Assembly: GCA_038142325.1 (NCBI GenBank)
Contig: JAYQJW010000002.1
Location: 399,702 to 463,701 of the forward strand
Reading direction: 5' to 3'
Length of the DNA stretch: 64,000 nt
Source of the DNA: Gammaproteobacteria bacterium
GTDB taxonomy: Bacteria; Pseudomonadota; Gammaproteobacteria; GCA-002705445; GCA-002716945
Shown here: in pieces, positions 1 to 64,000 of the stretch
Layout of the letters: every line of letters begins with the position of its first letter
Position numbering within the stretch: position 1 is the first letter of the stretch
Position numbers and translations under genes: made by a program
Notes under the pieces: model-generated
Databases searched by the model: none
Seen by the model: the letters and a program-made list of their open reading frames with translations, nothing else
Told to the model about the DNA's origin: nothing

Positions 1-257
1 TTTAATATAATCTCTCCACTATCCATATTTTTTGCAAGACCAAATCCAACATTTCCCTCAATCAAAATCTTTTTATTTTTAAGATTATGACCAATATTAT
101 CAAGTCGGTCATTTGAATTTGTAATTTTAATTTCGTTGTGATCATTGCCTGATACAATAAATAGTTCGGATACTTTGCATAATTTATTGCCATAATTGAT
201 TTTGATATTTTTAAGTTTCGTTACATCATCAGATTTGATATTACTAAGCCAGCTCAT
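1..257 (-). CDS. fhcC: Formyltransferase/hydrolase complex subunit C (FwdC/FhcC-like); N-terminal part only, gene runs off the window start
   Basis: Hand translation from ATG at 257: MSWLSNIKSDDVTKLKNIKINYGNKLCKVSELFIVSGNDHNEIKITNSNDRLDNIGHNLKNKKILIEGNVGFGLAKNMDSGEIILK. It has glycine-rich GxxG-type repeats and lies directly downstream of fhcB-fhcA-fhcD on the same strand. Confidence 0.6.
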   Translation of the reverse strand, partial: MSWLSNIKSDDVTKLKNIKINYGNKLCKVSELFIVSGNDHNEIKITNSNDRLDNIGHNLKNKKILIEGNVGFGLAKNMDSGEIIL

Positions 258-304
258 ATCAAGACGATGTTTACTATTTATTTTAAATTTTAAACTTAGA
301 GCGC

Positions 305-1201
305 TCATTTGAGTATTTTTCTTAGATGAAAGTGATGCTGTCCTAGCTTACCACCATAATTTCCTGCAGAGACAGATACTATGTCTTTACTATATTTGGA
401 CTTGGATATCGCTATTAAAGATTCTTTTATGCCTTTATTAATATCATCAGCAGATAAACCATTAATAACAATCTCCATTACACAATTCACATTTTTATTC
501 AATTTACTTCCTGTAATTCCACTTAGAGATGGGCAAAAGGCATCATTAGTAGATGCTATCAATGCTTTATACTTTGAGCCAACTTTGGAGCCTGAACGAA
601 CGACGCCACCTGGAAATGGTGTAATTATATTTTCTATTTTACTCATTACATCAACAGCTACCTCACATGCTGCTTAACACGAGCTTCTATTTTTTGACAG
701 CAATAAAAAGTTTCCACCACCTATTGCTGGTACACGCCCAGTCATCTCTTCACACATGAATTCTCCATCCATTACGGGAATCCTCCAGAATCTTTTACCC
801 TGAATCTTTTTTGAAATTTGGTAACCATCGCCAAAATATTTAAGGTTTTTTCCAAGAGGTATCATATCCTCGCTTTCAAGCCCAGAAAATAGAGCAGTCG
901 TTGGACATGTTAAAATACATTGGCCAGCTCTTGTTTCTATTTGTTTTTCTAATTGACTACGCGACATTGAAAAAGCAAGTATTGAATACCCTGGTCTGCC
1001 GTCAGGCGTTTCGTTTTTACCTAGTTTTTTTTCTATTCCAGCTTCAATACCACATGCAATTACAGATGTAGCAAAACCTGTAAATGATAAAGCTGCATTT
1101 TTTGCCCACTTCTCATTGTCTGCAGTAACAATTACTCTACTGGCTTTCATATTGAAAGCTTCAGCAAATGTGTTTTCTATTAACATGCCATTTATTTTCA
1201 T
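305..1201 (-). pseudogene. fhcD: Formylmethanofuran:H4MPT formyltransferase (Ftr/FhcD), interrupted by an in-frame TAA at 674-676
   Basis: Fragments are 674-1201 (MKINGMLIENTFAEAF...VPAIGGGNFLLL) and 305-646 (...PFPGGVVRSGSKVGSKY...). Both are in the same reading frame and together give a full-length Ftr-like protein. Confidence 0.8.
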
Positions 1202-2853
1202 GAAATTCTCTTTCTAGAACAATCAATTATATTTACATCTGAGCCAATAATTTCAGACATCTCATCATTACTAATCATATAATTTGATAATCCAATAGTA
1301 TGATACTTATCAAAATATTTTTTCAATTTCTTTTCAAAAGATAAATCATATTCAGGCCTTACAACTTGAGTTTTCCCCCAAACATAATCTTTAATTACAC
1401 CATTTTTTACTACAACATTACCATCTTTAATTACATGAGTGGGTTTTGCGAACATTTCCTCAACATCTTTAATGGTGCTGTCATAGACAGTTATATCTGC
1501 ATCGGAATTAATGCTTAAAGAACCTTTATTTGTTAGCCCCAATATTTTAGCCGGTGCAGATCTGGTCATTGTCGCTATTTCTGATAATGTGTACTCTCTT
1601 TTTATGTCTTTGAGAATTGTGTGTTCTGAAATATCAATAGACATCTGATCGAGCAAATCATCTCTAAACGTTTTATCCATTAAGAGTTTTATTAGATGTG
1701 GGTATGAGGTAAATGGAGCTCCATTAGGATGATCTGTAGTAAGAAATATTTTTTCAGGATCTTCGGTTAATAGAAAAGTTTCTAAACCTATAGCCCACTG
1801 TAACGCATTCACAAAACTTTGATCCGTATATTTAAATGGAACTACTCCACATCCAGCTTCGCATTCTATGTCCATGCATAACCATTTATCTGGATGAGCA
1901 TGACTATGATTAGCATGTTGTTTCATACTATCACCTGACATAGTAGCTGTTTGTCCAAACAAGACTTGACCGACATCACATGTAAGATTAGGAATTTTGT
2001 TTACATATTCTGTTATTTCTGCTGATGCGGATGAGAAGTTTCTATCTCCATTATTACCATAGCTATGAAATTGAATATGCGTTATATGCACTGGAAGACC
2101 TTCAGCTGCTTTGATGGTTTCAATTGTAGACTTAAAGTTGCCAGGTACACCTAAGTTACTACAGTGAACATGTAAAGGGTGGGGCACACCTAATTCATAA
2201 ACAGCTCTAGCTAAAATACGCACAATCTTTCTAGGGGTTATTTTATATCTTATCGAATTCTCATCTACATTTAATGCTCTTTGATTAAACTTAAATGCAT
2301 TAATGCCGCCAGGATTAACTACCTTGATGCCTATGCATTGTGTTGCTTTAAGTATAAATGCTACATAGTCATTAATCTCGGATTGATGTGCTCCTCTAGA
2401 TATCAAATCAAGAAGGAAATCATCATTGCCTACAAGAGCATATCCTCCTTTATCTATAAATGGAGTATCAGCCATCTCAGCGTGTGATTGTCTGGCGTTG
2501 ATAGGTAAGACAGCTGGTTCAAAACATGAAGTATAGCCCATCTTTATATATTCAAGACCTGTTTTCAGTGTGCTTGGAACAAAGTCAGCTGTCAAATCAA
2601 AGTCATTATCATAATTATTGTGAAATTCTTGCAACATTAATCTTGCAATATTGACCTTACCACCACCGATATGAGTATGTAAGTCGATAGCCCCTGGCAT
2701 AACAATTCTATCAGTACAATCGATTATCTCTGGCTTTTTTGAACTTAGTGATTTTACAACTTTACCATCTTCAATATAAATATCCTTTTTCTTATTAAAG
2801 ACTCGATTACAAGGATCAAATACTTTACCGTTTTTTAAATGTAGACTAGTCAT
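1198..2853 (-). CDS. fhcA: Formyltransferase/hydrolase complex subunit A (FwdA/FhcA, amidohydrolase superfamily)
   Basis: 551 aa with the metal-binding DLHTHIGGG motif and the length and architecture of FwdA. It has a 4-nt overlap with fhcD. Confidence 0.85.
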   Translation of the reverse strand: MTSLHLKNGKVFDPCNRVFNKKKDIYIEDGKVVKSLSSKKPEIIDCTDRIVMPGAIDLHTHIGGGKVNIARLMLQEFHNNYDNDFDLTADFVPSTLKTGLEYIKMGYTSCFEPAVLPINARQSHAEMADTPFIDKGGYALVGNDDFLLDLISRGAHQSEINDYVAFILKATQCIGIKVVNPGGINAFKFNQRALNVDENSIRYKITPRKIVRILARAVYELGVPHPLHVHCSNLGVPGNFKSTIETIKAAEGLPVHITHIQFHSYGNNGDRNFSSASAEITEYVNKIPNLTCDVGQVLFGQTATMSGDSMKQHANHSHAHPDKWLCMDIECEAGCGVVPFKYTDQSFVNALQWAIGLETFLLTEDPEKIFLTTDHPNGAPFTSYPHLIKLLMDKTFRDDLLDQMSIDISEHTILKDIKREYTLSEIATMTRSAPAKILGLTNKGSLSINSDADITVYDSTIKDVEEMFAKPTHVIKDGNVVVKNGVIKDYVWGKTQVVRPEYDLSFEKKLKKYFDKYHTIGLSNYMISNDEMSEIIGSDVNIIDCSRKRIS

Positions 2854-4100
2854 TAATGAATTATTTGCCTGAGAATTTCTTGCACGCTTTTATGAAATGG
2901 AATTCTGATTCTGGATAATGGCAAGCTAACAACATTGTCAGTTCTAAATATATGTCCTTTAGAATCTATTCCTGGCACACTGCTCGGGATAAAGACATCG
3001 GGCTCAATATTAAATTTTGTGGCTGGATGGCCAATAATTATATTTTTTTGTTTTTTGTCTAAAAATAACTTTTTGTCAGAAATAGCATTGATATGTATAA
3101 CAAGGTCACAACAATTCATATTAATGAGCTTATTAGCATTATTTGTATCTTTGTCATACTCAAAATAATTTCCAGTAAATTTTACCCTGGAAGGGAAACC
3201 TGTTATCCACCCAAGTGTTTGCACATGACTTACATCACCGTCATTTCCAGCAAGAGACATGCAGCCCGCTCTTTTTGTTTCGTTGAGAGATGTAATAAAT
3301 TCTGAAATATCATAGATTATTTGATCACATTCTTTGTATTTCGTAAATTCAGAGGTTGACCACAACAAAGATAAGTATTTTGATTTATCTATGCTTTCAA
3401 GAAGTAGTTTAGATTTAAGATTTTTAACCTTAGGATGTTTTGATTTATCCTTCAAGCATTGAAGAAATGATGATGCCTCTTTGTTGTTAAAATCAATAAA
3501 GGTAATTCTCGTGTCTCTTAGATGGCAATTTTTCTTGTTAGTTTTTTCATTTCCAATAATAAATATTTTTTTATCTTTAGGATTTATACTAAAGCTATTT
3601 TTAGTCGCTAATACTTTTTCAATTAATCTTGGATAGCTTTGGAGTACATTATTTGAAAAAAGTAATACTACATCAGATTTATTTTTGATTTCTGTTAAGG
3701 AGGTAGCCATATATCCTCGTCTCTGATACAGAGCTACATTTTTTAAAAATTTGTCGCTATTTGAATGATCAACTATTCCATTGATTTTAGATGCAGTACC
3801 CAATATCTCACGTGTGATATTCACATCAGAGCTATGATTAACAAGGATAGTTTCTTTTGAACTATTGATGAGTTTTTGACAATAAACATTCGCTTTATTG
3901 CCATCAACAGATTTTCCTAGAATTTTTGATTGAGATATTTTATTTTCTTTGAAATTAAACATTTTGTATTTATCCTCGCATACTTCAGGCAAGTCACTTT
4001 TTATAGATATTTTTCTGTCATTAATCTCTAGATTAATATCATCGCAATGAAGCGAGCAAAATGGGCAAACAATATTTTTATGACTAATGGAATCTGACAT
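2853..4100 (-). CDS. fhcB: Formyltransferase/hydrolase complex subunit B (FwdB/FhcB-like)
   Basis: 415 aa with the N-terminal cysteine cluster CPFCSLHCDD typical of FwdB-type subunits. It is first in the fhcBADC operon. Confidence 0.75.
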   Translation of the reverse strand: MSDSISHKNIVCPFCSLHCDDINLEINDRKISIKSDLPEVCEDKYKMFNFKENKISQSKILGKSVDGNKANVYCQKLINSSKETILVNHSSDVNITREILGTASKINGIVDHSNSDKFLKNVALYQRRGYMATSLTEIKNKSDVVLLFSNNVLQSYPRLIEKVLATKNSFSINPKDKKIFIIGNEKTNKKNCHLRDTRITFIDFNNKEASSFLQCLKDKSKHPKVKNLKSKLLLESIDKSKYLSLLWSTSEFTKYKECDQIIYDISEFITSLNETKRAGCMSLAGNDGDVSHVQTLGWITGFPSRVKFTGNYFEYDKDTNNANKLINMNCCDLVIHINAISDKKLFLDKKQKNIIIGHPATKFNIEPDVFIPSSVPGIDSKGHIFRTDNVVSLPLSRIRIPFHKSVQEILRQIIH

Positions 4101-4172
4101 TTTTGGTATAAATTATTTTACATCAATAATAAATAACTTTACATGTATAAACATTAATATATCCTGTTTTTT

Positions 4173-5114
4173 ATGGTATCTCAGCGTAAGTTTAATGAAT
4201 TGAAAATTTCAACTAATTCAAGACTCCATTTTGGTTTTTTAAACCTTGATTCCCAACAGCCCTATTCATATGGCAGCATGGGTTTAACAATTAATAAACA
4301 TAAAACTTTGATTCAAATTTCAAAATCTAAAAAATTTCACTCAAATTTATCAAAAATTTATACAAATAAAATTAAAGATTTCATTAAAACTATGAAATTA
4401 GATAGTAATGTCAATATCAATTGTTCAGTTAAACCGGATAGCCACGTAGGTCTTGGATCAGGGACACAATTAGCCATGGCTCTAGAGGAAGGTGTTTCGA
4501 AGTTTTATAAATTTGGGACTGTTAAGAATATTTTCTCAAGAAAATTTAGATCTGGAGTAGGATACAATGCCTATTTGAAAGGGGGATTCATAATTGACTG
4601 TCCAAAAAACAACTCTAAATCAAATGAACTTATATTTAATAGAAACTTCCCAATAAAATGGAAAATAATTTTATTATTTGATAGAAATATAAAAGGATTG
4701 TCCGGGAAAAAAGAGTCGAACTTTTTCTCATTAAAACAAAGTAGTTCCAATAGAGAAAAATTATCAGATATCGTATTAAATGAAATTATACCATCATTAA
4801 TTTATGAGGATTTTGATATTTTTGCGAATGGTTTAACAAGATTTCAAAAACTGAATTCACTATTTTACTCTTCTATTCAAAAATCTTATTTTTTGAGTAA
4901 TGATATTGGCAAAGTGATAAAGAAAATATCTTGTAAATTCAATGTTGCATCAGGCCAAAGCTCATGGGGTCCAACCTCTTATATCATTGTAAATCCTAAA
5001 ACAAATTTAAATGAAATTTTATCTATTTTAGATAATACAATAAGTATGTATAATAGCTTGTCATACGACGTCGTATCAGCCGCAAATAATGGGCGAAGAA
5101 TATCTTATAAATAG
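4173..5114 (+). CDS. mptG: Beta-ribofuranosylaminobenzene 5'-phosphate (beta-RFAP) synthase, GHMP-kinase fold (H4MPT biosynthesis)
   Basis: 313 aa with HVGLGSGTQLAMA, a GHMP-like motif, and an N-terminal RLHFGFL. It sits in an H4MPT gene context. Confidence 0.7.
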   Translation: MVSQRKFNELKISTNSRLHFGFLNLDSQQPYSYGSMGLTINKHKTLIQISKSKKFHSNLSKIYTNKIKDFIKTMKLDSNVNINCSVKPDSHVGLGSGTQLAMALEEGVSKFYKFGTVKNIFSRKFRSGVGYNAYLKGGFIIDCPKNNSKSNELIFNRNFPIKWKIILLFDRNIKGLSGKKESNFFSLKQSSSNREKLSDIVLNEIIPSLIYEDFDIFANGLTRFQKLNSLFYSSIQKSYFLSNDIGKVIKKISCKFNVASGQSSWGPTSYIIVNPKTNLNEILSILDNTISMYNSLSYDVVSAANNGRRISYK

Positions 5115-5123
5115 GAGACTTTT

Positions 5124-6014
5124 ATGGAAAAACCACATTTACTACATCTAATAACATCAGAAAAGAATGCAAGCCCGTTTGATGTGAATATGGCTTATGA
5201 TGCTGGTTGGACCAATATTACTCCCTATACAAATGTCGAACAATCGGAGATACAAGCTCTAGTGCAAGATGCGATATTTTCTAGATCAACGTCTGCGCTC
5301 ACTCGAACGGGAATATTCTTTGGAGGAAGGGATACTCATGAAGCAATGGATATGATAGAAGAGGCTAAAAAACATATGGTCCCTCCTTTTGAAGTATCTG
5401 TCTTTGCTGATCCTAGCGGTGCTTTTACAACCGCAGCAGGCATGGTTGCTATTACTGAAAAACATTTAAGCGATAAATTTAATATGAAATTAGGTGATTC
5501 TAAAGTTGTCATACTAGGTGGCACTGGACCTGTTGGAGTTGCATCGGCGGTAATATGTGCAAAAGCTGGTGCCGACGTTACTTTAGTAGGACGTAGCTTA
5601 GAGAAAGCAGAGAAGATTTCATCTATTTGCAACGATCGTTATGACTCAAAAAATGTTAAGCCTGGGATGGATGCAGATAAAGGAGATTATTTCAAAAATA
5701 CAGATATAGTATTAAATACAGGAGCTGCAGGGATTCAGCTTATGACATCAGAACATATAGAAAGCAGTGATTCATTAAAAATTTGTGCTGATACCAATGC
5801 TGTACCACCTTCTGGTATCGCAGGTGTTGATGTGATGGATAATGGTAAGGTTATTGATAACTCACCAAGTGGATGTCTGGGTATTGGAGCTTTAGCTATT
5901 GGAAACATCAAATACAAATCACAGCATGAGTGTTTGAAATTGATGTATACATCAGAGAAACCAGTGTATCTTGATTTTGAAGATGCATTTAAGTTTGCAC
6001 AACAAAGCGTATAA
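5124..6014 (+). CDS. mtdB: NAD(P)-dependent methylene-H4MPT dehydrogenase
   Basis: 296 aa. The N-terminal SPFDVNMAYDAGW and the Rossmann motif GGTGPVGVASA resemble the MtdA/MtdB family. It is adjacent to mch and fae. Confidence 0.75.
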   Translation: MEKPHLLHLITSEKNASPFDVNMAYDAGWTNITPYTNVEQSEIQALVQDAIFSRSTSALTRTGIFFGGRDTHEAMDMIEEAKKHMVPPFEVSVFADPSGAFTTAAGMVAITEKHLSDKFNMKLGDSKVVILGGTGPVGVASAVICAKAGADVTLVGRSLEKAEKISSICNDRYDSKNVKPGMDADKGDYFKNTDIVLNTGAAGIQLMTSEHIESSDSLKICADTNAVPPSGIAGVDVMDNGKVIDNSPSGCLGIGALAIGNIKYKSQHECLKLMYTSEKPVYLDFEDAFKFAQQSV

Positions 6015-7059
6015 AGATATTCTGCTCATTGCTAATGGCCATGAAGCCTATTTAGATGAGCTATCGCATTTAGCTGAAAATATTCATATTATAGATTCTT
6101 ATGTAGATAATAAAAATTATCTTACATCACTTGGTGCACTTAAAGAATTTATATGCAAAAAAAAACTCAATAAAAAAGAAACAAAAGTAATTTATGCTTC
6201 AGGATTAGAGGGTAAAAAGCATATACAAAAATATCTTGATGATAATTTTCATATTTCTGGAAACTCATTTTCTGATTTCAGATATTTAGGCAATGCTTAC
6301 AACATTGATACGAAACTTTTCACAGATACAGTTATGATTCCTGAAAAATCTAGTGATTATAATTATAAATATATAAGCAAAGATTATGATAGTACTGGCG
6401 GATTAGGCATAGGAAATAATATTTCGTCTAACAATATTTATTACCAAAAATATATCCCTGGTGTTACATTTTCAATATCCTTTTTAGCAGACAAATCAAA
6501 AATATCTTTACTTGGTTTTAATCAAATATTTACTGTCAAAAATAATATTAAATATCCTTTCTTATATGCAGGCGCAATGAATATTGAGTTTAAAAATAGT
6601 TTAAGAAATAAAATAATTGATTGGGTTCAAGAATTTACAAGCTTTTATCAATTAAGAGGCTTTATTAGCATTGATTTTAAAATTTTCGAAAATAGGGTTT
6701 ACTTAATAGATATAAATCCAAGATTATCTGGTACGTATCGAATATATAAGAATAAATATAAAAATTTAATGGCCAATCATATTATGCCGACTGAAACTAT
6801 ATCACTTTATAATGAGGCTTATCATTCATATATAATACTCTATGCAAAAAGTTCTATTAAAATTAAGAAATCTATTAATGAGATTAAAAATATATCTGAT
6901 GTACCAAAGATTGGTGAAACTATTGAAAAGGACGAACCAATTCTAACTATGAATGTAAGCGCTCAAACTGAAAAAGAATTACGTGAACATATAAAAACTA
7001 CAATTAAGTGTGCGATGGAAATAATAGACTGCTATAATGTCGACTTAGATTATGAGTAA
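5971..7059 (+). CDS. ATP-grasp domain protein of the H4MPT cofactor cluster (start codon uncertain, overlaps the mtdB end)
   Basis: 362-aa ORF with the C-terminal ATP-grasp signature ISIDFKIFENRVYLIDINPRLSGT. Confidence 0.6.
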   Translation: MILKMHLSLHNKAYKDILLIANGHEAYLDELSHLAENIHIIDSYVDNKNYLTSLGALKEFICKKKLNKKETKVIYASGLEGKKHIQKYLDDNFHISGNSFSDFRYLGNAYNIDTKLFTDTVMIPEKSSDYNYKYISKDYDSTGGLGIGNNISSNNIYYQKYIPGVTFSISFLADKSKISLLGFNQIFTVKNNIKYPFLYAGAMNIEFKNSLRNKIIDWVQEFTSFYQLRGFISIDFKIFENRVYLIDINPRLSGTYRIYKNKYKNLMANHIMPTETISLYNEAYHSYIILYAKSSIKIKKSINEIKNISDVPKIGETIEKDEPILTMNVSAQTEKELREHIKTTIKCAMEIIDCYNVDLDYE

Positions 7060-8017
7060 CATCAGTGTCAATAAACAAGTTAAACCTTTAGTTGAAAAAC
7101 TAATCGAATCTCATGAAAAGCTCAATTTAGGAATATCAGAGTCAGAGGGTGGAGCAAAAATTATAGATGCAGGTATTAAACATAAGGGATGCTTAGAAGC
7201 GGGTAGATTGATCACCGAGATTTGTATGGGTGGATTAGGGTCAGTAAGCCTATCAATGACATCTGCTACTCCAAATTGGCCATTGGCAATTCATGTTCAT
7301 AGCACCGACCCTGTTTTATCCTGTCTAGGAAGTCAATATGCCGGCTGGTCACTCTCATTTGTTCAAAACGATGATAATTTCTCAGCACTTGGCTCAGGCC
7401 CATGCAGGGCACTTGCTGGTAAAGAGGATATATTTAAAGATATCAAATACGAGGATAAGTTTTTTTCAACAGTGGTCATACTAGAGGTAGACCAAAATCC
7501 ACCTCAACAAATCATCGATAAAATAGTTGATGATTGCGATATTTCTGAAAAGAATCTTACAATAATTTTAACCCCAACCAGATCCTTATGTGGAACTACT
7601 CAGGTTGTAGGTAGAGTCCTTGAGGTAGGACTTCATAAAGTGCATGAACTTGGATTTCCAATTGATAAAGTAGTTGATGGATTTGGGTCAGCTCCGTTAC
7701 CACCTCCGGCACCTGATTTTCTAATAGGAATGGGTAGAACTAATGACGCCATATTATACGGTGGACTTGTTCATCTATATGTGGATACACCAAACGATGA
7801 TGCAGAAGAGCTTGCTAAAAGATTACCTAGTTCAACATCTAATGATTATGGAAAACCCTTTGCTGATATTTTTAAAGAATATAAGTATGATTTTTATCAG
7901 ATAGATAAAATGCTATTTAGTCCTGCTAAGGTTATAGTTTCGAGCTTACAAACTGGAAAATCTTATACTTCAGGAAATATCAATCTCTCTCTCATGGATG
8001 ATTCATTTAATAAATGA
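7052..8017 (+). CDS. mch: Methenyl-H4MPT cyclohydrolase
   Basis: 321 aa. The region GAKIIDAGIKHKGCLEAGRLITEICMGGLG and the overall length match Mch. Confidence 0.85.
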   Translation: MSNISVNKQVKPLVEKLIESHEKLNLGISESEGGAKIIDAGIKHKGCLEAGRLITEICMGGLGSVSLSMTSATPNWPLAIHVHSTDPVLSCLGSQYAGWSLSFVQNDDNFSALGSGPCRALAGKEDIFKDIKYEDKFFSTVVILEVDQNPPQQIIDKIVDDCDISEKNLTIILTPTRSLCGTTQVVGRVLEVGLHKVHELGFPIDKVVDGFGSAPLPPPAPDFLIGMGRTNDAILYGGLVHLYVDTPNDDAEELAKRLPSSTSNDYGKPFADIFKEYKYDFYQIDKMLFSPAKVIVSSLQTGKSYTSGNINLSLMDDSFNK

Positions 8018-8877
8018 TGCGTACACTAATCCTTACTGATAAGGAAGGATGGCATTATAATGAGCTTAAAAAGTCTTTAATCAAATTAGGACATTCTGTC
8101 TTTTCAGCATGTTTGACAAACATAAGTATTAAGCTAGATGCTATAAAAGCAAAATTATTTATCAATAATGAACCCATACCCGAAGTTGATAATGTAATCG
8201 TCAGATTTGTCCCCGGTGGGACTCTTGAAGAAATAGTATACTTTCTTAATATTTTAAAAATACTTGAATCAAAAGGGGTTAATGTTATCAACAATGCTTC
8301 ATCCATCGAAAAGACTGTTGATAAGTTACATACGTCATATCTTTTAAATAAGAATAATATAAAAACACCTCTTACATATGTTTTGAGAGGTCATAATGAA
8401 GCCTATGAATTTATTAAAAATTATCACAAAGAATTAATCTATAAACCACTCTTTGGTTCACAAGGAGATGGAATTAAAATAATAAGAGAATTAGAAGATT
8501 TAACTTCATTTAGTAACCCTTCTAATGTTTATTATTTTCAAGAATACTTAACAAATCCTATAATGCATGATTATAGAGTACTTGTAATTCGTTATGATAA
8601 TACTGTCAAATATTTCTATATGACTAGATATGGTCAGACTTTTGTTAATAACTTCTCTAAAGGAGCTAAATGCATTAAAGAAAATTTTAATAATAAAGTA
8701 ATTGATTTAGCACTTGAAACATCTGAATTTCTTCAAATGAAATTTTGTGGTGTAGATATTATGAAATTTAAAGAAAATTATTATGTGATAGAGGTAAATA
8801 GTATTCCAGCATGGAAAGGACTCCAAGAAGTTGAGGATCAAGTTATATCCGATTCTATAGTTGGATTATTTAAGTAA
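8014..8877 (+). CDS. RimK-type ATP-grasp ligase (H4MPT:glutamate ligase-like)
   Basis: 287 aa with RimK-like motifs (YKPLFGSQGDGI, DYRVLVI, YVIEVNSIPAWKGL). It has a 4-nt overlap with mch. Confidence 0.7.
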   Translation: MMRTLILTDKEGWHYNELKKSLIKLGHSVFSACLTNISIKLDAIKAKLFINNEPIPEVDNVIVRFVPGGTLEEIVYFLNILKILESKGVNVINNASSIEKTVDKLHTSYLLNKNNIKTPLTYVLRGHNEAYEFIKNYHKELIYKPLFGSQGDGIKIIRELEDLTSFSNPSNVYYFQEYLTNPIMHDYRVLVIRYDNTVKYFYMTRYGQTFVNNFSKGAKCIKENFNNKVIDLALETSEFLQMKFCGVDIMKFKENYYVIEVNSIPAWKGLQEVEDQVISDSIVGLFK

Positions 8878-8883
8878 TGTAAT

Positions 8884-9774
8884 ATGAATTTATCAAAGAA
8901 AGAAGTAATTTTTGATTCAGATAAAATAGAATCATCTTATATAAAAGCTTGCATGCTTGACATCGAATGCATTAAACCTGGAAATGTTAATCTAGTATCC
9001 GGCCATGATGATACAAATGCAAAAGATTTTATTTCTAGCTACAAAGCTACCTCAAAGACTATCACTTTGCCTGATATATCCTTAGGAGAAAGAATTGAAA
9101 GTTGTATCGTTGAAACCAAGAAAATTACTACCAAAAATACTAACCTTGGGATTATACTCTTGTGCTCACTTTTTTCACAATCACTGCTCTTAAAATCTAA
9201 AAAACTAGATGAATCAATACACGACACTGTAATGAGTTCAACTAATGATGATGTTACGCGCATATGCAAAGCCATTACTGAAGCTAATCCTGGTGGATTA
9301 GGATCTCATGATGAGTATGACGTTAACTCAAATCCAAAAGTAACGCTCTATGATCTTATGAAGGCTTCAGCAGAATATGACCAAATATCAAATCAATATT
9401 ATCTAAAATTTAGAGATATTTTCAGCTTTATAATACCTACTCTGCATAGTTCTATTGTAAGGATTAACAATACTAAATTAGCACTCTCTTATACTTTCCT
9501 TAAAATTTTAGAAAAGTACCCAGATTCTCATTTAAGACGTAAATATGGTAATAAAATAGCAAAAAAGACTAGTAATGAGGCGTCTGATTTGATAAAAATA
9601 CTAGACGGGGATACTCGATATGAGTCATGGGGTAAAAATCTAATATCTCTTGATAAACATTTTAAAATGGCTCGGGTGAATCCAGGGACAACAGCTGATC
9701 TATTGGTTGTATCGATGATGATATATGATTATTTCATTGGTATAGATGCCGGTAGTGAGGTGTCCGTTTATTAA
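8884..9774 (+). CDS. Triphosphoribosyl-dephospho-CoA synthase (CitG/MdcB) family protein of the H4MPT cluster
   Basis: 296 aa with the NPGTTADLLV motif characteristic of the CitG family. Confidence 0.65.
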   Translation: MNLSKKEVIFDSDKIESSYIKACMLDIECIKPGNVNLVSGHDDTNAKDFISSYKATSKTITLPDISLGERIESCIVETKKITTKNTNLGIILLCSLFSQSLLLKSKKLDESIHDTVMSSTNDDVTRICKAITEANPGGLGSHDEYDVNSNPKVTLYDLMKASAEYDQISNQYYLKFRDIFSFIIPTLHSSIVRINNTKLALSYTFLKILEKYPDSHLRRKYGNKIAKKTSNEASDLIKILDGDTRYESWGKNLISLDKHFKMARVNPGTTADLLVVSMMIYDYFIGIDAGSEVSVY

Positions 9775-9797
9775 TAAACAAAAAATAGGAGATAAAA

Positions 9798-10310
9798 ATG
9801 GCAGTAGTCGACAAAGTATTAGTTGGGGAAGCACTTGTTGTAACCGAAGGTGGGGATAACGAAATTTCACATATCGACTTATTAATGGGACCACGTGGTT
9901 CTGCAGTTGAAGATGCATTTTGTAACACATTATGTAATAACAAAGATGGTTTCACATCTTTATTAGCTGTAGTTTCACCTAACTTACCATGTAAACCTAG
10001 CACAGCTATGTTCAATAAAGTTACAATCAAAGGCGCTAAGCAAGCAGTTCAAATGTTTGGTCCAGCGCAAGCAGCGGTTGCAAGAGCTGTTACTGAATGT
10101 GTAGAAGATGGAACAATTCCAGCTGATGAGGCTGATGATATTTTCATCTGCGTAGGTGTGTTTATTCATTGGGACGCTGATGATAACAAACGTATCTATG
10201 ATTATAATTTTGAAGCAACAAAAATGGCTATTAAAAATGCTGTTAGCGGTGAGCCAAAAGCTCAAGACGTAGTTGCTAAGAAAGCTACAGAGCATCCGTT
10301 CGAAAAATAA
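9798..10310 (+). CDS. fae: Formaldehyde-activating enzyme
   Basis: 170 aa, near-colinear with known Fae. Shared motifs include [55 protein letters not shown] and a C-terminal HPF. The RBS is aggag. Confidence 0.95.
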
Positions 10311-10332
10311 TCATTTTTGATATAATGATATT

Positions 10333-10362
10333 AGAGCCAGTTAACTACTGGCTCTTTTTTTT
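10333..10362. terminator. Rho-independent terminator hairpin shared by convergent fae and the HisA-like gene
   Basis: 8-bp perfect stem agagccag / ctggctct with the 7-nt loop ttaacta, followed by a T-run on the plus strand. Confidence 0.6.
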
Positions 10363-11016
10363 ATTAAGTATTTATTTGTTTCTGTATTAAATAGAATAGA
10401 TGAAACAATCACTCCATTAACTTTCATATTACGCAGCCTAATAATATCAAAAACTGAGTTAATTCCTCCAGCAACATAATATTTTTTTTGAGCTTCTACA
10501 GGTTCTTTTTATATGCTTGTAATCTGGACCTTTACTGGTACCTACATCTGACATATTCATTAATATAATTTTATTTTTATATTTAGAATCAAGCTTTTGA
10601 AAATATTTAAAGCCAATAATACCGTCCTTATAGTCATATGAGTAAATATGATTTTTATAAATATAATTAAAATTTTTTATTTTTTTTAAACATTCGCTGC
10701 ACATTACATGAATTATATTATTTTTTTCTAATGAACTTATTTTCCTATTTCCTACATCTACCCAAAATATTATATTTTTGAATAAATTACATAGTTCAAT
10801 AATGATATTTGTATTATCTCCATCGTTATTTAGTGAATCTAGATCAGCAAGATATATTACTGATGGATGATACAATTGAACAATCTTTCTTGTAAAAACA
10901 ATAGGGTCTGATGATTGATTTAAGCTGATATGAACCGGTTGATAATATTTTCTATTCCCTCCCATAGCCCTTACAACCATTCCGCCTTTTATATCAATTG
11001 CAGGTATAATATTCAT
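10341..11016 (-). pseudogene. HisA/HisF-fold (beta/alpha barrel) protein of the H4MPT cluster, frame break near its 3' end
   Basis: The ORF 10459-11016 starts MNIIPAIDIKGGMVVRA (HisA-like). The conserved C-terminus YYVAGGINSVFDIIRLRNMKVNGVIVSS continues in another frame down to TAA at 10341-10343. The break lies in or near A-runs (T8 on the plus strand at 10482-10489). Confidence 0.65.
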
Positions 11017-11017
11017 A

Positions 11018-11932
11018 ATGAAAAGAATTCTTATATTTGAGTATATTACAGGCGGCGGGTTGATTGAAAATAAACTTGACCATCATCTTCTCACAGAAGC
11101 AAATATGATTCTAAGATCTCTTATTGACACAACTAAATATCAAATAAGCTTCTTTTGTGATTACCGACATAAATATGTCAACAGAAAAGAAGCTATTATT
11201 GTTAATCAAAATAATTCGCAAATCATATATGACGCAGAATTCATAAACCAATATGATTATTTTATACCCGTATGTCCCGAGAATGATTTCATATCATATA
11301 ATTATATAAAAAAGCTATCGCCCAATATAGAAAACTTGTATTCATCAGATTTAAGAACGATATTAATTACTACTGATAAGATCAGGCTAAAGAAAATTTG
11401 TACTGAAAATAATATACTTAATCCTGATACTTATGACTCAGATGTAAAGAATACTTTATTCATCACAAAAGATAGATTCGGTTGTGGTTGTTCTGATACT
11501 TATTTTGTAGAAAAAGGTAAATGTGAAGATTTAAATAATATTACTGAAAAGTATATTCCGGGAAATTCACATAGTGTAAATCTTCATGTATCTGAGAACA
11601 ATTATAGAGTTTTATCAATTAATAAACATAAAATGACTGTGTCTAAGGGTAGAATTCAAGTTAAATCCATACTAGTCAATTTATATCCAACTAATAAAAA
11701 TTTAATATTTAAATTTATTGATGACGTCATATCAATCCTTCCTAATCTTAGAGGTTTTGTGGGTATAGACTTTATTGAATACAAAGGAGAGTTTTTTCTT
11801 ATCGAAGTAAATCCAAGATATACAACATCCATGTCAATGTTACAGAAGTGTAAGAGTACTAGTTGTCTTGATTATATTGAAGATACCATATGTGATATTG
11901 CAGGTAAAACATGTCAATTAAACCTTATATAA
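11018..11932 (+). CDS. ATP-grasp domain protein (second ATP-grasp of the H4MPT cofactor cluster)
   Basis: 304 aa with VGIDFIEYKGEFFLIEVNPRYTTS, an ATP-grasp C-terminal signature. Confidence 0.6.
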   Translation: MKRILIFEYITGGGLIENKLDHHLLTEANMILRSLIDTTKYQISFFCDYRHKYVNRKEAIIVNQNNSQIIYDAEFINQYDYFIPVCPENDFISYNYIKKLSPNIENLYSSDLRTILITTDKIRLKKICTENNILNPDTYDSDVKNTLFITKDRFGCGCSDTYFVEKGKCEDLNNITEKYIPGNSHSVNLHVSENNYRVLSINKHKMTVSKGRIQVKSILVNLYPTNKNLIFKFIDDVISILPNLRGFVGIDFIEYKGEFFLIEVNPRYTTSMSMLQKCKSTSCLDYIEDTICDIAGKTCQLNLI

Positions 11933-12960
11933 CAAAAATAGGATGGGATATTGGTGGCGCACATATTAAATACTGTGCTGAATCAGAATCAAATAATATT
12001 ATTTGGTATGACATTATTGATTTTGACTTTTGGGTTGAACACGATGCTCTAGATGAAGTCATAACCCGAGTTACAGATCAATTTGATAATAAAAATTCTC
12101 AAATCAAAAATTATTTTACAATGTCTGCTGAGATGTGTGATTGTTTTGAAAATAGAGAAAAGGGTGTTAAATATATAATAGATAAAATAAAAAAAACAAA
12201 AATTAGCTCTAGCGTGTTCACAAAAGATGGATTCATAGATGTTAAGAAGTGTAATCTATTGAATACTAAATATATAGGATCCTTTAACTGGTTTGCATCG
12301 GCCCTTTATTTATCTAACTATTATGATAATACAATTGCTATTGATTTAGGATCTACAACATGTGACTTTATCCTATTGAAGGATGGAAAGATTTTAAATC
12401 AAAGATTATCTGATCTCAGTGGCATTCAAAATAAAGAACTCTTATATACTGGATGTTCAAGAACTCCATTATTTTCTCTAATGAATAATATTAATTATAA
12501 AAATAGAGCATATAGTATAATCCCAGAAAATTTTTCAACAATGGCAGATGTATATATAATATTAGAAAAATTATTTCATAAGGATATTTATTCTAAATCT
12601 TCAGATGGCTTAGATTATTCTGTAATAAATTCATATAAAAGAGTATCAAGATCATTTGGTTTTGACTATGATAAAAGTAAAAAGAAACTTTTGAACTATT
12701 TGTGCAATAAACTACATGAAAGGCAAATACATAATATTAATAGCAACTTATTATATTTAGTTGACAAATATTTTTCAGGATCGAAGTTTAAAGTCATTGG
12801 TTTAGGATTAGGAGTAAATATTATTTCAGAAATGTGCATTGCTAATGGATATAAATTTAAGAATATTAACCATATTCTAAGGACTTCTATTAATGGCGGA
12901 GAATCATTATCACACCTTTTCCCTGCTTTTGTTTTAAATAGGATAAGTGATGAAATATAA
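11911..12960 (+). CDS. H4MPT-linked C1-transfer pathway protein, hydantoinase/oxoprolinase-like (ASKHA fold)
   Basis: 349 aa with an N-terminal GWDIGGAHIKY and a second DLGSTTCD phosphate-binding motif. Confidence 0.6.
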   Translation: MSIKPYITKIGWDIGGAHIKYCAESESNNIIWYDIIDFDFWVEHDALDEVITRVTDQFDNKNSQIKNYFTMSAEMCDCFENREKGVKYIIDKIKKTKISSSVFTKDGFIDVKKCNLLNTKYIGSFNWFASALYLSNYYDNTIAIDLGSTTCDFILLKDGKILNQRLSDLSGIQNKELLYTGCSRTPLFSLMNNINYKNRAYSIIPENFSTMADVYIILEKLFHKDIYSKSSDGLDYSVINSYKRVSRSFGFDYDKSKKKLLNYLCNKLHERQIHNINSNLLYLVDKYFSGSKFKVIGLGLGVNIISEMCIANGYKFKNINHILRTSINGGESLSHLFPAFVLNRISDEI

Positions 12961-14305
12961 ATTAATTGAACTTGATTTTAATATACCATCTCATGAAATT
13001 TTTGAATCTATAAAAGAGAATGACTGGGCAGTTTTCTTAAACAGTAATCATGAAAAATATCCTGATCAGAGATTTGACATAATTACTTCCAATCCTATAA
13101 AGAAAATAATTTTCAAAGATGATTCTGTTTTATTAGTAGAGAATGAAAATTTTATAAAGGAGCTTGATACATGTCCATTTGATTTACTTAGAGAGATAAT
13201 GAGTAATTATAAACGTGAACCTGTTGATGACATTCCATTTTGTGGAGGTGCTATTGGACATATTGCATATGATTATGGAAAAAAACTACATCAAATTAAA
13301 AGCTTAAATAAAAGTTTGAACTTTCCTTCTTTTGCTTTTGGTATTTATGATTGGGCAGTAATTTATGATTATCATAAAAAAAAAGCTTTTATCATTTATC
13401 ATGAAAATAATGCAGTAATTAAAAATATAAGCAATTACTCTCCAAAAGAGAAAAAATTAAATAGTAAAGATTCCTTTAAAATAACTTCAAGCTGTGAATC
13501 AAATATGAATTATGCTTTATATGAGATGAAGCTCATGAAAATACTAGAATATATTAAAGCAGGGGATTGTTATCAGGTTAATTTAGCTCAAAGATTTTCA
13601 CTGGCATATGAGGGAGATGAATATAATCTTTACCAACAGCTCAATAAAAATTTTTCATCCCCTTATTCAGTTTATTTTAACTCGCATAACGGGAAAATTT
13701 TATCATTCTCTCCAGAGAGATTTTTATCAATAAAAAATAATATCATTGAAACTAAACCCATTAAAGGGACAAGACCAAGATCTGATGATCCGATCATTGA
13801 TAAAAAGAACATTGATGATCTTAAATCATCTGAAAAAGATATGGCTGAAAACTTGATGATTGTGGATCTACTTAGGAATGATTTGAGCATTAACTGTAAA
13901 AAGGGTAGTGTAAAAGTTGATAAATTATTTGAAATTGAAACATTTGCTAATGTCCATCATCTTGTGAGTACAATAACTGGAGAAATTGATGAAAGTTCAA
14001 ATATTTATAATCTGATAAGAGATGCTTTCCCAGGAGGCTCAATTACAGGTGCTCCGAAACTTCGTGCGATGGAAATTATTGAGGAACTTGAGCCTGATGA
14101 AAGATCGATATACTGTGGATCTATAGGTTATATTAGTTTTGATGAAAAAACTGATTTAAATATATCAATCAGATCTATGCTATCTATTAATAATAATTTA
14201 TATTTCTGGGGCGGAGGAGGAATTGTCTATGATTCTGACATTCGCAGTGAGTACAATGAGACAATTTCTAAAGTTAAACCACTTTTAGATGCATTTTCTG
14301 ATTAA
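12947..14305 (+). CDS. pabB: Aminodeoxychorismate synthase component I (p-aminobenzoate synthesis)
   Basis: 452 aa with motifs SPERFL, IKGTRPR, AENLMIVDLLRND, FPGGSITGAPK and RSIYCGSIGY. Confidence 0.85.
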   Translation: MMKYKLIELDFNIPSHEIFESIKENDWAVFLNSNHEKYPDQRFDIITSNPIKKIIFKDDSVLLVENENFIKELDTCPFDLLREIMSNYKREPVDDIPFCGGAIGHIAYDYGKKLHQIKSLNKSLNFPSFAFGIYDWAVIYDYHKKKAFIIYHENNAVIKNISNYSPKEKKLNSKDSFKITSSCESNMNYALYEMKLMKILEYIKAGDCYQVNLAQRFSLAYEGDEYNLYQQLNKNFSSPYSVYFNSHNGKILSFSPERFLSIKNNIIETKPIKGTRPRSDDPIIDKKNIDDLKSSEKDMAENLMIVDLLRNDLSINCKKGSVKVDKLFEIETFANVHHLVSTITGEIDESSNIYNLIRDAFPGGSITGAPKLRAMEIIEELEPDERSIYCGSIGYISFDEKTDLNISIRSMLSINNNLYFWGGGGIVYDSDIRSEYNETISKVKPLLDAFSD

Positions 14306-14978
14306 CTCTCTTAATATGTTCTAAAACTTTCTCACAGTTTAGAGAATCTATTGTTGCTCTTTTAGATTGAGAACAAATAGCACCTCTTAATCCAATAAAA
14401 TTAGGACTAAAAGAAAAAACCTTTTCTAAATTTTTTGATGACAAGGAACCTGAAATTCCACACAGCTTATTATGTTGCCTACATTTTTCAGTGAAATACT
14501 CAATAAGATGATCTGGAAGAATATCTATGGAAGACCCAGCATTTTTGTTCTCAGTATCAATCATCAGCCCGTGATAATTTAATTCGCAAATAGAATCTAT
14601 CTGACTTTCATTTGTAATATACTCTGCAAACATAACACCCACAACTTTGATTGATAATCCTGAAACTGATTTTAAAAATGCTTTATGTTCATTGATGTTA
14701 TCCACACCATAAATTCCTATTTTAATATATTTAATCCCAAGCTTATTCATCAACATCAATCTGGATATCTGCTTTTGTGAGTTTGGATGTAAATCATTTC
14801 CTGCAGTAACACTTAAGGTTTTATTTTTAAACATTTTAGAGATGCTGCCTACAACGTCATCTCCTACATATCCAAGTGCACCATCCATGACATTTTTTAT
14901 ATCAATAATATCAAAATCGTATTTCGAGATAACCTTCGCCTCACTCACATCTTTTATACTGCCAAGAATCTTAATCAT
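14274..14978 (-). CDS. mfnB: DUF556/MfnB-like (5-formylfuran-3-yl)methyl phosphate synthase (methanofuran biosynthesis)
   Basis: 234 aa, colinear with archaeal MfnB as I recall it. Shared motifs include IIDIKN..GALG, YIKIGIYG, MIDT..K, GISGSL and IGLRGAIC. Confidence 0.7.
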   Translation of the reverse strand: MIKILGSIKDVSEAKVISKYDFDIIDIKNVMDGALGYVGDDVVGSISKMFKNKTLSVTAGNDLHPNSQKQISRLMLMNKLGIKYIKIGIYGVDNINEHKAFLKSVSGLSIKVVGVMFAEYITNESQIDSICELNYHGLMIDTENKNAGSSIDILPDHLIEYFTEKCRQHNKLCGISGSLSSKNLEKVFSFSPNFIGLRGAICSQSKRATIDSLNCEKVLEHIKRVNQKMHLKVV

Positions 14979-15543
14979 TATTAAAATATTTCATAATTTT
15001 TTTTTCTATCCATTTCCATGCTGCTCTTTCGTCTTCACCTGCAGTCTTATCTATGCCTATTTTTAGATACTCATACTCTCTTTTTACTTTATCATCCTCT
15101 ATTCTTCCTAATCGTGTAGAAAGCACTGCTAGTTCAATCACAGAAAACTGAGCTCTATTAAAGCCCATAAAAGGCCTTAGTATTTTAGTATTTTCTATAT
15201 TACATATAATATTTGGCCTTACAGCATCATCATTTTCCTGACAAAAGCTAACATTCATATATGTATTTGTAATATCCAAATGCGGTACACAATTATCTGA
15301 AACCTGATTTAAATCCCATGACTTTTTTTCCTCTGTAACAATGCCAGCAAACACTTTTACGTTATCAACATAATTAATTGTAGCCACTTTTGTATCAATA
15401 AGATTATTTAATGTTTGAGACGGTTTGAATGGAGAAATTTGAACACATTGCTTGTTATCAAAATCAATAAACTTTACACCCATTGGCGCTATGTGTACTT
15501 CTTTCTTTTTATTAAAGGTAGTTACTATTACTTCATGAATCAT
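14971..15543 (-). CDS. DUF447-family protein (FMN-binding split-barrel-like, H4MPT/methanofuran cluster)
   Basis: 190 aa with the N-terminal HEVIVTT....HIAPMGV typical of DUF447. It overlaps both neighbours. Confidence 0.55.
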   Translation of the reverse strand: MIHEVIVTTFNKKKEVHIAPMGVKFIDFDNKQCVQISPFKPSQTLNNLIDTKVATINYVDNVKVFAGIVTEEKKSWDLNQVSDNCVPHLDITNTYMNVSFCQENDDAVRPNIICNIENTKILRPFMGFNRAQFSVIELAVLSTRLGRIEDDKVKREYEYLKIGIDKTAGEDERAAWKWIEKKIMKYFNND

Positions 15544-16921
15544 TTTGTTCTTTTGAATGTTGGCCCTAATTTCTTTTCACTTATCATATCATCAATTTCT
15601 TTGTCAACTAAACATCCCCAAGTAAGTTCCTCATCTTGATGATAATTTTTCTTTAATTGAAATGCGATTTGTGCCCTTGCTAATTCAACACCAAGATAAA
15701 ATGCATGCCCTGTATCATCACTCAAATCAAGATACTCATAAAACTTAAAAGGGTCACTAAAAACTTTGTAAATATTCTTATTAAATAAATGTATCCCATC
15801 ATCATTGACATAAATACGATAGTTCTTGTCTTTGATTTTTGTTTGCATTTCACTTAGTTCATCTGAGCATAAAGGATAATCTTTATGATCATGATTTGCC
15901 ATTAACCCATCATTTATATGCTTTGGTGTAATATTATTTTCAGAAGCCGCATGAATTATTCTCCTTGCAAGGTCAGTTTCTCTTATGACTGTCGAACAAT
16001 GTCTACTGACCTGGGTTGTTAATATGTGGTTTAATTTGAGTTCTTCTACGATACCTAGCATTATCATATTTATTCCCGTAGTATCGGCATGAGTAAGTTC
16101 AGTGATATTTCCTATACCAATCATTATGTGAATGTCAGGATATTTTTCTCTCAAATTTACATACCTCATTAAACTTTTAGTAAACCCATATGAAACAGGG
16201 TCCAGAATAGGATCCGCTATGAAAGTTAAATTATCCTTTAAAGCTCTATCAATTAGGTTATAAAATTCAGGTAAATTATTATCTGATGGAATAAGAACAG
16301 GGTATGAGTCAAGGTTTTCAAGTATGTGATATGTCTCACTTTTAATACTTAAGAGATAATCTGCGCCAGCTTTAGAGCCACGAATCAATTCATCTGTATT
16401 ATGAGAATCAATACTGACATAGAAATTTCTATTTTTCAGTTCTTGGACCAACTCTTCAAGATGAGGGAATTCTTTATTTGGCAAACAACCAATATCTATT
16501 ACGTCAGCTCCTTCTGATCTAAAAAATTCTGCTTTTTCTATTACAGCTTCAATAGTCATATTTAATGCATCTGTAATTTCCCCAAATATTGCTGTTTCAA
16601 ATTTTGAAAGATCATATTTGACAGGTTTTGCTCCGAACATTATTGGTAAGTCTTTTAATTCATCAGGACCTCTGGTTACCTTCTTTTTGATGATCTTTTC
16701 AAGACGTTCTATATCCCCACGTACTCTTCCAGGAATTATAATCTCATCAAACTGACTAACATCACCAATACGTCTCTCAATCATGTCTGTTGTTAAAAGA
16801 GCCGCTACATTCACATTAAGATTTTTTATTTCGTATTTAAATTTTTTTCTTCAATACCATCAAGGACTGTCTTAAGGCCTTTTTCAGCTAATTTACCTGT
16901 AATGAATAAAATATTTTTCAT
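15540..16921 (-). pseudogene. Dihydropteroate synthase-related pterin-binding protein (H4MPT biosynthesis), frame break near its 5' end
   Basis: The main ORF is 15540-16814 (GADVIDIGC pterin-binding motif). The N-terminus MKNILFITGKLAEKGLKTVLDGIEEK is read from ATG at 16921 in another frame. The frames join across an A7 run (T7 on the plus strand at 16842-16848). Confidence 0.7.
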
Positions 16922-17448
16922 TTAATTAATTTACTTAAAGCTTTTTTCAAAGATGCTACGTTATCAACAACGGATACATTTTTAAATTTTTTCAAAGCTC
17001 TAAAATTTTTTAAATCTATTTCTCTTGGGTATAAAGTAACTAATTTTTTAGGTGCCTGTGTAATTACAACTGGTTCAGTATCGCATGCAAAAACTAGTGT
17101 TTTAATTCCACATTTACCTGCTTGTGCAAACATATTTGTCACAAGGTTATTAGACATACCCTGTGCCATGAAAGCAATTGTATTTGAGGTAGCAGGCGAG
17201 ATAACAACTAGTTTATAAACAGACTCATATAATAAACTAACTGGTGCCGAGCTGGCAGTAATATCTTTGAATATTTAAATCTTCTTTTTCTTGAAAATAT
17301 CAAGATCATAGTCATACCATTTGAGTACCTCTTCACCTGCTTTACTCAAATATAAATCTACATGATTTAATGTAAGCATAAGATCAATTGATTCTTTTAG
17401 GTAATGACCTGAACCAGTAATACACCATGCTATTCTATGTTTATCCAT
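16918..17448 (-). pseudogene. dmrA: AfpA/DmrA-like flavoprotein (dihydromethanopterin reductase-like), interrupted by an in-frame TAA at 17275-17277
   Basis: Reading from ATG at 17448 gives MDKHRIAWCITGSGHYLKESIDL...IFKKKKI, then the stop, then IFKDITASSAPVSLLYESVYKLVVISPATSNTIAFMAQGMSNNLV... in the same frame. The PATSNTIA.....G..NL motif is typical of the flavoprotein family. Confidence 0.6.
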
Positions 17449-18048
17449 ATAGTTTCTTAATTAATTCAATATTTTCTTCAATATCTGTTTTTGTATTTAG
17501 ATTTATAAACATTTCATCACTTTCATCAAATAAAACTTCTTCATATCCGCATGAAGTATACCACTTATCTATTTTTCTCTCTCCAGATTGTAAGAAGAGT
17601 TTTAAATTATTTTTTAGCGATGTATCAATTCTTGCATGAACAGGCTGAAGTCTATCACCTGTCTTTGTTACAAAGATTTTTTTTCATTATTACATTCAGT
17701 CAAAGTTTCAAAATATTCTTTAGAGAGGAATGGTCCATCACATGGCAAGGTGATTAAATATTGATTTTTACAATATGAAAGCGCAGAGTATATACCAGAT
17801 AGTGGACCTTGATAATCTTCAAGAATATCTGAATAAACGTTTTGATGAATTTTTCTATATTCATCTAGTAGATCATTTGCAATAACAAAAACATCAGATG
17901 AGTAATTACATGCAATAGATATTAGCCTTGACAAAACAAGCTTATTATTAAGCTTCATAAGGCCTTTATTATTACCATCCATTCTTGATGATTTTCCGCC
18001 AGCTAAAATAGCAATAGAAATATCATCTTTTTGTAATTTAGTCGACAT
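17442..18048 (-). pseudogene. mobA: Molybdenum cofactor guanylyltransferase, frame break in an A8 run
   Basis: The ORF 17668-18048 has the N-terminal ILAGGKSSRMDG. The C-terminus IFVTKTGDRLQPVHARIDTSL...GERKIDKWY...FINLNTKTDI continues in another frame after T8 (plus strand) at 17677-17684. The stop overlaps the dmrA-like ATG. Confidence 0.75.
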
Positions 18049-18098
18049 TACAATATTATAAGCTGATAAATCAAAATAGATAAACTATAAGGCATATT

Positions 18099-19070
18099 AT
18101 GAAATTATTCTTAGCACCTATGGTGGGAAGGACAGACAAGTACTTCAGAAAACTGATTAGGTTGATGTCACCTAACATAACACTGTTTACTGAGATGATT
18201 ACAGTCGATTCTCTTTTAAGAGGAAATTTTAGAAATTATGCCATACCTTCAAATCAGCATCCAATAGTGGCTCAAGTTGCAGGTAATGATAAAAATAAAT
18301 TTATGCAAGCTTCTGATATCTTAGCAAAGATGGGATTTGATGAGATTAATCTAAATATTGGTTGTCCTAGCTCAAAAGTTGTTAAAGGCGGATTTGGCGC
18401 GTGTCAGATTGATAATCCCGATGATGTCGCAAGTTATGTCAGGTCAATTCTATCATGTACTAATCTTCCTGTATCAATAAAAACAAGACTTGGCTTAGGT
18501 TATGAGCAAAATTTAGAAAGTATAGAAAAATTTATTCATATCACTAGCGATGCTGGATGTGAGATATTTTATATTCATGCTCGAAATGCAGTATTAAATG
18601 GTTTATCCACAAAGAAAAATAGATCAGTTCCACCTCTTAGGTATGATGACGTACTCAAGCTAAAAAATAAATTCCCACACTTAAAAATATATATAAATGG
18701 TGGAATAGATAATTTGGATGAAGCTGCTCATCTTTTAAATATTTATGGTGGAATTATGATTGGTAGAAAAATATATGATGATCCAAGATTTTTACTTGAA
18801 TTAGAAAAAAAGATTTTTTCTTTTGATAATAATTTATCGAACCCATCTATTGTTAAAAAATATATTAATCAACTTGATTTTGAAGAGAGAAATAATAAGC
18901 TTTATGCATTGAAGCACCTTACAAATTTATATAAAGGCACGAGCTTATCTAAGAAGTGGAGGAAATATTTGCATACATTAATAAATTCAGATAAACCAAT
19001 TACAGACGTAAATTATTTCAATAACGAGGAAAATCATGGTGAAAAAAAAATTAACTGCTCGCACAGCTGA
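18099..19070 (+). CDS. dusA: tRNA-dihydrouridine synthase A
   Basis: 323 aa with LAPMVGRTDKYFR at the N-terminus and INLNIGCPS with a catalytic Cys. Confidence 0.85.
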   Translation: MKLFLAPMVGRTDKYFRKLIRLMSPNITLFTEMITVDSLLRGNFRNYAIPSNQHPIVAQVAGNDKNKFMQASDILAKMGFDEINLNIGCPSSKVVKGGFGACQIDNPDDVASYVRSILSCTNLPVSIKTRLGLGYEQNLESIEKFIHITSDAGCEIFYIHARNAVLNGLSTKKNRSVPPLRYDDVLKLKNKFPHLKIYINGGIDNLDEAAHLLNIYGGIMIGRKIYDDPRFLLELEKKIFSFDNNLSNPSIVKKYINQLDFEERNNKLYALKHLTNLYKGTSLSKKWRKYLHTLINSDKPITDVNYFNNEENHGEKKINCSHS

Positions 19071-19842
19071 TATAAATCAACTTTATGAAGAATCAGTTCA
19101 ATGTCCAGAGTTTGAGGTAGGTTTTATTAAAAAGTTATATAAAAAATATAATAAATCTAAATGTACAAGCTTAAGAGAAGATTTCTCTGCTTCAGCATTA
19201 ATATCTACTGAGTGGGTTATGGATAATAACAAACATACATCTATAGCTGTGGATTATGATAAAAAAATGATAAACCAAGCGAAAAAAACTGCATTGAGAA
19301 GACTTGATCAAGACCAACAGTCTAGAATGAAAATATGTTATGGAGATTCCTCTAAATACAAAGATGATAAAGTCGACTGTGTACTAGCTGCTAATTTTAG
19401 TTATTTTGTTTTTAAAGATAGAATTAATTTAATTAAATATTTCCAAAACGCACGCTCTCAACTAAAAAGAAAAGGTCTTTTTCTGTTAGATGCTTTTGGT
19501 GGATATGAGGCTCATCAGCTCTTAGAGGAAAGAACAAAGCATAAAAATTTCACATACGTATGGGATCAATCATCATTCAACCCAATTACTCATGAAATAA
19601 AATGTTATATACATTTTGAATTCCCTGATAAAACAAAGAAAAAAAGAGCATTTACTTATGATTGGAGATTATGGACTTTACCTGAAATTCAGGAATGCCT
19701 GAACGATGCTGGGTTTAAGTCGGTAGATGTATATATGCAAGGCTGGGATGAGAAAAAAGATGAGGAAACTGAGGAATTCTATAAGATGAAAAAATGTGAT
19801 GCTGATCCTGCATGGGTCGCATACTTGGTTGCTAGAAAATAG
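19036..19842 (+). CDS. Class I SAM-dependent methyltransferase-like protein
   Basis: 268 aa. LREDFSASALIS resembles a degenerate motif I and DCVLAANFSY resembles motif II/III spacing. The assignment is by general resemblance only. Confidence 0.4.
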   Translation: MVKKKLTARTADINQLYEESVQCPEFEVGFIKKLYKKYNKSKCTSLREDFSASALISTEWVMDNNKHTSIAVDYDKKMINQAKKTALRRLDQDQQSRMKICYGDSSKYKDDKVDCVLAANFSYFVFKDRINLIKYFQNARSQLKRKGLFLLDAFGGYEAHQLLEERTKHKNFTYVWDQSSFNPITHEIKCYIHFEFPDKTKKKRAFTYDWRLWTLPEIQECLNDAGFKSVDVYMQGWDEKKDEETEEFYKMKKCDADPAWVAYLVARK

Positions 19843-19876
19843 ATTGATATGTCTATTATAAATTCTATAATACAAA

Positions 19877-20203
19877 CGAGAGTTAATCATACAGCTGCTA
19901 TGTATTACATAGAGGAAAGTCCGGGCTCCAGGGAAAAAGTGCCAGGTAACACCTGGAAAACGTGAGTTTTGGAAAGTGCTGCAGAAAATAACCGCCTGTA
20001 AGAGGTAAGGGTGAAAAGGTAGGGTAAGAGCCTACCGCTACTAAGGTAACAAGGCAGGCATAAGTAAACCCCGCTTGGAGCAAGGCAAATTTGTGATTCA
20101 TCCCAATATAATCACATGGTTGCTGCTAATGAGATTATTGGTGACAATAATTCAAGATAAATAGCTGTACACGACAGAACCCGGCTTATAGATTAACTCT
20201 CTC
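19877..20203 (+). ncRNA. rnpB: RNase P RNA (bacterial type A), compact version
   Basis: It carries the universally conserved blocks GAGGAAAGTCCGGGCTCC, GTGCCAGGTAACACCTGG, GGTAAGGGTGAAAAGGT, AGCAAGGC and ACGACAGAACCCGGCTTAT. The P1 pairing is gagagttaatc with gattaactctc. Confidence 0.92.
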
Positions 20204-20309
20204 CAATTAATAATATCTTGTAAGTAACTGAAATATATTAAAAAATTCATATTTTAATCATTTTGTTCTTTATTTATCTACATTTTCATTAGTTTATCTC
20301 TATTACTAC

Positions 20310-20338
20310 TTGCATATGTTAAAAATAAGGCATATAGT
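20310..20338 (+). promoter_or_regulatory. Putative sigma70 promoter of the dcw cluster (TTGCAT-17 nt-TATAGT)
   Basis: -35 TTGCAT at 20310-20315, a 17-nt spacer, and -10 TATAGT at 20333-20338. It lies about 40 nt upstream of the mraZ ATG. Confidence 0.35.
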
Positions 20339-20376
20339 GTTGATAAATGGCATTATTTGTTATTTTGTGGAGAAAA

Positions 20377-20838
20377 ATGGAGAATCTATTTAAAGGTATT
20401 CACAATCTTAGCCTTGATTCAAAAGGTAGGCTCGGTATTCCTATTTCCTACCGAGAACATATTACAAACCTGTTAAAAGGCTCAATGGTGATAACTATTG
20501 ATACTGAGGATAAATGTCTACTTTTATATCCAACAACAATTTGGTCTAAGATTCAGGATAAAATCAGTAACTTACCAAGCTTTAATAGAAATGCTAGAAG
20601 AATTCAAAGACTCTTAATTGGCCACGCAGAAGACGTTGATGTTGACTCAAGCGGCAGAATTCTAATCTCAAAACCACTAAGACAATACGCATCTTTATCA
20701 AAAAAAGTCATATTGATTGGTCAAGGTGAAAAATTTGAGATTTGGGATCAGAATTCTTGGGATCGCAATGTTGAGAAATGGCGTGAAGAGGCAACCTCTA
20801 CTGATGATGCAGAAGCTTTAAATGGCATAAGTATATGA
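20377..20838 (+). CDS. mraZ: Transcriptional regulator MraZ
   Basis: MENLFKGIHNLSLDSKGRLGIP plus a second DSSGRILI repeat (two SpoVT/AbrB-like halves). The ORF track begins 10 codons upstream at 20347; the conserved start is taken at 20377. Confidence 0.88.
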   Translation: MENLFKGIHNLSLDSKGRLGIPISYREHITNLLKGSMVITIDTEDKCLLLYPTTIWSKIQDKISNLPSFNRNARRIQRLLIGHAEDVDVDSSGRILISKPLRQYASLSKKVILIGQGEKFEIWDQNSWDRNVEKWREEATSTDDAEALNGISI

Positions 20839-21029
20839 TAACTAATAACGACTATAGAATATTAGGAGTAAATGCTAATGATGACATGTCTGTAATAAAA
20901 GCAGCTTATAGAAGACTAGCGTCAAAATATCATCCAGACAAAAATAAGAACGATTCTCAATCTATCAAAATATTTATAAGAATTAAATCTGCATATGAAC
21001 ATATAAGGAGCTTCAAAGAAAATGAATAA
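20835..21029 (+). CDS. Stand-alone J-domain protein (64 aa)
   Basis: DYRILGV...AYRRLASKYHPDKN...AYEHI shows helices I-III of a DnaJ J-domain with an intact HPD motif. ATGA overlaps the mraZ stop, and there is an 8-nt overlap with the rsmH start. Confidence 0.7.
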   Translation: MITNNDYRILGVNANDDMSVIKAAYRRLASKYHPDKNKNDSQSIKIFIRIKSAYEHIRSFKENE

Positions 21030-21955
21030 TACTCAGTTCCATATTCCAGTAATGAAGAATGAAGCAATCAAACATCTGATAACGGATAAGAGTGGAGTAT
21101 ATATAGATGCTACCCTTGGATATGGGGGCCACTCAATTTCAATATTAGAAAATACTAATCAGGACGCAAAAATTTTTGCGGTTGATAAAGACAAGGATGC
21201 TATTGATTATAATAAAAAACAATTTGCGCAAGAGAATAGGTTTACCCTAAAACATGGATGTTTCTCTTCTCTTGATGAATATGCTAGGACATGGAATATA
21301 TATGGATCAGTTAACGGTATTTTGTTTGATCTTGGTGTTTCTTCTGTCCACTTAGATGATGCAGACAGAGGGTTTAGTTTCAATAAAGATGCTCCTTTAG
21401 ACATGAGATTCAATCGAACTTACGGCAAAAAAGCCTCAGAATATATAAATGAGTTACCAGAAAAAGATATTGAGCACATCTTAAGAGTATACGGGCAGGA
21501 AAAATTTTCAAAAAGAATTGCTAAAAACATAATCAAACATAGAGCATTGAGCCCTATTAACCAGTACTCTCGAGCTAGTGAATATAATCAACAAATCTGT
21601 TTTAGTTAATGATAAGAATAAACATAATGCGACCAGATCTTTTCAAGCTTTGAGAATCTTTGTCAACAAGGAACTAGATGTTCTCAAAAGTATTTTAGAA
21701 AAATCATACAGCATACTAGCCCCTAAAGGTAGATTAGTTCTTATAACTTATCATTCACTTGAAGAACGAGTTATAAAAGATTTTATGATATTGACCGATC
21801 ATAATTTATCTACACCTAGAAAAATACCCATAAAAAATGAATTTCTTAAAAAGTTATTTAACTTAATAAAAAAAATTAAACCATCTCAAAGTGAAATCAT
21901 AGAAAATACAAGATCAAGATCAGCAAAAATAAATGTATTGGAGAAATCAATATGA
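21022..21955 (+). pseudogene. rsmH: 16S rRNA (cytosine1402-N4)-methyltransferase RsmH/MraW, one frame break
   Basis: Fragments are 21022-21609 (HIPVM..., DATLGYGGHS, FDLGVSS) and 21578-21955 (RSFQALRIFVNKEL). The break is at about 21559-21563 (PIN / STLELVNII). Confidence 0.85.
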
Positions 21956-22221
21956 ATTTGACAGCTTCTTTTGTTTTAATTTTACTTATAACCATCTCAG
22001 CTTTTGGAGTTATCTTTATAAAATATCAAAATAGAATCTTAAATATTGAAATATCTGAAAATGAAAAGAAACATTATTATTTATCTGAATCATATAGACA
22101 GTTGCTAAAAGATAAAGCTGATATTACAGATAAAGTTTTACAAAAAAATAGCTTAGGAAAGGCTCTTAATATGCAGCTGCCAAGTAAAGAAAGAATTTTA
22201 ATCATGAATATTGATCAATAG
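21952..22221 (+). CDS. ftsL: Cell division protein FtsL
   Basis: 89 aa with a single N-terminal TM helix followed by a coiled-coil-like region. It sits in the canonical position after rsmH. Confidence 0.75.
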   Translation: MNLTASFVLILLITISAFGVIFIKYQNRILNIEISENEKKHYYLSESYRQLLKDKADITDKVLQKNSLGKALNMQLPSKERILIMNIDQ

Positions 22222-22230
22222 GAGGACACC

Positions 22231-23364
22231 ATGTTTGAAATAGTAAATAATTATAATCAAAATGCGGTTATCAAAGTTATTGGTGTAGGCGGTGGCGGTG
22301 GTAACGCTATTATGTCGATGCTTAAGTCTCAAATTCATGGGGCAGATTTTTTAATTGCAAATACTGATGTACAAGCCCTAAGGGATATAGACGGAGCAGT
22401 CACGGTTCAGATAGGCTCCGAAATAACCAAAGGATTAGGAGCTGGCGCAGATCCTGAAAAAGGTAGGCAAGCAGCACTTGAAGCAAGCGAAACTCTAAAA
22501 GAGTCAATTGAAGGAGCAGATATGCTTTTCATAGCCGCTGGTATGGGTGGTGGAACAGGAACAGGTGCAGCACCAGTTATTGCCCAGATTGCTAGGGATT
22601 TAGGTATACTTACTGTCGCTGTAGTCACAAAACCATTCGATTTTGAGGGTCCAGAGAGAATGGCAAATGCACAAGAAGGCATAGATAATCTAGAACAATG
22701 GGTGGATTCACTCATCGTAATACCAAATTCAAAACTTAAAGAGGTTTATGGCGGAGGAGAATCCATATTTTCATCATTTGAAAACGCTAATGATGTACTG
22801 AGAGGTGCTGTCAAAGGAATAACAGAAATTATAACTATTAGAGGTTTTATGAATGTGGATTTCGCAGATGTTAAAACCGTAATGTCAGGAATGGGCAAGG
22901 CAATGATGGGTTCAGGTGTTTCATCTGGTGAAAATAGAGCTGAAGAAGCTGTTACTACAGCACTTAGCAGTCCTTTACTTGATAACATAAACCTTAAAGG
23001 TGCAAGTGGAGTTCTTGTAAACATTACATCTGGTTCAGATTTGACTACAGATGAATTTGAAGTTATTGGAAATAAAATCAGAGAAATTGCACATGAAGAC
23101 GCTAAGATTATCACCGGCTGTATTAAAGAAGACGATAATATAGGAGACTTGAGAGTTACTATAATTGCAACAGGTTTTGCACAAAACAATGTAGCAGATA
23201 TTGTAACTACTGAATCCTCTTTAGAAGAACAACCTAAAGAAAATATGAATAGTGTAACAAGCTTTCAAAACTCAAATAATAATATTGAACATGTAGATCT
23301 ATCTGGACAAGAAGATCAAACTTCAATAGACATACCAGCATTTTTAAGACAACAAGCTGATTGA
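22231..23364 (+). CDS. ftsZ: Cell division GTPase FtsZ (in a non-canonical position between ftsL and ftsI)
   Basis: 377 aa with GVGGGGGNA, the tubulin signature GGGTGTGAAP, NTDVQAL and the C-terminal peptide DIPAFLRQQAD. A strong aggagg RBS overlaps the ftsL stop. Confidence 0.97.
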   Translation: MFEIVNNYNQNAVIKVIGVGGGGGNAIMSMLKSQIHGADFLIANTDVQALRDIDGAVTVQIGSEITKGLGAGADPEKGRQAALEASETLKESIEGADMLFIAAGMGGGTGTGAAPVIAQIARDLGILTVAVVTKPFDFEGPERMANAQEGIDNLEQWVDSLIVIPNSKLKEVYGGGESIFSSFENANDVLRGAVKGITEIITIRGFMNVDFADVKTVMSGMGKAMMGSGVSSGENRAEEAVTTALSSPLLDNINLKGASGVLVNITSGSDLTTDEFEVIGNKIREIAHEDAKIITGCIKEDDNIGDLRVTIIATGFAQNNVADIVTTESSLEEQPKENMNSVTSFQNSNNNIEHVDLSGQEDQTSIDIPAFLRQQAD

Positions 23365-23378
23365 TAGTAAAGTAAAAA

Positions 23379-25079
23379 ATGAAAAATGGAGACTATTATT
23401 ATTTTTAATAATAGCCTCCATTACACTTCTAATAATTATTATTAGATTATATTTAATCCAAATCAAAGGTACTGATTGTTTTTATTTCAACGAGAGTGCT
23501 TGCAAGGAAAATATATTAAATGAGGGAAAAAAAAGACAGATACAAAATATAATAACTAAAGAGCAGCGGGGTATTATATTTGATAGAAATAACAATATCT
23601 TAGCAATGTCATTGCCTTCTAAGACTTTATGCATTAATCCAAGTAAGCTTTACACTATAGAACATAAAAGTGATTTAAAAAAAATTTCAGAAATTATTAA
23701 TATTCCTTATCAGAAAATCAAGAAAACAATATACAGAAATAAAGATAAAAAGGAATATTATTTAAAAAGACATATTTCAAAATTAGAGTTTACAAAGATT
23801 GAAAAATATACAAACTCTTATATTTATTTCATTAATGAAAGTAAAAGATCGTATTTAGGAGGCGAGGCATTTTCTAATGTTCTAGGTTTTACTAATGTTG
23901 ATGATGTGGGACAGGAAGGAATTGAGCTTGCCAAAAATGAAGTCTTAAAACCTTCAGATGGAATTAAAAAAAATAAAAAAAGATAATATCGGTCGAGCTA
24001 TTGAAACATTAGAAATCATAAAGAAATCTAAGGCTGGATTAGACATTACACTTACGCTTGATAAGCAAAAACAAATTATTGCATATGATGTTTTGAAGAA
24101 ATATGTAAAGAAGTTTGAGGCAGACAGCGCATCTATTGTTCTTATTGAAACAGCTACTGGTAATATTTTGTCAATGGCAAATTATCCTTCTTTTGATCCA
24201 GAAACAAGAAAAAGTTATACAGGTGCAAAAATCAAGAACAGAATTATTCATGATTTAATAGAGCCAGGATCAACCATAAAGCCCTTAATAATTTATGCCG
24301 GACTTCATCATAATACGATTAATCACGATACGATCATTGATACTGCCCCAGGAGTCATAAAGCTTGATGATAAAGAAATTAAAGATTGGAAATTTTTAGG
24401 AAAAGTTTCATCAGGAGATATCATTAAGTACTCGAGCAATATTGGTGCGGCTAGGGTATCAACAATGCTATCAAAAAAACAACTAATCAATAATCTTGAG
24501 AAATTTGGATTTGGACATTCACTATATATAGATCTTCCAGGATCTAGATATGGAAAGTTACCAACAACTAATGAAATATCGAAATCTGAACATCACAGTA
24601 TTGGTTATGGGTATGGTATCTCTGTATCATTAATGCATTTAGTGAATGCATATACGATACTGGCAAATGAGGGGTATTATACTCAACTGAAATATATCAA
24701 TAGTAATGAATCATACTTTGAGAAGGGGCATCAGTTGTTAGATAGTAAAAAAACATCAATCGTTCTTAATATGATGAAGAAAGTAGTTCACTCAGATGAT
24801 GGAACTGGAAAAAAAGCTAAAGTCAATGGATATACGACATACGGTAAAACAGGTACCGTAAGACTTCTAAAAAATGGAAAATATAATACCAATAACCACA
24901 ATGCATTATTTGTTGGCATAGTAGGAGATCCTGCACCTAAATTTGTTGCAGCTGTTATTATAAGAGAACCAAAAGACAGACAAGGCTCAGGAGGTTATCA
25001 TGCTGCACCAGTTTTTGGTGAATTCATGCAACATATCATGAGAATTGATAGCAACATAGAATATGCAGGCTCAAGATAA
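23379..25079 (+). pseudogene. ftsI: Peptidoglycan D,D-transpeptidase FtsI (PBP3), two frame breaks
   Basis: STIKP, SSN and KTGT motifs are present. The TM anchor WRLLLFLIIASITLLIIIIRLYLIQIKG is open from about 23372 but out of frame with ATG at 23379 (A5 run at 23382-23386). The second break is in the A8/A7 runs at 23966-23981. Track fragments are 23606-23986 and 23958-25079. Confidence 0.85.
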
Positions 25080-26484
25080 ATTAAAACAATATAAAAATTT
25101 TATCTTATGCAACACACGGCATGACAAGTATTTATCAAATAGATTTTGTATTAATTCTAAGTATTTGAGAGAGAATCAGGTATTTATATCACTTGAGAAA
25201 AACATCAAAAAAAATTTTTCTAATATAAAAGATGCTATAAAAAAAGGCGCAAGTGGATTTATCACTCCATTTATTTACTCACGGAAAATACTTAATAAAC
25301 CGGTTCCTTATTTAGTATCAAAAGATATCTTCAGTACATATAGTAAGTTGTTTAAATATGATTTATTAAAAATTAAGCAATTACCTTGCCTTATTGGAGT
25401 TACTGGGACTAATGGAAAGACTTCTACGTCATTACTACTTGCAGATTCACTAACAATACAGAATAAAAAAGTAGGATTAATTTCAAGTGAGGGTGTCGGC
25501 ATATACCCTAATACTTTGCAAAATGATTATACAACACCACCAATTGATATAATTTACAAAAATATAATTAATTTTTCATTGAAGAAATGTGATTACATTA
25601 TCATTGAGTGTTCATCACAAGGGTTACATCAAGGAAGATTAGACGGTATATATTTTGATTATTCAGTAATAACAAATATTGATAAAGATCATATTGATTA
25701 TCATAAAACTCTAAGGGATTACATTCATTCAAAGTTAAATATAATTAATCAGAGCATAAAAGTAGTATTGAATCATGATTGTATAAATTTAAAAAAAATT
25801 GATAATTCCCAATATAAATGTAAACAAAAGTATTACATCTCAAAAAATCCAATAAACAAAAAAAATTTTATAGATACAGATATCTTAGGATCATTTCATA
25901 AAACAAAAATGAATCCTTTTAATAAGTATTCGATAAAATTAATAATCGCATTAATGAAGCTAGAGAATTTCAGTATTGATGAAATATTAGAATCTATATC
26001 CAGATTGAGACCACTAAAAGGTAGAAGACATATTATATCTACAAAACACAATGGCATATTTTTAATAGATTATGCACATACTGAACAAGCTTATAAAAAT
26101 ATATTTTATGATTTTTGTAAAAATAAAAAAGTTCGTACTTTATTTGGATGTGGCGGTGACAGAGATACTTCTAAAAGAAAGTTAACTGCAAAGATTGTTG
26201 ATAAATTCTCATCAGAAATAATAATGACAGAAGATAACTCTAGAACCGAAAAATTTTCTGTTATCAAAAAAGATATTATTTCTGGCATCGTACATAAAAA
26301 TAGAGTCAGGGTTATTGAAAACAGGAAAAAAGCAATAAAATATCTTTTTGAAACCTCAACCAAAAACGAATTAAATTTAATACTAGGTAAAGGTAATGAA
26401 AACTTTATTCTAAAAAATAACAGAAAAATAAAGCATAATGATATTGATTATTTAGAGGGTCTAATAAGTAAGAATGGAAGTTAA
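25063..26484 (+). CDS. murE: UDP-N-acetylmuramoyl-L-alanyl-D-glutamate--2,6-diaminopimelate ligase
   Basis: 473 aa with GVTGTNGKTST, DYAHTEQA and GCGGDRD motifs, in the canonical dcw position. Confidence 0.88.
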   Translation: MQAQDKLKQYKNFILCNTRHDKYLSNRFCINSKYLRENQVFISLEKNIKKNFSNIKDAIKKGASGFITPFIYSRKILNKPVPYLVSKDIFSTYSKLFKYDLLKIKQLPCLIGVTGTNGKTSTSLLLADSLTIQNKKVGLISSEGVGIYPNTLQNDYTTPPIDIIYKNIINFSLKKCDYIIIECSSQGLHQGRLDGIYFDYSVITNIDKDHIDYHKTLRDYIHSKLNIINQSIKVVLNHDCINLKKIDNSQYKCKQKYYISKNPINKKNFIDTDILGSFHKTKMNPFNKYSIKLIIALMKLENFSIDEILESISRLRPLKGRRHIISTKHNGIFLIDYAHTEQAYKNIFYDFCKNKKVRTLFGCGGDRDTSKRKLTAKIVDKFSSEIIMTEDNSRTEKFSVIKKDIISGIVHKNRVRVIENRKKAIKYLFETSTKNELNLILGKGNENFILKNNRKIKHNDIDYLEGLISKNGS

Positions 26485-27810
26485 ATTGACAAATATATCA
26501 AAATTTCTATCTTCAAGTTTATATGGAGAAGATGCTTTTATTAATAACATTAGTATTGATAGCAGAGATGTTAAAAAAGGTGATCTATTCATTGCTATTA
26601 AGGGAGATAATTTTGACGGGCATGATTTTATAGATGAATCAATAAAAAATGGCGCATCAGCAATTGTTTGCAATAAATCAGCAACAAAAAGAGTGCGGCA
26701 ACATACCTCATATTATTTGTGATGATACTATTGACGCATTGGGTGTAATTGCATGCAACCTAAAAAAAACTATGGGGCAACCATTTACAATTGGAGTTAC
26801 TGGCACAAATGGAAAAACATCAGTAACAAAGCTTACTGCCGAAATATTAAAACAATCATTCAATGTAAGCACTACCATTGGAAATTTTAATAATGATATT
26901 GGATTACCATTATCAATTTTTAAGGCATTTAATAACGAAACTGATAAATGTGTTTATGAGTTAGGAGCAAGTAAAAAAAATGATATTTCTCAACTAGTTA
27001 ATATATGCGAGCCTGATATGACGACATTATTAAATGTTTCAGAAGCTCATATGCAATCTTTTGGAAATATGGAAAATCTTATTTCTACAAAAGAGGAAAT
27101 TTTTTCTCATCCAAGAACCAATCAAGTAATCTTAAATAAAGATGACTTATATTATTCTAAGTGGGCTAGACTCAATAATGATAAAAAAATTACCACAATT
27201 TCAGCTAAAGAAAATGCGGACTATATGATCAAATATAATAATGAGACTGGATTGTTATTTCACAACTGTTAAAGGAGATTTCAGTATTGATAAAAAATAT
27301 ACTACTGGCCATCTCCCTATCAATATGTTGTTTAGCGTTTCATTAGCAATGGAAGCTGGAGCAAATATCGAGGATGTTCAAAATGGCTTGCAATCATTTA
27401 AAGGAGTAAAAGGTAGGTTTTACAAATTTATATCAAAAAATAAATCCACTGTAATTGATGATTCTTATAATGCGAATCCTATGTCCATGAAATCGTCTAT
27501 TAAGCAACTTGAGATTTTTAGTAAAGATAAAATATTTATTATGGGAGATATGGGAGAGCTAGGTGATGCAGCTCTTGAGCATCATATAGAAATTTTTCGT
27601 TTTGCAAAGGATTCAGGTATAAAATATTTACTATACATGGGTAATTATAAATCTGAAGCTAAGTCAATATTTGGAAAACGCTGTTATACTTATAGCGATA
27701 TGAGTGATTTAATAAATCATGCAAAACAGTTATCTAATAGTGATAGTGTAATTTTGATTAAAGCATCAAGATTTATGAGTTTTGATTTAATAGCTGAAGG
27801 TTTGAAATAG
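26474..27810 (+). pseudogene. murF: UDP-N-acetylmuramoyl-tripeptide--D-alanyl-D-alanine ligase MurF, two frame breaks
   Basis: There are three colinear fragments: 26474-26722, 26649-27272 (GVTGTNGKTS) and 27241-27810 (DDSYNANP, GDMGELG). The breaks are at about 26.65-26.70 kb and 27.24-27.27 kb. Confidence 0.85.
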
Positions 27811-27813
27811 ACA

Positions 27814-28899
27814 ATGCTTCTAAATTTTTTCGAATATCTATCTCAATTCAATTCAGGTTTTAATGTATTTCAATATCTGACACTCAGAATTGTAATGGGT
27901 GCATTGACATCACTTCTCATCTCATTAATCCTTGGTCCGTATATTATTTCTTTTTTAAGAAGTAAACAATTTTATCAGTCTATAAGAGAGGATGGTCCAC
28001 AAAATCACCTCAGTGATAAGAATACAACTCCTACTATGGGAGGTATTATAATAATATTTAGCGTTGTTATCTCGACTATACTTTGGTCTGATTTAGGGAA
28101 TCAATATGTTCTTATACTTCTATTTGGGATTTTAAGTTTTGGACTGATAGGCTTCTATGATGATTATAAGAAACTAATAAAAAAAAACAGCGATGGCATT
28201 AAAGGAAGATTTAAACTTTTATTTCAAATAATTTCTGCATCACTGATTACTATTTACTTATTCATATACATGGATACTGGTCAAATTAGTTCTGTGATGC
28301 CTTTTTTAAAAGATAATAGCTTTCAACTTGGTATTTTATTTATACCTTGGTCTATATTTATTTTGGTAGGTTCATCAAATGCTGTAAATCTGACAGATGG
28401 CCTAGACGGACTTGCTATTTTACCTTGTATACTAATCGCATCTGCATTTGTTATTTTTTCTTATGTTCATGGAAATGTAAATATATCTGAATATTTATTG
28501 ATACCTTATATTGAGGGTTCTGGAGAATTAGCAATATTTTCAGCTTCATTAGTTGGAGCTGGTCTCGGTTTCCTTTGGTTTAATTCATATCCTGCCGAGA
28601 TATTTATGGGCGATTGTGGGTCTTTATCACTTGGCAGCTCTCTAGGCTTATTAGCTATTATCTTAAAACAGGAACTTGCATTTGCGATCATGAGCGGAAT
28701 TTTTATTGCAGAAGTTTTGTCGGTAATCCTTCAAGTATCATCATATAAATTACGAAATGGAAAAAGAATCTTTAAGATGGCTCCTCTTCATCATCATTAT
28801 GAGCTCTCAGGCTTGTCAGAGCCTAAAATCATTATGAGATTTTGGATAATTACATTCGTTCTCGTTCTCATCGCATTATCTACTTTGAAGATTAGATGA
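27814..28899 (+). CDS. mraY: Phospho-N-acetylmuramoyl-pentapeptide transferase
   Basis: 361 aa, polytopic. Motifs are TPTMGG, NAVNLTDGLDGLA and APLHHHYE. Confidence 0.95.
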   Translation: MLLNFFEYLSQFNSGFNVFQYLTLRIVMGALTSLLISLILGPYIISFLRSKQFYQSIREDGPQNHLSDKNTTPTMGGIIIIFSVVISTILWSDLGNQYVLILLFGILSFGLIGFYDDYKKLIKKNSDGIKGRFKLLFQIISASLITIYLFIYMDTGQISSVMPFLKDNSFQLGILFIPWSIFILVGSSNAVNLTDGLDGLAILPCILIASAFVIFSYVHGNVNISEYLLIPYIEGSGELAIFSASLVGAGLGFLWFNSYPAEIFMGDCGSLSLGSSLGLLAIILKQELAFAIMSGIFIAEVLSVILQVSSYKLRNGKRIFKMAPLHHHYELSGLSEPKIIMRFWIITFVLVLIALSTLKIR

Positions 28900-30173
28900 A
28901 TATTTTTCAATCCTCTTTTTTAATATTAGGAAAAGGAACAACATTTAGACATTGCAGTGAATTTTTTAAAAAAAATGATGTAACTTATTCCTCATTAGTA
29001 ACAGAGGATATTCTAGAAATAAAAGAAAATATTATTATTTTAAAGCATGGTGAAATTAACTTAAAAAATATTGATTATATTGTAATAAGTCCAGGAATTT
29101 CCTCTTCAAATCCGATTGTTAGACGTCTATTTACTATAAAGTCAAAAATAATTACTGACATAGAGATTCTTCAAAAACTATCATCATCGAAATTTATATG
29201 TGTTACTGGAACTAATGGTAAAACCTCTACTGTAAACTTACTAGCTGATATTTTGAATGACAATGATATAAGCGCTATAGCATGTGGCAATAATGGGGTA
29301 TCAGTGTTTGACTCTCTAGAAAAACCATATGAATATGTCATTCTTGAGATATCGAGTTACCAGCTAGAGTATATAAATAAATTAAAATCATTTATTTCTA
29401 TAGTTCTAAACATATCAATGGATCATATTGATAGGCATAAATCTTTAACTAATTATATAAATTTGAAATTGAGAATTTTTAATAATTCAAAATTTCAGAT
29501 TATAAATAGCAAGCTAAAAAAATATTATCATTGCCAGACATTTGAAATTAAAAAAAATAAATTTTTAATAGATAATACTGCATTAGATAATCTATTTATC
29601 AATGAAGATAATATGATAGTTTTTGAAGATGAAAAATATGCTATTTCTGGTAGGCATGAAGCATTAAATTTATGTGCGTGTATACCAATATTAAAAAAGC
29701 TAAATTTTTCTATAACTAAAATTATCGAATCCTTTTCAAAACGTAATTTTTTACAACATAGAGTTGAAGAAATTTGTACATATAAAGGAGTAAAATTCAT
29801 CAATGATTCAAAATCTACAAATGCAGATTCTACATTGAATGCTCTTAATTCAGTAAAAGAAAATATTATTTTAATTATGGGTGGGGATGATAAAAAAATA
29901 TCATATGAGAGCTTAATAGATATCATTAATGAAAAAGTAAAATCTCTTGTGATTATTGGTGAGAATAAAACTTTAATTAATGACTTAGATGTAAAGGTTA
30001 AAAAGTCTTACATAGAAAATCTAGAGGATGCAATATCTTATATTTTATCCAATGTAGTTTCAGGTGATACTGTACTCATGTCACCTGGAACATCTAGTTT
30101 TTATCATTACTCTGACTACATGGAAAGAGGCGAGCATTTTAAATCATTAGTTAAGAAACATGCTAATCAATAA
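28896..30173 (+). CDS. murD: UDP-N-acetylmuramoylalanine--D-glutamate ligase
   Basis: 425 aa with VTGTNGKTST and DSKSTN motifs, in the canonical position. Confidence 0.88.
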   Translation: MNIFQSSFLILGKGTTFRHCSEFFKKNDVTYSSLVTEDILEIKENIIILKHGEINLKNIDYIVISPGISSSNPIVRRLFTIKSKIITDIEILQKLSSSKFICVTGTNGKTSTVNLLADILNDNDISAIACGNNGVSVFDSLEKPYEYVILEISSYQLEYINKLKSFISIVLNISMDHIDRHKSLTNYINLKLRIFNNSKFQIINSKLKKYYHCQTFEIKKNKFLIDNTALDNLFINEDNMIVFEDEKYAISGRHEALNLCACIPILKKLNFSITKIIESFSKRNFLQHRVEEICTYKGVKFINDSKSTNADSTLNALNSVKENIILIMGGDDKKISYESLIDIINEKVKSLVIIGENKTLINDLDVKVKKSYIENLEDAISYILSNVVSGDTVLMSPGTSSFYHYSDYMERGEHFKSLVKKHANQ

Positions 30174-31307
30174 AATAAAAAATACTTTCGACTTCTTTGA
30201 CAGTAGAGGGCTAGATAATATCTTTTTAATATGTATTACAAGTCTTCTTCTAATTGGTTTGGTGATGATAACCTCATCCACGGCTGATTTTGCTGCAAGA
30301 AAATTTTCTAATCCACTTTTCTTTTTTAATAAACATTTAATTTTTATAATGTTGGGCTTAATAGTCTTGTATTTTGTATCAAGAATCAAAATGAAACTAT
30401 ATTACGATTATGGTCAGTTCTTCTTTTACTATCAATCTTTCTATCTTTATTAGTTCACATACCAGGCATCGGTTTAACAGTAAATGGCGCAACAAGATGG
30501 ATAAATCTTGGGATATTTACATTACAAATATCAGAAATCTCAAGACTATTCTTTTTTATTTGGTTGTCTGGTTTCATTGTTAGAAATGATTTTAATAAAA
30601 ACTCTCTTAAAATATTCATTTTTTTAACTATTTTAATGATGGTAATTGTTTCCCAAAGGGATTTCGGCAGTATGATATTGTTATTTATGTCATTTATAGT
30701 GTTTGCTTTTCTCAGCAACTTAAAAATATCCCACCTTTTCAAATTACTTGCTTTCACTGCTATACCTATTTTTTTATTAATTTTTTTATATCCTTATAGA
30801 ATTCAAAGATTACTTGCATTTATAGATCCATGGAGTGACCCTCAAGGGGGTGGCTATCAAATAATTGCCTCTCAAATTGCGCTATCTTCAGGAGGACTCT
30901 TTGGACAGGGACTAGGGTCTAGTATGCAAAAATTATTTTATCTTCCAGAGCAGTATAATGACTTTATACTCGCTATAATTGGAGAAGAATTAGGCTTCAG
31001 TTTCTTATTAATATTATTAGTCTTGTATGTTATTTTGTTTACAAGAATATTTACTTTTTATAAAAGAACGTTGAATATATCTCAATTTTCATCAAATATT
31101 ATTTTATCTATTTTTCTTTTAATTATTATGCAAACTACAATTCATGTTTTAGTAAATATAGGATTATTTCCTACCAAAGGCATGGGGTTACCATTTATAA
31201 GTTATGGAGGTACGAATTTACTTCTTATGTTTACATATATTGGAATCTTGATAAGAATTCAAATAGAAAATAAACAGAACATTAGTCAAGCTGTTCAGAA
31301 TAACTAA
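30160..31307 (+). pseudogene. ftsW: Peptidoglycan glycosyltransferase FtsW (SEDS family), one frame break
   Basis: Track fragments are 30160-30453 and 30564-31307. The conserved stretch HIPGIGLTVNGATRWINLGIFTLQISEISRL is read in the second frame from about 30415. The break is at about 30390-30420. Confidence 0.85.
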
Positions 31308-31309
31308 AA

Positions 31310-32401
31310 ATGAAAAAAAGTATATTAATTGTTGCTAGTGGTACAGGTGGACATGTGGTTCCTGCAATTAACGTATCAGAAAAATTATTGAATCATAAGC
31401 TACAAATTATATGGATTGGTACTAAGAATGGAATTGAAAATAAGATAGTAAAAAGAAAAGATATAACTATAAAGCATATTAAGTCATCAGGCATAAGAGG
31501 TAAAAACATCATTGATACTATAAGAGGTTTATTTAATCTTATTCAATCATTTTTTCAAAGCCTAGTTATCATTCACAAGGAGAAGCCTCTTTTTATTCTT
31601 GGATTTGGTGGCTATATTAGTGTGCCAGTATCTTTTGCTGGTTTTGTGATGAGAGTACCAGTTTATGTTCATGAATCAAATTCAATAGCAGGCACCGCAA
31701 ATAAACTAAATAACAAAATATCCAGAAATACATTTCAAACCTTCCCTAAAACGTTTCCATCAAGTAACAAAATAATTCTCTCAGGAAATCCTATTAAAAG
31801 CAGTTTTGATAATATCGAAAAACCTGAGCTTAAGTATGCGATGAAAAAAAATAAGATTAATATACTCATTTTTGGTGGCAGTCAAGGATCTAAATTTTTT
31901 AATGAAGTAATTCCATTCTGCTTATCTGATGATAAAGATTTGTTTTCTGTAAAGCATATATCAGGTGCTAATAACTTGGAAATAGTTAAGAATAGCTACA
32001 AAAAAAATAATCTATCTGCGGAGGTTATTGAGTTTTCAAATCAGATGGATGAGATGTACAATTGGGCAGATATTGTGATATCTAGGTCTGGATCAATGAC
32101 TGTAACTGAGATATCACACTCTGGAAGAGCATCTATTCTTGTCCCTTTTTTGTATGCAACAGATAACCATCAATATCATAATGCCAAATATTTAGTTGAG
32201 AAGAGTGCAGCTATCCTTATTGAAGAAAATAAAAATTTTTCGAAAAACCTTAAATCCTCACTAAAGCATCTATACTCTAACCAGAAGAATCTATTAAAAA
32301 TCGCAATAAATGCCAAAAATCTTTTTCCTAATGATTCAGGTGATATAATCATAAAAAATATTCCTGAACTAGATGAAAAACTCAATAACGCAACATCTTA
32401 A
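31310..32401 (+). CDS. murG: UDP-N-acetylglucosamine--N-acetylmuramyl-(pentapeptide) pyrophosphoryl-undecaprenol GlcNAc transferase
   Basis: 363 aa with ASGTGGHVVPA and GGSQG motifs. Confidence 0.9.
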   Translation: MKKSILIVASGTGGHVVPAINVSEKLLNHKLQIIWIGTKNGIENKIVKRKDITIKHIKSSGIRGKNIIDTIRGLFNLIQSFFQSLVIIHKEKPLFILGFGGYISVPVSFAGFVMRVPVYVHESNSIAGTANKLNNKISRNTFQTFPKTFPSSNKIILSGNPIKSSFDNIEKPELKYAMKKNKINILIFGGSQGSKFFNEVIPFCLSDDKDLFSVKHISGANNLEIVKNSYKKNNLSAEVIEFSNQMDEMYNWADIVISRSGSMTVTEISHSGRASILVPFLYATDNHQYHNAKYLVEKSAAILIEENKNFSKNLKSSLKHLYSNQKNLLKIAINAKNLFPNDSGDIIIKNIPELDEKLNNATS

Positions 32402-33764
32402 AAATAAATCATTTTTTCTGATTGGTATTGGAGGCGCAGGTATGATGGGTATTGCTGAGTTACTTCATAATATGGGTTTTTCTGTCAGAGGCTCCGATAT
32501 TAAAATCAATACTGCAATTACTAGATTACGTGAGCGAAAAGTCAAAATATTTATCGGGCATGATCCAAAAAATATTAAAACTAATGACATTGTTGTACAT
32601 TCGAATGCAATTAGTAAGAACAATGTCGAGCTTAAGCACTCTATTAAGTCCGGCCTGACTGTTCTAGCTAGAATGGAGATACTTGCTGAACTAATGAGAT
32701 TAAAGTATGGAATATCCATTACTGGCTCTCATGGCAAAACAACTACAACAAGCTTGTTAAGTCATATAATGTATTCAAATAATCTTGACCCAACATATCT
32801 AATTGGAGGTAAACTTAAAACAGATGACCCTCATGTTAATCTGGGGAAAAGTCATTATCTAGTGACAGAGACCGATGAAAGTGATCCAACTTTTTCATTA
32901 CTACAACCTCATCTTGTTGTGCTAACTAATTTAGATAAAGAACATCTTGAAAACTACAACAATAATTATACAAACCTAGAGAGATCTGTTCTAAAACACA
33001 TAAACTCTATTCCTTTTTATGGAAAAGTATTCTTGAATGGTGATGATAAAAACTCAAACAAATTATTCAAACATATAAACAGAGAGATATTTAGTTATGG
33101 ATTTACTAAAAATAATGACTTGAGAGCTAAGTCAATTATGTACACAAATACATATATGATGTTTGATGTTCATTATGATAATCATGTTTACCCAGTTCAA
33201 ACCAATCTTTTTGGTAAGCACAACATTTATAATATTCTTGCTGCAGTTTCAGTAGCTATACATCTAGGTATAGATACACGTAAAGCTCTGAAATCCCTCA
33301 AGACATTTTATGGAGCTAGCAGAAGATTCGATATTTATGATAATTTAAATATTAAAAACTCTAAACCTACGATAATAGATGATTATGGACATCATCCAAC
33401 TGAAATTCAGTCAACAATTAAAACAATTAAGGAAATTTATCCTAAAAGAAAAATAGTTATGGTGTTTCAACCTCATAGATACTCTAGAACAAAACTTCAC
33501 TGGAAATTATTCTCAGAAATATTGTCATCATTAGATGTAGTGCTATTGCTACCAACGTATTCAGCAGGAGAAAAGAATAACTCATATGATTCAGAATATT
33601 TGTTTAAGAAAATCAGAAATAGAAATAAGGTTTATGTTAAATCTATAAAAAACATAATTCCTGAGTTAAATAAATTAAATCTTGAAAATTGTGTTGTTGT
33701 ACTTCAGGGAGCAGGTGATATAAGAGAAATTCTTAATTTAATAAAAGCAAATGCAGACATATAA
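32373..33764 (+). CDS. murC: UDP-N-acetylmuramate--L-alanine ligase
   Basis: 463 aa with GIGGAGMMGIAELL, GSHGKTTTTS and DDYGHHPTE motifs. Confidence 0.92.
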   Translation: MKNSITQHLKNKSFFLIGIGGAGMMGIAELLHNMGFSVRGSDIKINTAITRLRERKVKIFIGHDPKNIKTNDIVVHSNAISKNNVELKHSIKSGLTVLARMEILAELMRLKYGISITGSHGKTTTTSLLSHIMYSNNLDPTYLIGGKLKTDDPHVNLGKSHYLVTETDESDPTFSLLQPHLVVLTNLDKEHLENYNNNYTNLERSVLKHINSIPFYGKVFLNGDDKNSNKLFKHINREIFSYGFTKNNDLRAKSIMYTNTYMMFDVHYDNHVYPVQTNLFGKHNIYNILAAVSVAIHLGIDTRKALKSLKTFYGASRRFDIYDNLNIKNSKPTIIDDYGHHPTEIQSTIKTIKEIYPKRKIVMVFQPHRYSRTKLHWKLFSEILSSLDVVLLLPTYSAGEKNNSYDSEYLFKKIRNRNKVYVKSIKNIIPELNKLNLENCVVVLQGAGDIREILNLIKANADI

Positions 33765-34588
33765 AAATTATCCTTTAAAAAAGATAAGCACCATAGGTCT
33801 TGGGGGTACTTGTCGTGAATTCTGTTGTCCTGAGAATACTGAAGAGCTGACTAATATACTTCATAATAACAGTGTTCTAAGCATTGGTAATGGGTCTAAT
33901 GTATGTTTTGTGACAGATTATTATGACGGTATAATTTTGAGTTTAAAAAAAATGAGCAAGTATCTTTCTCATGATGAAGAGTATATTTCATGTTCTAGTA
34001 ATATATCTTGTACTAAACTAGCGAGATATTTATATAATCATCAAATATCAGGTTATGAATTTCTCTATGGTATTCCCGGAACCTTAGGAGGAGCAGTTTT
34101 TATGAATGCAGGTGCTTTTGAAAAAGAAATATTAAATAATATTCATAGTATTGATTTATTAGATAAAGACGGAAGATTGCAAACACTATTTAAAAAAGAT
34201 ATTCAATATACATACAGGAACTCAGGCATTGATCCCAAAGCGGTTATTATTTCTATCAAGTTACATAATCCCAAAATTAAATTCGATAGCTCTATGATTA
34301 ATAATCTTGATTATAAAAGAAAAGCTACTCAGCCTGTAAATCAATTATCATGTGGTTGTATTTTTAAAAACCCTACCAATGATTTCGCATCTGAACTGAT
34401 TGAATCTGCCAACTTGAAAGGTAAAAGGATAGGTGGAATATATGTCTCAAAGAAACATTCAAATTATTTTATCAATGACGGCACAGGCACTCATTGGGAT
34501 TTTCTAAACCTTCTTGATTATGTAAAACACAATAGTTTCCTTAACACATAATGTTGATTTAAAAGAAGAGGTGATTTTAATAAAATGA
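33751..34588 (+). pseudogene. murB: UDP-N-acetylenolpyruvoylglucosamine reductase MurB, frame break close to the 3' end
   Basis: The ORF is 33751-34551. The expected C-terminal segment VSLTHNVDLKEEVILIK is read in another frame and ends at TGA 34586-34588, overlapping the ddl ATG. The break is at about 34525-34540. Confidence 0.8.
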
Positions 34589-35491
34589 TAAACCTTGATT
34601 CTAAGATATGTATTCTTGGTGGAGGCTGGTCTAATGAGAGAGAAATATCACTTAAAAGTTCCAATGATGTATTCCAATCCCTAAAGACCAATAATCATAA
34701 TGTTATCTTCTATGACATGGTAAATGACAGTTTTGATGATTTAAAAATGTTTTTAAAAAATCAATCTATTGATATTGTATTTAACCTCATGCATGGCGAA
34801 GGCGGTGAGGATGGAAAAGTTCAAAGCTATCTTGATAAATTAAACATAAAGTATTGTGGATCTGACTCTAAATCTTCAGCAATATCATTCAATAAATATC
34901 TTACAAAAAGCATCTGGATTAAAAATAATCTGCTAACACCAGAATTTTTAATCTATGATAAACAGAGCTATGAATATTTAATTGAAAAGTTTGGGTCCAT
35001 CCTTTTTTATAAAAGATACTTGTTCAGGTTCGAGTAATAATATTTTTCTAATTCAAAATATTGAAGATTTTAATAAATTTTCAAATAATAGTAGTAATAG
35101 ACAGTTCATGATAGAGAAAAAAATCCATGCTCAAGAATACACAGCTGCAATTATAAATAAAAAAGTTTTACCTATAATTGAAATAGAGCCATCTAATAAC
35201 TTTTATGACTTTGATGCAAAATATAAATCAGATAAAACTAGATTTTCATTTCCTAATCTTAATAAAAATGTAATTAGAGATATACATGACTCTGTTTTGA
35301 AAGCATTTAATTGTTTAGGTTGCCATACTTGGGCCCGAGTAGACTTTTTCGTTGACAATAACAAACCTGTTCTACTTGAAATTAATACTATTCCTGGAAT
35401 GACTGATCACAGTCTTGTACCTAAGGCTGCCAAAGAGAGCGGCTTAAGCTATTATCAGTTAATTATAGAAATATTAGGTATCAATGCCTAA
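34585..35491 (+). pseudogene. ddl: D-alanine--D-alanine ligase, one frame break
   Basis: Fragments are 34585-35037 (GGWSNEREISLKS) and 34982-35491 (FFIKDTCSGSSNNI, EINTIPGMT). The break is at about 34990-35003. Confidence 0.85.
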
Positions 35492-36134
35492 GCTTTTATT
35501 TACTTTATTAATATTAATATCAATACCTATCTTATTTTTTTATGGTAAAAATAATTTCATATATCCAATTGATGAAATCGATGTAATAGCGCAAGAATCG
35601 AATTATGATTATGAAAAGATTAATGCTGTTATTTCAACTCTTCAAGGTGAAAATTTATTATCTGTAGATATTAATGAATTAAGAAAGTCCATTATATCTG
35701 ATGCTTGGATTAAAGATGTTGAAATCAAAAAATCATTTCCATCGAAACTATTAATCACTATTACACAGCATAAACCTCTAGCAGTATACAACTCTAAAAT
35801 TTTGACACTTGATGGGACTGTTATTGAAGATAATTTATCTAATATAGAACTTCCAATTATCACAGACAGCACTAACGATAGTTATCTATCTAGAGCTATT
35901 TTTGACTCATGTAAATCATATTTAGATAAAATTAAACTTAGCTTAACAAAAATTGAAATACATAACTCTTTGATAAAAATCTATACAGATTCATTACTTA
36001 TAATATCAGATAGAGAAAATCTGAATCGAAACTTAGACAGATTGATAATTTCATTCGATAAACTTAAGCTTGTTTTTAAGCAAGAAATTAAGTCAATTGA
36101 TATGAGATATTCTAATGGTTTTGCTATCAAATAA
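35484..36134 (+). CDS. ftsQ: Cell division protein FtsQ
   Basis: 216 aa with an N-terminal TM helix followed by a POTRA-like region (I.V.G.....I...), in the canonical position between ddl and ftsA. Confidence 0.75.
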   Translation: MPKLLFTLLILISIPILFFYGKNNFIYPIDEIDVIAQESNYDYEKINAVISTLQGENLLSVDINELRKSIISDAWIKDVEIKKSFPSKLLITITQHKPLAVYNSKILTLDGTVIEDNLSNIELPIITDSTNDSYLSRAIFDSCKSYLDKIKLSLTKIEIHNSLIKIYTDSLLIISDRENLNRNLDRLIISFDKLKLVFKQEIKSIDMRYSNGFAIK

Positions 36135-36162
36135 TTACTGAAATGAGATATAATATCGTTAC

Positions 36163-37408
36163 ATGGCAAACGTTAAAAGCACTGATACTCTTGTTTCATT
36201 GGACATTGGAACCTCCAAAGTTTTATGTTTAGTAGCAGATATAGATGACAAAGGTGAGTTAAGAATCGTAGGTATAGGTAGTGAACCATGCTCTGGCTTA
36301 AATAAAGGCATAATTTCAGATATTGACACTACTGTATCAAGTATTCGAAGAGCTAAAGATAAAGCTAGCTTGATGTCTAATTGTAATATTCAGTCTGTTA
36401 CCACTGGAATTGCCGGTAACCATATTCAAAGTTATAATGGAAATGGAGCTGTTAACATACTTAATGATGAAGTGACTGAAGATGATAAACAAAAAGTTCT
36501 AACTAACGCTCAAAATATTCAAATACCAAAAGATCAAGAAATTCTCCATGCTATTGAGCAGCACTTCACAATTGATGGACAATCAGGTATCAGAGAGCCA
36601 TTAGGGATGGCTGGATCAAGGCTTGAGGCGAATGTCCACATAATAACAACATCATCTACTGCTAAAAAAAATTTGACAAAATGTATTAACAATAGTCTTT
36701 TAGAAATTAATGATTATGTTCTTCAGCCTGTTGCATCATCTGAAGCGGTATTGTCAGATGAAGAGCGTGACTTAGGTGTTTGCCTTGTTGATATTGGATG
36801 TGGCACAACAGATATTGCAATTTTTACTGATGGAACCATAAAACATTCTGCTGTAATTCCTATTGCTAGCCAGATGATAACAAAAGATATTAGAATTATT
36901 CTTAGTACATCACTAGAAGCTGCTGAAGAGATGAAAATTCAATTTGGTTCTGTTGCTCCTGATGTTGATACAGACATAAAAATACCTGTACCATCAGTGT
37001 CAGATAAGCCTGATACTGAAACTACAAAAACAATACTATCTCAAATAATAACTGCTAGGGTTAATGAAATCCTGGATGCGATCCAAAAGGAGATTAACAA
37101 TAGTGGCTATTCAAATAGTATAAGAGCAGGATTAGTTTTCACAGGTGGAGGATCTAAACTTGAGGGGTTAGACAGTTTTCGCTGAATCATTTTTCCAAAA
37201 ACCGTCTAGAATTGGATCACCTAGACACATTAAAGGGCTCGAAGACTTAAGAGGTAAAACAAGATATGCGACTGCTGTAGGACTCTTATTGCACAGATAC
37301 AAAGAGCTTACATCAAACAAGACCTCAATCAAAAATACATCTAAATTAGGCTCTATGCTAGATAAGTATGCAAAGAAAATCTCAGACTATTTCCAAAAGG
37401 AACTTTAA
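36163..37408 (+). pseudogene. ftsA: Cell division protein FtsA, one frame break
   Basis: The ORF 36163-37185 carries LDIGTSKV, VDIGCGTTDIA and FTGGGSKLEGL. The remaining AESFFQKPSRIGSPRHIKGLEDLRGKTRYATAVGLLL... is read in another frame to TAA at 37406-37408. The break is at about 37172-37182. Confidence 0.88.
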
Positions 37409-37437
37409 CTCTTTTTTGATGTCTAATATTAATATAT

Positions 37438-37466
37438 TTGTAACAATTACAACACTTTGGTAGAAT
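37438..37466 (+). promoter_or_regulatory. Putative sigma70 promoter immediately upstream of lpxC (TTGTAA-17 nt-TAGAAT)
   Basis: -35 at 37438-37443 and -10 at 37461-37466, with only 7 nt between the -10 and the lpxC ATG (37474). Confidence 0.3.
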
Positions 37467-37473
37467 TTGTCAT

Positions 37474-38382
37474 ATGTTAAAACAAAGAACACTATCTAGC
37501 TCCATTACCGCAACAGGTGTAGGTCTTCACACAGGTAAAAAAATAAACTTAAAAATATGCCCAGGGAAATCAGACGATGGTATTGTTTTTATCAGAAAGG
37601 ATTTATCAAATTTACCAATATCTGCATCTTTGAAAAACGTCCATGATACAAGATTATCCACAACCATTTCAAATGGTCAAGAATCTGTCTCTACTGTTGA
37701 GCATCTATTATCTGCATTTGCTGGTTTAGGTATTGATAACGCACGTGTTGAACTAGATGGACCTGAAGTTCCTATCATGGATGGAAGCTCAAGACCGTTC
37801 GTATTCTTATGTCAATCTGCTGGCATTTGTGAGCAAAACCATCCAAAGAAGTTTATTAAAATTGTAAAAGACATTGAGGTTAAACAGGGTGATAAATGGG
37901 CTAAGATTGAACCATTTGACGGGTTTAAAGTAGAATTTACAATTGACTTTGATCACCCTTTATTCCCAAAAGACACACAAACATCAACTATAGATTTCTC
38001 ATCAGTTTCGTATTTAAGTCAAGTTAGTAGGGCAAGAACCTTTGGTTTTGCAAGAGATATAGAGAAACTAAGACAAAACAATCTAGCATTAGGTGGAAGT
38101 GTTAACAATGCGATTGTTATAGATGATTATAAAATTGTCAATGAAGATGGCTTAAGATACAAGGACGAATTTGTTAAGCACAAAATACTTGATGCCATTG
38201 GTGATTTATATCTTCTTGGTCATAGTATTATAGGTTCTTTTTCAGCTTTTAAATCAGGTCATCATTTAAATAATCTTTTGCTTAGAGAACTTGTGAACAA
38301 TCAAAATGCATGGGAAGAAGTAATAATAGAGGATGAGGTAAAATCACCGATATTATTTGCTCATACGACGGAGTCTATCTGA
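37474..38382 (+). CDS. lpxC: UDP-3-O-acyl-N-acetylglucosamine deacetylase
   Basis: 302 aa starting MLKQRTL, with [23 protein letters not shown] and [12 protein letters not shown] motifs. Confidence 0.95.
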
Positions 38383-38671
38383 CTTTCACTTTAAGTTCTC
38401 TAATATTACATAAATCATTCTTGTTAAATATATCTAAGTATTTATCCTTTTCAAATCGCATGATACTGGCAACTGAACTATCATCACATTCTATTGTTAT
38501 ACATGTGTCGCTATAGTTGATAACACGTATTTTATTCTGTAAGTTGGTTTCGATTGAATCGTTAAGAATTAGATTTAAACTATCTATATTCTCTTTTTTA
38601 TCAATTACTTTCTTTGGTATGAAATCCGATATCTTTTTCATAAAGTTCTCATTTATTGTATGATAAACCAT
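38375..38671 (-). CDS. DUF721 (DciA-like) protein
   Basis: 98 aa in the position between lpxC and secA where gamma/betaproteobacteria often carry a small DUF721 gene. The pattern [26 protein letters not shown]....I.ELKVKV fits the family. Confidence 0.5.
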
Positions 38672-38690
38672 ATTTATTTATCTATAAAAT

Positions 38691-41274
38691 ATGATTGGTA
38701 ACATAATAAAACAAGTTTTTGGTAGCCGTAACTCAAGAGTTCTCAAGGATTACGCATCTACAGTCAAACAAATCAATGCTTTAGAAGAAGTATATCTAAA
38801 GAAGTCTGATGAGGAATTAAAATTAGTTACATCTCAGCTGAAGCAGAAGTATATTACCACATCCAAAAACTTGGATGACATTCTTGTTGATGCGTTTGCA
38901 GCAGTAAGAGAAGCATCAAAGAGAACTCTTGGAATGAGACATTTTGACGAACAGCTACTTGGAGGAATTGCATTACATGAAGGAAAGATAAGTGAGATGA
39001 AGACGGGTGAGGAAAAACTCTTGTTAGCACTCTACCCGCATATCTAAATTCACTTAGCGGTGATCCTGTATACATTGTTACTGTAAATGATTATTTGGCT
39101 GAAAGAGATTCTAAGTGGATGGGAATAATTTATGAATTCTTAGGATTATCTGTTGGCTACATTAATAGTATGGTACCCCCAAATCATAGAGAAGAAGTTT
39201 ATAAATCAAATATAATTTATGGCACTAATAATGAGTTTGGTTTCGATTACTTAAGAGATAATATGGTTTTGGATAAAAAACATAAATGTCAGACTAAACT
39301 AAGTTATGCAATAATTGATGAAGTAGATTCTGTTCTTATTGATGAAGCTAGAACACCACTAATTATCTCTGGCTCAAATAATAAGACTAATAAAATTTAT
39401 TCTCTTATCAATAAAATAATAGAAAACTTTTTATCAATTGATGGAGATAATTACATACTTGAAGAAAAACAAAAATCTGTATCTTTAACGGAAGAGGGTC
39501 AATCACAAGTTGAGAAACTTTTACTTAAGAATAACTTAATTGAATCTTCATCAGATATTTATAATATAGAAAATATTCAATTATTTAGTCACATTGACTC
39601 TAGTCTTAGAGCTCATCTTATTTATAAAAAAGATAAAGATTATGTAGTAGAGAATAATGAGATAATCATTATAGATGAATTTACTGGAAGAAAGATGCCG
39701 GGGAGACGGTGGTCAGAAGGTTTGCATCAATCGATTGAGGCAAAAGAGAATGTTACAATCAAACAAGAAAATCAGACATATGCATCTATTACATTTCAAA
39801 ATTACTTTAGAATGTTTGACAAAATATGTGGAATGACAGGAACTGCTGATACTGAGGCAGAAGAGTTCCATCAAATTTATAATTTAGAGGTAATCCAAAT
39901 TCCTCCTCACAAAAAAATGATAAGAGATGATAAGGTGGACTTGGTCTTTCTGACTCAAAAAGAAAAATATGAAAGAATACTACATGAGATTATAGAAATT
40001 AATAAAACTCAACAACCTATATTAGTTGGCACTACATCTGTTGAATCATCAGAGTCAATATCAAAAATATTGAAGAGTAGAAAAATCAATCATTCTGTAT
40101 TAAATGCTAAATATCACCAAAAAGAGGCTGAAATTATTGAAAATGCAGGTGCACTTAATTCTATTACTATAGCTACAAATATGGCTGGAAGAGGAACTGA
40201 TATCGTCTTGGGTGGTAAGAAAAATGATAAGAATATAGATGAATGGGAAAAAAATAACCAAAAGGTAAAATCTCTCGGAGGTCTATATGTTATTGGCACA
40301 GAAAGACATGAGTCTAGAAGAATAGATAATCAACTTCGAGGAAGATCTGGTAGACAGGGAGATCCAGGAATATCTAGATTTTTTCTATCATTAGAAGACA
40401 ACCTGATGAGAATATTCGCGTCTGATAAAGTATCAGAAATCATGAAGAAATTAGGAATGGAACAAGGTGAGGCGATAGAGCATAAATGGGTGTCAAAATC
40501 TATTGAAAATGCTCAGAAAAGAGTTGAAGCCCATAACTTTGATATTCGTAAAACATTGCTTGAATATGATGATATTTCTAATGAACAGAGGAAATTAATA
40601 TATCAACAAAGAGATTTCATACTCGATAACAATAGTACAACATTGATATCTAATCTCTCTTCAAACTATTCTCAAGATTTTATAGATTTTAATTTAGATT
40701 TTTAACATCACATGATACAAAACTCTCAGATTTTAATGAAACTCTTAAATCTGATTTTTTAATTGATATTAATTTAGATGATATGATTGCTAATAATCAG
40801 CTAGATAAAGATTCACTATATACTGATTTAAAAAACCTTCTTGAAAATAGAGTAATTAGTTTGATTGATAATTTAAAACATCAGGAACAAGATGATTTGA
40901 TAAGAAATATTTCTCTAGCTGTTTTAGATGAGGAATACAGGAATCATTTAAGCTCAATGGATTATCTAAGACAGTCAATAGGTTTAAGAGGCTATGCTCA
41001 AAAAAATCCAAAAAATGAATATAAAAAAGAATCATTTGAAATGTTTAATTTAATGCTAACAGATATTACCAAAGAAATATTAAAGATTTGTTGTAGGATA
41101 AAAATTGATACCTATATCAATAAGCATGAAGTCAATGAAAATAAAAATATGCTAGAAAAAAAATCAAATGATCCAGCATGTCTTTTAAATCACAATCAAG
41201 GTGAGATTCCTAGAAATAAAAGATGTCCTGTAACAAATTTGAAATTTAAACAATGTTGTGGGAAATTATCATGA
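38691..41274 (+). pseudogene. secA: Preprotein translocase ATPase SecA, two frame breaks
   Basis: Fragments are 38691-39047, 39095-40705 and 40783-41274. Break 1 is inside the Walker A region (MKTGEGKT is read as MKTGEEKL) at 39011-39017. Break 2 is at the T5 run 40699-40703. Everything else is colinear with SecA ([47 protein letters not shown]). Confidence 0.92.
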
Positions 41275-42431
41275 CTTCAAAATTTGTAACATTAAAATTA
41301 GGTATAAAAAACAATAGCATTGATGGTTTATTAATTAAACTTCCTTCTACTTCCTCTACCGCCATGATATCAACAAAAAATAAATTTGCTGCAGCACCTG
41401 TAATACTTTCAAGAAAAAATATAAAAACTGGTCGCACGTTATTTGTATTCATAAACTCTGGTAATGCAAATGCCTGTACTGGAAAAATAGGCCTGGAAAA
41501 CTGTAATAAAATTCTTCTTCTTTTATCTGAAAAACTTGCATGTAATAAAGAGGATATCCTAATTATGTCGACAGGAATCATTGGGAGACAGCTTCCTATG
41601 AAGAATATAATTAAATCTATACAGAATAGTGATTTCAATAAATATGCAAGTATTAAAAATGCTGCAACTGCAATCATGACTACAGATAAATTTCCAAAAT
41701 ATTTAACTAAAGCTTATAACATTAATAATAAGCGCATTATTTTTAAAGGAATATGTAAAGGCGCAGGAATGATTGAGCCAAACATGGCTACAATGCTCTC
41801 ATTCATTGAGACAAACGCACATTTATCTAAATCGCTTCTTAAGAAGTATCTTAAACAATGCGCAGATTTATCTTTTAATTCTATTTCTGTTGATGGAGAT
41901 ATGTCAACAAATGACACAGTTGTTTTCTCATCGTGTGGGGATATTAAATTAAATTTTAAAAATAAATCAATTGAAAAAGAATTTATCTCATGTGCATCTG
42001 ATTTTTTTGTAAACCTTTCTAATATGATAGTAAAAGATGGAGAAGGTGCAACAAAAATTATAAAACTAAATATTATAAATGCTAAAAATCAACTTCTTGC
42101 ACTCAAGTATAGGCAGAAAAATTTCCAACTCTCTTCTTGTTAAGACTGCTATGTATGGTGCAGATCCAAATTGGGGAGAATTATTGCAAGTCTAGGATCT
42201 ATAGATTCTCAATTTATTAATCCAAACAAAAATAAATTATTGATTAATAATATTTTATGCTTCAGGGATGGTGTACCTGTAGATGCTGGTTCTAAAAAGC
42301 TCGCTAAATCAATGAACAATAAAAATATTGAAATTACATTAGATTTACATAATGGTAATAGCCAACAAAGTATATATTTTTCTGATTTATCTCATGAATA
42401 TGTCAGTATAAATTCTGAATATACTACATAA
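41253..42431 (+). pseudogene. argJ: Bifunctional glutamate N-acetyltransferase/amino-acid acetyltransferase ArgJ, two frame breaks
   Basis: The fragment 41253-42143 contains the autoprocessing site PNMATMLSF. The stretch ISNSLLVKTAMYGADPNW is in a second frame and GRIIASLGS... (42171-42431) is in the third. The breaks are at the A5 run 42117-42121 and the G4 run 42173-42176. Confidence 0.85.
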
Positions 42432-43326
42432 TGAATCCCGAAATAATTGAAATTTCAATTGGTTTAATTCAAATTAATTCGTCATATGTTTGTATAAAAC
42501 GTAACGAGGAACCATACAAAGATCATATAGAATTTCCTGGAGGAAAAAAGAAATCAAATGAAACGTCCAGTCATATGTCTTATTCGAGAGCTTAAAGAAG
42601 AATTAGATATTGATATAAAAAAATTTAAATTGATTACATCAATCAAACATAATTATATAAAAAAATTAATTATAATAAATGTTTATAAAATTCATAAATA
42701 TTCAGGAACTATTAAATCCAATGAGGAAAGGGACATAATATATTTTAATCATTATGATTCACATAAAGTTCTGCCAACACATTTTGATGTATTGAACCTA
42801 CATAAAATACCAAAACTTCTGAAAATTATATCTAAAGAAGCATTAAATAAAATCTCTGATGAAAGTCTAAATTTATTTTCTCACATAAGACTAAGGGATA
42901 TATCATATAGTTTTTATAAAAAATATATAGAGGAGAAACTATTAGAATTTAACTTTAATGGTAATTTAATCATTGATTATCCTCATAACATTGACTGGGA
43001 AGATAAATATTATGGAATTCATTACAAAAGTTGTTTCATAAGAAATGTTAATCAGCAGAAAAAAGACTCAGTGTTATATTCAGCGTCATGTCACAACCTC
43101 AAAGACATTGAACTTTGTAACGAACGACCATTCAATTTTATATTACTATCACCGGTACTTGAGTCACATCATGATTATTCGCCTTTAGGTTGGCAGGATT
43201 TTCTGATTTATCAAAATTATCTTACAAACCAACTCTAGCTCTCGGCGGAACAAGCTCTCGAAATGATGATCTAATTACGTGTATCAATAATATGGTTTTG
43301 GCTTATCAGGTATAAGATATTTCTAA
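42431..43326 (+). pseudogene. mutT: Nudix (MutT-like) hydrolase fused to a ThiE/TenI-like domain, about three frame breaks
   Basis: From ATG at 42431 the Nudix box GGKKKSNET / PVICLIRELKEELDI is split across frames at about 42560-42575. The C-terminal PTLALGGTSS...GFGLSGIRYF is recovered only by two further shifts (about 43195-43210 and 43290-43300). The track ORF is 42558-43238. Confidence 0.6.
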
Positions 43327-44088
43327 TTATATATAACAAAGATCCAACACAAAATTTATATCTTGGTTCAATCTTATAATTTTATTATTATCATCAATTG
43401 TCATAAAAGCAATAGTTGCTCTTTGAGGACCTACACTTATTTTAGGAAAAAAATAATTATCTGTTTTCATTGTCACTCTTAATAGTCTAATCTTTTTTTC
43501 TATATCCATTTTGAATAGATACATTCCATCCTTAGCAGTTATTTCAACAGTTTCAGAGCTTTTCCTGAGTAGATCAAGGCAAAAGAAAATGGAGTTTTCA
43601 ATAGGTTTAATTAATTCTAACCATAGATTAATTTGGTTTTTTCTAAAGTCATGATCTCTGGAAAGCCAATAATCTAGATCAGGACATGATGTATTAATAT
43701 GTTTGATAATTGTTTGAAGTAACTCATCATTTTTTAAGACATTTAAATAATTTGCCTCTAAGTCATGTAAGGTTTTAAGAATAGCGTTCTGTTTTTCCAT
43801 TATTGAATTTAATTTAATTTTATCTGCCCGATCAAATTTGATGTATTCTTGATACCGCACTTTGTGAGTCTCAATCTCAGATATAAGATCTCGCTTTATT
43901 TCACTTCTAGTTAAATTAATAAATAGTTCGGAAATATTTAATAATGTTGAATATGCATCATACTTTGAATCAATATCCATATGATTATTTATCTTCATAT
44001 AAATATTTTCAAATCTAAGAAACTTTCTGATTCTTTCATCAACAGGTTGTTCATAGATTGAAGCGTGTATATCAGAAAAATTATTCAT
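43327..44088 (-). CDS. zapD: Cell division protein ZapD
   Basis: 253 aa. The N-terminal YEQPVDERIRKFLRFE resembles the ZapD/YacF start. It sits in the canonical position next to coaE. Confidence 0.75.
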   Translation of the reverse strand: MNNFSDIHASIYEQPVDERIRKFLRFENIYMKINNHMDIDSKYDAYSTLLNISELFINLTRSEIKRDLISEIETHKVRYQEYIKFDRADKIKLNSIMEKQNAILKTLHDLEANYLNVLKNDELLQTIIKHINTSCPDLDYWLSRDHDFRKNQINLWLELIKPIENSIFFCLDLLRKSSETVEITAKDGMYLFKMDIEKKIRLLRVTMKTDNYFFPKISVGPQRATIAFMTIDDNNKIIRLNQDINFVLDLCYI

Positions 44089-44106
44089 GTTTTGATAATT
44101 CCTTCA

Positions 44107-44643
44107 TTAAAATATTGATTTAGCATGCATGGACTGACTTATATTTTCAAGAATAATATTGCAGGATTTTTTAATAATTTCATAGTCATTTTGAATGCTA
44201 TCGAGTTGATCAAAAATATCTATATCATTCTTATTATTAGTATTATATCTTTCACGCCTGACCTGTTTGGGAGCATCTACATATATAGAATTATATTTCT
44301 TAAAAAGGAATTGATTATTTATTATAGGAGGAAGTTCAATCATGGAATTATCACTTTTACTAAATATATCTGAGATCATTTCATATATAATGGGATGAAT
44401 AATATTTTCAATTTCCTCTTTATTTTTTCTTGATTTAAAAAAATAATCTCTAATATCATCTTTAAAATTTTTCCTTGTTTGTTTTATACCGATATTATTT
44501 TTTAATTGATTTATTACACTTTCATCCTCATAAAGTTTAGAAACAATCTCATCAGATTTATAGGTTTGAAAGTTATAATTCTTTGCTACATCTAGAAGTG
44601 TGCTTTTTCCAGAACATACAAGTCCTGTAACAAGGTAATTCAT
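44107..44643 (-). CDS. coaE: Dephospho-CoA kinase
   Basis: 178 aa with the P-loop GLVCSGKST at the N-terminus. Its length and position next to zapD fit coaE. Confidence 0.8.
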   Translation of the reverse strand: MNYLVTGLVCSGKSTLLDVAKNYNFQTYKSDEIVSKLYEDESVINQLKNNIGIKQTRKNFKDDIRDYFFKSRKNKEEIENIIHPIIYEMISDIFSKSDNSMIELPPIINNQFLFKKYNSIYVDAPKQVRRERYNTNNKNDIDIFDQLDSIQNDYEIIKKSCNIILENISQSMHAKSIF

Positions 44644-44723
44644 TATCTAAGGATGACGGTTAATGTGATTCCAATTATCAATATAATAATTAGAGTGAGC
44701 AATAAAGGTTGTCTTCTAGTCAT
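44643..44723 (-). CDS. Possible 26-aa hydrophobic mini-protein (MTRRQPLLLTLIIILIIGITLTVILR)
   Basis: Hand-found ORF. Its TAA overlaps the coaE ATG (TAATG) and its ATG overlaps the upstream ORF stop (ATGA). It has a single predicted TM helix. No homology is claimed. Confidence 0.25.
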   Translation of the reverse strand: MTRRQPLLLTLIIILIIGITLTVILR

Positions 44724-44908
44724 TTTTTATTTGGACATTGATTAATTTGACTTTCAGTACGACATAGATTCTTTTCCAGTACATGAAAACAGCACTAGCC
44801 ACACATAACCATATCATTTGTATCTTTAATTATTTCTCTAGATTGCTTGTTCCTTTTGAGAAAGAAATAAGCGACAATTATAACTGAAAGTATTAGGATA
44901 ATTTTCAT
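44720..44908 (-). pseudogene. Small membrane-anchored zinc-ribbon-like protein (resembles the PP0621 family), in-frame TAG at 44795-44797
   Basis: Hand translation: MKIILILSVIIVAYFFLKRNKQSREIIKDTNDMVMCG(TAG)CCFHVLEKNLCRTESQINQCPNKK. It has an N-terminal TM helix plus MV.C..C..H. The pattern is recalled from memory of the family and not searched. Confidence 0.3.
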
Positions 44909-44959
44909 ACTTTTTATAATGGATTTTTTACATAATAATTTCAACTATTAAATAAATCA

Positions 44960-45709
44960 ATGATGAATGATCAAGATACAATTAGACATATAGTTGATTG
45001 GATTAATCAATATGTCAGGAATATGCCAAAACCGGCCGAAAGTTTGATTGTTGGTATATCCGGAGGTATCGACTCTTCACTTACAAGTACATTAGCCAGC
45101 ATGACGGGCATAAAAACTTTTGCTGTTTCAATGCCTATCAATACTAATGACAATGATACTAATCTTGGGCACGTGCATGGTAAATGGTTAGAAGGGAAAT
45201 TCAATAATACAAGTCTTGTTAATATTGACCTAACATCTACATATAAAATATTTAATTCAACTATTTGTGATGTAAATCAAAAATCTGACTTAGGCTTTGC
45301 AAATTCTAAATCTAGATTAAGAATGGTCACATTATATCAAGTTGCTGCTGCTCAAAATGGAATTGTAGTAGGTACTGGTAATAAAGTTGAGGATTTTGGC
45401 GTTGGCTTTTATACAAAATATGGTGATGGAGGAGTTGATATTGCTCCTATAGCTGATCTCATGAAATCTGAAGTTAAAAGTTTGTCACAAAGTCTTGGTA
45501 TTGATCAAAGAATTATCGAAGCACCTCCTCGCGATGGACTCTGGGATGATGATCGAACTGATGAGACTCAGCTTGGGTTATCATATGATGAATTAGAAGA
45601 TGCAATGATGAATGCAGAATCAGGAAATAGACAAAAATATGATTCTATTCGTAAAAATAACCTGCACAAAATGTTGCCAATTCCGGTGTGCAAAATACCT
45701 AGATCTTAA
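44960..45709 (+). CDS. nadE: Ammonia-dependent NAD+ synthetase
   Basis: 249 aa with the PP-loop GISGGIDSS and downstream NadE-like blocks (TGNKVEDFGVGFYTKYGDGG). Confidence 0.88.
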   Translation: MMNDQDTIRHIVDWINQYVRNMPKPAESLIVGISGGIDSSLTSTLASMTGIKTFAVSMPINTNDNDTNLGHVHGKWLEGKFNNTSLVNIDLTSTYKIFNSTICDVNQKSDLGFANSKSRLRMVTLYQVAAAQNGIVVGTGNKVEDFGVGFYTKYGDGGVDIAPIADLMKSEVKSLSQSLGIDQRIIEAPPRDGLWDDDRTDETQLGLSYDELEDAMMNAESGNRQKYDSIRKNNLHKMLPIPVCKIPRS

Positions 45710-46548
45710 AATAAACCTAAATCGAAGAAAGAGCTCTCTATTTTTTCTTCTTTTTTGATATTTTTATCATGAATTAGGACTTTACCATTCTGATTAACTT
45801 TATAAGAATAATTTGAATAGTTTGTTACCAGTACTTTTGCATTATCTAATGCTAAATTAAAAGATCCAAGATTATTATAGCTCTCTATTAAAATGAGAAG
45901 AGCATCTTTGGTTGCAGGGGCCCCCGGATAAGTCTCAAGCATATATTTTGCTCTCTCACTTGATGCGACATAAGCTCCACGTTTGAGATAGTAATTTGCA
46001 ATGTATGTTTCATGTTTCGCCATACTATTTCTTAAAAAGATCAGTCTATTTTCAGCATCATCAGCATACTTACTGCCTTTGAACCTATTACTAATTTCGA
46101 GGAAGTCATTGTAGGCTCTTTTGAGACGTGTTACATCATATTTGGAGATATCTTGACCAAGTATTTCTTGAAAAAAAGGTTGCTCTTTTTCAAGATTAGA
46201 TAAAGCTCTCATGTAATAAGCATAGTCAACCTTCGGATGATTTGGATATAAATCTATGAACTTATCACATTCTGCAATCGTGTCGTCTTTTTGACCAAAG
46301 TCATAATATGCAAATGCAAGATCAAGTATTGATTGTTGTGAATATGTGGAAAACGGAAATCTAGCTTCAAGTATTTCAAATACTGTGACTGCCTGCGGTA
46401 TGTCTGCATTAGCTAGAAATCCTGAACCTTCATTGTATAATTCAACTTCTGACATTCCCTCATAAGGATCAACTTTAGCCTTTTCTAAAACTGCGCAACT
46501 ACTCAAACAAAATAAAAATACAATTAATGAAAGATTAAATTTTTTCAT
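45706..46548 (-). CDS. bamD: Outer membrane protein assembly factor BamD (lipoprotein, TPR)
   Basis: 280 aa with a lipobox LSSC signal peptide and TPR-like repeats. It is in the canonical divergent arrangement with rluD. Confidence 0.82.
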   Translation of the reverse strand: MKKFNLSLIVFLFCLSSCAVLEKAKVDPYEGMSEVELYNEGSGFLANADIPQAVTVFEILEARFPFSTYSQQSILDLAFAYYDFGQKDDTIAECDKFIDLYPNHPKVDYAYYMRALSNLEKEQPFFQEILGQDISKYDVTRLKRAYNDFLEISNRFKGSKYADDAENRLIFLRNSMAKHETYIANYYLKRGAYVASSERAKYMLETYPGAPATKDALLILIESYNNLGSFNLALDNAKVLVTNYSNYSYKVNQNGKVLIHDKNIKKEEKIESSFFDLGLF

Positions 46549-46565
46549 GGGTATATCATTATATC

Positions 46566-47510
46566 ATGGAAGGAAACAATGTTTACAACTTTACGTTGGA
46601 GATAGATAAAGAGGATAGACTTGATAAACATCTTAAAAATCATTTTCCAGAGTATTCAAGAGCAACTATCCAAAAATGGATAAAAAACGACAACGTTAAA
46701 ATAGACGGAAAAACATGTGCTCAAAAAGATATAATTAAATCAAGTTGTAATGTTTCCATTGTTATTACTTCTAAACCTGAAGTCAATTTAATTGCCGAAG
46801 ATATTGATCTTGATGTGATACATGAATGTAGTGAATATATTGTTGTTAACAAACCATCTGGCATGGTGACGCATATTGCACCGGGTCATCTTGCTGGTAC
46901 TCTGCAGAATGCTCTATATTATAGATATCCAGATTTAGCAAATGTCCCACGTACAGGGATAATTCATCGCCTTGACAAGGATACATCTGGAGTACTTGTA
47001 GTTGCAAGAAACCTGATTGCACACAACTACTTAAGCACTCAATTACAAGAGCATAAATTTGAAAAAACTTATCATGCTATTATTTCTAGAGTATTAGATA
47101 AACCTACTACAATAGAAGAAAATATAGGTAGACATCCAATAAATAGAAAAAAAATGACTGTCACAAGTAATGGCAAGCATGCAAAATCTATAGTCAAACC
47201 AATAACTAATTTAGTTAACTCCTCTCATGTTGAAATTAAAATTATAACTGGACGCACTCATCAGATAAGAGTACATATGTCTTTCCTCAATCATCCTATC
47301 ATTGGAGATAAACTATATGGATATAGAAAAAATATTTTTAACAAATATCCAAATCTTCTAAAACATATTGATCCAACTTTTGGTCAATACTTACATGCTT
47401 ACTCTTTATCATTTAGAGACAATATTTCTGGAAGAATGAAATCCTTCAATGCAAGTTATCCAACTCAATATAATTCTTTACTTGAAAACATGAATGAACA
47501 TTTATCATGA
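46566..47510 (+). CDS. rluD: 23S rRNA pseudouridine synthase RluD
   Basis: 314 aa with an S4 domain at the N-terminus, HRLDKDTSGVLV and RTHQIRVH motifs. Confidence 0.88.
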   Translation: MEGNNVYNFTLEIDKEDRLDKHLKNHFPEYSRATIQKWIKNDNVKIDGKTCAQKDIIKSSCNVSIVITSKPEVNLIAEDIDLDVIHECSEYIVVNKPSGMVTHIAPGHLAGTLQNALYYRYPDLANVPRTGIIHRLDKDTSGVLVVARNLIAHNYLSTQLQEHKFEKTYHAIISRVLDKPTTIEENIGRHPINRKKMTVTSNGKHAKSIVKPITNLVNSSHVEIKIITGRTHQIRVHMSFLNHPIIGDKLYGYRKNIFNKYPNLLKHIDPTFGQYLHAYSLSFRDNISGRMKSFNASYPTQYNSLLENMNEHLS

Positions 47511-48232
47511 TTACTAGATATAAAATAGACTGGAAAGTACCTAGTAACATTGAATTTTTTATCTCAACCAATCAGTCGGGTTTTAGTAGAGAAAAATTCA
47601 AACATGCAAATTTCTCATTGAATGTTGGAGATAATCAAACAAATGTTCAATCCAATATTAATTGTCTAAAAAATCAACTTAATATAAATCATATTGTATT
47701 TATGAATCAGACTCATTCAAACTTAGTCAGTAATGTATCAACCAACAGCAAGTATGCAGATAGTGATGCTATTTTTTCAAATGATAAACATATTGCTTGT
47801 GCTGTTTTAACTGCAGATTGCATACCTATCTTAATTACTAATAAAGCAGGTTCAATTATAGGTTGTATACATGCTGGATGGAAAGGACTTAGACATAATA
47901 TTATTGAAAATTTTTTTAATGAACTTTCTAATATAAAAAAAGAAGATATCATGGTGTTACTAGGACCATGTATTTCCCAAAATAATTATGAGGTTGATGA
48001 AGATGTTTTGAATCAATTTCCAAAATATTCTAAAAGATTTGAAAAAGTGAAAAACGGTAAATATAAAATGAATCTTCGATATATTGCATATGATATATTA
48101 TCTGAAATTGGTATCACTGATGTTACAATATCAAAGTCATGTACTTTTGATGAGGGTTTTTACTCTTATAGAAAGGATGGTATTACTGGAAGATTTATTT
48201 CACTAATTTGGTTTAAGGATGCTTCAAGATAA
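47507..48232 (+). CDS. pgeF: YfiH/PgeF family (laccase-domain) peptidoglycan editing factor
   Basis: 241 aa with NQTHS, TADCIPI and HAGWKG motifs, in the canonical position after rluD. Confidence 0.85.
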   Translation: MITRYKIDWKVPSNIEFFISTNQSGFSREKFKHANFSLNVGDNQTNVQSNINCLKNQLNINHIVFMNQTHSNLVSNVSTNSKYADSDAIFSNDKHIACAVLTADCIPILITNKAGSIIGCIHAGWKGLRHNIIENFFNELSNIKKEDIMVLLGPCISQNNYEVDEDVLNQFPKYSKRFEKVKNGKYKMNLRYIAYDILSEIGITDVTISKSCTFDEGFYSYRKDGITGRFISLIWFKDASR

Positions 48233-49128
48233 GATTAAAAATATAAAAATATTTCCTTTCATAGGGTTATTAATTATTTTAGGCCTTGTTTATGGGGGCT
48301 ACACATTATATAGCAAAATTCAATTTTTATAAGTCATTTGCAAACAAGACTCGTGTAATATCCGTCGTTGCGAAAGAAGCGGAAATTAAACCTATTAATA
48401 AGATATATCCTGCAACATCAGTGATAGAAGCTAATAGATCATTTGATGTCACATCAAAAACAAGTGGCATTTTAAATGATATTTTTTTTAACGAATCATC
48501 TTTTGTAAAAAAAGGAGATAAGCTTTTTTCAATTCTATCAACTTCATCTATTGGAGAAATAGTTATATCTGCTCCCTTTAACGGGTTTGTGGGTATTACT
48601 GATTTTAAAATTGGTGATGAATTAAAAAACGGCGACGTATTATTAACGCTTGATGATATGGTGACCATGAAAGCATATTTGTATTTACCAGAAAAAATTT
48701 TACCTCAATTAAAAGGACCTATCAAATACACTGCGTATTCAAAGTTATTTCCCAAAGAAAAATATACTGGAGTCATTACTAATATTAATCAAAGAGTTGA
48801 TGCTGAAACAAGAACAATCAAATCATATGCTTTGATTGATAATAAAAATGGAGCATTAAGGCCAGGTCTCTTGCTTAATATAGATATTATTCTAGAGGAA
48901 ATTCCTGATGCTATTCTTGTTCCTGAACAGTCAATTCTAACCGCTGAGGATTATAGCTATGTTTTTATAGTTGAAGAAGATATTTCGAAACTTAAAAAAA
49001 TTACATCCGGTATTAACAATAAAGGTATGACACAAATTCTTTCTGGTATAAATGAGGGTGATCTTGTTGTAACACTAGGACAAGAGAAACTTAAAGATGG
49101 TTCAAAAATTAAATTAATTAGCGAATAA
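48219..49128 (+). pseudogene. RND efflux periplasmic adaptor (membrane fusion protein) lacking the alpha-hairpin, frame break near the 5' end
   Basis: From ATG at 48219, MLQDKIKNIKIFPFIGLLIILGLVYGGYTLYSKIQF (TM anchor) joins the ORF 48286-49128 across the T5 run at 48324-48328. The two lipoyl halves, SGILNDIFFNESSFVKKGDKLFSI and ISAPFNGFVG, are separated by only about 10 aa. Confidence 0.7.
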
Positions 49129-52100
49129 TGCATATATCTGAAACTACAGTAAAAAGACCTGTATTGGCTGCCGTTCTGAGCTTATTCGTAGTGCTTATAG
49201 GGATAGCCTCCTATGACAAACTTACAATAAGAGAATACCCAGACATTGACCGTCCAGTTGTGACAGTCACCACAGTATACAAAGGCGCATCATCAAAGAT
49301 ACTTGAGCGAGATGTGACTCAAATTATAGAAGACTCATTAGCTGGTATATCAGGTATTAGAGAAATAACATCTGAAAGTAAAGATGAGGTTTCAAAAATT
49401 CGAGTAGAATTTAATCTTGAAACTAAAATAGATTCAGCTGCAAACGATGTTAGGGATAAAGTTTCAAGAGTAGCTGCCTTGTTACCTGATCAAGCAGATA
49501 GCCCTAGAATTGCTAAATCTGATTCTGATGCTCGAGCGATGATGTGGATTGGTTTCTCAAGCGATATATTAACCTCAATTCAATTAAATGATTACCTGGA
49601 AAGAAATGTTGTTGATAGGTTATCTATTCAACCTGGTGTTGCTTCTATTACTATAGGGGGTGAGCGAAAGTATTCTGTAAGAGTTTGGATGGATCCTGAA
49701 TTAATTTCATCTCGACAGCTAACTGTAATAGATGTCATCAAAGCAATTAAAGAGGAAAATATTGAAAGAGGCGCAGGTCGATTTGAATCTAAGGAGAGGG
49801 AGATTGGTTTAAAACTTGATTCCAAGCTCAAGACATTAGAAGAGTACAATAAAATTGTAATTAAGCACTATGGTGATTCTAAAATATATTTATCTGATGT
49901 AGCAAGAGTTGAAATCGGACCTGAATCAGATAGAGGATTTTTAAGAGCAAATAAAAAAAGTGCAATCGGACTAGGTATCGTAAGACAAACTAAGTCAAAT
50001 GTTCTTGATGTTGCAAATAGTATTAAATCAGAACTGGAACTTATAGAACCCTCTTTACCTGAAAGTATAGATATGTCAATTGGTTATGATCAGTCTAAAT
50101 TTGTAAATGAATCAATAAGCGAAATTCGATTTGCTCTGACAGTATCCATGATACTTGTTATCTTAATTATCTATTATTTTTTATCATCTAAGACAGCTAC
50201 AATAATACCAGCTGTTACTATACCAATTTCACTCATAGGCACTTTTTTCATTATATATATATTTGGTTATTCTCTGAATGTCCTTACATTTTTAGCGCTT
50301 GTATTAGCTATAGGCTTAATAGTCGATGACTCCATTGTTGTGATGGAGAATATAAAAAGAAGAATAGAGAATGGAGAGGATAATTACACTGCTTCAATAA
50401 ATGGTGCAAAACAAATTACTTTCGTTGTAATAGCAACCACACTAGTTCTTGTAAGTGTGTTTCTCCCTCTATCTTTTATGGGTGGTAAAACCGGCAGGCT
50501 TTTCATAGAATTTGGGGTAGTTTTATCTTTCGCAGTTATTATTTCAAGTTTCATTGCACTTACATTAACTCCAATGATGTGCTCAAAACTACTGGAAAAT
50601 GATAAAAATAATACACAAAGACAATTATTTTTAAAATTTAAAGATTTCTATCATAAATCATTGATAGTGTCTCAATCTAATAAGAAAATCGTATACACCA
50701 TTACCATCTTTTTTATCATTATATCTATCCTATTGTTTCAATTTATATCAAAAGAAATTGCACCTTCTGAAGATCGAGGCCTATTTATTGTATCAGTGAA
50801 TGCTCCTGAGGGTTCATCTTTGGAATATACAAATAAAATGGTCACAAAAGTAGAAGATATTCTAATGAAATATGTAGAAAAAGGAGAGGTTAAAACTGTT
50901 TTTGCAATTGTAGCTCCTGGTTTCTCTGGACAACCTGGCAGTGTCAACTCTGCCTTCATATTTGCATCGCTAGTTCCGTGGGAAGACAGATCTAGGCATC
51001 AAAAAGAAATTGTTCGAGAGATTTTTCCACAACTGATATCAATGCCTGGCGCTATGATATTCACTATTAACCCGCCAAGCTTAGGTCAAAGCCCATTTAA
51101 ATCACCTGTGAGAGTTGTTATTAGCGGAAATGATTATAAAGAAGTGGGTGATTGGGGAATTTAGTAAAAGATATATCACAAGACATTGGTTTAAGAAATG
51201 CTAGGATTGATTATAAGATTGATAAACCAAGATTAAATTTGAAAATTAACCGGGATGCAGCATCAAATCTTGGTGTGTCTGCCGATGATATTGCTACTAC
51301 ACTTGAATCGCTGTATGGATCAAGACAAGTTACTAACTATTCATACAACGGACTTACATACAACGTTATCATAAAAGCAGATGATAATTTTCTTATTAAC
51401 GAAAGAAATTTGGATAATATTTTTATTAAATCAAGTACAACTAATAAATTAATACCTTTAAGTAATTTAGTTACTAATTTCAAAGAGGGGACTAGTAATA
51501 GTTTAAAAAGAGTAAACAGATTACCCTCGGTGACTCTATCTTCTTCTATATCTCCAGGATCATCACTTGGTGATACTCTCGATAATTTGGTAAACAAATC
51601 AAAAAATGCTCTCTCTTCTAATGCAAAATTATCCTTTGCAGGTGCCTCAAAAGAATATTTTGAAACTGGTTATAAACTTGAACTTACAATTATACTTGCC
51701 ATCTTAGTTGTTTATTTAGTTCTTTCTGCACAATTTGAGAGTTTTAGAAATCCATTAATAATAATTTTAACAATACCTATTACGTTGACAGCTGGTATAT
51801 ATTCACTTTTTGTTACAGGCACTTCGTTAAATGTTTATAGTCAAATTGGTTTTCTAATGTTAATAGGGCTTATAGCTAAAAATGGTATTTTAGTTGTAGA
51901 ATTTGCAAATCAATTAAAACTAGAGGGTATGAAAAAAGCAGAAGCAATTGTAGAGTCATCGTTATTAAGATTTAGACCAGTTGTTATGACAACTTTATCG
52001 ACATTACTGGGTGCTATCCCTCTCATCTTGAGTAGCGGTGCTGGTGCTGAAAGTCGATTTGCAATGGCAATTGTAGTATTTGGCGGAATAGGACTAGCCT

Positions 52101-52159
52101 CTTTTATCACCCTCTATCTAATTCCTGCCTTATATATTTTAATAGAAAAGGATGACTAA
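49128..52159 (+). pseudogene. RND family efflux permease (AcrB/HAE-type), one frame break
   Basis: Fragments are 49128-51164 and 51152-52159, colinear with 12-TM RND pumps (about 1010 aa combined). The break is at the G4 run 51154-51157. Confidence 0.85.
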
Positions 52160-52482
52160 TTCTTTGGAATAATCTTAAGACCTTTTTGTTTAGAATAATA
52201 TGTCGATAAGTCGATGATGTCTTGCTCAGATAAGCCTGCTGCAAAACCACTCATAATTGCATTTTTTCTATCACCAGATTTATATGCTTTCAACGAATGT
52301 ATCAGATAATTTTTATATTGACCTGCTAATCTTGGATACATCTTATTATTACTATTACCATCTGCTCCATGGCATGCAGCACATGTGATTGATTTTTCTT
52401 TTCCACGATCAAAACTTGAATCAGCCAGTGAAGAATGAGTAACAATTAAAAACAATACTAATATGAAATTTATCCTAATCAT
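52156..52482 (-). CDS. Monoheme class I cytochrome c (cytochrome c4 half-like)
   Basis: 108 aa with a signal peptide, one CAACHG heme motif, and PRLAGQ...Y...L..Y..G.R. Confidence 0.8.
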   Translation of the reverse strand: MIRINFILVLFLIVTHSSLADSSFDRGKEKSITCAACHGADGNSNNKMYPRLAGQYKNYLIHSLKAYKSGDRKNAIMSGFAAGLSEQDIIDLSTYYSKQKGLKIIPKN

Positions 52483-52784
52483 TGAATTGACTCGAAATAT
52501 TTAGCTATATCAATAATATCTTGATCAGATAGCCCTGAAGCATTTGCATGCATAGTCTCATGGTTTCTGTCTCTTTTTTGATAAGACTTCAATGCAGAAA
52601 CAATATAATCTGAATGTTGCCCACCTAATTTAGGTACTTTGTATGTAGGATATGTATTGTTGTATCCCTCAATAGCATGACAGCCTAAACAAGTTTCAGA
52701 TTTCTCTCTGCCTGTATACTCATCAGCATTCGATATAGAGAGTGTTAGGGAAAATAAGATTATGCTTTTAAATATAGCTTTCAT
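52479..52784 (-). CDS. Monoheme class I cytochrome c (cytochrome c4 half-like)
   Basis: 101 aa with a signal peptide and one CLGCHA heme motif. It has a 4-nt ATGA overlap with the downstream cytochrome gene. Confidence 0.8.
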   Translation of the reverse strand: MKAIFKSIILFSLTLSISNADEYTGREKSETCLGCHAIEGYNNTYPTYKVPKLGGQHSDYIVSALKSYQKRDRNHETMHANASGLSDQDIIDIAKYFESIQ

Positions 52785-52838
52785 AAAATCTGTGGCATTA
52801 TAGCACTAAATTTATAAGAGATAAAATAAGATTTTTTT

Positions 52839-52846
52839 TGTATAAT
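52839..52846 (+). promoter_or_regulatory. Putative extended -10 promoter element (TGTATAAT) upstream of the zinc-ribbon gene and aspS
   Basis: TG at 52839-52840 plus TATAAT at 52841-52846, 36 nt upstream of the ATG at 52883. No convincing -35 was seen. Confidence 0.3.
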
Positions 52847-52882
52847 GTTGATGAAAATCAATAAATAACACACTCAAAAAAT

Positions 52883-53092
52883 ATGCCAATATATGAATAT
52901 AAATGTAAAGTCTGCGACAAGGTGTTCGAGGCTATGCAGAAAATATCAGATAAAAAACTTACTAATTGTAAGTGTGGTAAAAACGGTGCCGTTGAACGCA
53001 TGGTATCATCTTCTGGTTTTAGACTGAAAGGTTCTGGATGGTATGAAACCGATTTTAAGACAAAGAAATCAGAGAAAAAAACGGATACATAA
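52883..53092 (+). CDS. FmdB-family zinc-ribbon protein (CxxC...CxxC)
   Basis: 69 aa starting MPIYEYKCKVCDKVFE, followed by ...CKCG. The typical position is directly upstream of aspS. Confidence 0.8.
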   Translation: MPIYEYKCKVCDKVFEAMQKISDKKLTNCKCGKNGAVERMVSSSGFRLKGSGWYETDFKTKKSEKKTDT

Positions 53093-53094
53093 GT

Positions 53095-54866
53095 ATGAAA
53101 AGACACTACTGTGGTCTCATTGACTCTGAATATATAAATGAGACTATAACTCTAAACGGATGGGTGAATACACGAAGAGATCATGGTGGAGTGATATTTA
53201 TAGACCTCAGAGATCATACTGGCCTTGTCCAGGCTGTTTTCAATCCTGATGTTAAAGATATTTTTGAAACAGCACAATCTATTAGATCCGAGTATGTTCT
53301 CGAGTTAAGCGGAGTAATTGCAAAAAGAAAAGAGGGTACCAATAACCCTGATATGCCAACAGGGGATATAGAATTAATAGTTGAGAAGGTTGATATACTT
53401 AACATATCACAAACTACTCCATTCAAAGTAAATGACAATAGCATTAACGAAGATTTAAGGCTGCAGTACAGATATATTGATCTAAGAAGTACGGAGATGC
53501 AAAATAATTTAAGATTTAGATCTAAGCTATACAGTGTCATACGTAATCATTTATCAGAAATAGATTTTAATGAAATAGAAACACCTATACTTACTAAGCC
53601 TACACCAGAAGGAGCTAGAGATTATATAGTTCCAAGTAGAGTACATAAGGGAAGTTTTTTTGCTTTACCGCAATCACCACAGTTGTTCAAACAGATGTTA
53701 ATGATGTCTGGTTTTGATAAATATTATCAAATTGCAAAATGTTTTCGTGATGAGGATTTAAGAGCAGATCGCCAACCTGAATTCACTCAACTTGATATTG
53801 AATGCGCATTTTTTAATGAAGATCAAATTATGGAATTATCTGAATCTTTAATGAAAAAAATATTTAAATCTCTTATTGATGACAAGATATCATTAACTTT
53901 CCCACGAATCACCTTTAAAGAAGCTATTCTAAAATTTGGTTGTGACAAACCCGACCTTAGAAACCCACTTTTTTTAGTCGATATAGCTAATTATTTACAA
54001 AGTACTGAGTTTAAAGTTTTCAAAGATTGTGTTGATAGCCCTAATAGTAGAATAGCTGCTCTCAAAGTGCCGGGAGGCTTAAAGTTAACTCGTAAAAATA
54101 TTGATGAATATACTGATTTAGTAAAAACATTTGGGGCAAAAGGACTTGCATATCTAAAAATTGAAAATATCGAGGATATAGATACTGGCATTAATTCTCC
54201 TATTAAAAAATTCTTAACCAATGATGAGATAGCCAATATCCTAAAATCTGTAGATGCATCTGATGGAGATTTAATCTTTTTCTCTGCAGATAAAAGTGAT
54301 GTTGTTAATAATTCTATGTCCGCCTTAATAACTAGAATTGGTAACGACCTCGAATTAATATCAGATGGATACAAATTTGCATGGATTGTTGATTATCCTA
54401 TGTTTGAGTATGAAAAAGGAACTAAAAAATTGACCTCACTTCATCACCCATTTACATCACCATCAGACACATCTGCTGAATATGATGATACTACATTATC
54501 TAGAGCATATGACCTTACACTGAATGGTAATGAAATTGGCGGAGGATCAGTTCGTATTCATGATAAGTCAACTCAATTGAAGGTCTTCAAAGCTCTTAAT
54601 TTATCTGATGAAGAGATACAGAGTAAGTTTGGTTTTTTTATTGAATCTCTTGGTTTTGGATGTCCACCTCATGCGGGTATTGCATTTGGTTTAGATAGGA
54701 TTGTAATGCTTTTAAGAAATTTATCCTCCATAAGAGATACTATAGCTTTTCCAAAGACTCAATCATCAGCATGCTTGTTGACAGATGTGCACCGACCGAA
54801 ATTAATTCTGAACAATTAAGAGAACTAAATATTAAAAAAGTAAACCCTCATAAATATGAATTCTGA
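53095..54866 (+). pseudogene. aspS: Aspartate--tRNA ligase, frame break close to the 3' end
   Basis: The ORF 53095-54819 has class II motifs (FRDEDLRADRQPEFTQLD, GGGSVRIH, GLDRIVM). The conserved tail APTEINSEQLRELNIKKV... is read in another frame to TGA at 54864-54866. The break is at about 54787-54790. Confidence 0.9.
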
Positions 54867-55849
54867 TAATTATATAAATCAATTGAACTCGATAAAGAAA
54901 TTCTTATCAGAAAATAATGCCAAGTTGATATCTCATTATTATGTTGACTCTGAAATACAAAAGATAACAGAAGACACAGGGGGATGTGTTGCAGATTCCT
55001 TGCAAATGGCTAAATTTGGCACTCAACAAAAAGAACAAAATCTTATTATTGCAGGTGTTAAGTTTATGGGTGAAACCGCTAAAATACTCAACCCTGAAAA
55101 AAATATCTTTGTCCTTGATAAGGACGCAACATGTTCTCTTGACGAAAGTTGTAGTTATGAATCATTTAAGGACTATTGTGATAAATATCCTGATAGAGAA
55201 GTTGTTGTATATGCTAATACTAGCGCTAAAGTTAAAGCAATTGCTGATTGGGTTGTTACTTCAAGTATTGCAATACCTGTTATCGAGTCTCTAGTAAAAT
55301 CGGGTAAAAAAATTATCTGGGCACCTGATAAATATTTAGGTTCATACATTCAAGATCAAACTGGTATAGATATGAAAATTTGGGATGGATCTTGCGTTGT
55401 TCATGAAGAATATAAAACTCTTGAACTCAAAAAGCTGATTAATAAACTTGATGATTGTGAAGTCCTTGTTCATCCTGAATCCCCTCGTAGCATAATTCAA
55501 CTTGCTGACGTAGTTGGATCAACAACAAAATTAATTAATGCATCAAAATCTAGTAAATCTAAAAACATAATTGTTGCAACTGAAAAGGGAATCTTTTATC
55601 AAATGAAAAAACTTTCGCCTGAGAAAAATTTCTATGAGGCTCCTACAGAAGGTGAAGGCGCTACATGTAAAAGTTGTGGAAGGTGCCCATGGATGAATCT
55701 TAATACTCTTGATAAAATTAAAAATATATTTAGCAGCTCAAAATGAAATAACATTAGACAGCGAAACTATTATTGCAGCAAAGAAATCTATAAATAGAAT
55801 GATAGACTTTGAAGATCAATATTTTAGCAAAAACCAGAGGGCATCATAA
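54856..55849 (+). pseudogene. nadA: Quinolinate synthase NadA, frame break close to the 3' end
   Basis: The ORF is 54856-55746. The tail NEITLDSETIIAAKKSINRMIDFEDQ... is read in another frame after the A4 run at 55740-55743. The stop TAA at 55847-55849 overlaps the next ATG. Confidence 0.85.
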
Positions 55850-56562
55850 TGGCGGGACATAGTAAATGGGCTAATATACAACATAGAAAAAAAGCTCAAG
55901 ATAATAAACGCGGTAAAGTATTTACAAAGATAATTAGGGAAATTACTGTTGCTGTAAGATTGGGTGGTCCTGATATTACAAGCAACTCAAGATTACGATT
56001 AGCAATGACGAAGGCTAATAAAAATAGTGTACCAAAGGATACTATTGAAAGAGCAATAAAAAAAGGTTCGGGACAAAGTGACAGTTCATTTGAGGAAATC
56101 ACCTATGAAGGTTATGGCCCAAAAGGAATTGCTGTAATTATTGAATGTTTAACAGACAACAAAAACAGGACGGTATCTGAGGTGAGACATGCGCTTACGA
56201 AATATAATGGAAGCCTAGGAACAAAAGGTTCTGTATCTCATTTATTTAGAAAGATAGGAATACTCACACTAGTAGATTTTTCAGAGGATGATCTTATTAA
56301 TTATTTTGATGACATTGAAATATTAGATTATGAAGAAACAGAAAACAATTGCATCATCAATACCGATCCCTCTCAATTATTTGCTGTTAAATCATTTTTT
56401 GATTCTAAATCTGTACAGACAAAAGACGAGGAGCTTATTTTAGAGCCAATTACCATGTGCGATATATCTGATAGTGATATTGAACAAGTTCAGTTATTCA
56501 CCGATAACCTTGAGGAATTAGATGATGTTCAGAATATTTACACAAACGTTAATATAGTTTAG
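55849..56562 (+). CDS. YebC/PmpR family DNA-binding transcriptional regulator
   Basis: 237 aa starting MAGHSKWANIQHRK. Confidence 0.92.
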   Translation: MAGHSKWANIQHRKKAQDNKRGKVFTKIIREITVAVRLGGPDITSNSRLRLAMTKANKNSVPKDTIERAIKKGSGQSDSSFEEITYEGYGPKGIAVIIECLTDNKNRTVSEVRHALTKYNGSLGTKGSVSHLFRKIGILTLVDFSEDDLINYFDDIEILDYEETENNCIINTDPSQLFAVKSFFDSKSVQTKDEELILEPITMCDISDSDIEQVQLFTDNLEELDDVQNIYTNVNIV

Positions 56563-56568
56563 TTCATC

Positions 56569-57066
56569 ATGACTATTATATTAGGTATTGACCCAGGCAC
56601 TAATAAAACAGGCTATGGGATAATAAACTATGATAAAAACGAACCAAAATATATACATCATGAAGTGCTAAAAACAGGTCTTAAAAATAAATATACTATT
56701 AAACTATCTCTTATTCATGACAACACAAAAAGATTGATAGAAATCTATCAACCTAATGAAATTGCTCTTGAGTCTGTTTTTTTTAGTGTTAATGCAGGTA
56801 CAGCAATCAAGTTAGGCCAAGCAAGAGGTGCTGCACTATCAGCCTGCAGTGGAGAATTAAGAAATGTTTTCGAGTATAGTCCTAGAAAAGTTAAAATGAT
56901 TATAACTGGTAATGGCGCCTCAGATAAAGATGAGGTACAAAAATATGTTAAACGGAAACTTAGACTAAGAAGAAAACTTGAGGAGGATGCGTCTGATGCA
57001 TTAGGAGTTGCCTTATGTCATGGTTACACAAAAATTAATCATCCTGAACAAGTTAATTCTATATGA
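56569..57066 (+). CDS. ruvC: Crossover junction endodeoxyribonuclease RuvC
   Basis: 165 aa with ILGIDPGTNKTGYGII at the N-terminus and a C-terminal DASDALGVALCH. Confidence 0.9.
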   Translation: MTIILGIDPGTNKTGYGIINYDKNEPKYIHHEVLKTGLKNKYTIKLSLIHDNTKRLIEIYQPNEIALESVFFSVNAGTAIKLGQARGAALSACSGELRNVFEYSPRKVKMIITGNGASDKDEVQKYVKRKLRLRRKLEEDASDALGVALCHGYTKINHPEQVNSI

Positions 57067-57713
57067 GTAAGGTAAATACATTAATTATTAATGAAATTTT
57101 TCATTCCATACAAGGCGAAACATCTCGTACAGGTTTACCAACCACATTTATTAGACTAACTGGATGTCCATTGAGATGCTCATATTGTGATACAGAATAT
57201 GCTTTTACTAATGGCTCCAAAATGTCATTCGATGAGATTATTAAAACACTTAAAAAATATAATTCAAAATATCTCACAGTCACTGGAGGTGAACCTCTTG
57301 CTCAGAAAAATGTATTATTATTTTTAGAAAAAGTATGTAATTTAAATTACTCAGTTTCAATCGAAACAAGTAATTGTCTTGATATCTCAACCATAGATTC
57401 CAGAGTTTCAATAATTCTTGACATCAAGACACCTGCATCTAATGAATCTGATAAAAATAAAATCGAAAACTACAGATATCTTAAACCTAAAGATGAGATA
57501 AAGTTTGTTATATGTAACAAAGATGATTTCATATGGGCAAAAGAATATATCTCTGAATACAATTTAGATAATTATTGTCCTGTTTTATTCTCACCATCCT
57601 ATGATGAGATGTCCATTGCTGAACTTGCAGAACTTATTATTGAACATTCTTTGAATGTAAGATTGCAAACTCAACTTCATAAAGTCATTTGGGGTAACAT
57701 AAATGGTCGATAA
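57063..57713 (+). CDS. queE: 7-carboxy-7-deazaguanine synthase (radical SAM)
   Basis: 216 aa with EIFHSIQGE and the CPLRCSYCDT cluster motif. Confidence 0.88.
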   Translation: MSKVNTLIINEIFHSIQGETSRTGLPTTFIRLTGCPLRCSYCDTEYAFTNGSKMSFDEIIKTLKKYNSKYLTVTGGEPLAQKNVLLFLEKVCNLNYSVSIETSNCLDISTIDSRVSIILDIKTPASNESDKNKIENYRYLKPKDEIKFVICNKDDFIWAKEYISEYNLDNYCPVLFSPSYDEMSIAELAELIIEHSLNVRLQTQLHKVIWGNINGR

Positions 57714-58377
57714 AAAAGCTATAGTTCTATTTTCCGGTGGCTTAGATTCTACCACAGTTCTACATCATGCAATTTCAGAGGGTTATAAATGTCTTGCTTT
57801 AACCATTGATTATAGCCAAAGACATAATTATGAAATTCAATCTAGTCAGAATTATTTAAATCATTATGATATTGATGGACTAATTTTTAAGATAGATCTC
57901 ACGCAAATAGGCGGTTCTGCATTAACAGATGAAAAGATTGATGTTCCTATCGCTACTGATGATGAAATACCAATTACTTATGTTCCCGCAAGAAACACAA
58001 TTTTTTTATCTATCGCCTCAGCTTATGCTGAAAAATACAAGATTTATGATATTTTCATTGGTGTTAATCAGATTGATTATTCTGGCTATCCTGATTGCAG
58101 GCCTGAATTTATCAAGAGTATACAAACTTCAATCAATCTTGGAACTAAGTCAGGAGTAAATGGTTCTGATATACGTATCAACACACCATTAATTAATATG
58201 TCAAAAAAAGAAATCATTAAATATGGTTATAATCTAGGTATTGACTATTCTAAAACAGTTTCTTGTTACCAACTGGATAATGAAGGAAGAGCATGCGGTA
58301 AATGTGATGCATGCAATTTTAGAAAAGAAGGATTTAGATTGGCGGGGATTGAAGACCCTACAAGATATAAAAATTGA
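57703..58377 (+). CDS. queC: 7-cyano-7-deazaguanine synthase
   Basis: 224 aa with the PP-loop VLFSGGLDST and a C-terminal zinc-site cysteine cluster: C at CYQL plus CGKCDAC. Confidence 0.9.
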   Translation: MVDKKAIVLFSGGLDSTTVLHHAISEGYKCLALTIDYSQRHNYEIQSSQNYLNHYDIDGLIFKIDLTQIGGSALTDEKIDVPIATDDEIPITYVPARNTIFLSIASAYAEKYKIYDIFIGVNQIDYSGYPDCRPEFIKSIQTSINLGTKSGVNGSDIRINTPLINMSKKEIIKYGYNLGIDYSKTVSCYQLDNEGRACGKCDACNFRKEGFRLAGIEDPTRYKN

Positions 58378-58414
58378 AAAATTATTAAAAATATATAAAC
58401 TGTGATTTTGTACT

Positions 58415-59614
58415 ATGGAATCAGCAACAACAATATTAATTTACACTTCAATATTAGGGTTTATCCTTGGTTACGTTGTTAACAAAACTAATTTCTGCAC
58501 CATGGGTGCAGTGTCTGATTTAGTTAATATCGGGGATACATCTAGATTAAAAGCATGGTTTTTAGCAATCGCTATTGCGATTTTAGGAGTAACCATTTTA
58601 GAATTAGTCGGAGCTATAAATGTAAATGATTCAAGAATTCCATACAGGAACTCTGTTTTATTTTGGCCACGATATATTGTTGGCGGAATTATGTTCGGTA
58701 TCGGGATGACCCTAGCAAGTGGGTGTGGTAACAAGATTCTTATAAGAATAGGCGGCGGTAACTTAAAATCAATTTTTGTTCTTCTTATTGCAGGTCTAAT
58801 GGCACTTCTCATGACTCGAACTGATTTCTACGGACTCTTGTTCCACAGTTGGATGAGCCCATTAAGCCCTGACCTTGCTAAGCTTGGTATAAATGATCAA
58901 TCAATTCAGACTATAATTTCATCGATTTTTAGATTGGACTCTGGAAATATATTTTCAACTCTCTTTGTCCCATTAATAACAATATTTTTCCTATTCAAGT
59001 TTATATTTTCATCTAATAAAAAATTAAGCGCTGATAATATTACATCTGGTATTGTTGTTGGCTTAGTTGTAGTTTTTGCCTGGTTACTTACAGGTGGTCA
59101 GCTCGGGCAAGCATGGATTGAAAACAATGATTTTCTTGATACACCATACCCAGCAGTTGGCGTTCAATCATTTACATTTATTAACCCGATGGGTGAAGCT
59201 TTATTGTATACCACCAGTGGATTAAACTCATTTTTCCTAACATTTGGTGTAGCAGCATTATTGTCTACTATCTTTGGTTCATTTGTTTATGCACTCATCA
59301 GTAAAAACCTTAGACTTGAATGGTTTGTTAATAAACATGACTTTATAAGACATTTAGTTGGTGGCATTTTGATTGGTATCGGTGGAGTACTCTCTCTTGG
59401 TTGCACAATTGGTCAAGGAGTGACAGGTGTATCTACACTAGCCATAGGATCTATCATCACACTCATCTCAATAATATTTGGCGCTTCATTAATGATGAAA
59501 ATCGAGTATTATAAAGCTGTATATGAAGACAGTAGTTTTTCTGAACTTCTTAAAAATTCGTTGATAGACTTAAGAGTGCTTCCAGAAAAAATTAGGACAC
59601 TTGAGAAAATTTAG
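58415..59614 (+). CDS. YeeE/YedE family sulfur-compound (thiosulfate-type) transporter
   Basis: 399 aa, polytopic, with the duplicated signature cysteine motifs MTLASGCGNK and LSLGCTIGQG. Confidence 0.75.
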   Translation: MESATTILIYTSILGFILGYVVNKTNFCTMGAVSDLVNIGDTSRLKAWFLAIAIAILGVTILELVGAINVNDSRIPYRNSVLFWPRYIVGGIMFGIGMTLASGCGNKILIRIGGGNLKSIFVLLIAGLMALLMTRTDFYGLLFHSWMSPLSPDLAKLGINDQSIQTIISSIFRLDSGNIFSTLFVPLITIFFLFKFIFSSNKKLSADNITSGIVVGLVVVFAWLLTGGQLGQAWIENNDFLDTPYPAVGVQSFTFINPMGEALLYTTSGLNSFFLTFGVAALLSTIFGSFVYALISKNLRLEWFVNKHDFIRHLVGGILIGIGGVLSLGCTIGQGVTGVSTLAIGSIITLISIIFGASLMMKIEYYKAVYEDSSFSELLKNSLIDLRVLPEKIRTLEKI

Positions 59615-59621
59615 TATATTC

Positions 59622-59694
59622 GGGGCGTTAGCTCAGTTGGTAGAGCAGTGGCCTTTTAAGCCATTTGTCACAGGTTCGAATCCTGTACGCCCTA
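59622..59694 (+). tRNA. tRNA-Lys (anticodon UUU)
   Basis: Hand-folded cloverleaf. The acceptor is GGGGCGT/ACGCCCT, the D arm GCTC-AGTTGGTA-GAGC, the anticodon arm GTGGC-CTTTTAA-GCCAT, and the T arm ACAGG-TTCGAAT-CCTGT. No CCA is encoded. Confidence 0.9.
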
Positions 59695-60575
59695 TAATAT
59701 TCTTTTGTGTTTTATTTCTCCTTAGTTTCTCTCCACAGCTCGCTGTATCTGATAATCACTTAATTAGTATTAAAAGTCATAATGGTCTAGTTTTAAATGC
59801 AAACTTAAAGAGTAACTCTCAAAGCGATACTATATTTATTCTAGTGCATGGGACAAGAGGCTATAAGGATATGGAGATTATAAAATCATTAAGTCAAAAA
59901 ATATATGATTACGGTTATAGTTCTCTGAGTATTAACTTAAGCTATGATATAGACAATAGAGCCAGTGAATTTCTTTCATGTGACAGAGTGCACACTCACA
60001 ATGAACATACATCTATCAATGAAATAGTATCTTGGTATAGGTATCTAGAAAACCAAGACTATAAAAATATATATTTTATAGGTCACTCAAGAGGAGCATT
60101 TAATGTCATTCAAGCAATGGCTATTATAAATAACAATAACATCAAAGCGTATTTATTAGCTCCAGTTATAGATACTTATCTAGGAACAAAAAACTACTAT
60201 GACCAAGAGCATAATCTTCCTTACGAGACTTTGATAAATAATAAAGATGAATTTATTATTTCTGATAGGTATCCTTCCATTAATTTTTTATTTTGTGAAA
60301 ATGCTAGAGTATCTTCATCAACATTTAGGTCTTATTTGGATTTATCCAAAAATCAAACATTGTATCCATTTACATTTAGTATCGTTGACTTATTAAAAGA
60401 TACTAATTCAATGGTAACTATTTTCTCAGGAACTGATGATGAAATTCTTCTAGATTCTTATAAAAAGCTTAACCAAATCAATCAACCTAATATTTCTCAT
60501 ATTCTTATTGATGAGGCAGATCATTTTTTTAGAGATATATATCTAGACGATGTTATAGATATAATTTTTGATTAG
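59694..60575 (+). CDS. Alpha/beta-fold hydrolase (secreted?), start codon unresolved
   Basis: It has the GHSRGA nucleophile elbow and HG oxyanion-type VHGTRG. The reading frame is open through the tRNA (track ORF 59601-60575), but no ATG/GTG/TTG lies between the tRNA end and codon about 95. A signal-peptide-like IIFFCVLFLLSFSPQLAVS begins right at the tRNA 3' end. Confidence 0.55.
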   Translation: MIFFCVLFLLSFSPQLAVSDNHLISIKSHNGLVLNANLKSNSQSDTIFILVHGTRGYKDMEIIKSLSQKIYDYGYSSLSINLSYDIDNRASEFLSCDRVHTHNEHTSINEIVSWYRYLENQDYKNIYFIGHSRGAFNVIQAMAIINNNNIKAYLLAPVIDTYLGTKNYYDQEHNLPYETLINNKDEFIISDRYPSINFLFCENARVSSSTFRSYLDLSKNQTLYPFTFSIVDLLKDTNSMVTIFSGTDDEILLDSYKKLNQINQPNISHILIDEADHFFRDIYLDDVIDIIFD

Positions 60576-60579
60576 CTAT

Positions 60580-61080
60580 TTATTGAACCATGAAAGGATC
60601 ATCTGAAGACTCAGATGAATCAATATCCAAGCTCTTCTCTAGTTGGGAGGATGATTTAGGACCAATGGTTATTTCAGATTCTGATTTATCAAACATTCCT
60701 CTCAAAACTTTGATTGTTGCAAATCTATTCTCTTTTTCATAGTTGATAAGAACAAATCTAGATCTCACAATTCCAATTTCAGACCATCCATCAGCAATCA
60801 TATTCTTTCTATAGAAACCAACAATATCATCTGCGCTTCCTTCATGTTGCAAGTATAAAATCCCGGAGAATTTGTTGCCTTCACCAAAGATTACAGTTTT
60901 ACTCACTAGATACTTTGAGTTTTCAGGTAGAGGAATAGATACTTGTAGCTTTTGTTCTACGGATACTTCTCTCTGTTCTTCAGCTTGACTATCAAGCATG
61001 GCCTGCATATTTGCACATGATGATAAAAATATTGTAACTAGTACTATAGGTAGATATTTAGATAAATGCCTGAACTGCAT
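60580..61080 (-). CDS. Lipoprotein of unknown function, downstream of soxA on the same strand
   Basis: 166 aa with a lipobox FLSSC signal peptide and an acidic Ser/Asp-rich C-terminus. No family is recognised. Confidence 0.55.
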   Translation of the reverse strand: MQFRHLSKYLPIVLVTIFLSSCANMQAMLDSQAEEQREVSVEQKLQVSIPLPENSKYLVSKTVIFGEGNKFSGILYLQHEGSADDIVGFYRKNMIADGWSEIGIVRSRFVLINYEKENRFATIKVLRGMFDKSESEITIGPKSSSQLEKSLDIDSSESSDDPFMVQ

Positions 61081-61105
61081 AATTAGAGTATATCTTTAAA
61101 ATATA

Positions 61106-61933
61106 TTATTTTCTAGAGCCTGGTCCATTAACTTCAAGGCCATTACTCATAAACGTAGTAAAATACTCAAGATTATTTAATTCATCACTTCCAGCCTTAA
61201 AACTTTTAGCTCTAATACGGTTTAGACATCCTGCAAACCTCTCATGTAATGTGACCAATCTTCCCATCCCGGATCTGTAAACTGGAAAGTGTGTTGGATG
61301 GCCTATCGCTGGACTTGGAATATCAGCTCTAAGCTTTGTACCTGTTTGATAGACATGACAATCTGCACATGAAAAATTAAGCTGACCTTTCTTAGTAAAA
61401 TACAATCTCCTTCCATCTTCATATGCTTCTAATGCCTCTGCAGTATTTGGCACTTCAACATTAAATTTATTACCACGAGAAGTGTAAGCCATGTAAGCTG
61501 ATACATGAGCTAACTCCTTTCCTTTGTAATAACTAAGTGGTTTTTCACCATTTTTTACTCTGCATTCATTGATAGCGCCCTCGAGTGTAACAACTTTATT
61601 TTTTTCTGTGTTGAAATAGGGATAATTTTGTCTAATTCCTATGCCCTCATTGTCGAAACAAGATGCATAAGTATTACCATTTTTAAAAGGTATATTAAAA
61701 AGCTCTTCCCCTCGGTCTATATTAAGTTCATAGGGTGGAAATTCTTCCATAGATTCCCATTGCTCTCTAGCAGATTTATCAATTGAATAGACACCATTTT
61801 TATAATCTTCAAATGGAGTGTCAGGAAAACGATTTTCAAAGTAACTTACAAACTCATCATAATCACTTTCAGGACTAGCCATAGTTGATAATGATGGAGT
61901 TAATAAGATAAATAGTAAAAGTTTTTTAAACAT
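61106..61933 (-). CDS. soxA: SoxA, c-type cytochrome subunit of the SoxAX thiosulfate-oxidation complex (single-heme type)
   Basis: 275 aa with a signal peptide and one CADCH heme motif. The N-terminal heme site is replaced (ASCFDNEG). A conserved FAGC cysteine is present, and the gene sits in the soxXYZA order. Confidence 0.8.
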   Translation of the reverse strand: MFKKLLLFILLTPSLSTMASPESDYDEFVSYFENRFPDTPFEDYKNGVYSIDKSAREQWESMEEFPPYELNIDRGEELFNIPFKNGNTYASCFDNEGIGIRQNYPYFNTEKNKVVTLEGAINECRVKNGEKPLSYYKGKELAHVSAYMAYTSRGNKFNVEVPNTAEALEAYEDGRRLYFTKKGQLNFSCADCHVYQTGTKLRADIPSPAIGHPTHFPVYRSGMGRLVTLHERFAGCLNRIRAKSFKAGSDELNNLEYFTTFMSNGLEVNGPGSRK

Positions 61934-62242
61934 TTATTTAACTTTTCCTACCGCAGAATCTCTATTACCTTGATTATCAACCCAAGACAACTCAATTTCA
62001 TCACCTTTGTTACCTTTGTACTTAAAAGTCAAATAAGGATTTTTTGAAACAGCTGGTCCCCAATATATTTTTATCACTTCTTTGCCATTAGCTTTACCGT
62101 GCACCTCTTGGATGAAATGAGCTGGAATAAGATTACCAGTTTTTTTATCTTTTCTTTGCCCAGTTTCCATTGGGTGTTTAATAAGGGCTTTAACTGTTAC
62201 AACACCATTTGATTCTTTAGGTCTCATTTTTATTGTACTCAT
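61934..62242 (-). CDS. soxZ: Thiosulfate oxidation carrier complex protein SoxZ
   Basis: 102 aa with VKALIKHPMETGQRKD and PAHFI motifs, immediately after soxY. Confidence 0.88.
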   Translation of the reverse strand: MSTIKMRPKESNGVVTVKALIKHPMETGQRKDKKTGNLIPAHFIQEVHGKANGKEVIKIYWGPAVSKNPYLTFKYKGNKGDEIELSWVDNQGNRDSAVGKVK

Positions 62243-62244
62243 AA

Positions 62245-62706
62245 TTAACCTCCACAGCCTCCAATAGTTACCTTGACTTCTTGTGTAGCTGTATATACTT
62301 TGTCACCACTCTTAACAGCAGCCATTACGTTTGATGTCTTTCCCATTTTTAAACGTGTACCAATTGCAGGTTCAGCTAGAGATGTTAGCTGATAACCACT
62401 TGATAATGGCTGTGGATTATTTTCAACAAATATCATTATCGATTCAACATTATCAAGAGTTGTTGATACGTTAATTGGCACTATAGCTCCGTTTTCTGCA
62501 ATTTCCGGCGCCTTGAGCTTTACCTTAGATGATTCTTCTAAATTGTTATGACCATAAATACTACTTACAGAGTCATTAAGGTCTTTGATATCAAAAGATT
62601 TTTTCGGCCAAGACGCATATGCTTCTTTGGTCACAATTAAAGTTGGCACAGTCGCTAATGTACCAGCAAACAGCATGCTATTTTTTATAAATTTTCTTCT
62701 ATTCAT
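62245..62706 (-). CDS. soxY: Thiosulfate oxidation carrier protein SoxY
   Basis: 153 aa with the Tat-type signal NRRKFI and the diagnostic C-terminal GGCGG swinging-arm motif. Confidence 0.92.
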   Translation of the reverse strand: MNRRKFIKNSMLFAGTLATVPTLIVTKEAYASWPKKSFDIKDLNDSVSSIYGHNNLEESSKVKLKAPEIAENGAIVPINVSTTLDNVESIMIFVENNPQPLSSGYQLTSLAEPAIGTRLKMGKTSNVMAAVKSGDKVYTATQEVKVTIGGCGG

Positions 62707-62714
62707 ATGTTTTC

Positions 62715-63050
62715 CTAAAGTGTATATAAATAATCAATTATCTTGTTAATCTCATTTTTTGTTAGCGCTCCATGTTTACCAAATGGAGGCATAAAAGAAT
62801 AAGGGTTTGTTTGAGTAGGATCCCAAATTTGTTGAAAAAGAAGTTCTCTGTCAGGAAATCTTGCTTTCATAGCTAGCAATGGAGGACCATTATTTCCTGC
62901 CAATTCACCATCATCAATCATGTGACACGCCAAACAATTACCTTTCTTTCGATCAAAAGTGAGCTTTTTACCCTCTGCAATGTCATCAGAATAAGAAATT
63001 GAAGGCAATGTTGTAACCATTAAAAACACAATCAATATTAGCTTTTTCAT
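62715..63050 (-). CDS. soxX: SoxX, monoheme cytochrome c subunit of SoxAX
   Basis: 111 aa with a signal peptide and the GNCLACHMI heme motif. It is first in soxXYZA. Confidence 0.8.
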   Translation of the reverse strand: MKKLILIVFLMVTTLPSISYSDDIAEGKKLTFDRKKGNCLACHMIDDGELAGNNGPPLLAMKARFPDRELLFQQIWDPTQTNPYSFMPPFGKHGALTKNEINKIIDYLYTL

Positions 63051-63091
63051 GGCCTTATTATATAGATGAATGATGTTTATTAAAACATTTT

Positions 63092-64000
63092 TTAATTACA
63101 GGTTTTTGGCCCAAAAATTGGTTCTAATGGTGGATTTGAATTACAAAGGATTCTATTTTTAATACTTAGTAAATTTTTCTTCTGTATATCACTTAAATAG
63201 TTCGACTTAACACTATCGTCAATTATTCTATACGCCATAGGTAAATTACCTTTCAAATTATAGAAGTTTATTAGTGCAAGCTTCGTACCATATTTATCTC
63301 CATTTTTTTTCAGAACCTTCTGCTAATAGTTTGTATATCGTTGGGTTATTATTATTCTTTTTGACAAAGTCTTTTAGTTCCAAAACACTTTTATCTAAGT
63401 TGAAGGAGTCCTTAATATTTTGTTTCAATAACTGAAAATTAATAGCATTGTTATCAGGATAAATTTCTAATAATTTTTTTATGATGTTTCTAGATTCAAT
63501 TTTTTCGCCCATAGCCCAATGAATATCTGCCATCAAAGATGAAATGTATATATTATAATTATTTGAATCATAATTTTCTTGAATTGTTTGCCTTGCTTTA
63601 TCATAGTTACCAGCTTTGAAGTAATTTAATGCAAGTCGATGATTTATAACTGATGAATTATATGCTTTCTTATTTAAAGCTTGCGATGTTTTCTCGTTAG
63701 ACATTAAAATATTTTTTATGTATTCATAATCATTCGTACTATTAATGATAGATCCTGATTGCTGTCCCCCCTTATTTTCAATTGTACTTATTCGATTTGA
63801 ATACAAGGGGTGTGTCATGAAATATTCATTTAAATAAGATTGACTATTTGCATCACCCTGCATCAGTCTAAAAAATTTGGCCATTTCTTTAAGGGCATAA
63901 TTACTATTTTGCATTAACCGCGCAGCAAATATATCTGCTTCTATTTCGTTTTCTCTTACAAGATTAATGTTCTGCTGCACCGACAAGCCAATGCCTGACT
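63092..64000 (-). pseudogene. bepA: BepA-like M48 metalloprotease with TPR domain; 5' end lies beyond the window, one frame break near the 3' end
   Basis: Open to the window edge (…SGIGLSVQQNINLVRENEIEADIFAARLM…; the HExxH motif would lie upstream of the window). TPR-like repeats are present. The tail GDKYGTKLALINFYNLKGNLPMAY... is read in another frame after T8 (plus strand) at 63303-63310, ending at TAA 63092-63094. The track ORF is 63294-63986. Confidence 0.7.

What the first reader, a model, noticed from the sequence alone, without database searches (positions are those of the whole stretch)
20835..21029. J-domain-only mini-protein translationally coupled between mraZ and rsmH
mraZ-rsmH adjacency is one of the most conserved gene pairs in bacteria. 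Here a 64-aa ORF is inserted between them, and it consists of nothing but a DnaJ-type J-domain (DYRILGV, KYHPDKN with intact HPD, AYEHI). It overlaps the mraZ stop (ATGA) and overlaps the rsmH start by 8 nt, so it should be co-translated with the dcw leader genes. A free J-domain would stimulate DnaK ATPase without delivering a client. Its fixed position at the head of the division/cell-wall operon suggests a chaperone link to division or to MraZ/RsmH function. I am not aware that such a link has been described.
Basis: partly seen in the sequence, partly recalled or inferred. Interest (0 to 1): 0.65.

Follow-up and report, generated by a model that had tools for sequence, protein, structure and literature searches.

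The report
Minimal J-domain gene inside mraZ–rsmH pair
A real, conserved and transcribed 64-residue gene that encodes only a shortened DnaJ-type J-domain sits between mraZ and rsmH at the head of the cell-division operon in one lineage of uncultured marine Gammaproteobacteria, so the DnaK chaperone is probably tied to that operon, but what it acts on is unknown.

Summary
Window 20835..21029 (+) is a 64-aa ORF that matches Pfam DnaJ (E 7.5e-16) with HPD at 33-35. It overlaps the mraZ stop (ATGA) and the rsmH start (8 nt).

It is a gene, not a remnant:
- At least 118 distinct relatives (90%-identity clusters) are 62-66 aa long, and all match PF00226.
- dN/dS is about 0.04-0.2.
- Every context inspected has the order mraZ-J-rsmH-ftsL-ftsZ with overlapping or abutting junctions. 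This includes all 18 species-representative genomes found by a family-specific DNA pattern among 185,579 species.
- The nearest outgroups lack it.
- Metatranscriptome contigs cover the ORF and both junctions, at low depth.

Two AlphaFold models give three helices with no helix IV. The best structural match is the DnaJ J-domain bound to DnaK (rmsd 1.1 Å). DnaJ positions I recall as essential (25, 26, 33-35, 47) are retained.

Most likely it is a minimal class-C ("JD-only") DnaK co-chaperone made in step with MraZ and RsmH. Its client or tether is unknown. J-only proteins, short operon-dedicated J-proteins (AtcJ) and chaperone-division links are already known. The dcw position and the three-helix form are new in what I searched. 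Interest is moderate.

The parts
20310..20376 (+). Conserved mraZ leader. It holds a -35 TTGCAT (20310-20315), a 17-nt spacer, a -10 TATAGT (20333-20338), TG(G/T) motifs every 10-11 nt (candidate MraZ boxes), and a GGAG ribosome-binding site before the mraZ ATG at 20377.
   Evidence: These columns are invariant across 10 clade members that differ widely elsewhere; coordinates. The promoter and operator roles are inferred from the consensus and from what is known of MraZ autoregulation. They were not tested. The consensus scanner did not list this site, because its -35 matches only 3 of 6.
20377..20838 (+). mraZ (153 aa). Its TGA stop overlaps the J start codon.
   Evidence: PF02381 at E 2.3e-34. 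The GGAG lies 5 nt upstream of 20377. The longer 163-aa call from 20347 runs through the conserved leader.
20835..21029 (+). J-mini: a 64-aa, three-helix J-domain-only protein (7.5 kDa, pI 9.6) with HPD at residues 33-35.
   Evidence: PF00226 at E 7.5e-16. AF2 pLDDT 88.7 with helices 4-10, 18-31 and 41-63. Foldseek best match 5nro_B at rmsd 1.1 Å. dN/dS 0.035-0.21. 118 family members all match PF00226. RNA contig X29 spans 20802-21038.
21022..21955 (+). rsmH (16S rRNA m4C1402 methyltransferase). Its start overlaps the J ORF by 8 nt. In this window it is split by a 1-nt insertion near 21564.
   Evidence: The two PF01795 halves cover model positions 2-179 and 184-308. The gene is intact at 309-310 aa in L092, L001 and others. 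The extra base is shown.
21952..22221 (+). ftsL, the next gene in the same operon.
   Evidence: PF04999 at E 2e-8.
22231..23364 (+). ftsZ, moved to directly follow ftsL. This clade-wide rearrangement occurs in the same genomes as the J insertion.
   Evidence: Translation. Tubulin and FtsZ_C domains in relatives. The same order is seen in all J-bearing loci that extend that far. Outgroups have ftsL followed by ftsI.

Best explanation
J-mini is a working, minimal class-C (J-domain-only) co-chaperone of DnaK.

Expression. It is made from the mraZ promoter transcript. It is translated by termination-reinitiation coupling directly after MraZ and directly before RsmH, so its amount follows that of the dcw leader proteins.

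Action on DnaK. Its helix II basic face, HPD loop and helix III would dock on ATP-bound DnaK and trigger ATP hydrolysis.

Targeting. It has no G/F region, no client-binding domain and only about 7 residues after the core. Any targeting must therefore use the J-domain's own non-DnaK surface or the lengthened helix III. The most likely arrangement is the one shown for AtcJ and HscB: a small J-protein dedicated to a protein encoded in the same operon. Here that would be MraZ, RsmH (and through it late 30S subunits) or the early divisome (FtsL, FtsZ). J-mini would bring DnaK to that partner.

Shown: gene reality, J-domain fold, retention of the DnaK-contact residues, conserved coupling, transcription.
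Inferred: DnaK stimulation, and the existence and identity of a partner.
For: - Pfam DnaJ hit well above threshold. All 118 family members match it.
- Two AF2 models (pLDDT 88.7 and 84.6) give helices I-III.
- The best structural match is the DnaJ J-domain in the DnaK complex, 5nro_B, at rmsd 1.1 Å and 48% identity.
- Numbering matches E. coli DnaJ residue for residue from position 1 to 57.
- Conservation across the family: H33 100%, P34 and D35 99%, F47 99%, an aromatic at position 25 in 100%, K/R at 26 in 81%, K/R at 27 in 99%, K22 99%.
- Purifying selection: ω is 0.035 (window vs L092) and 0.094 (L173 vs L175). For distant pairs dN is 0.11-0.35 with dS saturated, similar to ftsL.
- Native base composition: GC3 is 0.20, as in ftsL and ftsZ.
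- Position and start/stop overlaps (ATGA, TAATG, TGATG upstream; 8-nt, 4-nt or 1-nt overlaps or a few nt downstream) are conserved in 24 distinct members and in all 18 species-representative genomes.
- No terminator or strong promoter lies on the + strand between mraZ and rsmH.
- Metatranscriptome contigs span the junctions in two subclades.
- Precedent: AtcJ is 94 aa, stimulates DnaK 3.3-fold in an HPD-dependent way, and binds its operon partner AtcC through a 21-aa tail (PMC6715715).
Against: - No biochemical or genetic data exist, and the lineage is uncultured.
- Helix IV is absent. Whether such a truncated domain stimulates DnaK was not tested.
- There is no extension that could obviously bind a partner, unlike AtcJ's 21-aa tail.
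- No fusion of a J-mini-like domain to MraZ or RsmH was found among the top hits of the profile search checked here.
- Presence of dnaK, dnaJ and grpE in these genomes could not be checked.
- RNA evidence is low depth (2-6) and comes from assembled contigs that may include DNA carry-over.
- The J insertion and the ftsZ relocation may simply be shared ancestry with no functional connection.
Confidence: 0.6

Rival explanations
1. J-mini is an untethered modulator of DnaK. It occupies DnaK's J-binding site without bringing a client. This would compete with DnaJ, CbpA or DjlA and shift DnaK's activity, for example by slowing DnaK-dependent turnover of sigma-32. General chaperone capacity would then follow expression of the growth and division operon.
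For: The protein has nothing beyond the J-domain core. The phage RB43 J-protein Rki interferes with DnaK and stabilises sigma-32. Its toxicity depends on DnaK and on its J-domain (PMC3486835). J-mini is basic and small (pI 9.6) and has no detectable partner-binding module.
Against: Rki is 237 aa with a C-terminal region, so it is not a J-only precedent. Strict conservation of the position inside mraZ-rsmH and of the translational coupling is hard to explain for a general modulator, which could sit anywhere. Family-specific conserved residues outside the canonical contact set (I48, I57, basic residue at 61) suggest an additional constraint.
Confidence: 0.25
2. The ORF is a decayed remnant of a larger dnaJ, cbpA or djlA-like gene, or a chance ORF, with no function of its own.
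For: It is close to the N-terminal 57 residues of DnaJ, so it probably arose from a partial copy of a dnaJ-type 5' end.
Against: Length is constant at 62-66 aa in 118 distinct sequences from about 40% to 98% identity. dN/dS is far below 1. HPD and the core residues are invariant. The gene is kept in all 18 species-representative genomes found. No flanking DnaJ-derived sequence exists: mraZ and rsmH abut it.
Confidence: 0.03
3. Only the act of translating the ORF matters. It would serve as a coupling spacer that sets RsmH translation relative to MraZ, and the peptide itself would be irrelevant.
For: Start/stop overlaps on both sides are conserved. No clear Shine-Dalgarno sequence precedes the J start.
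Against: A spacer would not keep a J-domain fold, an invariant HPD and the DnaK-contact residues under purifying selection. Outgroups couple mraZ directly to rsmH without any spacer.
Confidence: 0.03

Closest known systems
AtcJ of Shewanella oneidensis (short class-C J-domain protein; NCBIfam NF050028)
   Same: Both are small bacterial J-proteins with little besides the J-domain, encoded in an operon with their presumed partners. AtcJ is a functional HPD-dependent DnaK stimulator (PMC6715715).
   Different: AtcJ is 94 aa, has four helices and a 21-aa C-terminal tail that binds AtcC, and lies in the atcJABC cold-adaptation operon. J-mini is 64 aa, has three helices and no tail, and lies in the dcw operon. 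It scores 40 bits against a cut-off of 150 for the AtcJ model, so it is not a member.
J-domain of DnaJ (class A; E. coli DnaJ residues 1-70; PDB 5NRO, 1XBL)
   Same: About 48% identity with identical numbering through residue 57. It has the same helix II-HPD-helix III hairpin.
   Different: J-mini has no helix IV, G/F region, zinc-finger domain or C-terminal client-binding domains. NCBIfam DnaJ scores are 47-52 bits against cut-offs of 338-377.
"JD-only" J-domain proteins catalogued by Malinverni et al. 2023 (PMC10410713)
   Same: By domain content J-mini belongs to this catch-all class. About 100,000 sequences have the J-domain as their only annotated domain, and most are predicted to be class C.
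   Different: That class is defined by the absence of other annotation. Many members are long and have unannotated regions. No dcw-linked or three-helix 64-aa subgroup appeared in the passages I read.
ZipN/Ftn2 (cyanobacteria) and ARC6 (chloroplasts)
   Same: These are cell or plastid division proteins with an N-terminal J or J-like domain that act on FtsZ (PMC6391411). They show that a J-type domain can be part of FtsZ-based division.
   Different: They are large (about 800 aa) membrane-anchored FtsZ tethers. ARC6's domain is classed as J-like and thought to act independently of Hsp70. They have no relation to mraZ-rsmH.
HscB-IscU and Pam18/Tim14 (dedicated J-proteins; recalled from memory and from the discussion in PMC6715715)
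   Same: These J-proteins serve a single client or site. [quoted passage not shown] Pam18's J-domain is, as I recall, a compact three-helix unit.
   Different: HscB has a C-terminal client-binding domain and works with HscA (J-mini scores 16.8 bits against a cut-off of 46.75). Pam18 is membrane-anchored and mitochondrial.

Membership tests
J-domain proteins (Pfam PF00226, DnaJ domain) | Sequence match to the J-domain profile above the curated threshold | tested here: met
   58.4 bits against a cut-off of 27.8, E 7.5e-16. 118 of 118 family members match.
J-domain proteins (Pfam PF00226, DnaJ domain) | His-Pro-Asp tripeptide in the loop between helices II and III | tested here: met
   HPD at residues 33-35. 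H33 is conserved in 100% and P34 and D35 in 99% of 118 sequences. The loop position is confirmed in both models.
J-domain proteins (Pfam PF00226, DnaJ domain) | Basic helix II face and helix III residues needed for Hsp70 contact (DnaJ Y25, K26, F47; list recalled from published DnaJ mutagenesis) | tested here: met
   F or Y at position 25 in 100%, K/R at 26 in 81% (M in 18%), K/R at 27 in 99%, K22 in 99%, F47 in 99%.
J-domain proteins (Pfam PF00226, DnaJ domain) | Canonical four-helix fold (helices I-IV) | tested here: not met
   Only helices I-III are present. The Pfam match stops at model position 53 of 63. Both AF2 models show helix III running on to the C-terminus with no helix IV. The II-HPD-III hairpin superposes on 5nro_B at 1.1 Å. 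Helix IV is typical of the family rather than strictly defining.
J-domain proteins (Pfam PF00226, DnaJ domain) | HPD-dependent stimulation of Hsp70/DnaK ATPase | not testable with these tools
   This needs purified proteins or a domain-swap complementation assay.
Class A/B DnaJ or CbpA co-chaperones | G/F-rich region, C-terminal client-binding domains, and (class A) a zinc-finger region | tested here: not met
   The protein ends at residue 64. No DnaJ_C or DnaJ_CXXCXGXG hit was found. NCBIfam DnaJ and CbpA scores are 36-52 bits against cut-offs of 338-619.
AtcJ cold-adaptation J-protein (NF050028) | Profile score above cut-off, a 21-aa C-terminal AtcC-binding tail, and the atcJABC operon | tested here: not met
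   40 bits against a cut-off of 150. There is no tail. The neighbours are mraZ and rsmH.
DjlA / HscB | DjlA: N-terminal membrane segment with a C-terminal J-domain. HscB: J-domain plus a C-terminal IscU-binding helical domain. | tested here: not met
   DjlA 36.6 bits against 162; HscB 16.8 against 46.75. The architecture is incompatible with a length of 64 aa.

The most novel reading that the evidence does not exclude
J-mini may be the smallest natural Hsp70 co-chaperone described so far: a three-helix J-domain. It would act as a dedicated adaptor that brings DnaK to a product of the dcw leader region (MraZ, RsmH and the late 30S subunit, or FtsL/FtsZ). This would give a streamlined marine C1-oxidising lineage a hard-wired link between protein-folding capacity and cell division or ribosome maturation. 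It would also point to a function for the puzzling mraZ-rsmH pair.
Probability: 0.25. Interest if true: 0.7.

Novelty: new variant of a known kind. Interest (0 to 1): 0.45.

Why it matters
mraZ-rsmH is among the most conserved gene pairs in bacteria, yet why a transcription factor and a 16S rRNA methyltransferase head the division operon is still unclear. Here a whole lineage of widespread marine bacteria has kept a DnaK-recruiting module translationally locked between them. That gives a concrete, testable hypothesis: one of these proteins, or the early divisome, is a DnaK client or docking site.

It also offers chaperone researchers a natural minimal J-domain (64 aa, no helix IV). Such a protein could help define the smallest unit able to activate Hsp70.

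If J-mini proves to be only a general modulator, the finding becomes one more uncharacterised J-only protein.

Tried and rejected
- Phage origin. tblastn against 50,697 phage records gave only generic J-domain similarity of 51% or less. The family-specific DNA pattern had 0 hits in IMG/VR. PHROGs hits are to families of unknown function at generic level. Rejected.
- Fusion ("Rosetta stone") evidence. Ten of the top multi-domain hits from the 1.84-billion-protein profile search turned out to be multi-J-domain or DnaJ_C proteins. None was fused to MraZ or RsmH.
- Naming the lineage. Record titles, cluster names and an FtsZ homology search gave nothing more specific than "Gammaproteobacteria bacterium". 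The H4MPT cluster suggested the unnamed methylotrophic orders discussed in PMC8371827 (UBA4486, UBA4575, GCA-002705445), but I could not verify this. TMED127 (PMC12542740) is alphaproteobacterial and was rejected.
- First broad genome scan. It was replaced by a family-specific pattern.
- dnaK, grpE or a second J-protein in the window: none found by motif search.
- In-frame J-RsmH or MraZ-J fusion by read-through. The junction types differ between subclades and are never in frame. Rejected.
- Literature link between a J-domain and mraZ: six papers hold both terms, and by title and abstract none appears relevant.

Full report
**1. Observation**

Window 20835..21029 (+) is a 64-codon ORF. Its product matches the Pfam DnaJ domain at E 7.5e-16 (58.4 bits, cut-off 27.8). 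Residues 7-57 align to model positions 3-53 of 63.

NCBIfam places it nearest DnaJ (52 bits), then CbpA (42), AtcJ (40), DjlA (37) and HscB (17). All are far below the full-length cut-offs.

The upstream ORF is MraZ and the downstream one is RsmH. The J start codon overlaps the mraZ stop (ATGA). The rsmH ATG at 21022 lies 8 nt inside the J ORF.

Two details were missed:
- rsmH is split in this window by one extra base near 21564.
- The J-domain is incomplete at its C-terminal end.

**2. Is it a real gene?**

A first homology search found 17 relatives of 62-64 aa. A profile seeded with more distant short hits from the 1.84-billion-protein library found 390 proteins at E ≤ 1e-6. The best 120 are almost all 62-66 aa.

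I aligned 118 distinct cluster representatives:
- L10, G11, H33, K36, Y54 and I57 are invariant.
- D17, I21, K22, A29, Y32, P34, D35, F47, A53 and E55 are conserved in at least 97%.
- All 118 match PF00226.

Pairwise codon analysis gives ω of 0.035 for window vs L092 and 0.094 for L173 vs L175. For more distant pairs dN is 0.11-0.35 with synonymous sites saturated. This is comparable to ftsL and somewhat faster than mraZ and rsmH. Base composition is native: GC3 is 0.20, as in ftsL and ftsZ. This excludes a chance ORF or a decaying fragment.

**3. Position and coupling**

Every context retrieved has the same order: dus, a 268-aa methyltransferase, mraZ, J, rsmH, ftsL, ftsZ, ftsI, murE.

A back-translated, family-specific DNA pattern (KYHPDK, then 10 codons, then FI, then 4 codons, then AYExI) was scanned over one genome for each of 185,579 species. 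It hit 18 records. All are marine MAGs or SAGs labelled only as Gammaproteobacteria, and all carry mraZ-J-rsmH followed, where the locus extends far enough, by ftsL and ftsZ. The same pattern has no hit in the viral collection.

The closest MraZ relatives outside the group are Reinekea, Marinobacterium and Legionellales MAGs. They have mraZ abutting rsmH and then ftsL-ftsI, with no J and no ftsZ there.

In 24 distinct members the mraZ stop and J start always overlap (ATGA, TAATG or TGATG). The J stop and rsmH start overlap by 8, 4 or 1 nt, or are a few nt apart. No + strand terminator or strong promoter lies between mraZ and rsmH.

The only conserved promoter-like element is upstream of mraZ. 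It has TTGCAT, a 17-nt spacer and TATAGT. These are followed by invariant TG(G/T) motifs at 10-11-nt spacing, which I read as candidate MraZ boxes, and a GGAG before ATG 20377.

The gene is therefore the second cistron of the dcw leader transcript. It is set up for termination-reinitiation coupling. The overlaps are shown; the coupling is inferred from established knowledge of such overlaps.

**4. Expression**

Contigs from four metatranscriptomes lie on the locus:
- X27 covers 20452-20842, from mraZ into J.
- X25 covers 20821-21013.
- X29 covers 20802-21038, which is the whole J ORF and both junctions.
- Further pieces lie in mraZ and rsmH.

Depth is 2-6. The adjacent RNase P RNA reaches depths in the hundreds to tens of thousands.

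In a second subclade (L202), a contig spans the mraZ/J junction with no mismatch.

This is modest evidence of transcription. Contigs carry no strand information, and DNA carry-over cannot be excluded.

**5. Structure and functional residues**

Two AlphaFold2 models were made:

| Query | Alignment depth | pLDDT | Helices |
|---|---|---|---|
| Window protein | 18 sequences | 88.7 | 4-10, 18-31, 41-63 |
| Member P0208, 45% identical | 118 sequences | 84.6 | 3-10, 18-32, 41-64 |

Both have HPD in the II-III loop and no helix IV.

Foldseek's best match is chain B of 5NRO, the DnaJ J-domain bound to DnaK. It superposes at rmsd 1.1 Å over 50 columns with 48% identity. All 50 matches listed contain a J-domain.

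The sequence aligns to E. coli DnaJ without gaps, and with identical numbering, through residue 57.

From memory of published scanning mutagenesis, the DnaJ positions essential in vivo are Y25, K26, H33, P34, D35 and F47. All are kept in the family, with M at position 26 in 18% of members.

The part of a J-domain that engages Hsp70 is therefore intact. Everything else that J-proteins normally carry is absent.

**6. Mechanism**

The best-supported reading is a minimal class-C co-chaperone of DnaK, produced in fixed proportion to MraZ and RsmH.

Two versions differ in whether it is tethered.

*Tethered version.* I favour this one because the position and coupling are strictly conserved. Characterised dedicated J-proteins also sit in operons with their partners. 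AtcJ binds AtcC through a 21-aa tail and stimulates DnaK 3.3-fold in an HPD-dependent way. [quoted passage not shown]

J-mini has no tail. Binding would have to use helix I or the lengthened helix III. The family-specific conserved residues I48, I57 and a basic residue at 61 lie there.

Candidate partners are MraZ, RsmH and the early divisome:
- RsmH acts on assembled 30S subunits. I recall that DnaK has been reported to assist 30S assembly.
- For the divisome, S. aureus DnaK interacts with FtsZ, EzrA and DivIVA (PMC5572376).

*Free-modulator version.* J-mini would compete for DnaK's J-site. The precedent is phage Rki, which stabilises sigma-32 (PMC3486835). Rki, however, is 237 aa.

The remnant and coupling-spacer explanations are excluded by the selection data.

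**7. Comparison with known systems**

- J-only proteins are a recognised but unstudied class of about 100,000 sequences (PMC10410713).
- Short operon-dedicated J-proteins are known (AtcJ).
- J or J-like domains occur in the FtsZ tethers ZipN/Ftn2/ARC6 (PMC6391411).
- A full-text search for papers holding both "J-domain" and "mraZ" returned six, none of which looked relevant from its title and abstract.

J-mini fails the membership tests for DnaJ, CbpA, AtcJ, DjlA and HscB. It passes the J-domain tests except for helix IV.

I class it as a new variant of a known kind: a three-helix, 64-aa J-domain fixed inside the dcw leader.

**8. The organism and the window**

The window is about 31% G+C. It carries a full H4MPT-linked formaldehyde-oxidation and methanopterin/methanofuran biosynthesis cluster upstream.

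The dcw cluster is complete but has ftsZ moved next to ftsL.

Several essential genes are frameshifted in the window: rsmH, ftsI, murF, ddl, secA and probably ftsW. rsmH and ftsI are intact in a 98-99% identical MAG. This points to assembly errors, not pseudogenes.

I could not name the lineage beyond "uncultured marine Gammaproteobacteria".

**9. Verdict**

The J-only, coupled and conserved features are shown. The functional link is inferred. Interest is moderate.

Noticed in passing
window 22231..23364 (ftsZ); 36163..38382 (ftsA, lpxC): ftsZ lies between ftsL and ftsI instead of after ftsA, and ftsA is followed directly by lpxC. The same order is found in the J-bearing relatives whose loci extend that far. 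Outgroups keep mraZ-rsmH-ftsL-ftsI. The J insertion and the ftsZ relocation occur in the same genomes.
   Followed up: partly
window 21564 (rsmH); 23958..23986 (ftsI); 27241..27272 (murF); 30173..30564 (ftsW); 34982..35037 (ddl); 40705..40783 (secA): Many essential genes are split into two overlapping ORFs in this window. For rsmH the cause is a single extra base relative to L092 and L001. A 98-99% identical MAG has intact rsmH and ftsI. These look like assembly indel errors, not pseudogenes.
   Followed up: partly
window 19844..20204: The RNase P RNA gene (rnpB, Rfam RF00010, 256 bits) lies directly upstream of mraZ. It has an 11/12 sigma-70 consensus promoter at 19844-19871 and is very abundant in the metatranscriptomes. 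RNA contigs from other taxa skip 66-72 nt between 19930 and 20003, which suggests a variable helix.
   Followed up: no
window 20310..20376: The mraZ leader is invariant across the clade. It has TTGCAT, 17 nt, TATAGT, then TG(G/T) motifs every 10-11 nt. Gene callers read through it and annotate a 163-aa MraZ starting MALFVILWRK, but the real start is probably ATG 20377 (153 aa) behind a GGAG.
   Followed up: partly
window 674..17000: A large cluster for H4MPT-linked formaldehyde oxidation (Ftr, an FhcA-like amidohydrolase, MtdB, Mch, Fae) and for methanopterin/methanofuran biosynthesis (ATP-grasp enzymes, CitG-like protein, 4-HFC-P synthase, DUF447, DUF6513). It marks the organism as a C1-oxidising marine gammaproteobacterium. 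The DUF6513/flavoprotein/NTP-transferase part, the only part within the loci fetched, is syntenic in the relatives.
   Followed up: partly
window 19036..19842: A 268-aa protein with only a weak methyltransferase match lies between dus and rnpB. It is conserved in the relatives whose loci reach that far upstream, and its function is unknown.
   Followed up: no
proteins P0018-P0047: The top scorers of the profile search include proteins with two to six tandem J-domains (for example P0018, 679 aa, six J-domain stretches; P0019, P0044 and P0047 with two). This architecture is unusual for J-proteins. Their source and context are unknown.
   Followed up: no

Follow-up and report, generated by a model that had tools for sequence, protein, structure and literature searches.

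The stretch of DNA analyzed here (64 kb, in the following called the window) carries a dcw cluster of complete gene content, i.e., mraZ, rsmH, ftsL, ftsI, murE, murF, mraY, murD, ftsW, murG, murC, ddl, ftsQ, ftsA, and ftsZ, which extends from 20347 to 37408 and is encoded entirely on the + strand according to the Pfam assignment of every ORF (Table 1). The dcw cluster is among the most order-conserved gene strings of bacteria, with ftsQ-ftsA-ftsZ being its most constant stretch (PMC8871954). This canonical order fails here: ftsZ is placed between ftsL and ftsI, and lpxC comes after ftsA. The ftsL stop codon (TAG, 22219-22221) and the ftsZ start codon (ATG, 22231) are separated by a spacer of 9 nt, and lpxC starts (ATG, 37474) 65 nt past the ftsA stop codon (TAA, 37406-37408). 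No second ftsZ-like sequence was found in the 64 kb. The initial annotation had described both junctions in just this form, including the AGGAGG in front of ftsZ and the missing ftsZ remnant behind ftsA, and we can confirm either description. Counted from a promoter-like site upstream of mraZ, ftsZ is the fifth gene.

Table 1. Features of the dcw cluster and its borders within the window.
Feature	Coordinates	Strand	Assignment and remarks
rnpB (RNase P RNA)	19879..20204	+	Rfam RF00010, 256 bits; marks the 5' boundary, directly upstream of the cluster
candidate Pmra promoter	20310..20338	+	TTGCAT, 17 nt, TATAGT; putative function
mraZ	20347..20838	+	PF02381, E=3e-34; start possibly ATG 20377
J-domain ORF	20835..21029	+	PF00226, E=7.5e-16; stand-alone, 64 aa, HPD motif
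rsmH/mraW	21022..21955	+	PF01795 on two ORFs; split by a 1-nt insertion near 21557
ftsL	21952..22221	+	PF04999; 89 aa; stop TAG overlaps the ftsZ Shine-Dalgarno
ftsZ Shine-Dalgarno	22220..22225	+	AGGAGG; GGAGG invariant in 15 lineages
ftsZ	22231..23364	+	PF00091 and PF12327; intact, 377 aa
ftsI reading frame	23348..25079	+	PF03717 and PF00905; +1 relative to ftsZ
stem-loop	23385..23422	+	17-nt arms, 4-nt loop; core of 14 pairs, 23388-23401 with 23406-23419
murE, murF, mraY, murD, ftsW, murG, murC, murB, ddl, ftsQ	25063..36134	+	Pfam; canonical order
ftsA	36163..37408	+	414 aa in relatives; C-terminal helix ...KISDYFQKEL
candidate lpxC promoter	37438..37466	+	TTGTAA, 17 nt, (TGG)TAGAAT; ends 7 nt before the lpxC ATG; putative function
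lpxC	37474..38382	+	PF03331, E=7e-109; directly behind ftsA

The reference order in E. coli K-12 is mraZ-rsmH-ftsL-ftsI-murE-murF-mraY-murD-ftsW-murG-murC-ddlB-ftsQ-ftsA-ftsZ-lpxC. Both clusters share their gene content, are encoded on a single strand, begin with mraZ, and are followed downstream by lpxC and then secA, and the relative gene order is the same save for ftsZ; also the spacer preceding lpxC contains a promoter-like site in both. Beside ftsZ standing between ftsL and ftsI and the adjacency of ftsA and lpxC, the cluster of the window differs by an extra J-domain ORF between mraZ and rsmH, by murB lying within the cluster, by rnpB directly upstream, and by an ftsI without canonical start. 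The J-domain ORF is also present at the sister-group locus L021, and the gene calls of L002-L004 and L006-L008 include it. For mraZ, the gene calls in relatives are 153 aa and 163 aa long.

With regard to the gene itself, ftsZ is one unbroken ORF of 377 aa, for which both Pfam domains are found with high significance (PF00091 E=4e-47, PF12327 E=6e-30). The G-box GGGTGTG (GMGGGTGTGAAPV) and the T7-loop NxDxxD (as MNVDFADV) are present and align to solved FtsZ, where the best matches are full-length structures of the enterobacterial (E. coli-like) and Pseudomonas type (E=1e-120). The C-terminus ...IDIPAFLRQQAD ends in DIPAFLRQQAD, compared to DIPAFLRKQAD in the solved-structure match, and falls into the class of FtsA/ZipA-binding peptides. 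Proteins that are 99-100% identical exist in public assemblies. Among the gene starts of the cluster, a full GGAGG is found for ftsZ only. ORF, Pfam, and structure alignment thus agree with the earlier view of a full-length ftsZ with tubulin signature, DIPAFLRQQAD tail, and its own AGGAGG, and by its sequence the protein is an intact FtsZ of the gamma type.

The same gene order is observed in more than 30 independent assemblies, which comprise short-read contigs, single-cell genomes, and long-read contigs, and in at least 15 GTDB species representatives, including the single-cell genomes AG-894-P10, AG-461-I20, and AG-390-N19. The junction ftsL-ftsZ-ftsI recurs in L001-L021, L086, L101, and L106-L118, i.e., among others in Tara and JGI Illumina contigs (L004-L008) and in GBR nanopore-hybrid contigs of 283-946 kb (L001-L003). 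The second junction, ftsA-lpxC, recurs in L089-L102, L104-L106, L108-L110, and L114-L120, and the genes from murE to ftsQ are all intact in L089-L094. For the sister group, ftsZ-ftsI and ftsA-lpxC are found together on single contigs (L101, L106, L108, L114, L115, L118). That is, two deep sister groups, whose FtsZ proteins are 62-99% identical, share both new junctions, which also supports the earlier statement that ftsZ stands ahead of the mur block and apart from the ftsQ-ftsA region.

An assembly chimera, i.e., a misjoin that put ftsZ between ftsL and ftsI while the true order is ftsA-ftsZ-lpxC, can be considered as practically impossible given these data. It could appeal to the error-prone assembly of the window, which shows about 10 single-base indels within 18 kb when compared to near-identical assemblies. 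However, none of these errors is structural, and both junctions are found base-for-base in independent Illumina, single-cell, and nanopore-hybrid data from different oceans and projects as well as in lineages whose FtsZ is only 62-88% identical. The 1-nt indels affect rsmH, ftsI (insertion at 23966), murF (twice), ftsW, murB, ddl, ftsA, and secA. Since they are absent from assemblies that are 97-99% identical, they look like assembly errors at the sequence level; e.g., rsmH is undivided (310 aa) in L004, L007, and L008. Due to the frameshift at 37175, ftsA is not intact in the window. We also considered a real pseudogenisation of the cluster but rejected it, because the near-identical assemblies do not show the indels and because secA is affected, too.

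Because independent assemblies and two deep sister groups have both junctions in common, the rearrangement is old, fixed, and clade-wide. It is thus a character of the clade and no peculiarity of one genome, an outcome the initial annotation had allowed for when suggesting the comparison of synteny in close relatives; its reading of a clean and fixed rearrangement, neither a recent insertion nor a chimera, is supported as well. In our literature searches, no published description of this gene order was found.

Outside the clade, where FtsZ identity is at most 55%, outgroup loci with recovered flank have ftsA directly before ftsZ, or mur genes upstream where ftsA is undetected, and lpxC is located behind ftsZ in most gammaproteobacterial outgroups. 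On the basis of gene order, this comparison points to a move of ftsZ within the dcw cluster of the clade ancestor, from behind ftsA to the ftsL/ftsI junction, with the remainder of the cluster and its flanks keeping the usual gammaproteobacterial order.

The identity of FtsZ falls sharply at the border of the clade: it is still 62-68% in the sister group but does not exceed 55% elsewhere. Such a drop would also fit a xenologous replacement, in which ftsL/ftsI received a foreign ftsZ, complete with RBS and terminator hairpin, by horizontal transfer and the native copy behind ftsA was deleted later. The gene indeed has the look of a cassette (own GGAGG, ORF, 3' hairpin), canonical gammaproteobacteria often show a hairpin right behind ftsZ, and a donor from inside the Gammaproteobacteria is compatible with the data. 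We nevertheless consider a replacement improbable, given that N-terminus (MFE...), C-terminal tail (DIPAFLRQQAD), and structure matches (enterobacterial and Pseudomonas type) are all typical of a gamma/beta protein and that neither GC content nor skew breaks across 22-24 kb. Furthermore, the divergence from gammaproteobacterial outgroups is in keeping with that of other proteins from the same loci, with identities of 48-54% for FtsZ, 46-47% for FtsA, 52-56% for MraY, and 57-62% for LpxC. Both the structure relatives and the divergence in line with FtsA, MraY, and LpxC thus argue for a vertical origin of FtsZ.

At least one member of the clade is classified in the GTDB order GCA-002705445 (o__GCA-002705445), family GCA-002716945, such that the earlier guess of a SUP05/Arctic96BD-19-type relative has to be dropped. 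SAR86, E01-9C-26, and TMED127 were also weighed as candidate taxa and discarded. The order is a lineage of uncultured, low-GC marine methylotrophs, the clade is deep and diverse, and the sister group is assumed to belong to the same order. FtsA proteins of 98-100% identity are encoded on contigs of 1.01-1.05 Mb, and circular MAGs exist for the order, among them 34 from the GBR; the genomes of the lineage are thus very small and streamlined and appear to be about 1 Mb in size. This also bears on the question whether the gene at 22231 is an extra paralogue, with the division FtsZ being encoded elsewhere in the genome. The sequence covered, i.e., 64 kb here and about 10 kb on either side of the gene in relatives, leaves room for a further gene. 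Still, we regard a paralogue as highly improbable in genomes of this size, where the slot behind ftsA is empty in every relative examined, the window contains no other FtsZ-like sequence, and the gene shows all canonical features of a full-length FtsZ, including the FtsA-binding tail.

A short distance between mraZ and ftsZ is also known from mollicutes, whose reduced dcw operon reads mraZ-mraW-(ftsA-like)-ftsZ and where the proximity of ftsZ results from the loss of cell-wall genes. In both cases, the distance from the MraZ-regulated promoter to ftsZ is about 2 kb at most, and ftsZ shares its orientation with mraZ and rsmH. In contrast to the mollicute operon, all mur and fts genes are retained here, and ftsZ has moved ahead of them.

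The initial annotation had set the start of ftsI to ATG 23379 and had derived a 14-nt junction between ftsZ and ftsI. Neither can be upheld. The ATG is translated to MKNGDYYYF followed by a stop and is out of frame with FtsI, whose frame is open from 23348 and whose membrane helix begins at TGG 23387 (Trp of WR...). No in-frame ATG, GTG, or TTG is found before the membrane helix in the window. The ORF of ftsI adjoins the ftsZ stop or overlaps with it. Transcriptional slippage along the A5 run does not rescue ATG 23379 either, because the same sequence is found in five assemblies and stays out of frame, and the codon is not conserved in other lineages.

For the clade, we observe a similar picture. 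In 19 of 20 lineages, in-frame ATG, GTG, and TTG codons are absent from -16 to the helix, and only AUU (-4) and/or CUG (-7) are present. The respective candidates in the window are ATT 23360 and CTG 23357, which both overlap the ftsZ stop. The FtsI frame shows no stop within 166 spacer codons (39/155 and 10/162 in the other frames), and it is always +1 to ftsZ with a spacer of 23, 26, or 29 nt in the lineages compared. Its pre-helix tail is rich in K and N, as expected of an N-in anchor. A canonical coupled overlap of start and stop (ATGA, TAATG) is absent from the ftsZ/ftsI junction; a fixed phase with the ftsZ stop is present. The occurrence of AUU/CUG near this stop could be due to chance, because they arise from codons that encode a conserved Ala-Asp in FtsZ. 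Public FtsI gene calls in the clade are 489-490 aa long, i.e., truncated, and do not include the membrane anchor.

Two further options for the start of ftsI were discarded. An out-of-frame ATG/GTG/TTG over the Trp codon (xTGGAG) is found in some lineages only and most likely arises as a side effect of a codon ending in A in front of TGG. A programmed +1 frameshift yielding an FtsZ-FtsI fusion was rejected by reasoning, since the +1 frame opens only 16 nt ahead of the stop and since tRNA-Asp on GAU/GAC is unable to re-pair on AUU/ACU. A known case of non-AUG initiation is E. coli infC, where an AUU start keeps the protein scarce. Similarly, the only candidate start codons in front of the essential N-terminal segment of FtsI are near-cognate ones, AUU or CUG. 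Different from infC, the candidate ftsI start overlaps the stop of the upstream gene, which suggests termination-reinitiation.

The beginning of ftsI also harbors a stem-loop. It is found 20-29 nt past ftsZ in all 20 lineages examined and is located within the codons of the FtsI membrane helix. Its folding energy is -19.3 kcal/mol in the window (z=-5.4) and ranges from -17 to -25 kcal/mol in eight lineages (z between -3.5 and -5.5). Among the listed inverted repeats of the 64 kb, it is the only one that pairs long, near-perfect arms with a separate loop. Over the 20 lineages, 86% of the cells are paired in the true register, compared to 31-59% in slid registers, and 10 of the 14 pairs changed on both sides; none of 500 shuffles reached this covariation score. 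The arm sequences are wholly different among subgroups (GGAGACUAUUAUUA, GGCUGCUGUUAU, GGAGACAAUA) with pairing retained, and also the encoded amino acids change in such a way that the stem is kept (L-L-L, Q-Y-F, Q-Y-I). No known RNA family was found at the site by Rfam, and we found no published description of this stem-loop.

One may object that the stem-loop has no RNA function, i.e., that it is a by-product of repetitive hydrophobic-helix codons in an AT-rich genome or, at the DNA level, a palindrome serving as protein-binding site or left as recombination site from the rearrangement. It lies wholly inside membrane-helix codons, low-complexity T/A-rich coding sequence can self-pair, and E. 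coli ftsI likewise shows a 9-bp hairpin beside its W-R codons. Such an origin is unlikely in view of the covariation, i.e., pairing is kept despite different arms and the stem persists while the amino acids change, and the structure is the best true hairpin of the 64 kb. A sequence-specific DNA site, in turn, would keep its sequence and not its pairing.

A role as classical intrinsic terminator is doubtful, since clean U-tracts behind the stem are found in some lineages only (L014, L016, L114; weak elsewhere) and are absent in the window. Here, the + strand tail reads AUUACACUUC, and a terminator scan flags the site on the - strand only. Strong stem-loops 0-30 nt behind the ftsZ stop are also found in canonical clusters, namely in loci of Salinisphaera, Woeseiaceae, Lysobacterales, and Neisseria, which suggests that the stem-loop could have traveled along with ftsZ. 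The hairpins of these loci are, in contrast, GC-rich and located in the non-coding ftsZ-lpxC spacer. Homology to them is not supported, as the elements resemble each other in position but not in sequence.

Operon-internal stem-loops are known to set unequal expression, e.g., REP elements in malEFG, the hairpin of the puf operon, and partial intrinsic terminators. Like these, the stem-loop is stable and conserved, and it directly follows a gene whose product is required in large excess and precedes genes whose products are required in small amounts. Unlike these, it is embedded in the membrane-anchor codons of the downstream gene, and its effect on the mRNA is a predicted one. It probably lowers the expression of the genes behind ftsZ.

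In this region of 31% GC, promoter-like matches are no more common than in shuffled sequences (112 found, 117 expected), such that only two conserved blocks carry weight. For the candidate Pmra, the two hexamers and the bases following the -10 show no variation across both sister groups, in the midst of an otherwise poorly conserved spacer. The candidate lpxC promoter is conserved in the group with 79-100% FtsA identity (L089, L095, L098). An internal ftsZ promoter in rsmH or ftsL was rejected: no block is conserved in both groups, and the consensus scan performs no better than on shuffles. Upstream of rnpB, a sigma-70-like site (11/12) is located at 19844-19871.

In E. coli, most ftsZ transcription is driven by promoters within ddlB, ftsQ, and ftsA, and the FtsA:FtsZ ratio is believed to be set by these promoters and by the location of ftsZ after ftsA. 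Promoters internal to ddlB, ftsQ, and ftsA cannot serve ftsZ here. That ftsZ is freed from the ftsQAZ promoters and from the FtsA:FtsZ ratio set by them, as proposed before, is a reasonable inference.

We propose that the mraZ promoter also drives ftsZ, which would then be a promoter-proximal gene with strong translation. The stem-loop may then serve as a step-down element, be it as partial terminator, as 3' stabilizer of the upstream transcript, or as block of ftsI initiation. FtsI would be made at low level from the near-cognate AUU or CUG that overlaps the ftsZ stop, such that stem-loop and weak non-AUG initiation together step expression down from ftsZ to ftsI. ftsA stands last and has no Shine-Dalgarno, and its product is presumably kept at low level, too. 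From this combination, the excess of FtsZ over FtsA and FtsI would be set by position, ribosome-binding strength, and stem-loop, and not by ftsQ/ftsA-internal promoters as in E. coli. lpxC would retain its own promoter within the 65-nt spacer. Overall, we consider a fixed relocation of ftsZ combined with this expression scheme a likely explanation of the observations.

A more far-reaching and rather speculative reading, which we put forward as tentative, takes the relocated ftsZ together with ftsI as a coupled expression unit of a new kind. FtsI would have lost its own canonical start and ribosome-binding site and would be produced only by ribosomes that re-initiate at the overlapping AUU/CUG right after terminating on ftsZ, with the dual-coding stem-loop, at once RNA structure and membrane-helix codons, gating the passage of ribosomes or transcripts. 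If true, the synthesis of the septal transpeptidase would be tied to that of FtsZ at a fixed low ratio, which, in a streamlined genome, would take the place of the control by several promoters seen in the canonical cluster.

For the order itself, which is under-sampled and whose genomes are hard to assemble and scored incomplete, ftsL-ftsZ-ftsI offers a cheap synteny marker. Beyond that, ftsZ has long stood apart from ftsA and in front of ftsI and the mur genes in a whole abundant marine lineage. Since this lineage has long been viable with such an arrangement, the place of ftsZ behind ftsA is not obligatory, and the cluster provides a natural alternative for study, with a strong RBS, a conserved stem-loop, and an ftsI without canonical start.

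The window carries a single co-directional dcw (division and cell wall) cluster at 20347-37408, for which ORF listing and Pfam scans give the order mraZ, a J-domain ORF, rsmH, ftsL, ftsZ, ftsI, murE, murF, mraY, murD, ftsW, murG, murC, murB, ddl, ftsQ, ftsA. Beyond ftsA come lpxC, a small DciA-like gene on the opposite strand, secA and, farther along, zapD. As the initial annotation had stated, a full-length ftsZ lies between ftsL and ftsI, and ftsA (end 37408) directly precedes lpxC (start 37474). The encoded FtsZ shows GGGTGTG, the T7-loop motif and a C-terminal DIPAFLRQQAD, and no second FtsZ-like sequence was found in the 64 kb. The ftsZ ATG is preceded at 5 nt by AGGAGG, which the ftsL stop TAG (22219-22221) overlaps. 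Further features are listed in the table.

Features of the window (positions in nt; strand where reported)
Feature	Position	Strand	Remarks
C1 gene block	1-16800		formylmethanofuran dehydrogenase A and B, mch, beta-RFAP synthase, MptN-like, MfnD-like, MfnF-like
rnpB (RNase P RNA)	19879-20204		immediately before mraZ; Rfam score 256 bits
Stand-alone J-domain protein ORF	20835-21029 (sister-group locus L021: 8598-8800)		64 aa, HPD motif; PF00226; between mraZ and rsmH
ftsZ	22231-23364		single intact 377-aa ORF; Tubulin/FtsZ and FtsZ_C domains
Hairpin	23385-23422		17-nt arms, 94% complementary; 4-nt loop
DciA-like gene	38375-38671	-	between lpxC and secA
zapD	43327-44088	-	downstream flank
Single-base indels	21557, 23966, 26685, 27248, 30421, 34531, 34993, 37175, 39011		

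The order ftsL-ftsZ-ftsI and ftsA-lpxC is real. The former recurs in five short-read contigs with 99%-identical FtsZ, in nanopore-hybrid contigs of 283-946 kb and, at FtsZ identities of 66-99%, in representatives of at least 15 GTDB species, among them three single-cell genomes, while ftsA, a 61-65 nt spacer and lpxC follow each other in every recovered contig with 79-100% identical FtsA. Seeding a scan with MurB of a distant member brought up a second group, itself diverse, whose single contigs read ftsZ-ftsI-murE...murG-murB-ddl-ftsQ-ftsA-lpxC-secA; its FtsZ and FtsA share 62-68% and 62-69% identity, respectively, with those of the window. Since this group shows both junctions, they predate the split of the two groups. 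The agreement of short-read, nanopore-hybrid and single-cell assemblies, and that of the two groups, uphold the earlier view of a fixed order rather than a chimera. This sister group (L018, L021, L101-L118) lacks murC between murG and murB (murG-murB-ddl), i.e., a second dcw rearrangement took place within the wider clade. The rearranged order is thus clade-wide; loci with FtsZ at most 55% identical (Proteobacteria, Bacteroidota, Firmicutes, Spirochaetota and others) have ftsZ immediately behind ftsA where the flank could be recovered, with mur genes upstream of ftsZ in lineages without detected ftsA, and in most gammaproteobacterial outgroups lpxC comes after ftsZ.

The J-domain ORF is shared by both sister groups; in canonical dcw clusters no ORF separates mraZ from rsmH. 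One long-read contig has a gene call that fuses the J-domain ORF to rsmH. A sigma-70-like promoter (11/12) at 19844-19871 stands with the RNase P RNA gene upstream of mraZ, a neighbourhood shared with Pseudomonas. The flank synteny in relatives, lpxC-secA-argJ-nudix-zapD-coaE, is Pseudomonas-like.

Several genes are split in the window, namely rsmH, ftsI, murF (twice), ftsW, murB, ddl, ftsA and also secA. Alignment to assemblies of 97-99% identity traces each split to a single-base indel seen in the window alone, i.e., to base-level assembly errors, although the genes hit are essential ones. Pseudogenes are ruled out, as the indels are missing from these assemblies, in which every split gene is intact. 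The window therefore stems from an error-prone, probably long-read, assembly; the gene order is unaffected by such errors. The RND permease at 49128-52159 is likewise split.

FtsZ here is an ordinary gamma/beta-type protein with enterobacterial-type (E. coli-like) and Pseudomonas-type FtsZ chains as its best solved-structure relatives (E=1e-120). Replacement of ftsZ by a copy from another gammaproteobacterium is the less likely origin. An internal move of ftsZ is the simplest reading, since FtsZ identity to gamma outgroups (48-54%) matches that of FtsA (46-47%), MraY (52-56%) and LpxC (57-62%) at the same loci and composition is continuous over the junctions.

The ftsI start had been placed at ATG 23379, which yields only MKNGDYYYF before a stop. 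The FtsI frame is instead +1 relative to ftsZ, open from 23348, and encodes ...KVKNEK-WRLLLFLIIASITLLIIIIRLYLIQ, where WRLLLFLIIASITLLIIIIRLYLIQ corresponds to the membrane anchor WR...R..LQ of FtsI in E. coli. Among 20 distinct lineages, this frame is free of stops from the end of ftsZ to the helix (0/166 codons vs. 39/155 and 10/162 in the other frames), and the spacer measures 23, 26 or 29 nt in all 20 and codes for a tail rich in Lys and Asn; it is thus almost certainly translated as a cytoplasmic tail of FtsI. L018 (sister group) is the single lineage with ATG, GTG or TTG in frame ahead of the helix. An AUU at -4, a CUG at -7 or both overlap the ftsZ stop in all lineages; in the sister group, AAGG precedes the CUG by 7 nt. 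From these sequences we infer a weak, non-canonical FtsI initiation that is probably coupled. Public FtsI gene calls (L001, L005 and other contigs) take as start an internal ATG some 240 nt past ftsZ and give 489-490 aa without membrane anchor, an annotation artefact due to the missing canonical start.

A hairpin begins 20-29 nt past the ftsZ stop in every lineage, with a predicted stability of -17 to -25 kcal/mol and z-scores of -3.5 to -5.5. It is the only inverted repeat among those listed for the 64 kb with long, near-perfectly complementary arms and a separate loop. Arm sequences vary by subgroup with pairing maintained: in an ungapped alignment of 20 sequences (a 15-sequence version was also made), 86% of cells are paired, 10/14 pairs change on both sides, and the covariation score of 0.553 (vs. 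0.266 in shuffles) is reached by 0/500 shuffles; slid registers give 31-59% pairing. The stem lies within codons for the first half of the FtsI membrane helix, whose amino acids vary along with it. No Rfam family was found at the hairpin, a proper U-tract follows it in some lineages only, and a scan of the window called the site on the minus strand only. Strong hairpins immediately past ftsZ also occur in several canonical gamma and beta loci but not in E. coli. In E. coli K-12 ftsI (L121, 2460-2490), a 9-bp hairpin GCCAACU...AGUUGGC ends at the W-R codons, near where the clade's hairpin begins, which may be coincidence.

Upstream of mraZ, the promoter-like TTGCAT-17-TATAGT is invariant in both groups and about 1.9 kb from ftsZ, which owns the only full GGAGG site of the cluster; no recognisable Shine-Dalgarno sequence was found for ftsA. 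Promoter proximity and strong initiation probably set FtsZ abundance, while the hairpin would lower expression of ftsI and the mur genes in a step after ftsZ, be it by attenuation, by protecting the 3' end of the upstream transcript or by occluding initiation at ftsI, and poor initiation signals would keep FtsI and FtsA scarce. For lpxC, a conserved candidate promoter TTGTAA-17-TGGTAGAAT ends 7 nt before the ATG and no Shine-Dalgarno sequence precedes it (window 37438-37476), such that translation of lpxC may use a leaderless mRNA in the window's subgroup; the sister group has GGAG/GAGAC before the ATG instead. The motif T(G)GTCTAA(T), 10-20 nt past the ftsA stop (window 37420-37427; loci L095-L118), is conserved in both sister groups; the remaining ftsA-lpxC spacer is not.

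The suggested SUP05 affiliation is not supported; the clade member AG-461-I20 (L013, a single-cell genome, WGS CACLCV01; FtsZ 86% identical) is placed in GTDB o__GCA-002705445; f__GCA-002716945 (PMC11582366, Supplementary Table 6). One study describes this order as a basal lineage of the Gammaproteobacteria that has dissimilatory methylotrophy (PMC8371827); another describes it as a low-GC group, obtained for the most part from nanopore-hybrid assemblies and counting 34 circular MAGs (bioRxiv 10.1101/2025.05.13.653689). The window's GC content of 30.8%, its H4MPT/methanofuran-linked C1 genes and the contigs of 1.01-1.05 Mb bearing 98-100% identical FtsA fit these descriptions.

Literature searches found no description of an ftsL-ftsZ-ftsI dcw order, and a study of dcw evolution stresses the stability of the cluster's order (PMC8871954). 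The arrangement is not a new kind of system; what is new is a clade-wide variant of a well-known cluster, joined by an unexpected RNA element of regulatory appearance and by an ftsI without canonical start. Testing is hard while the lineage remains uncultured; the clade is a useful natural experiment on the reasons why dcw order is conserved.
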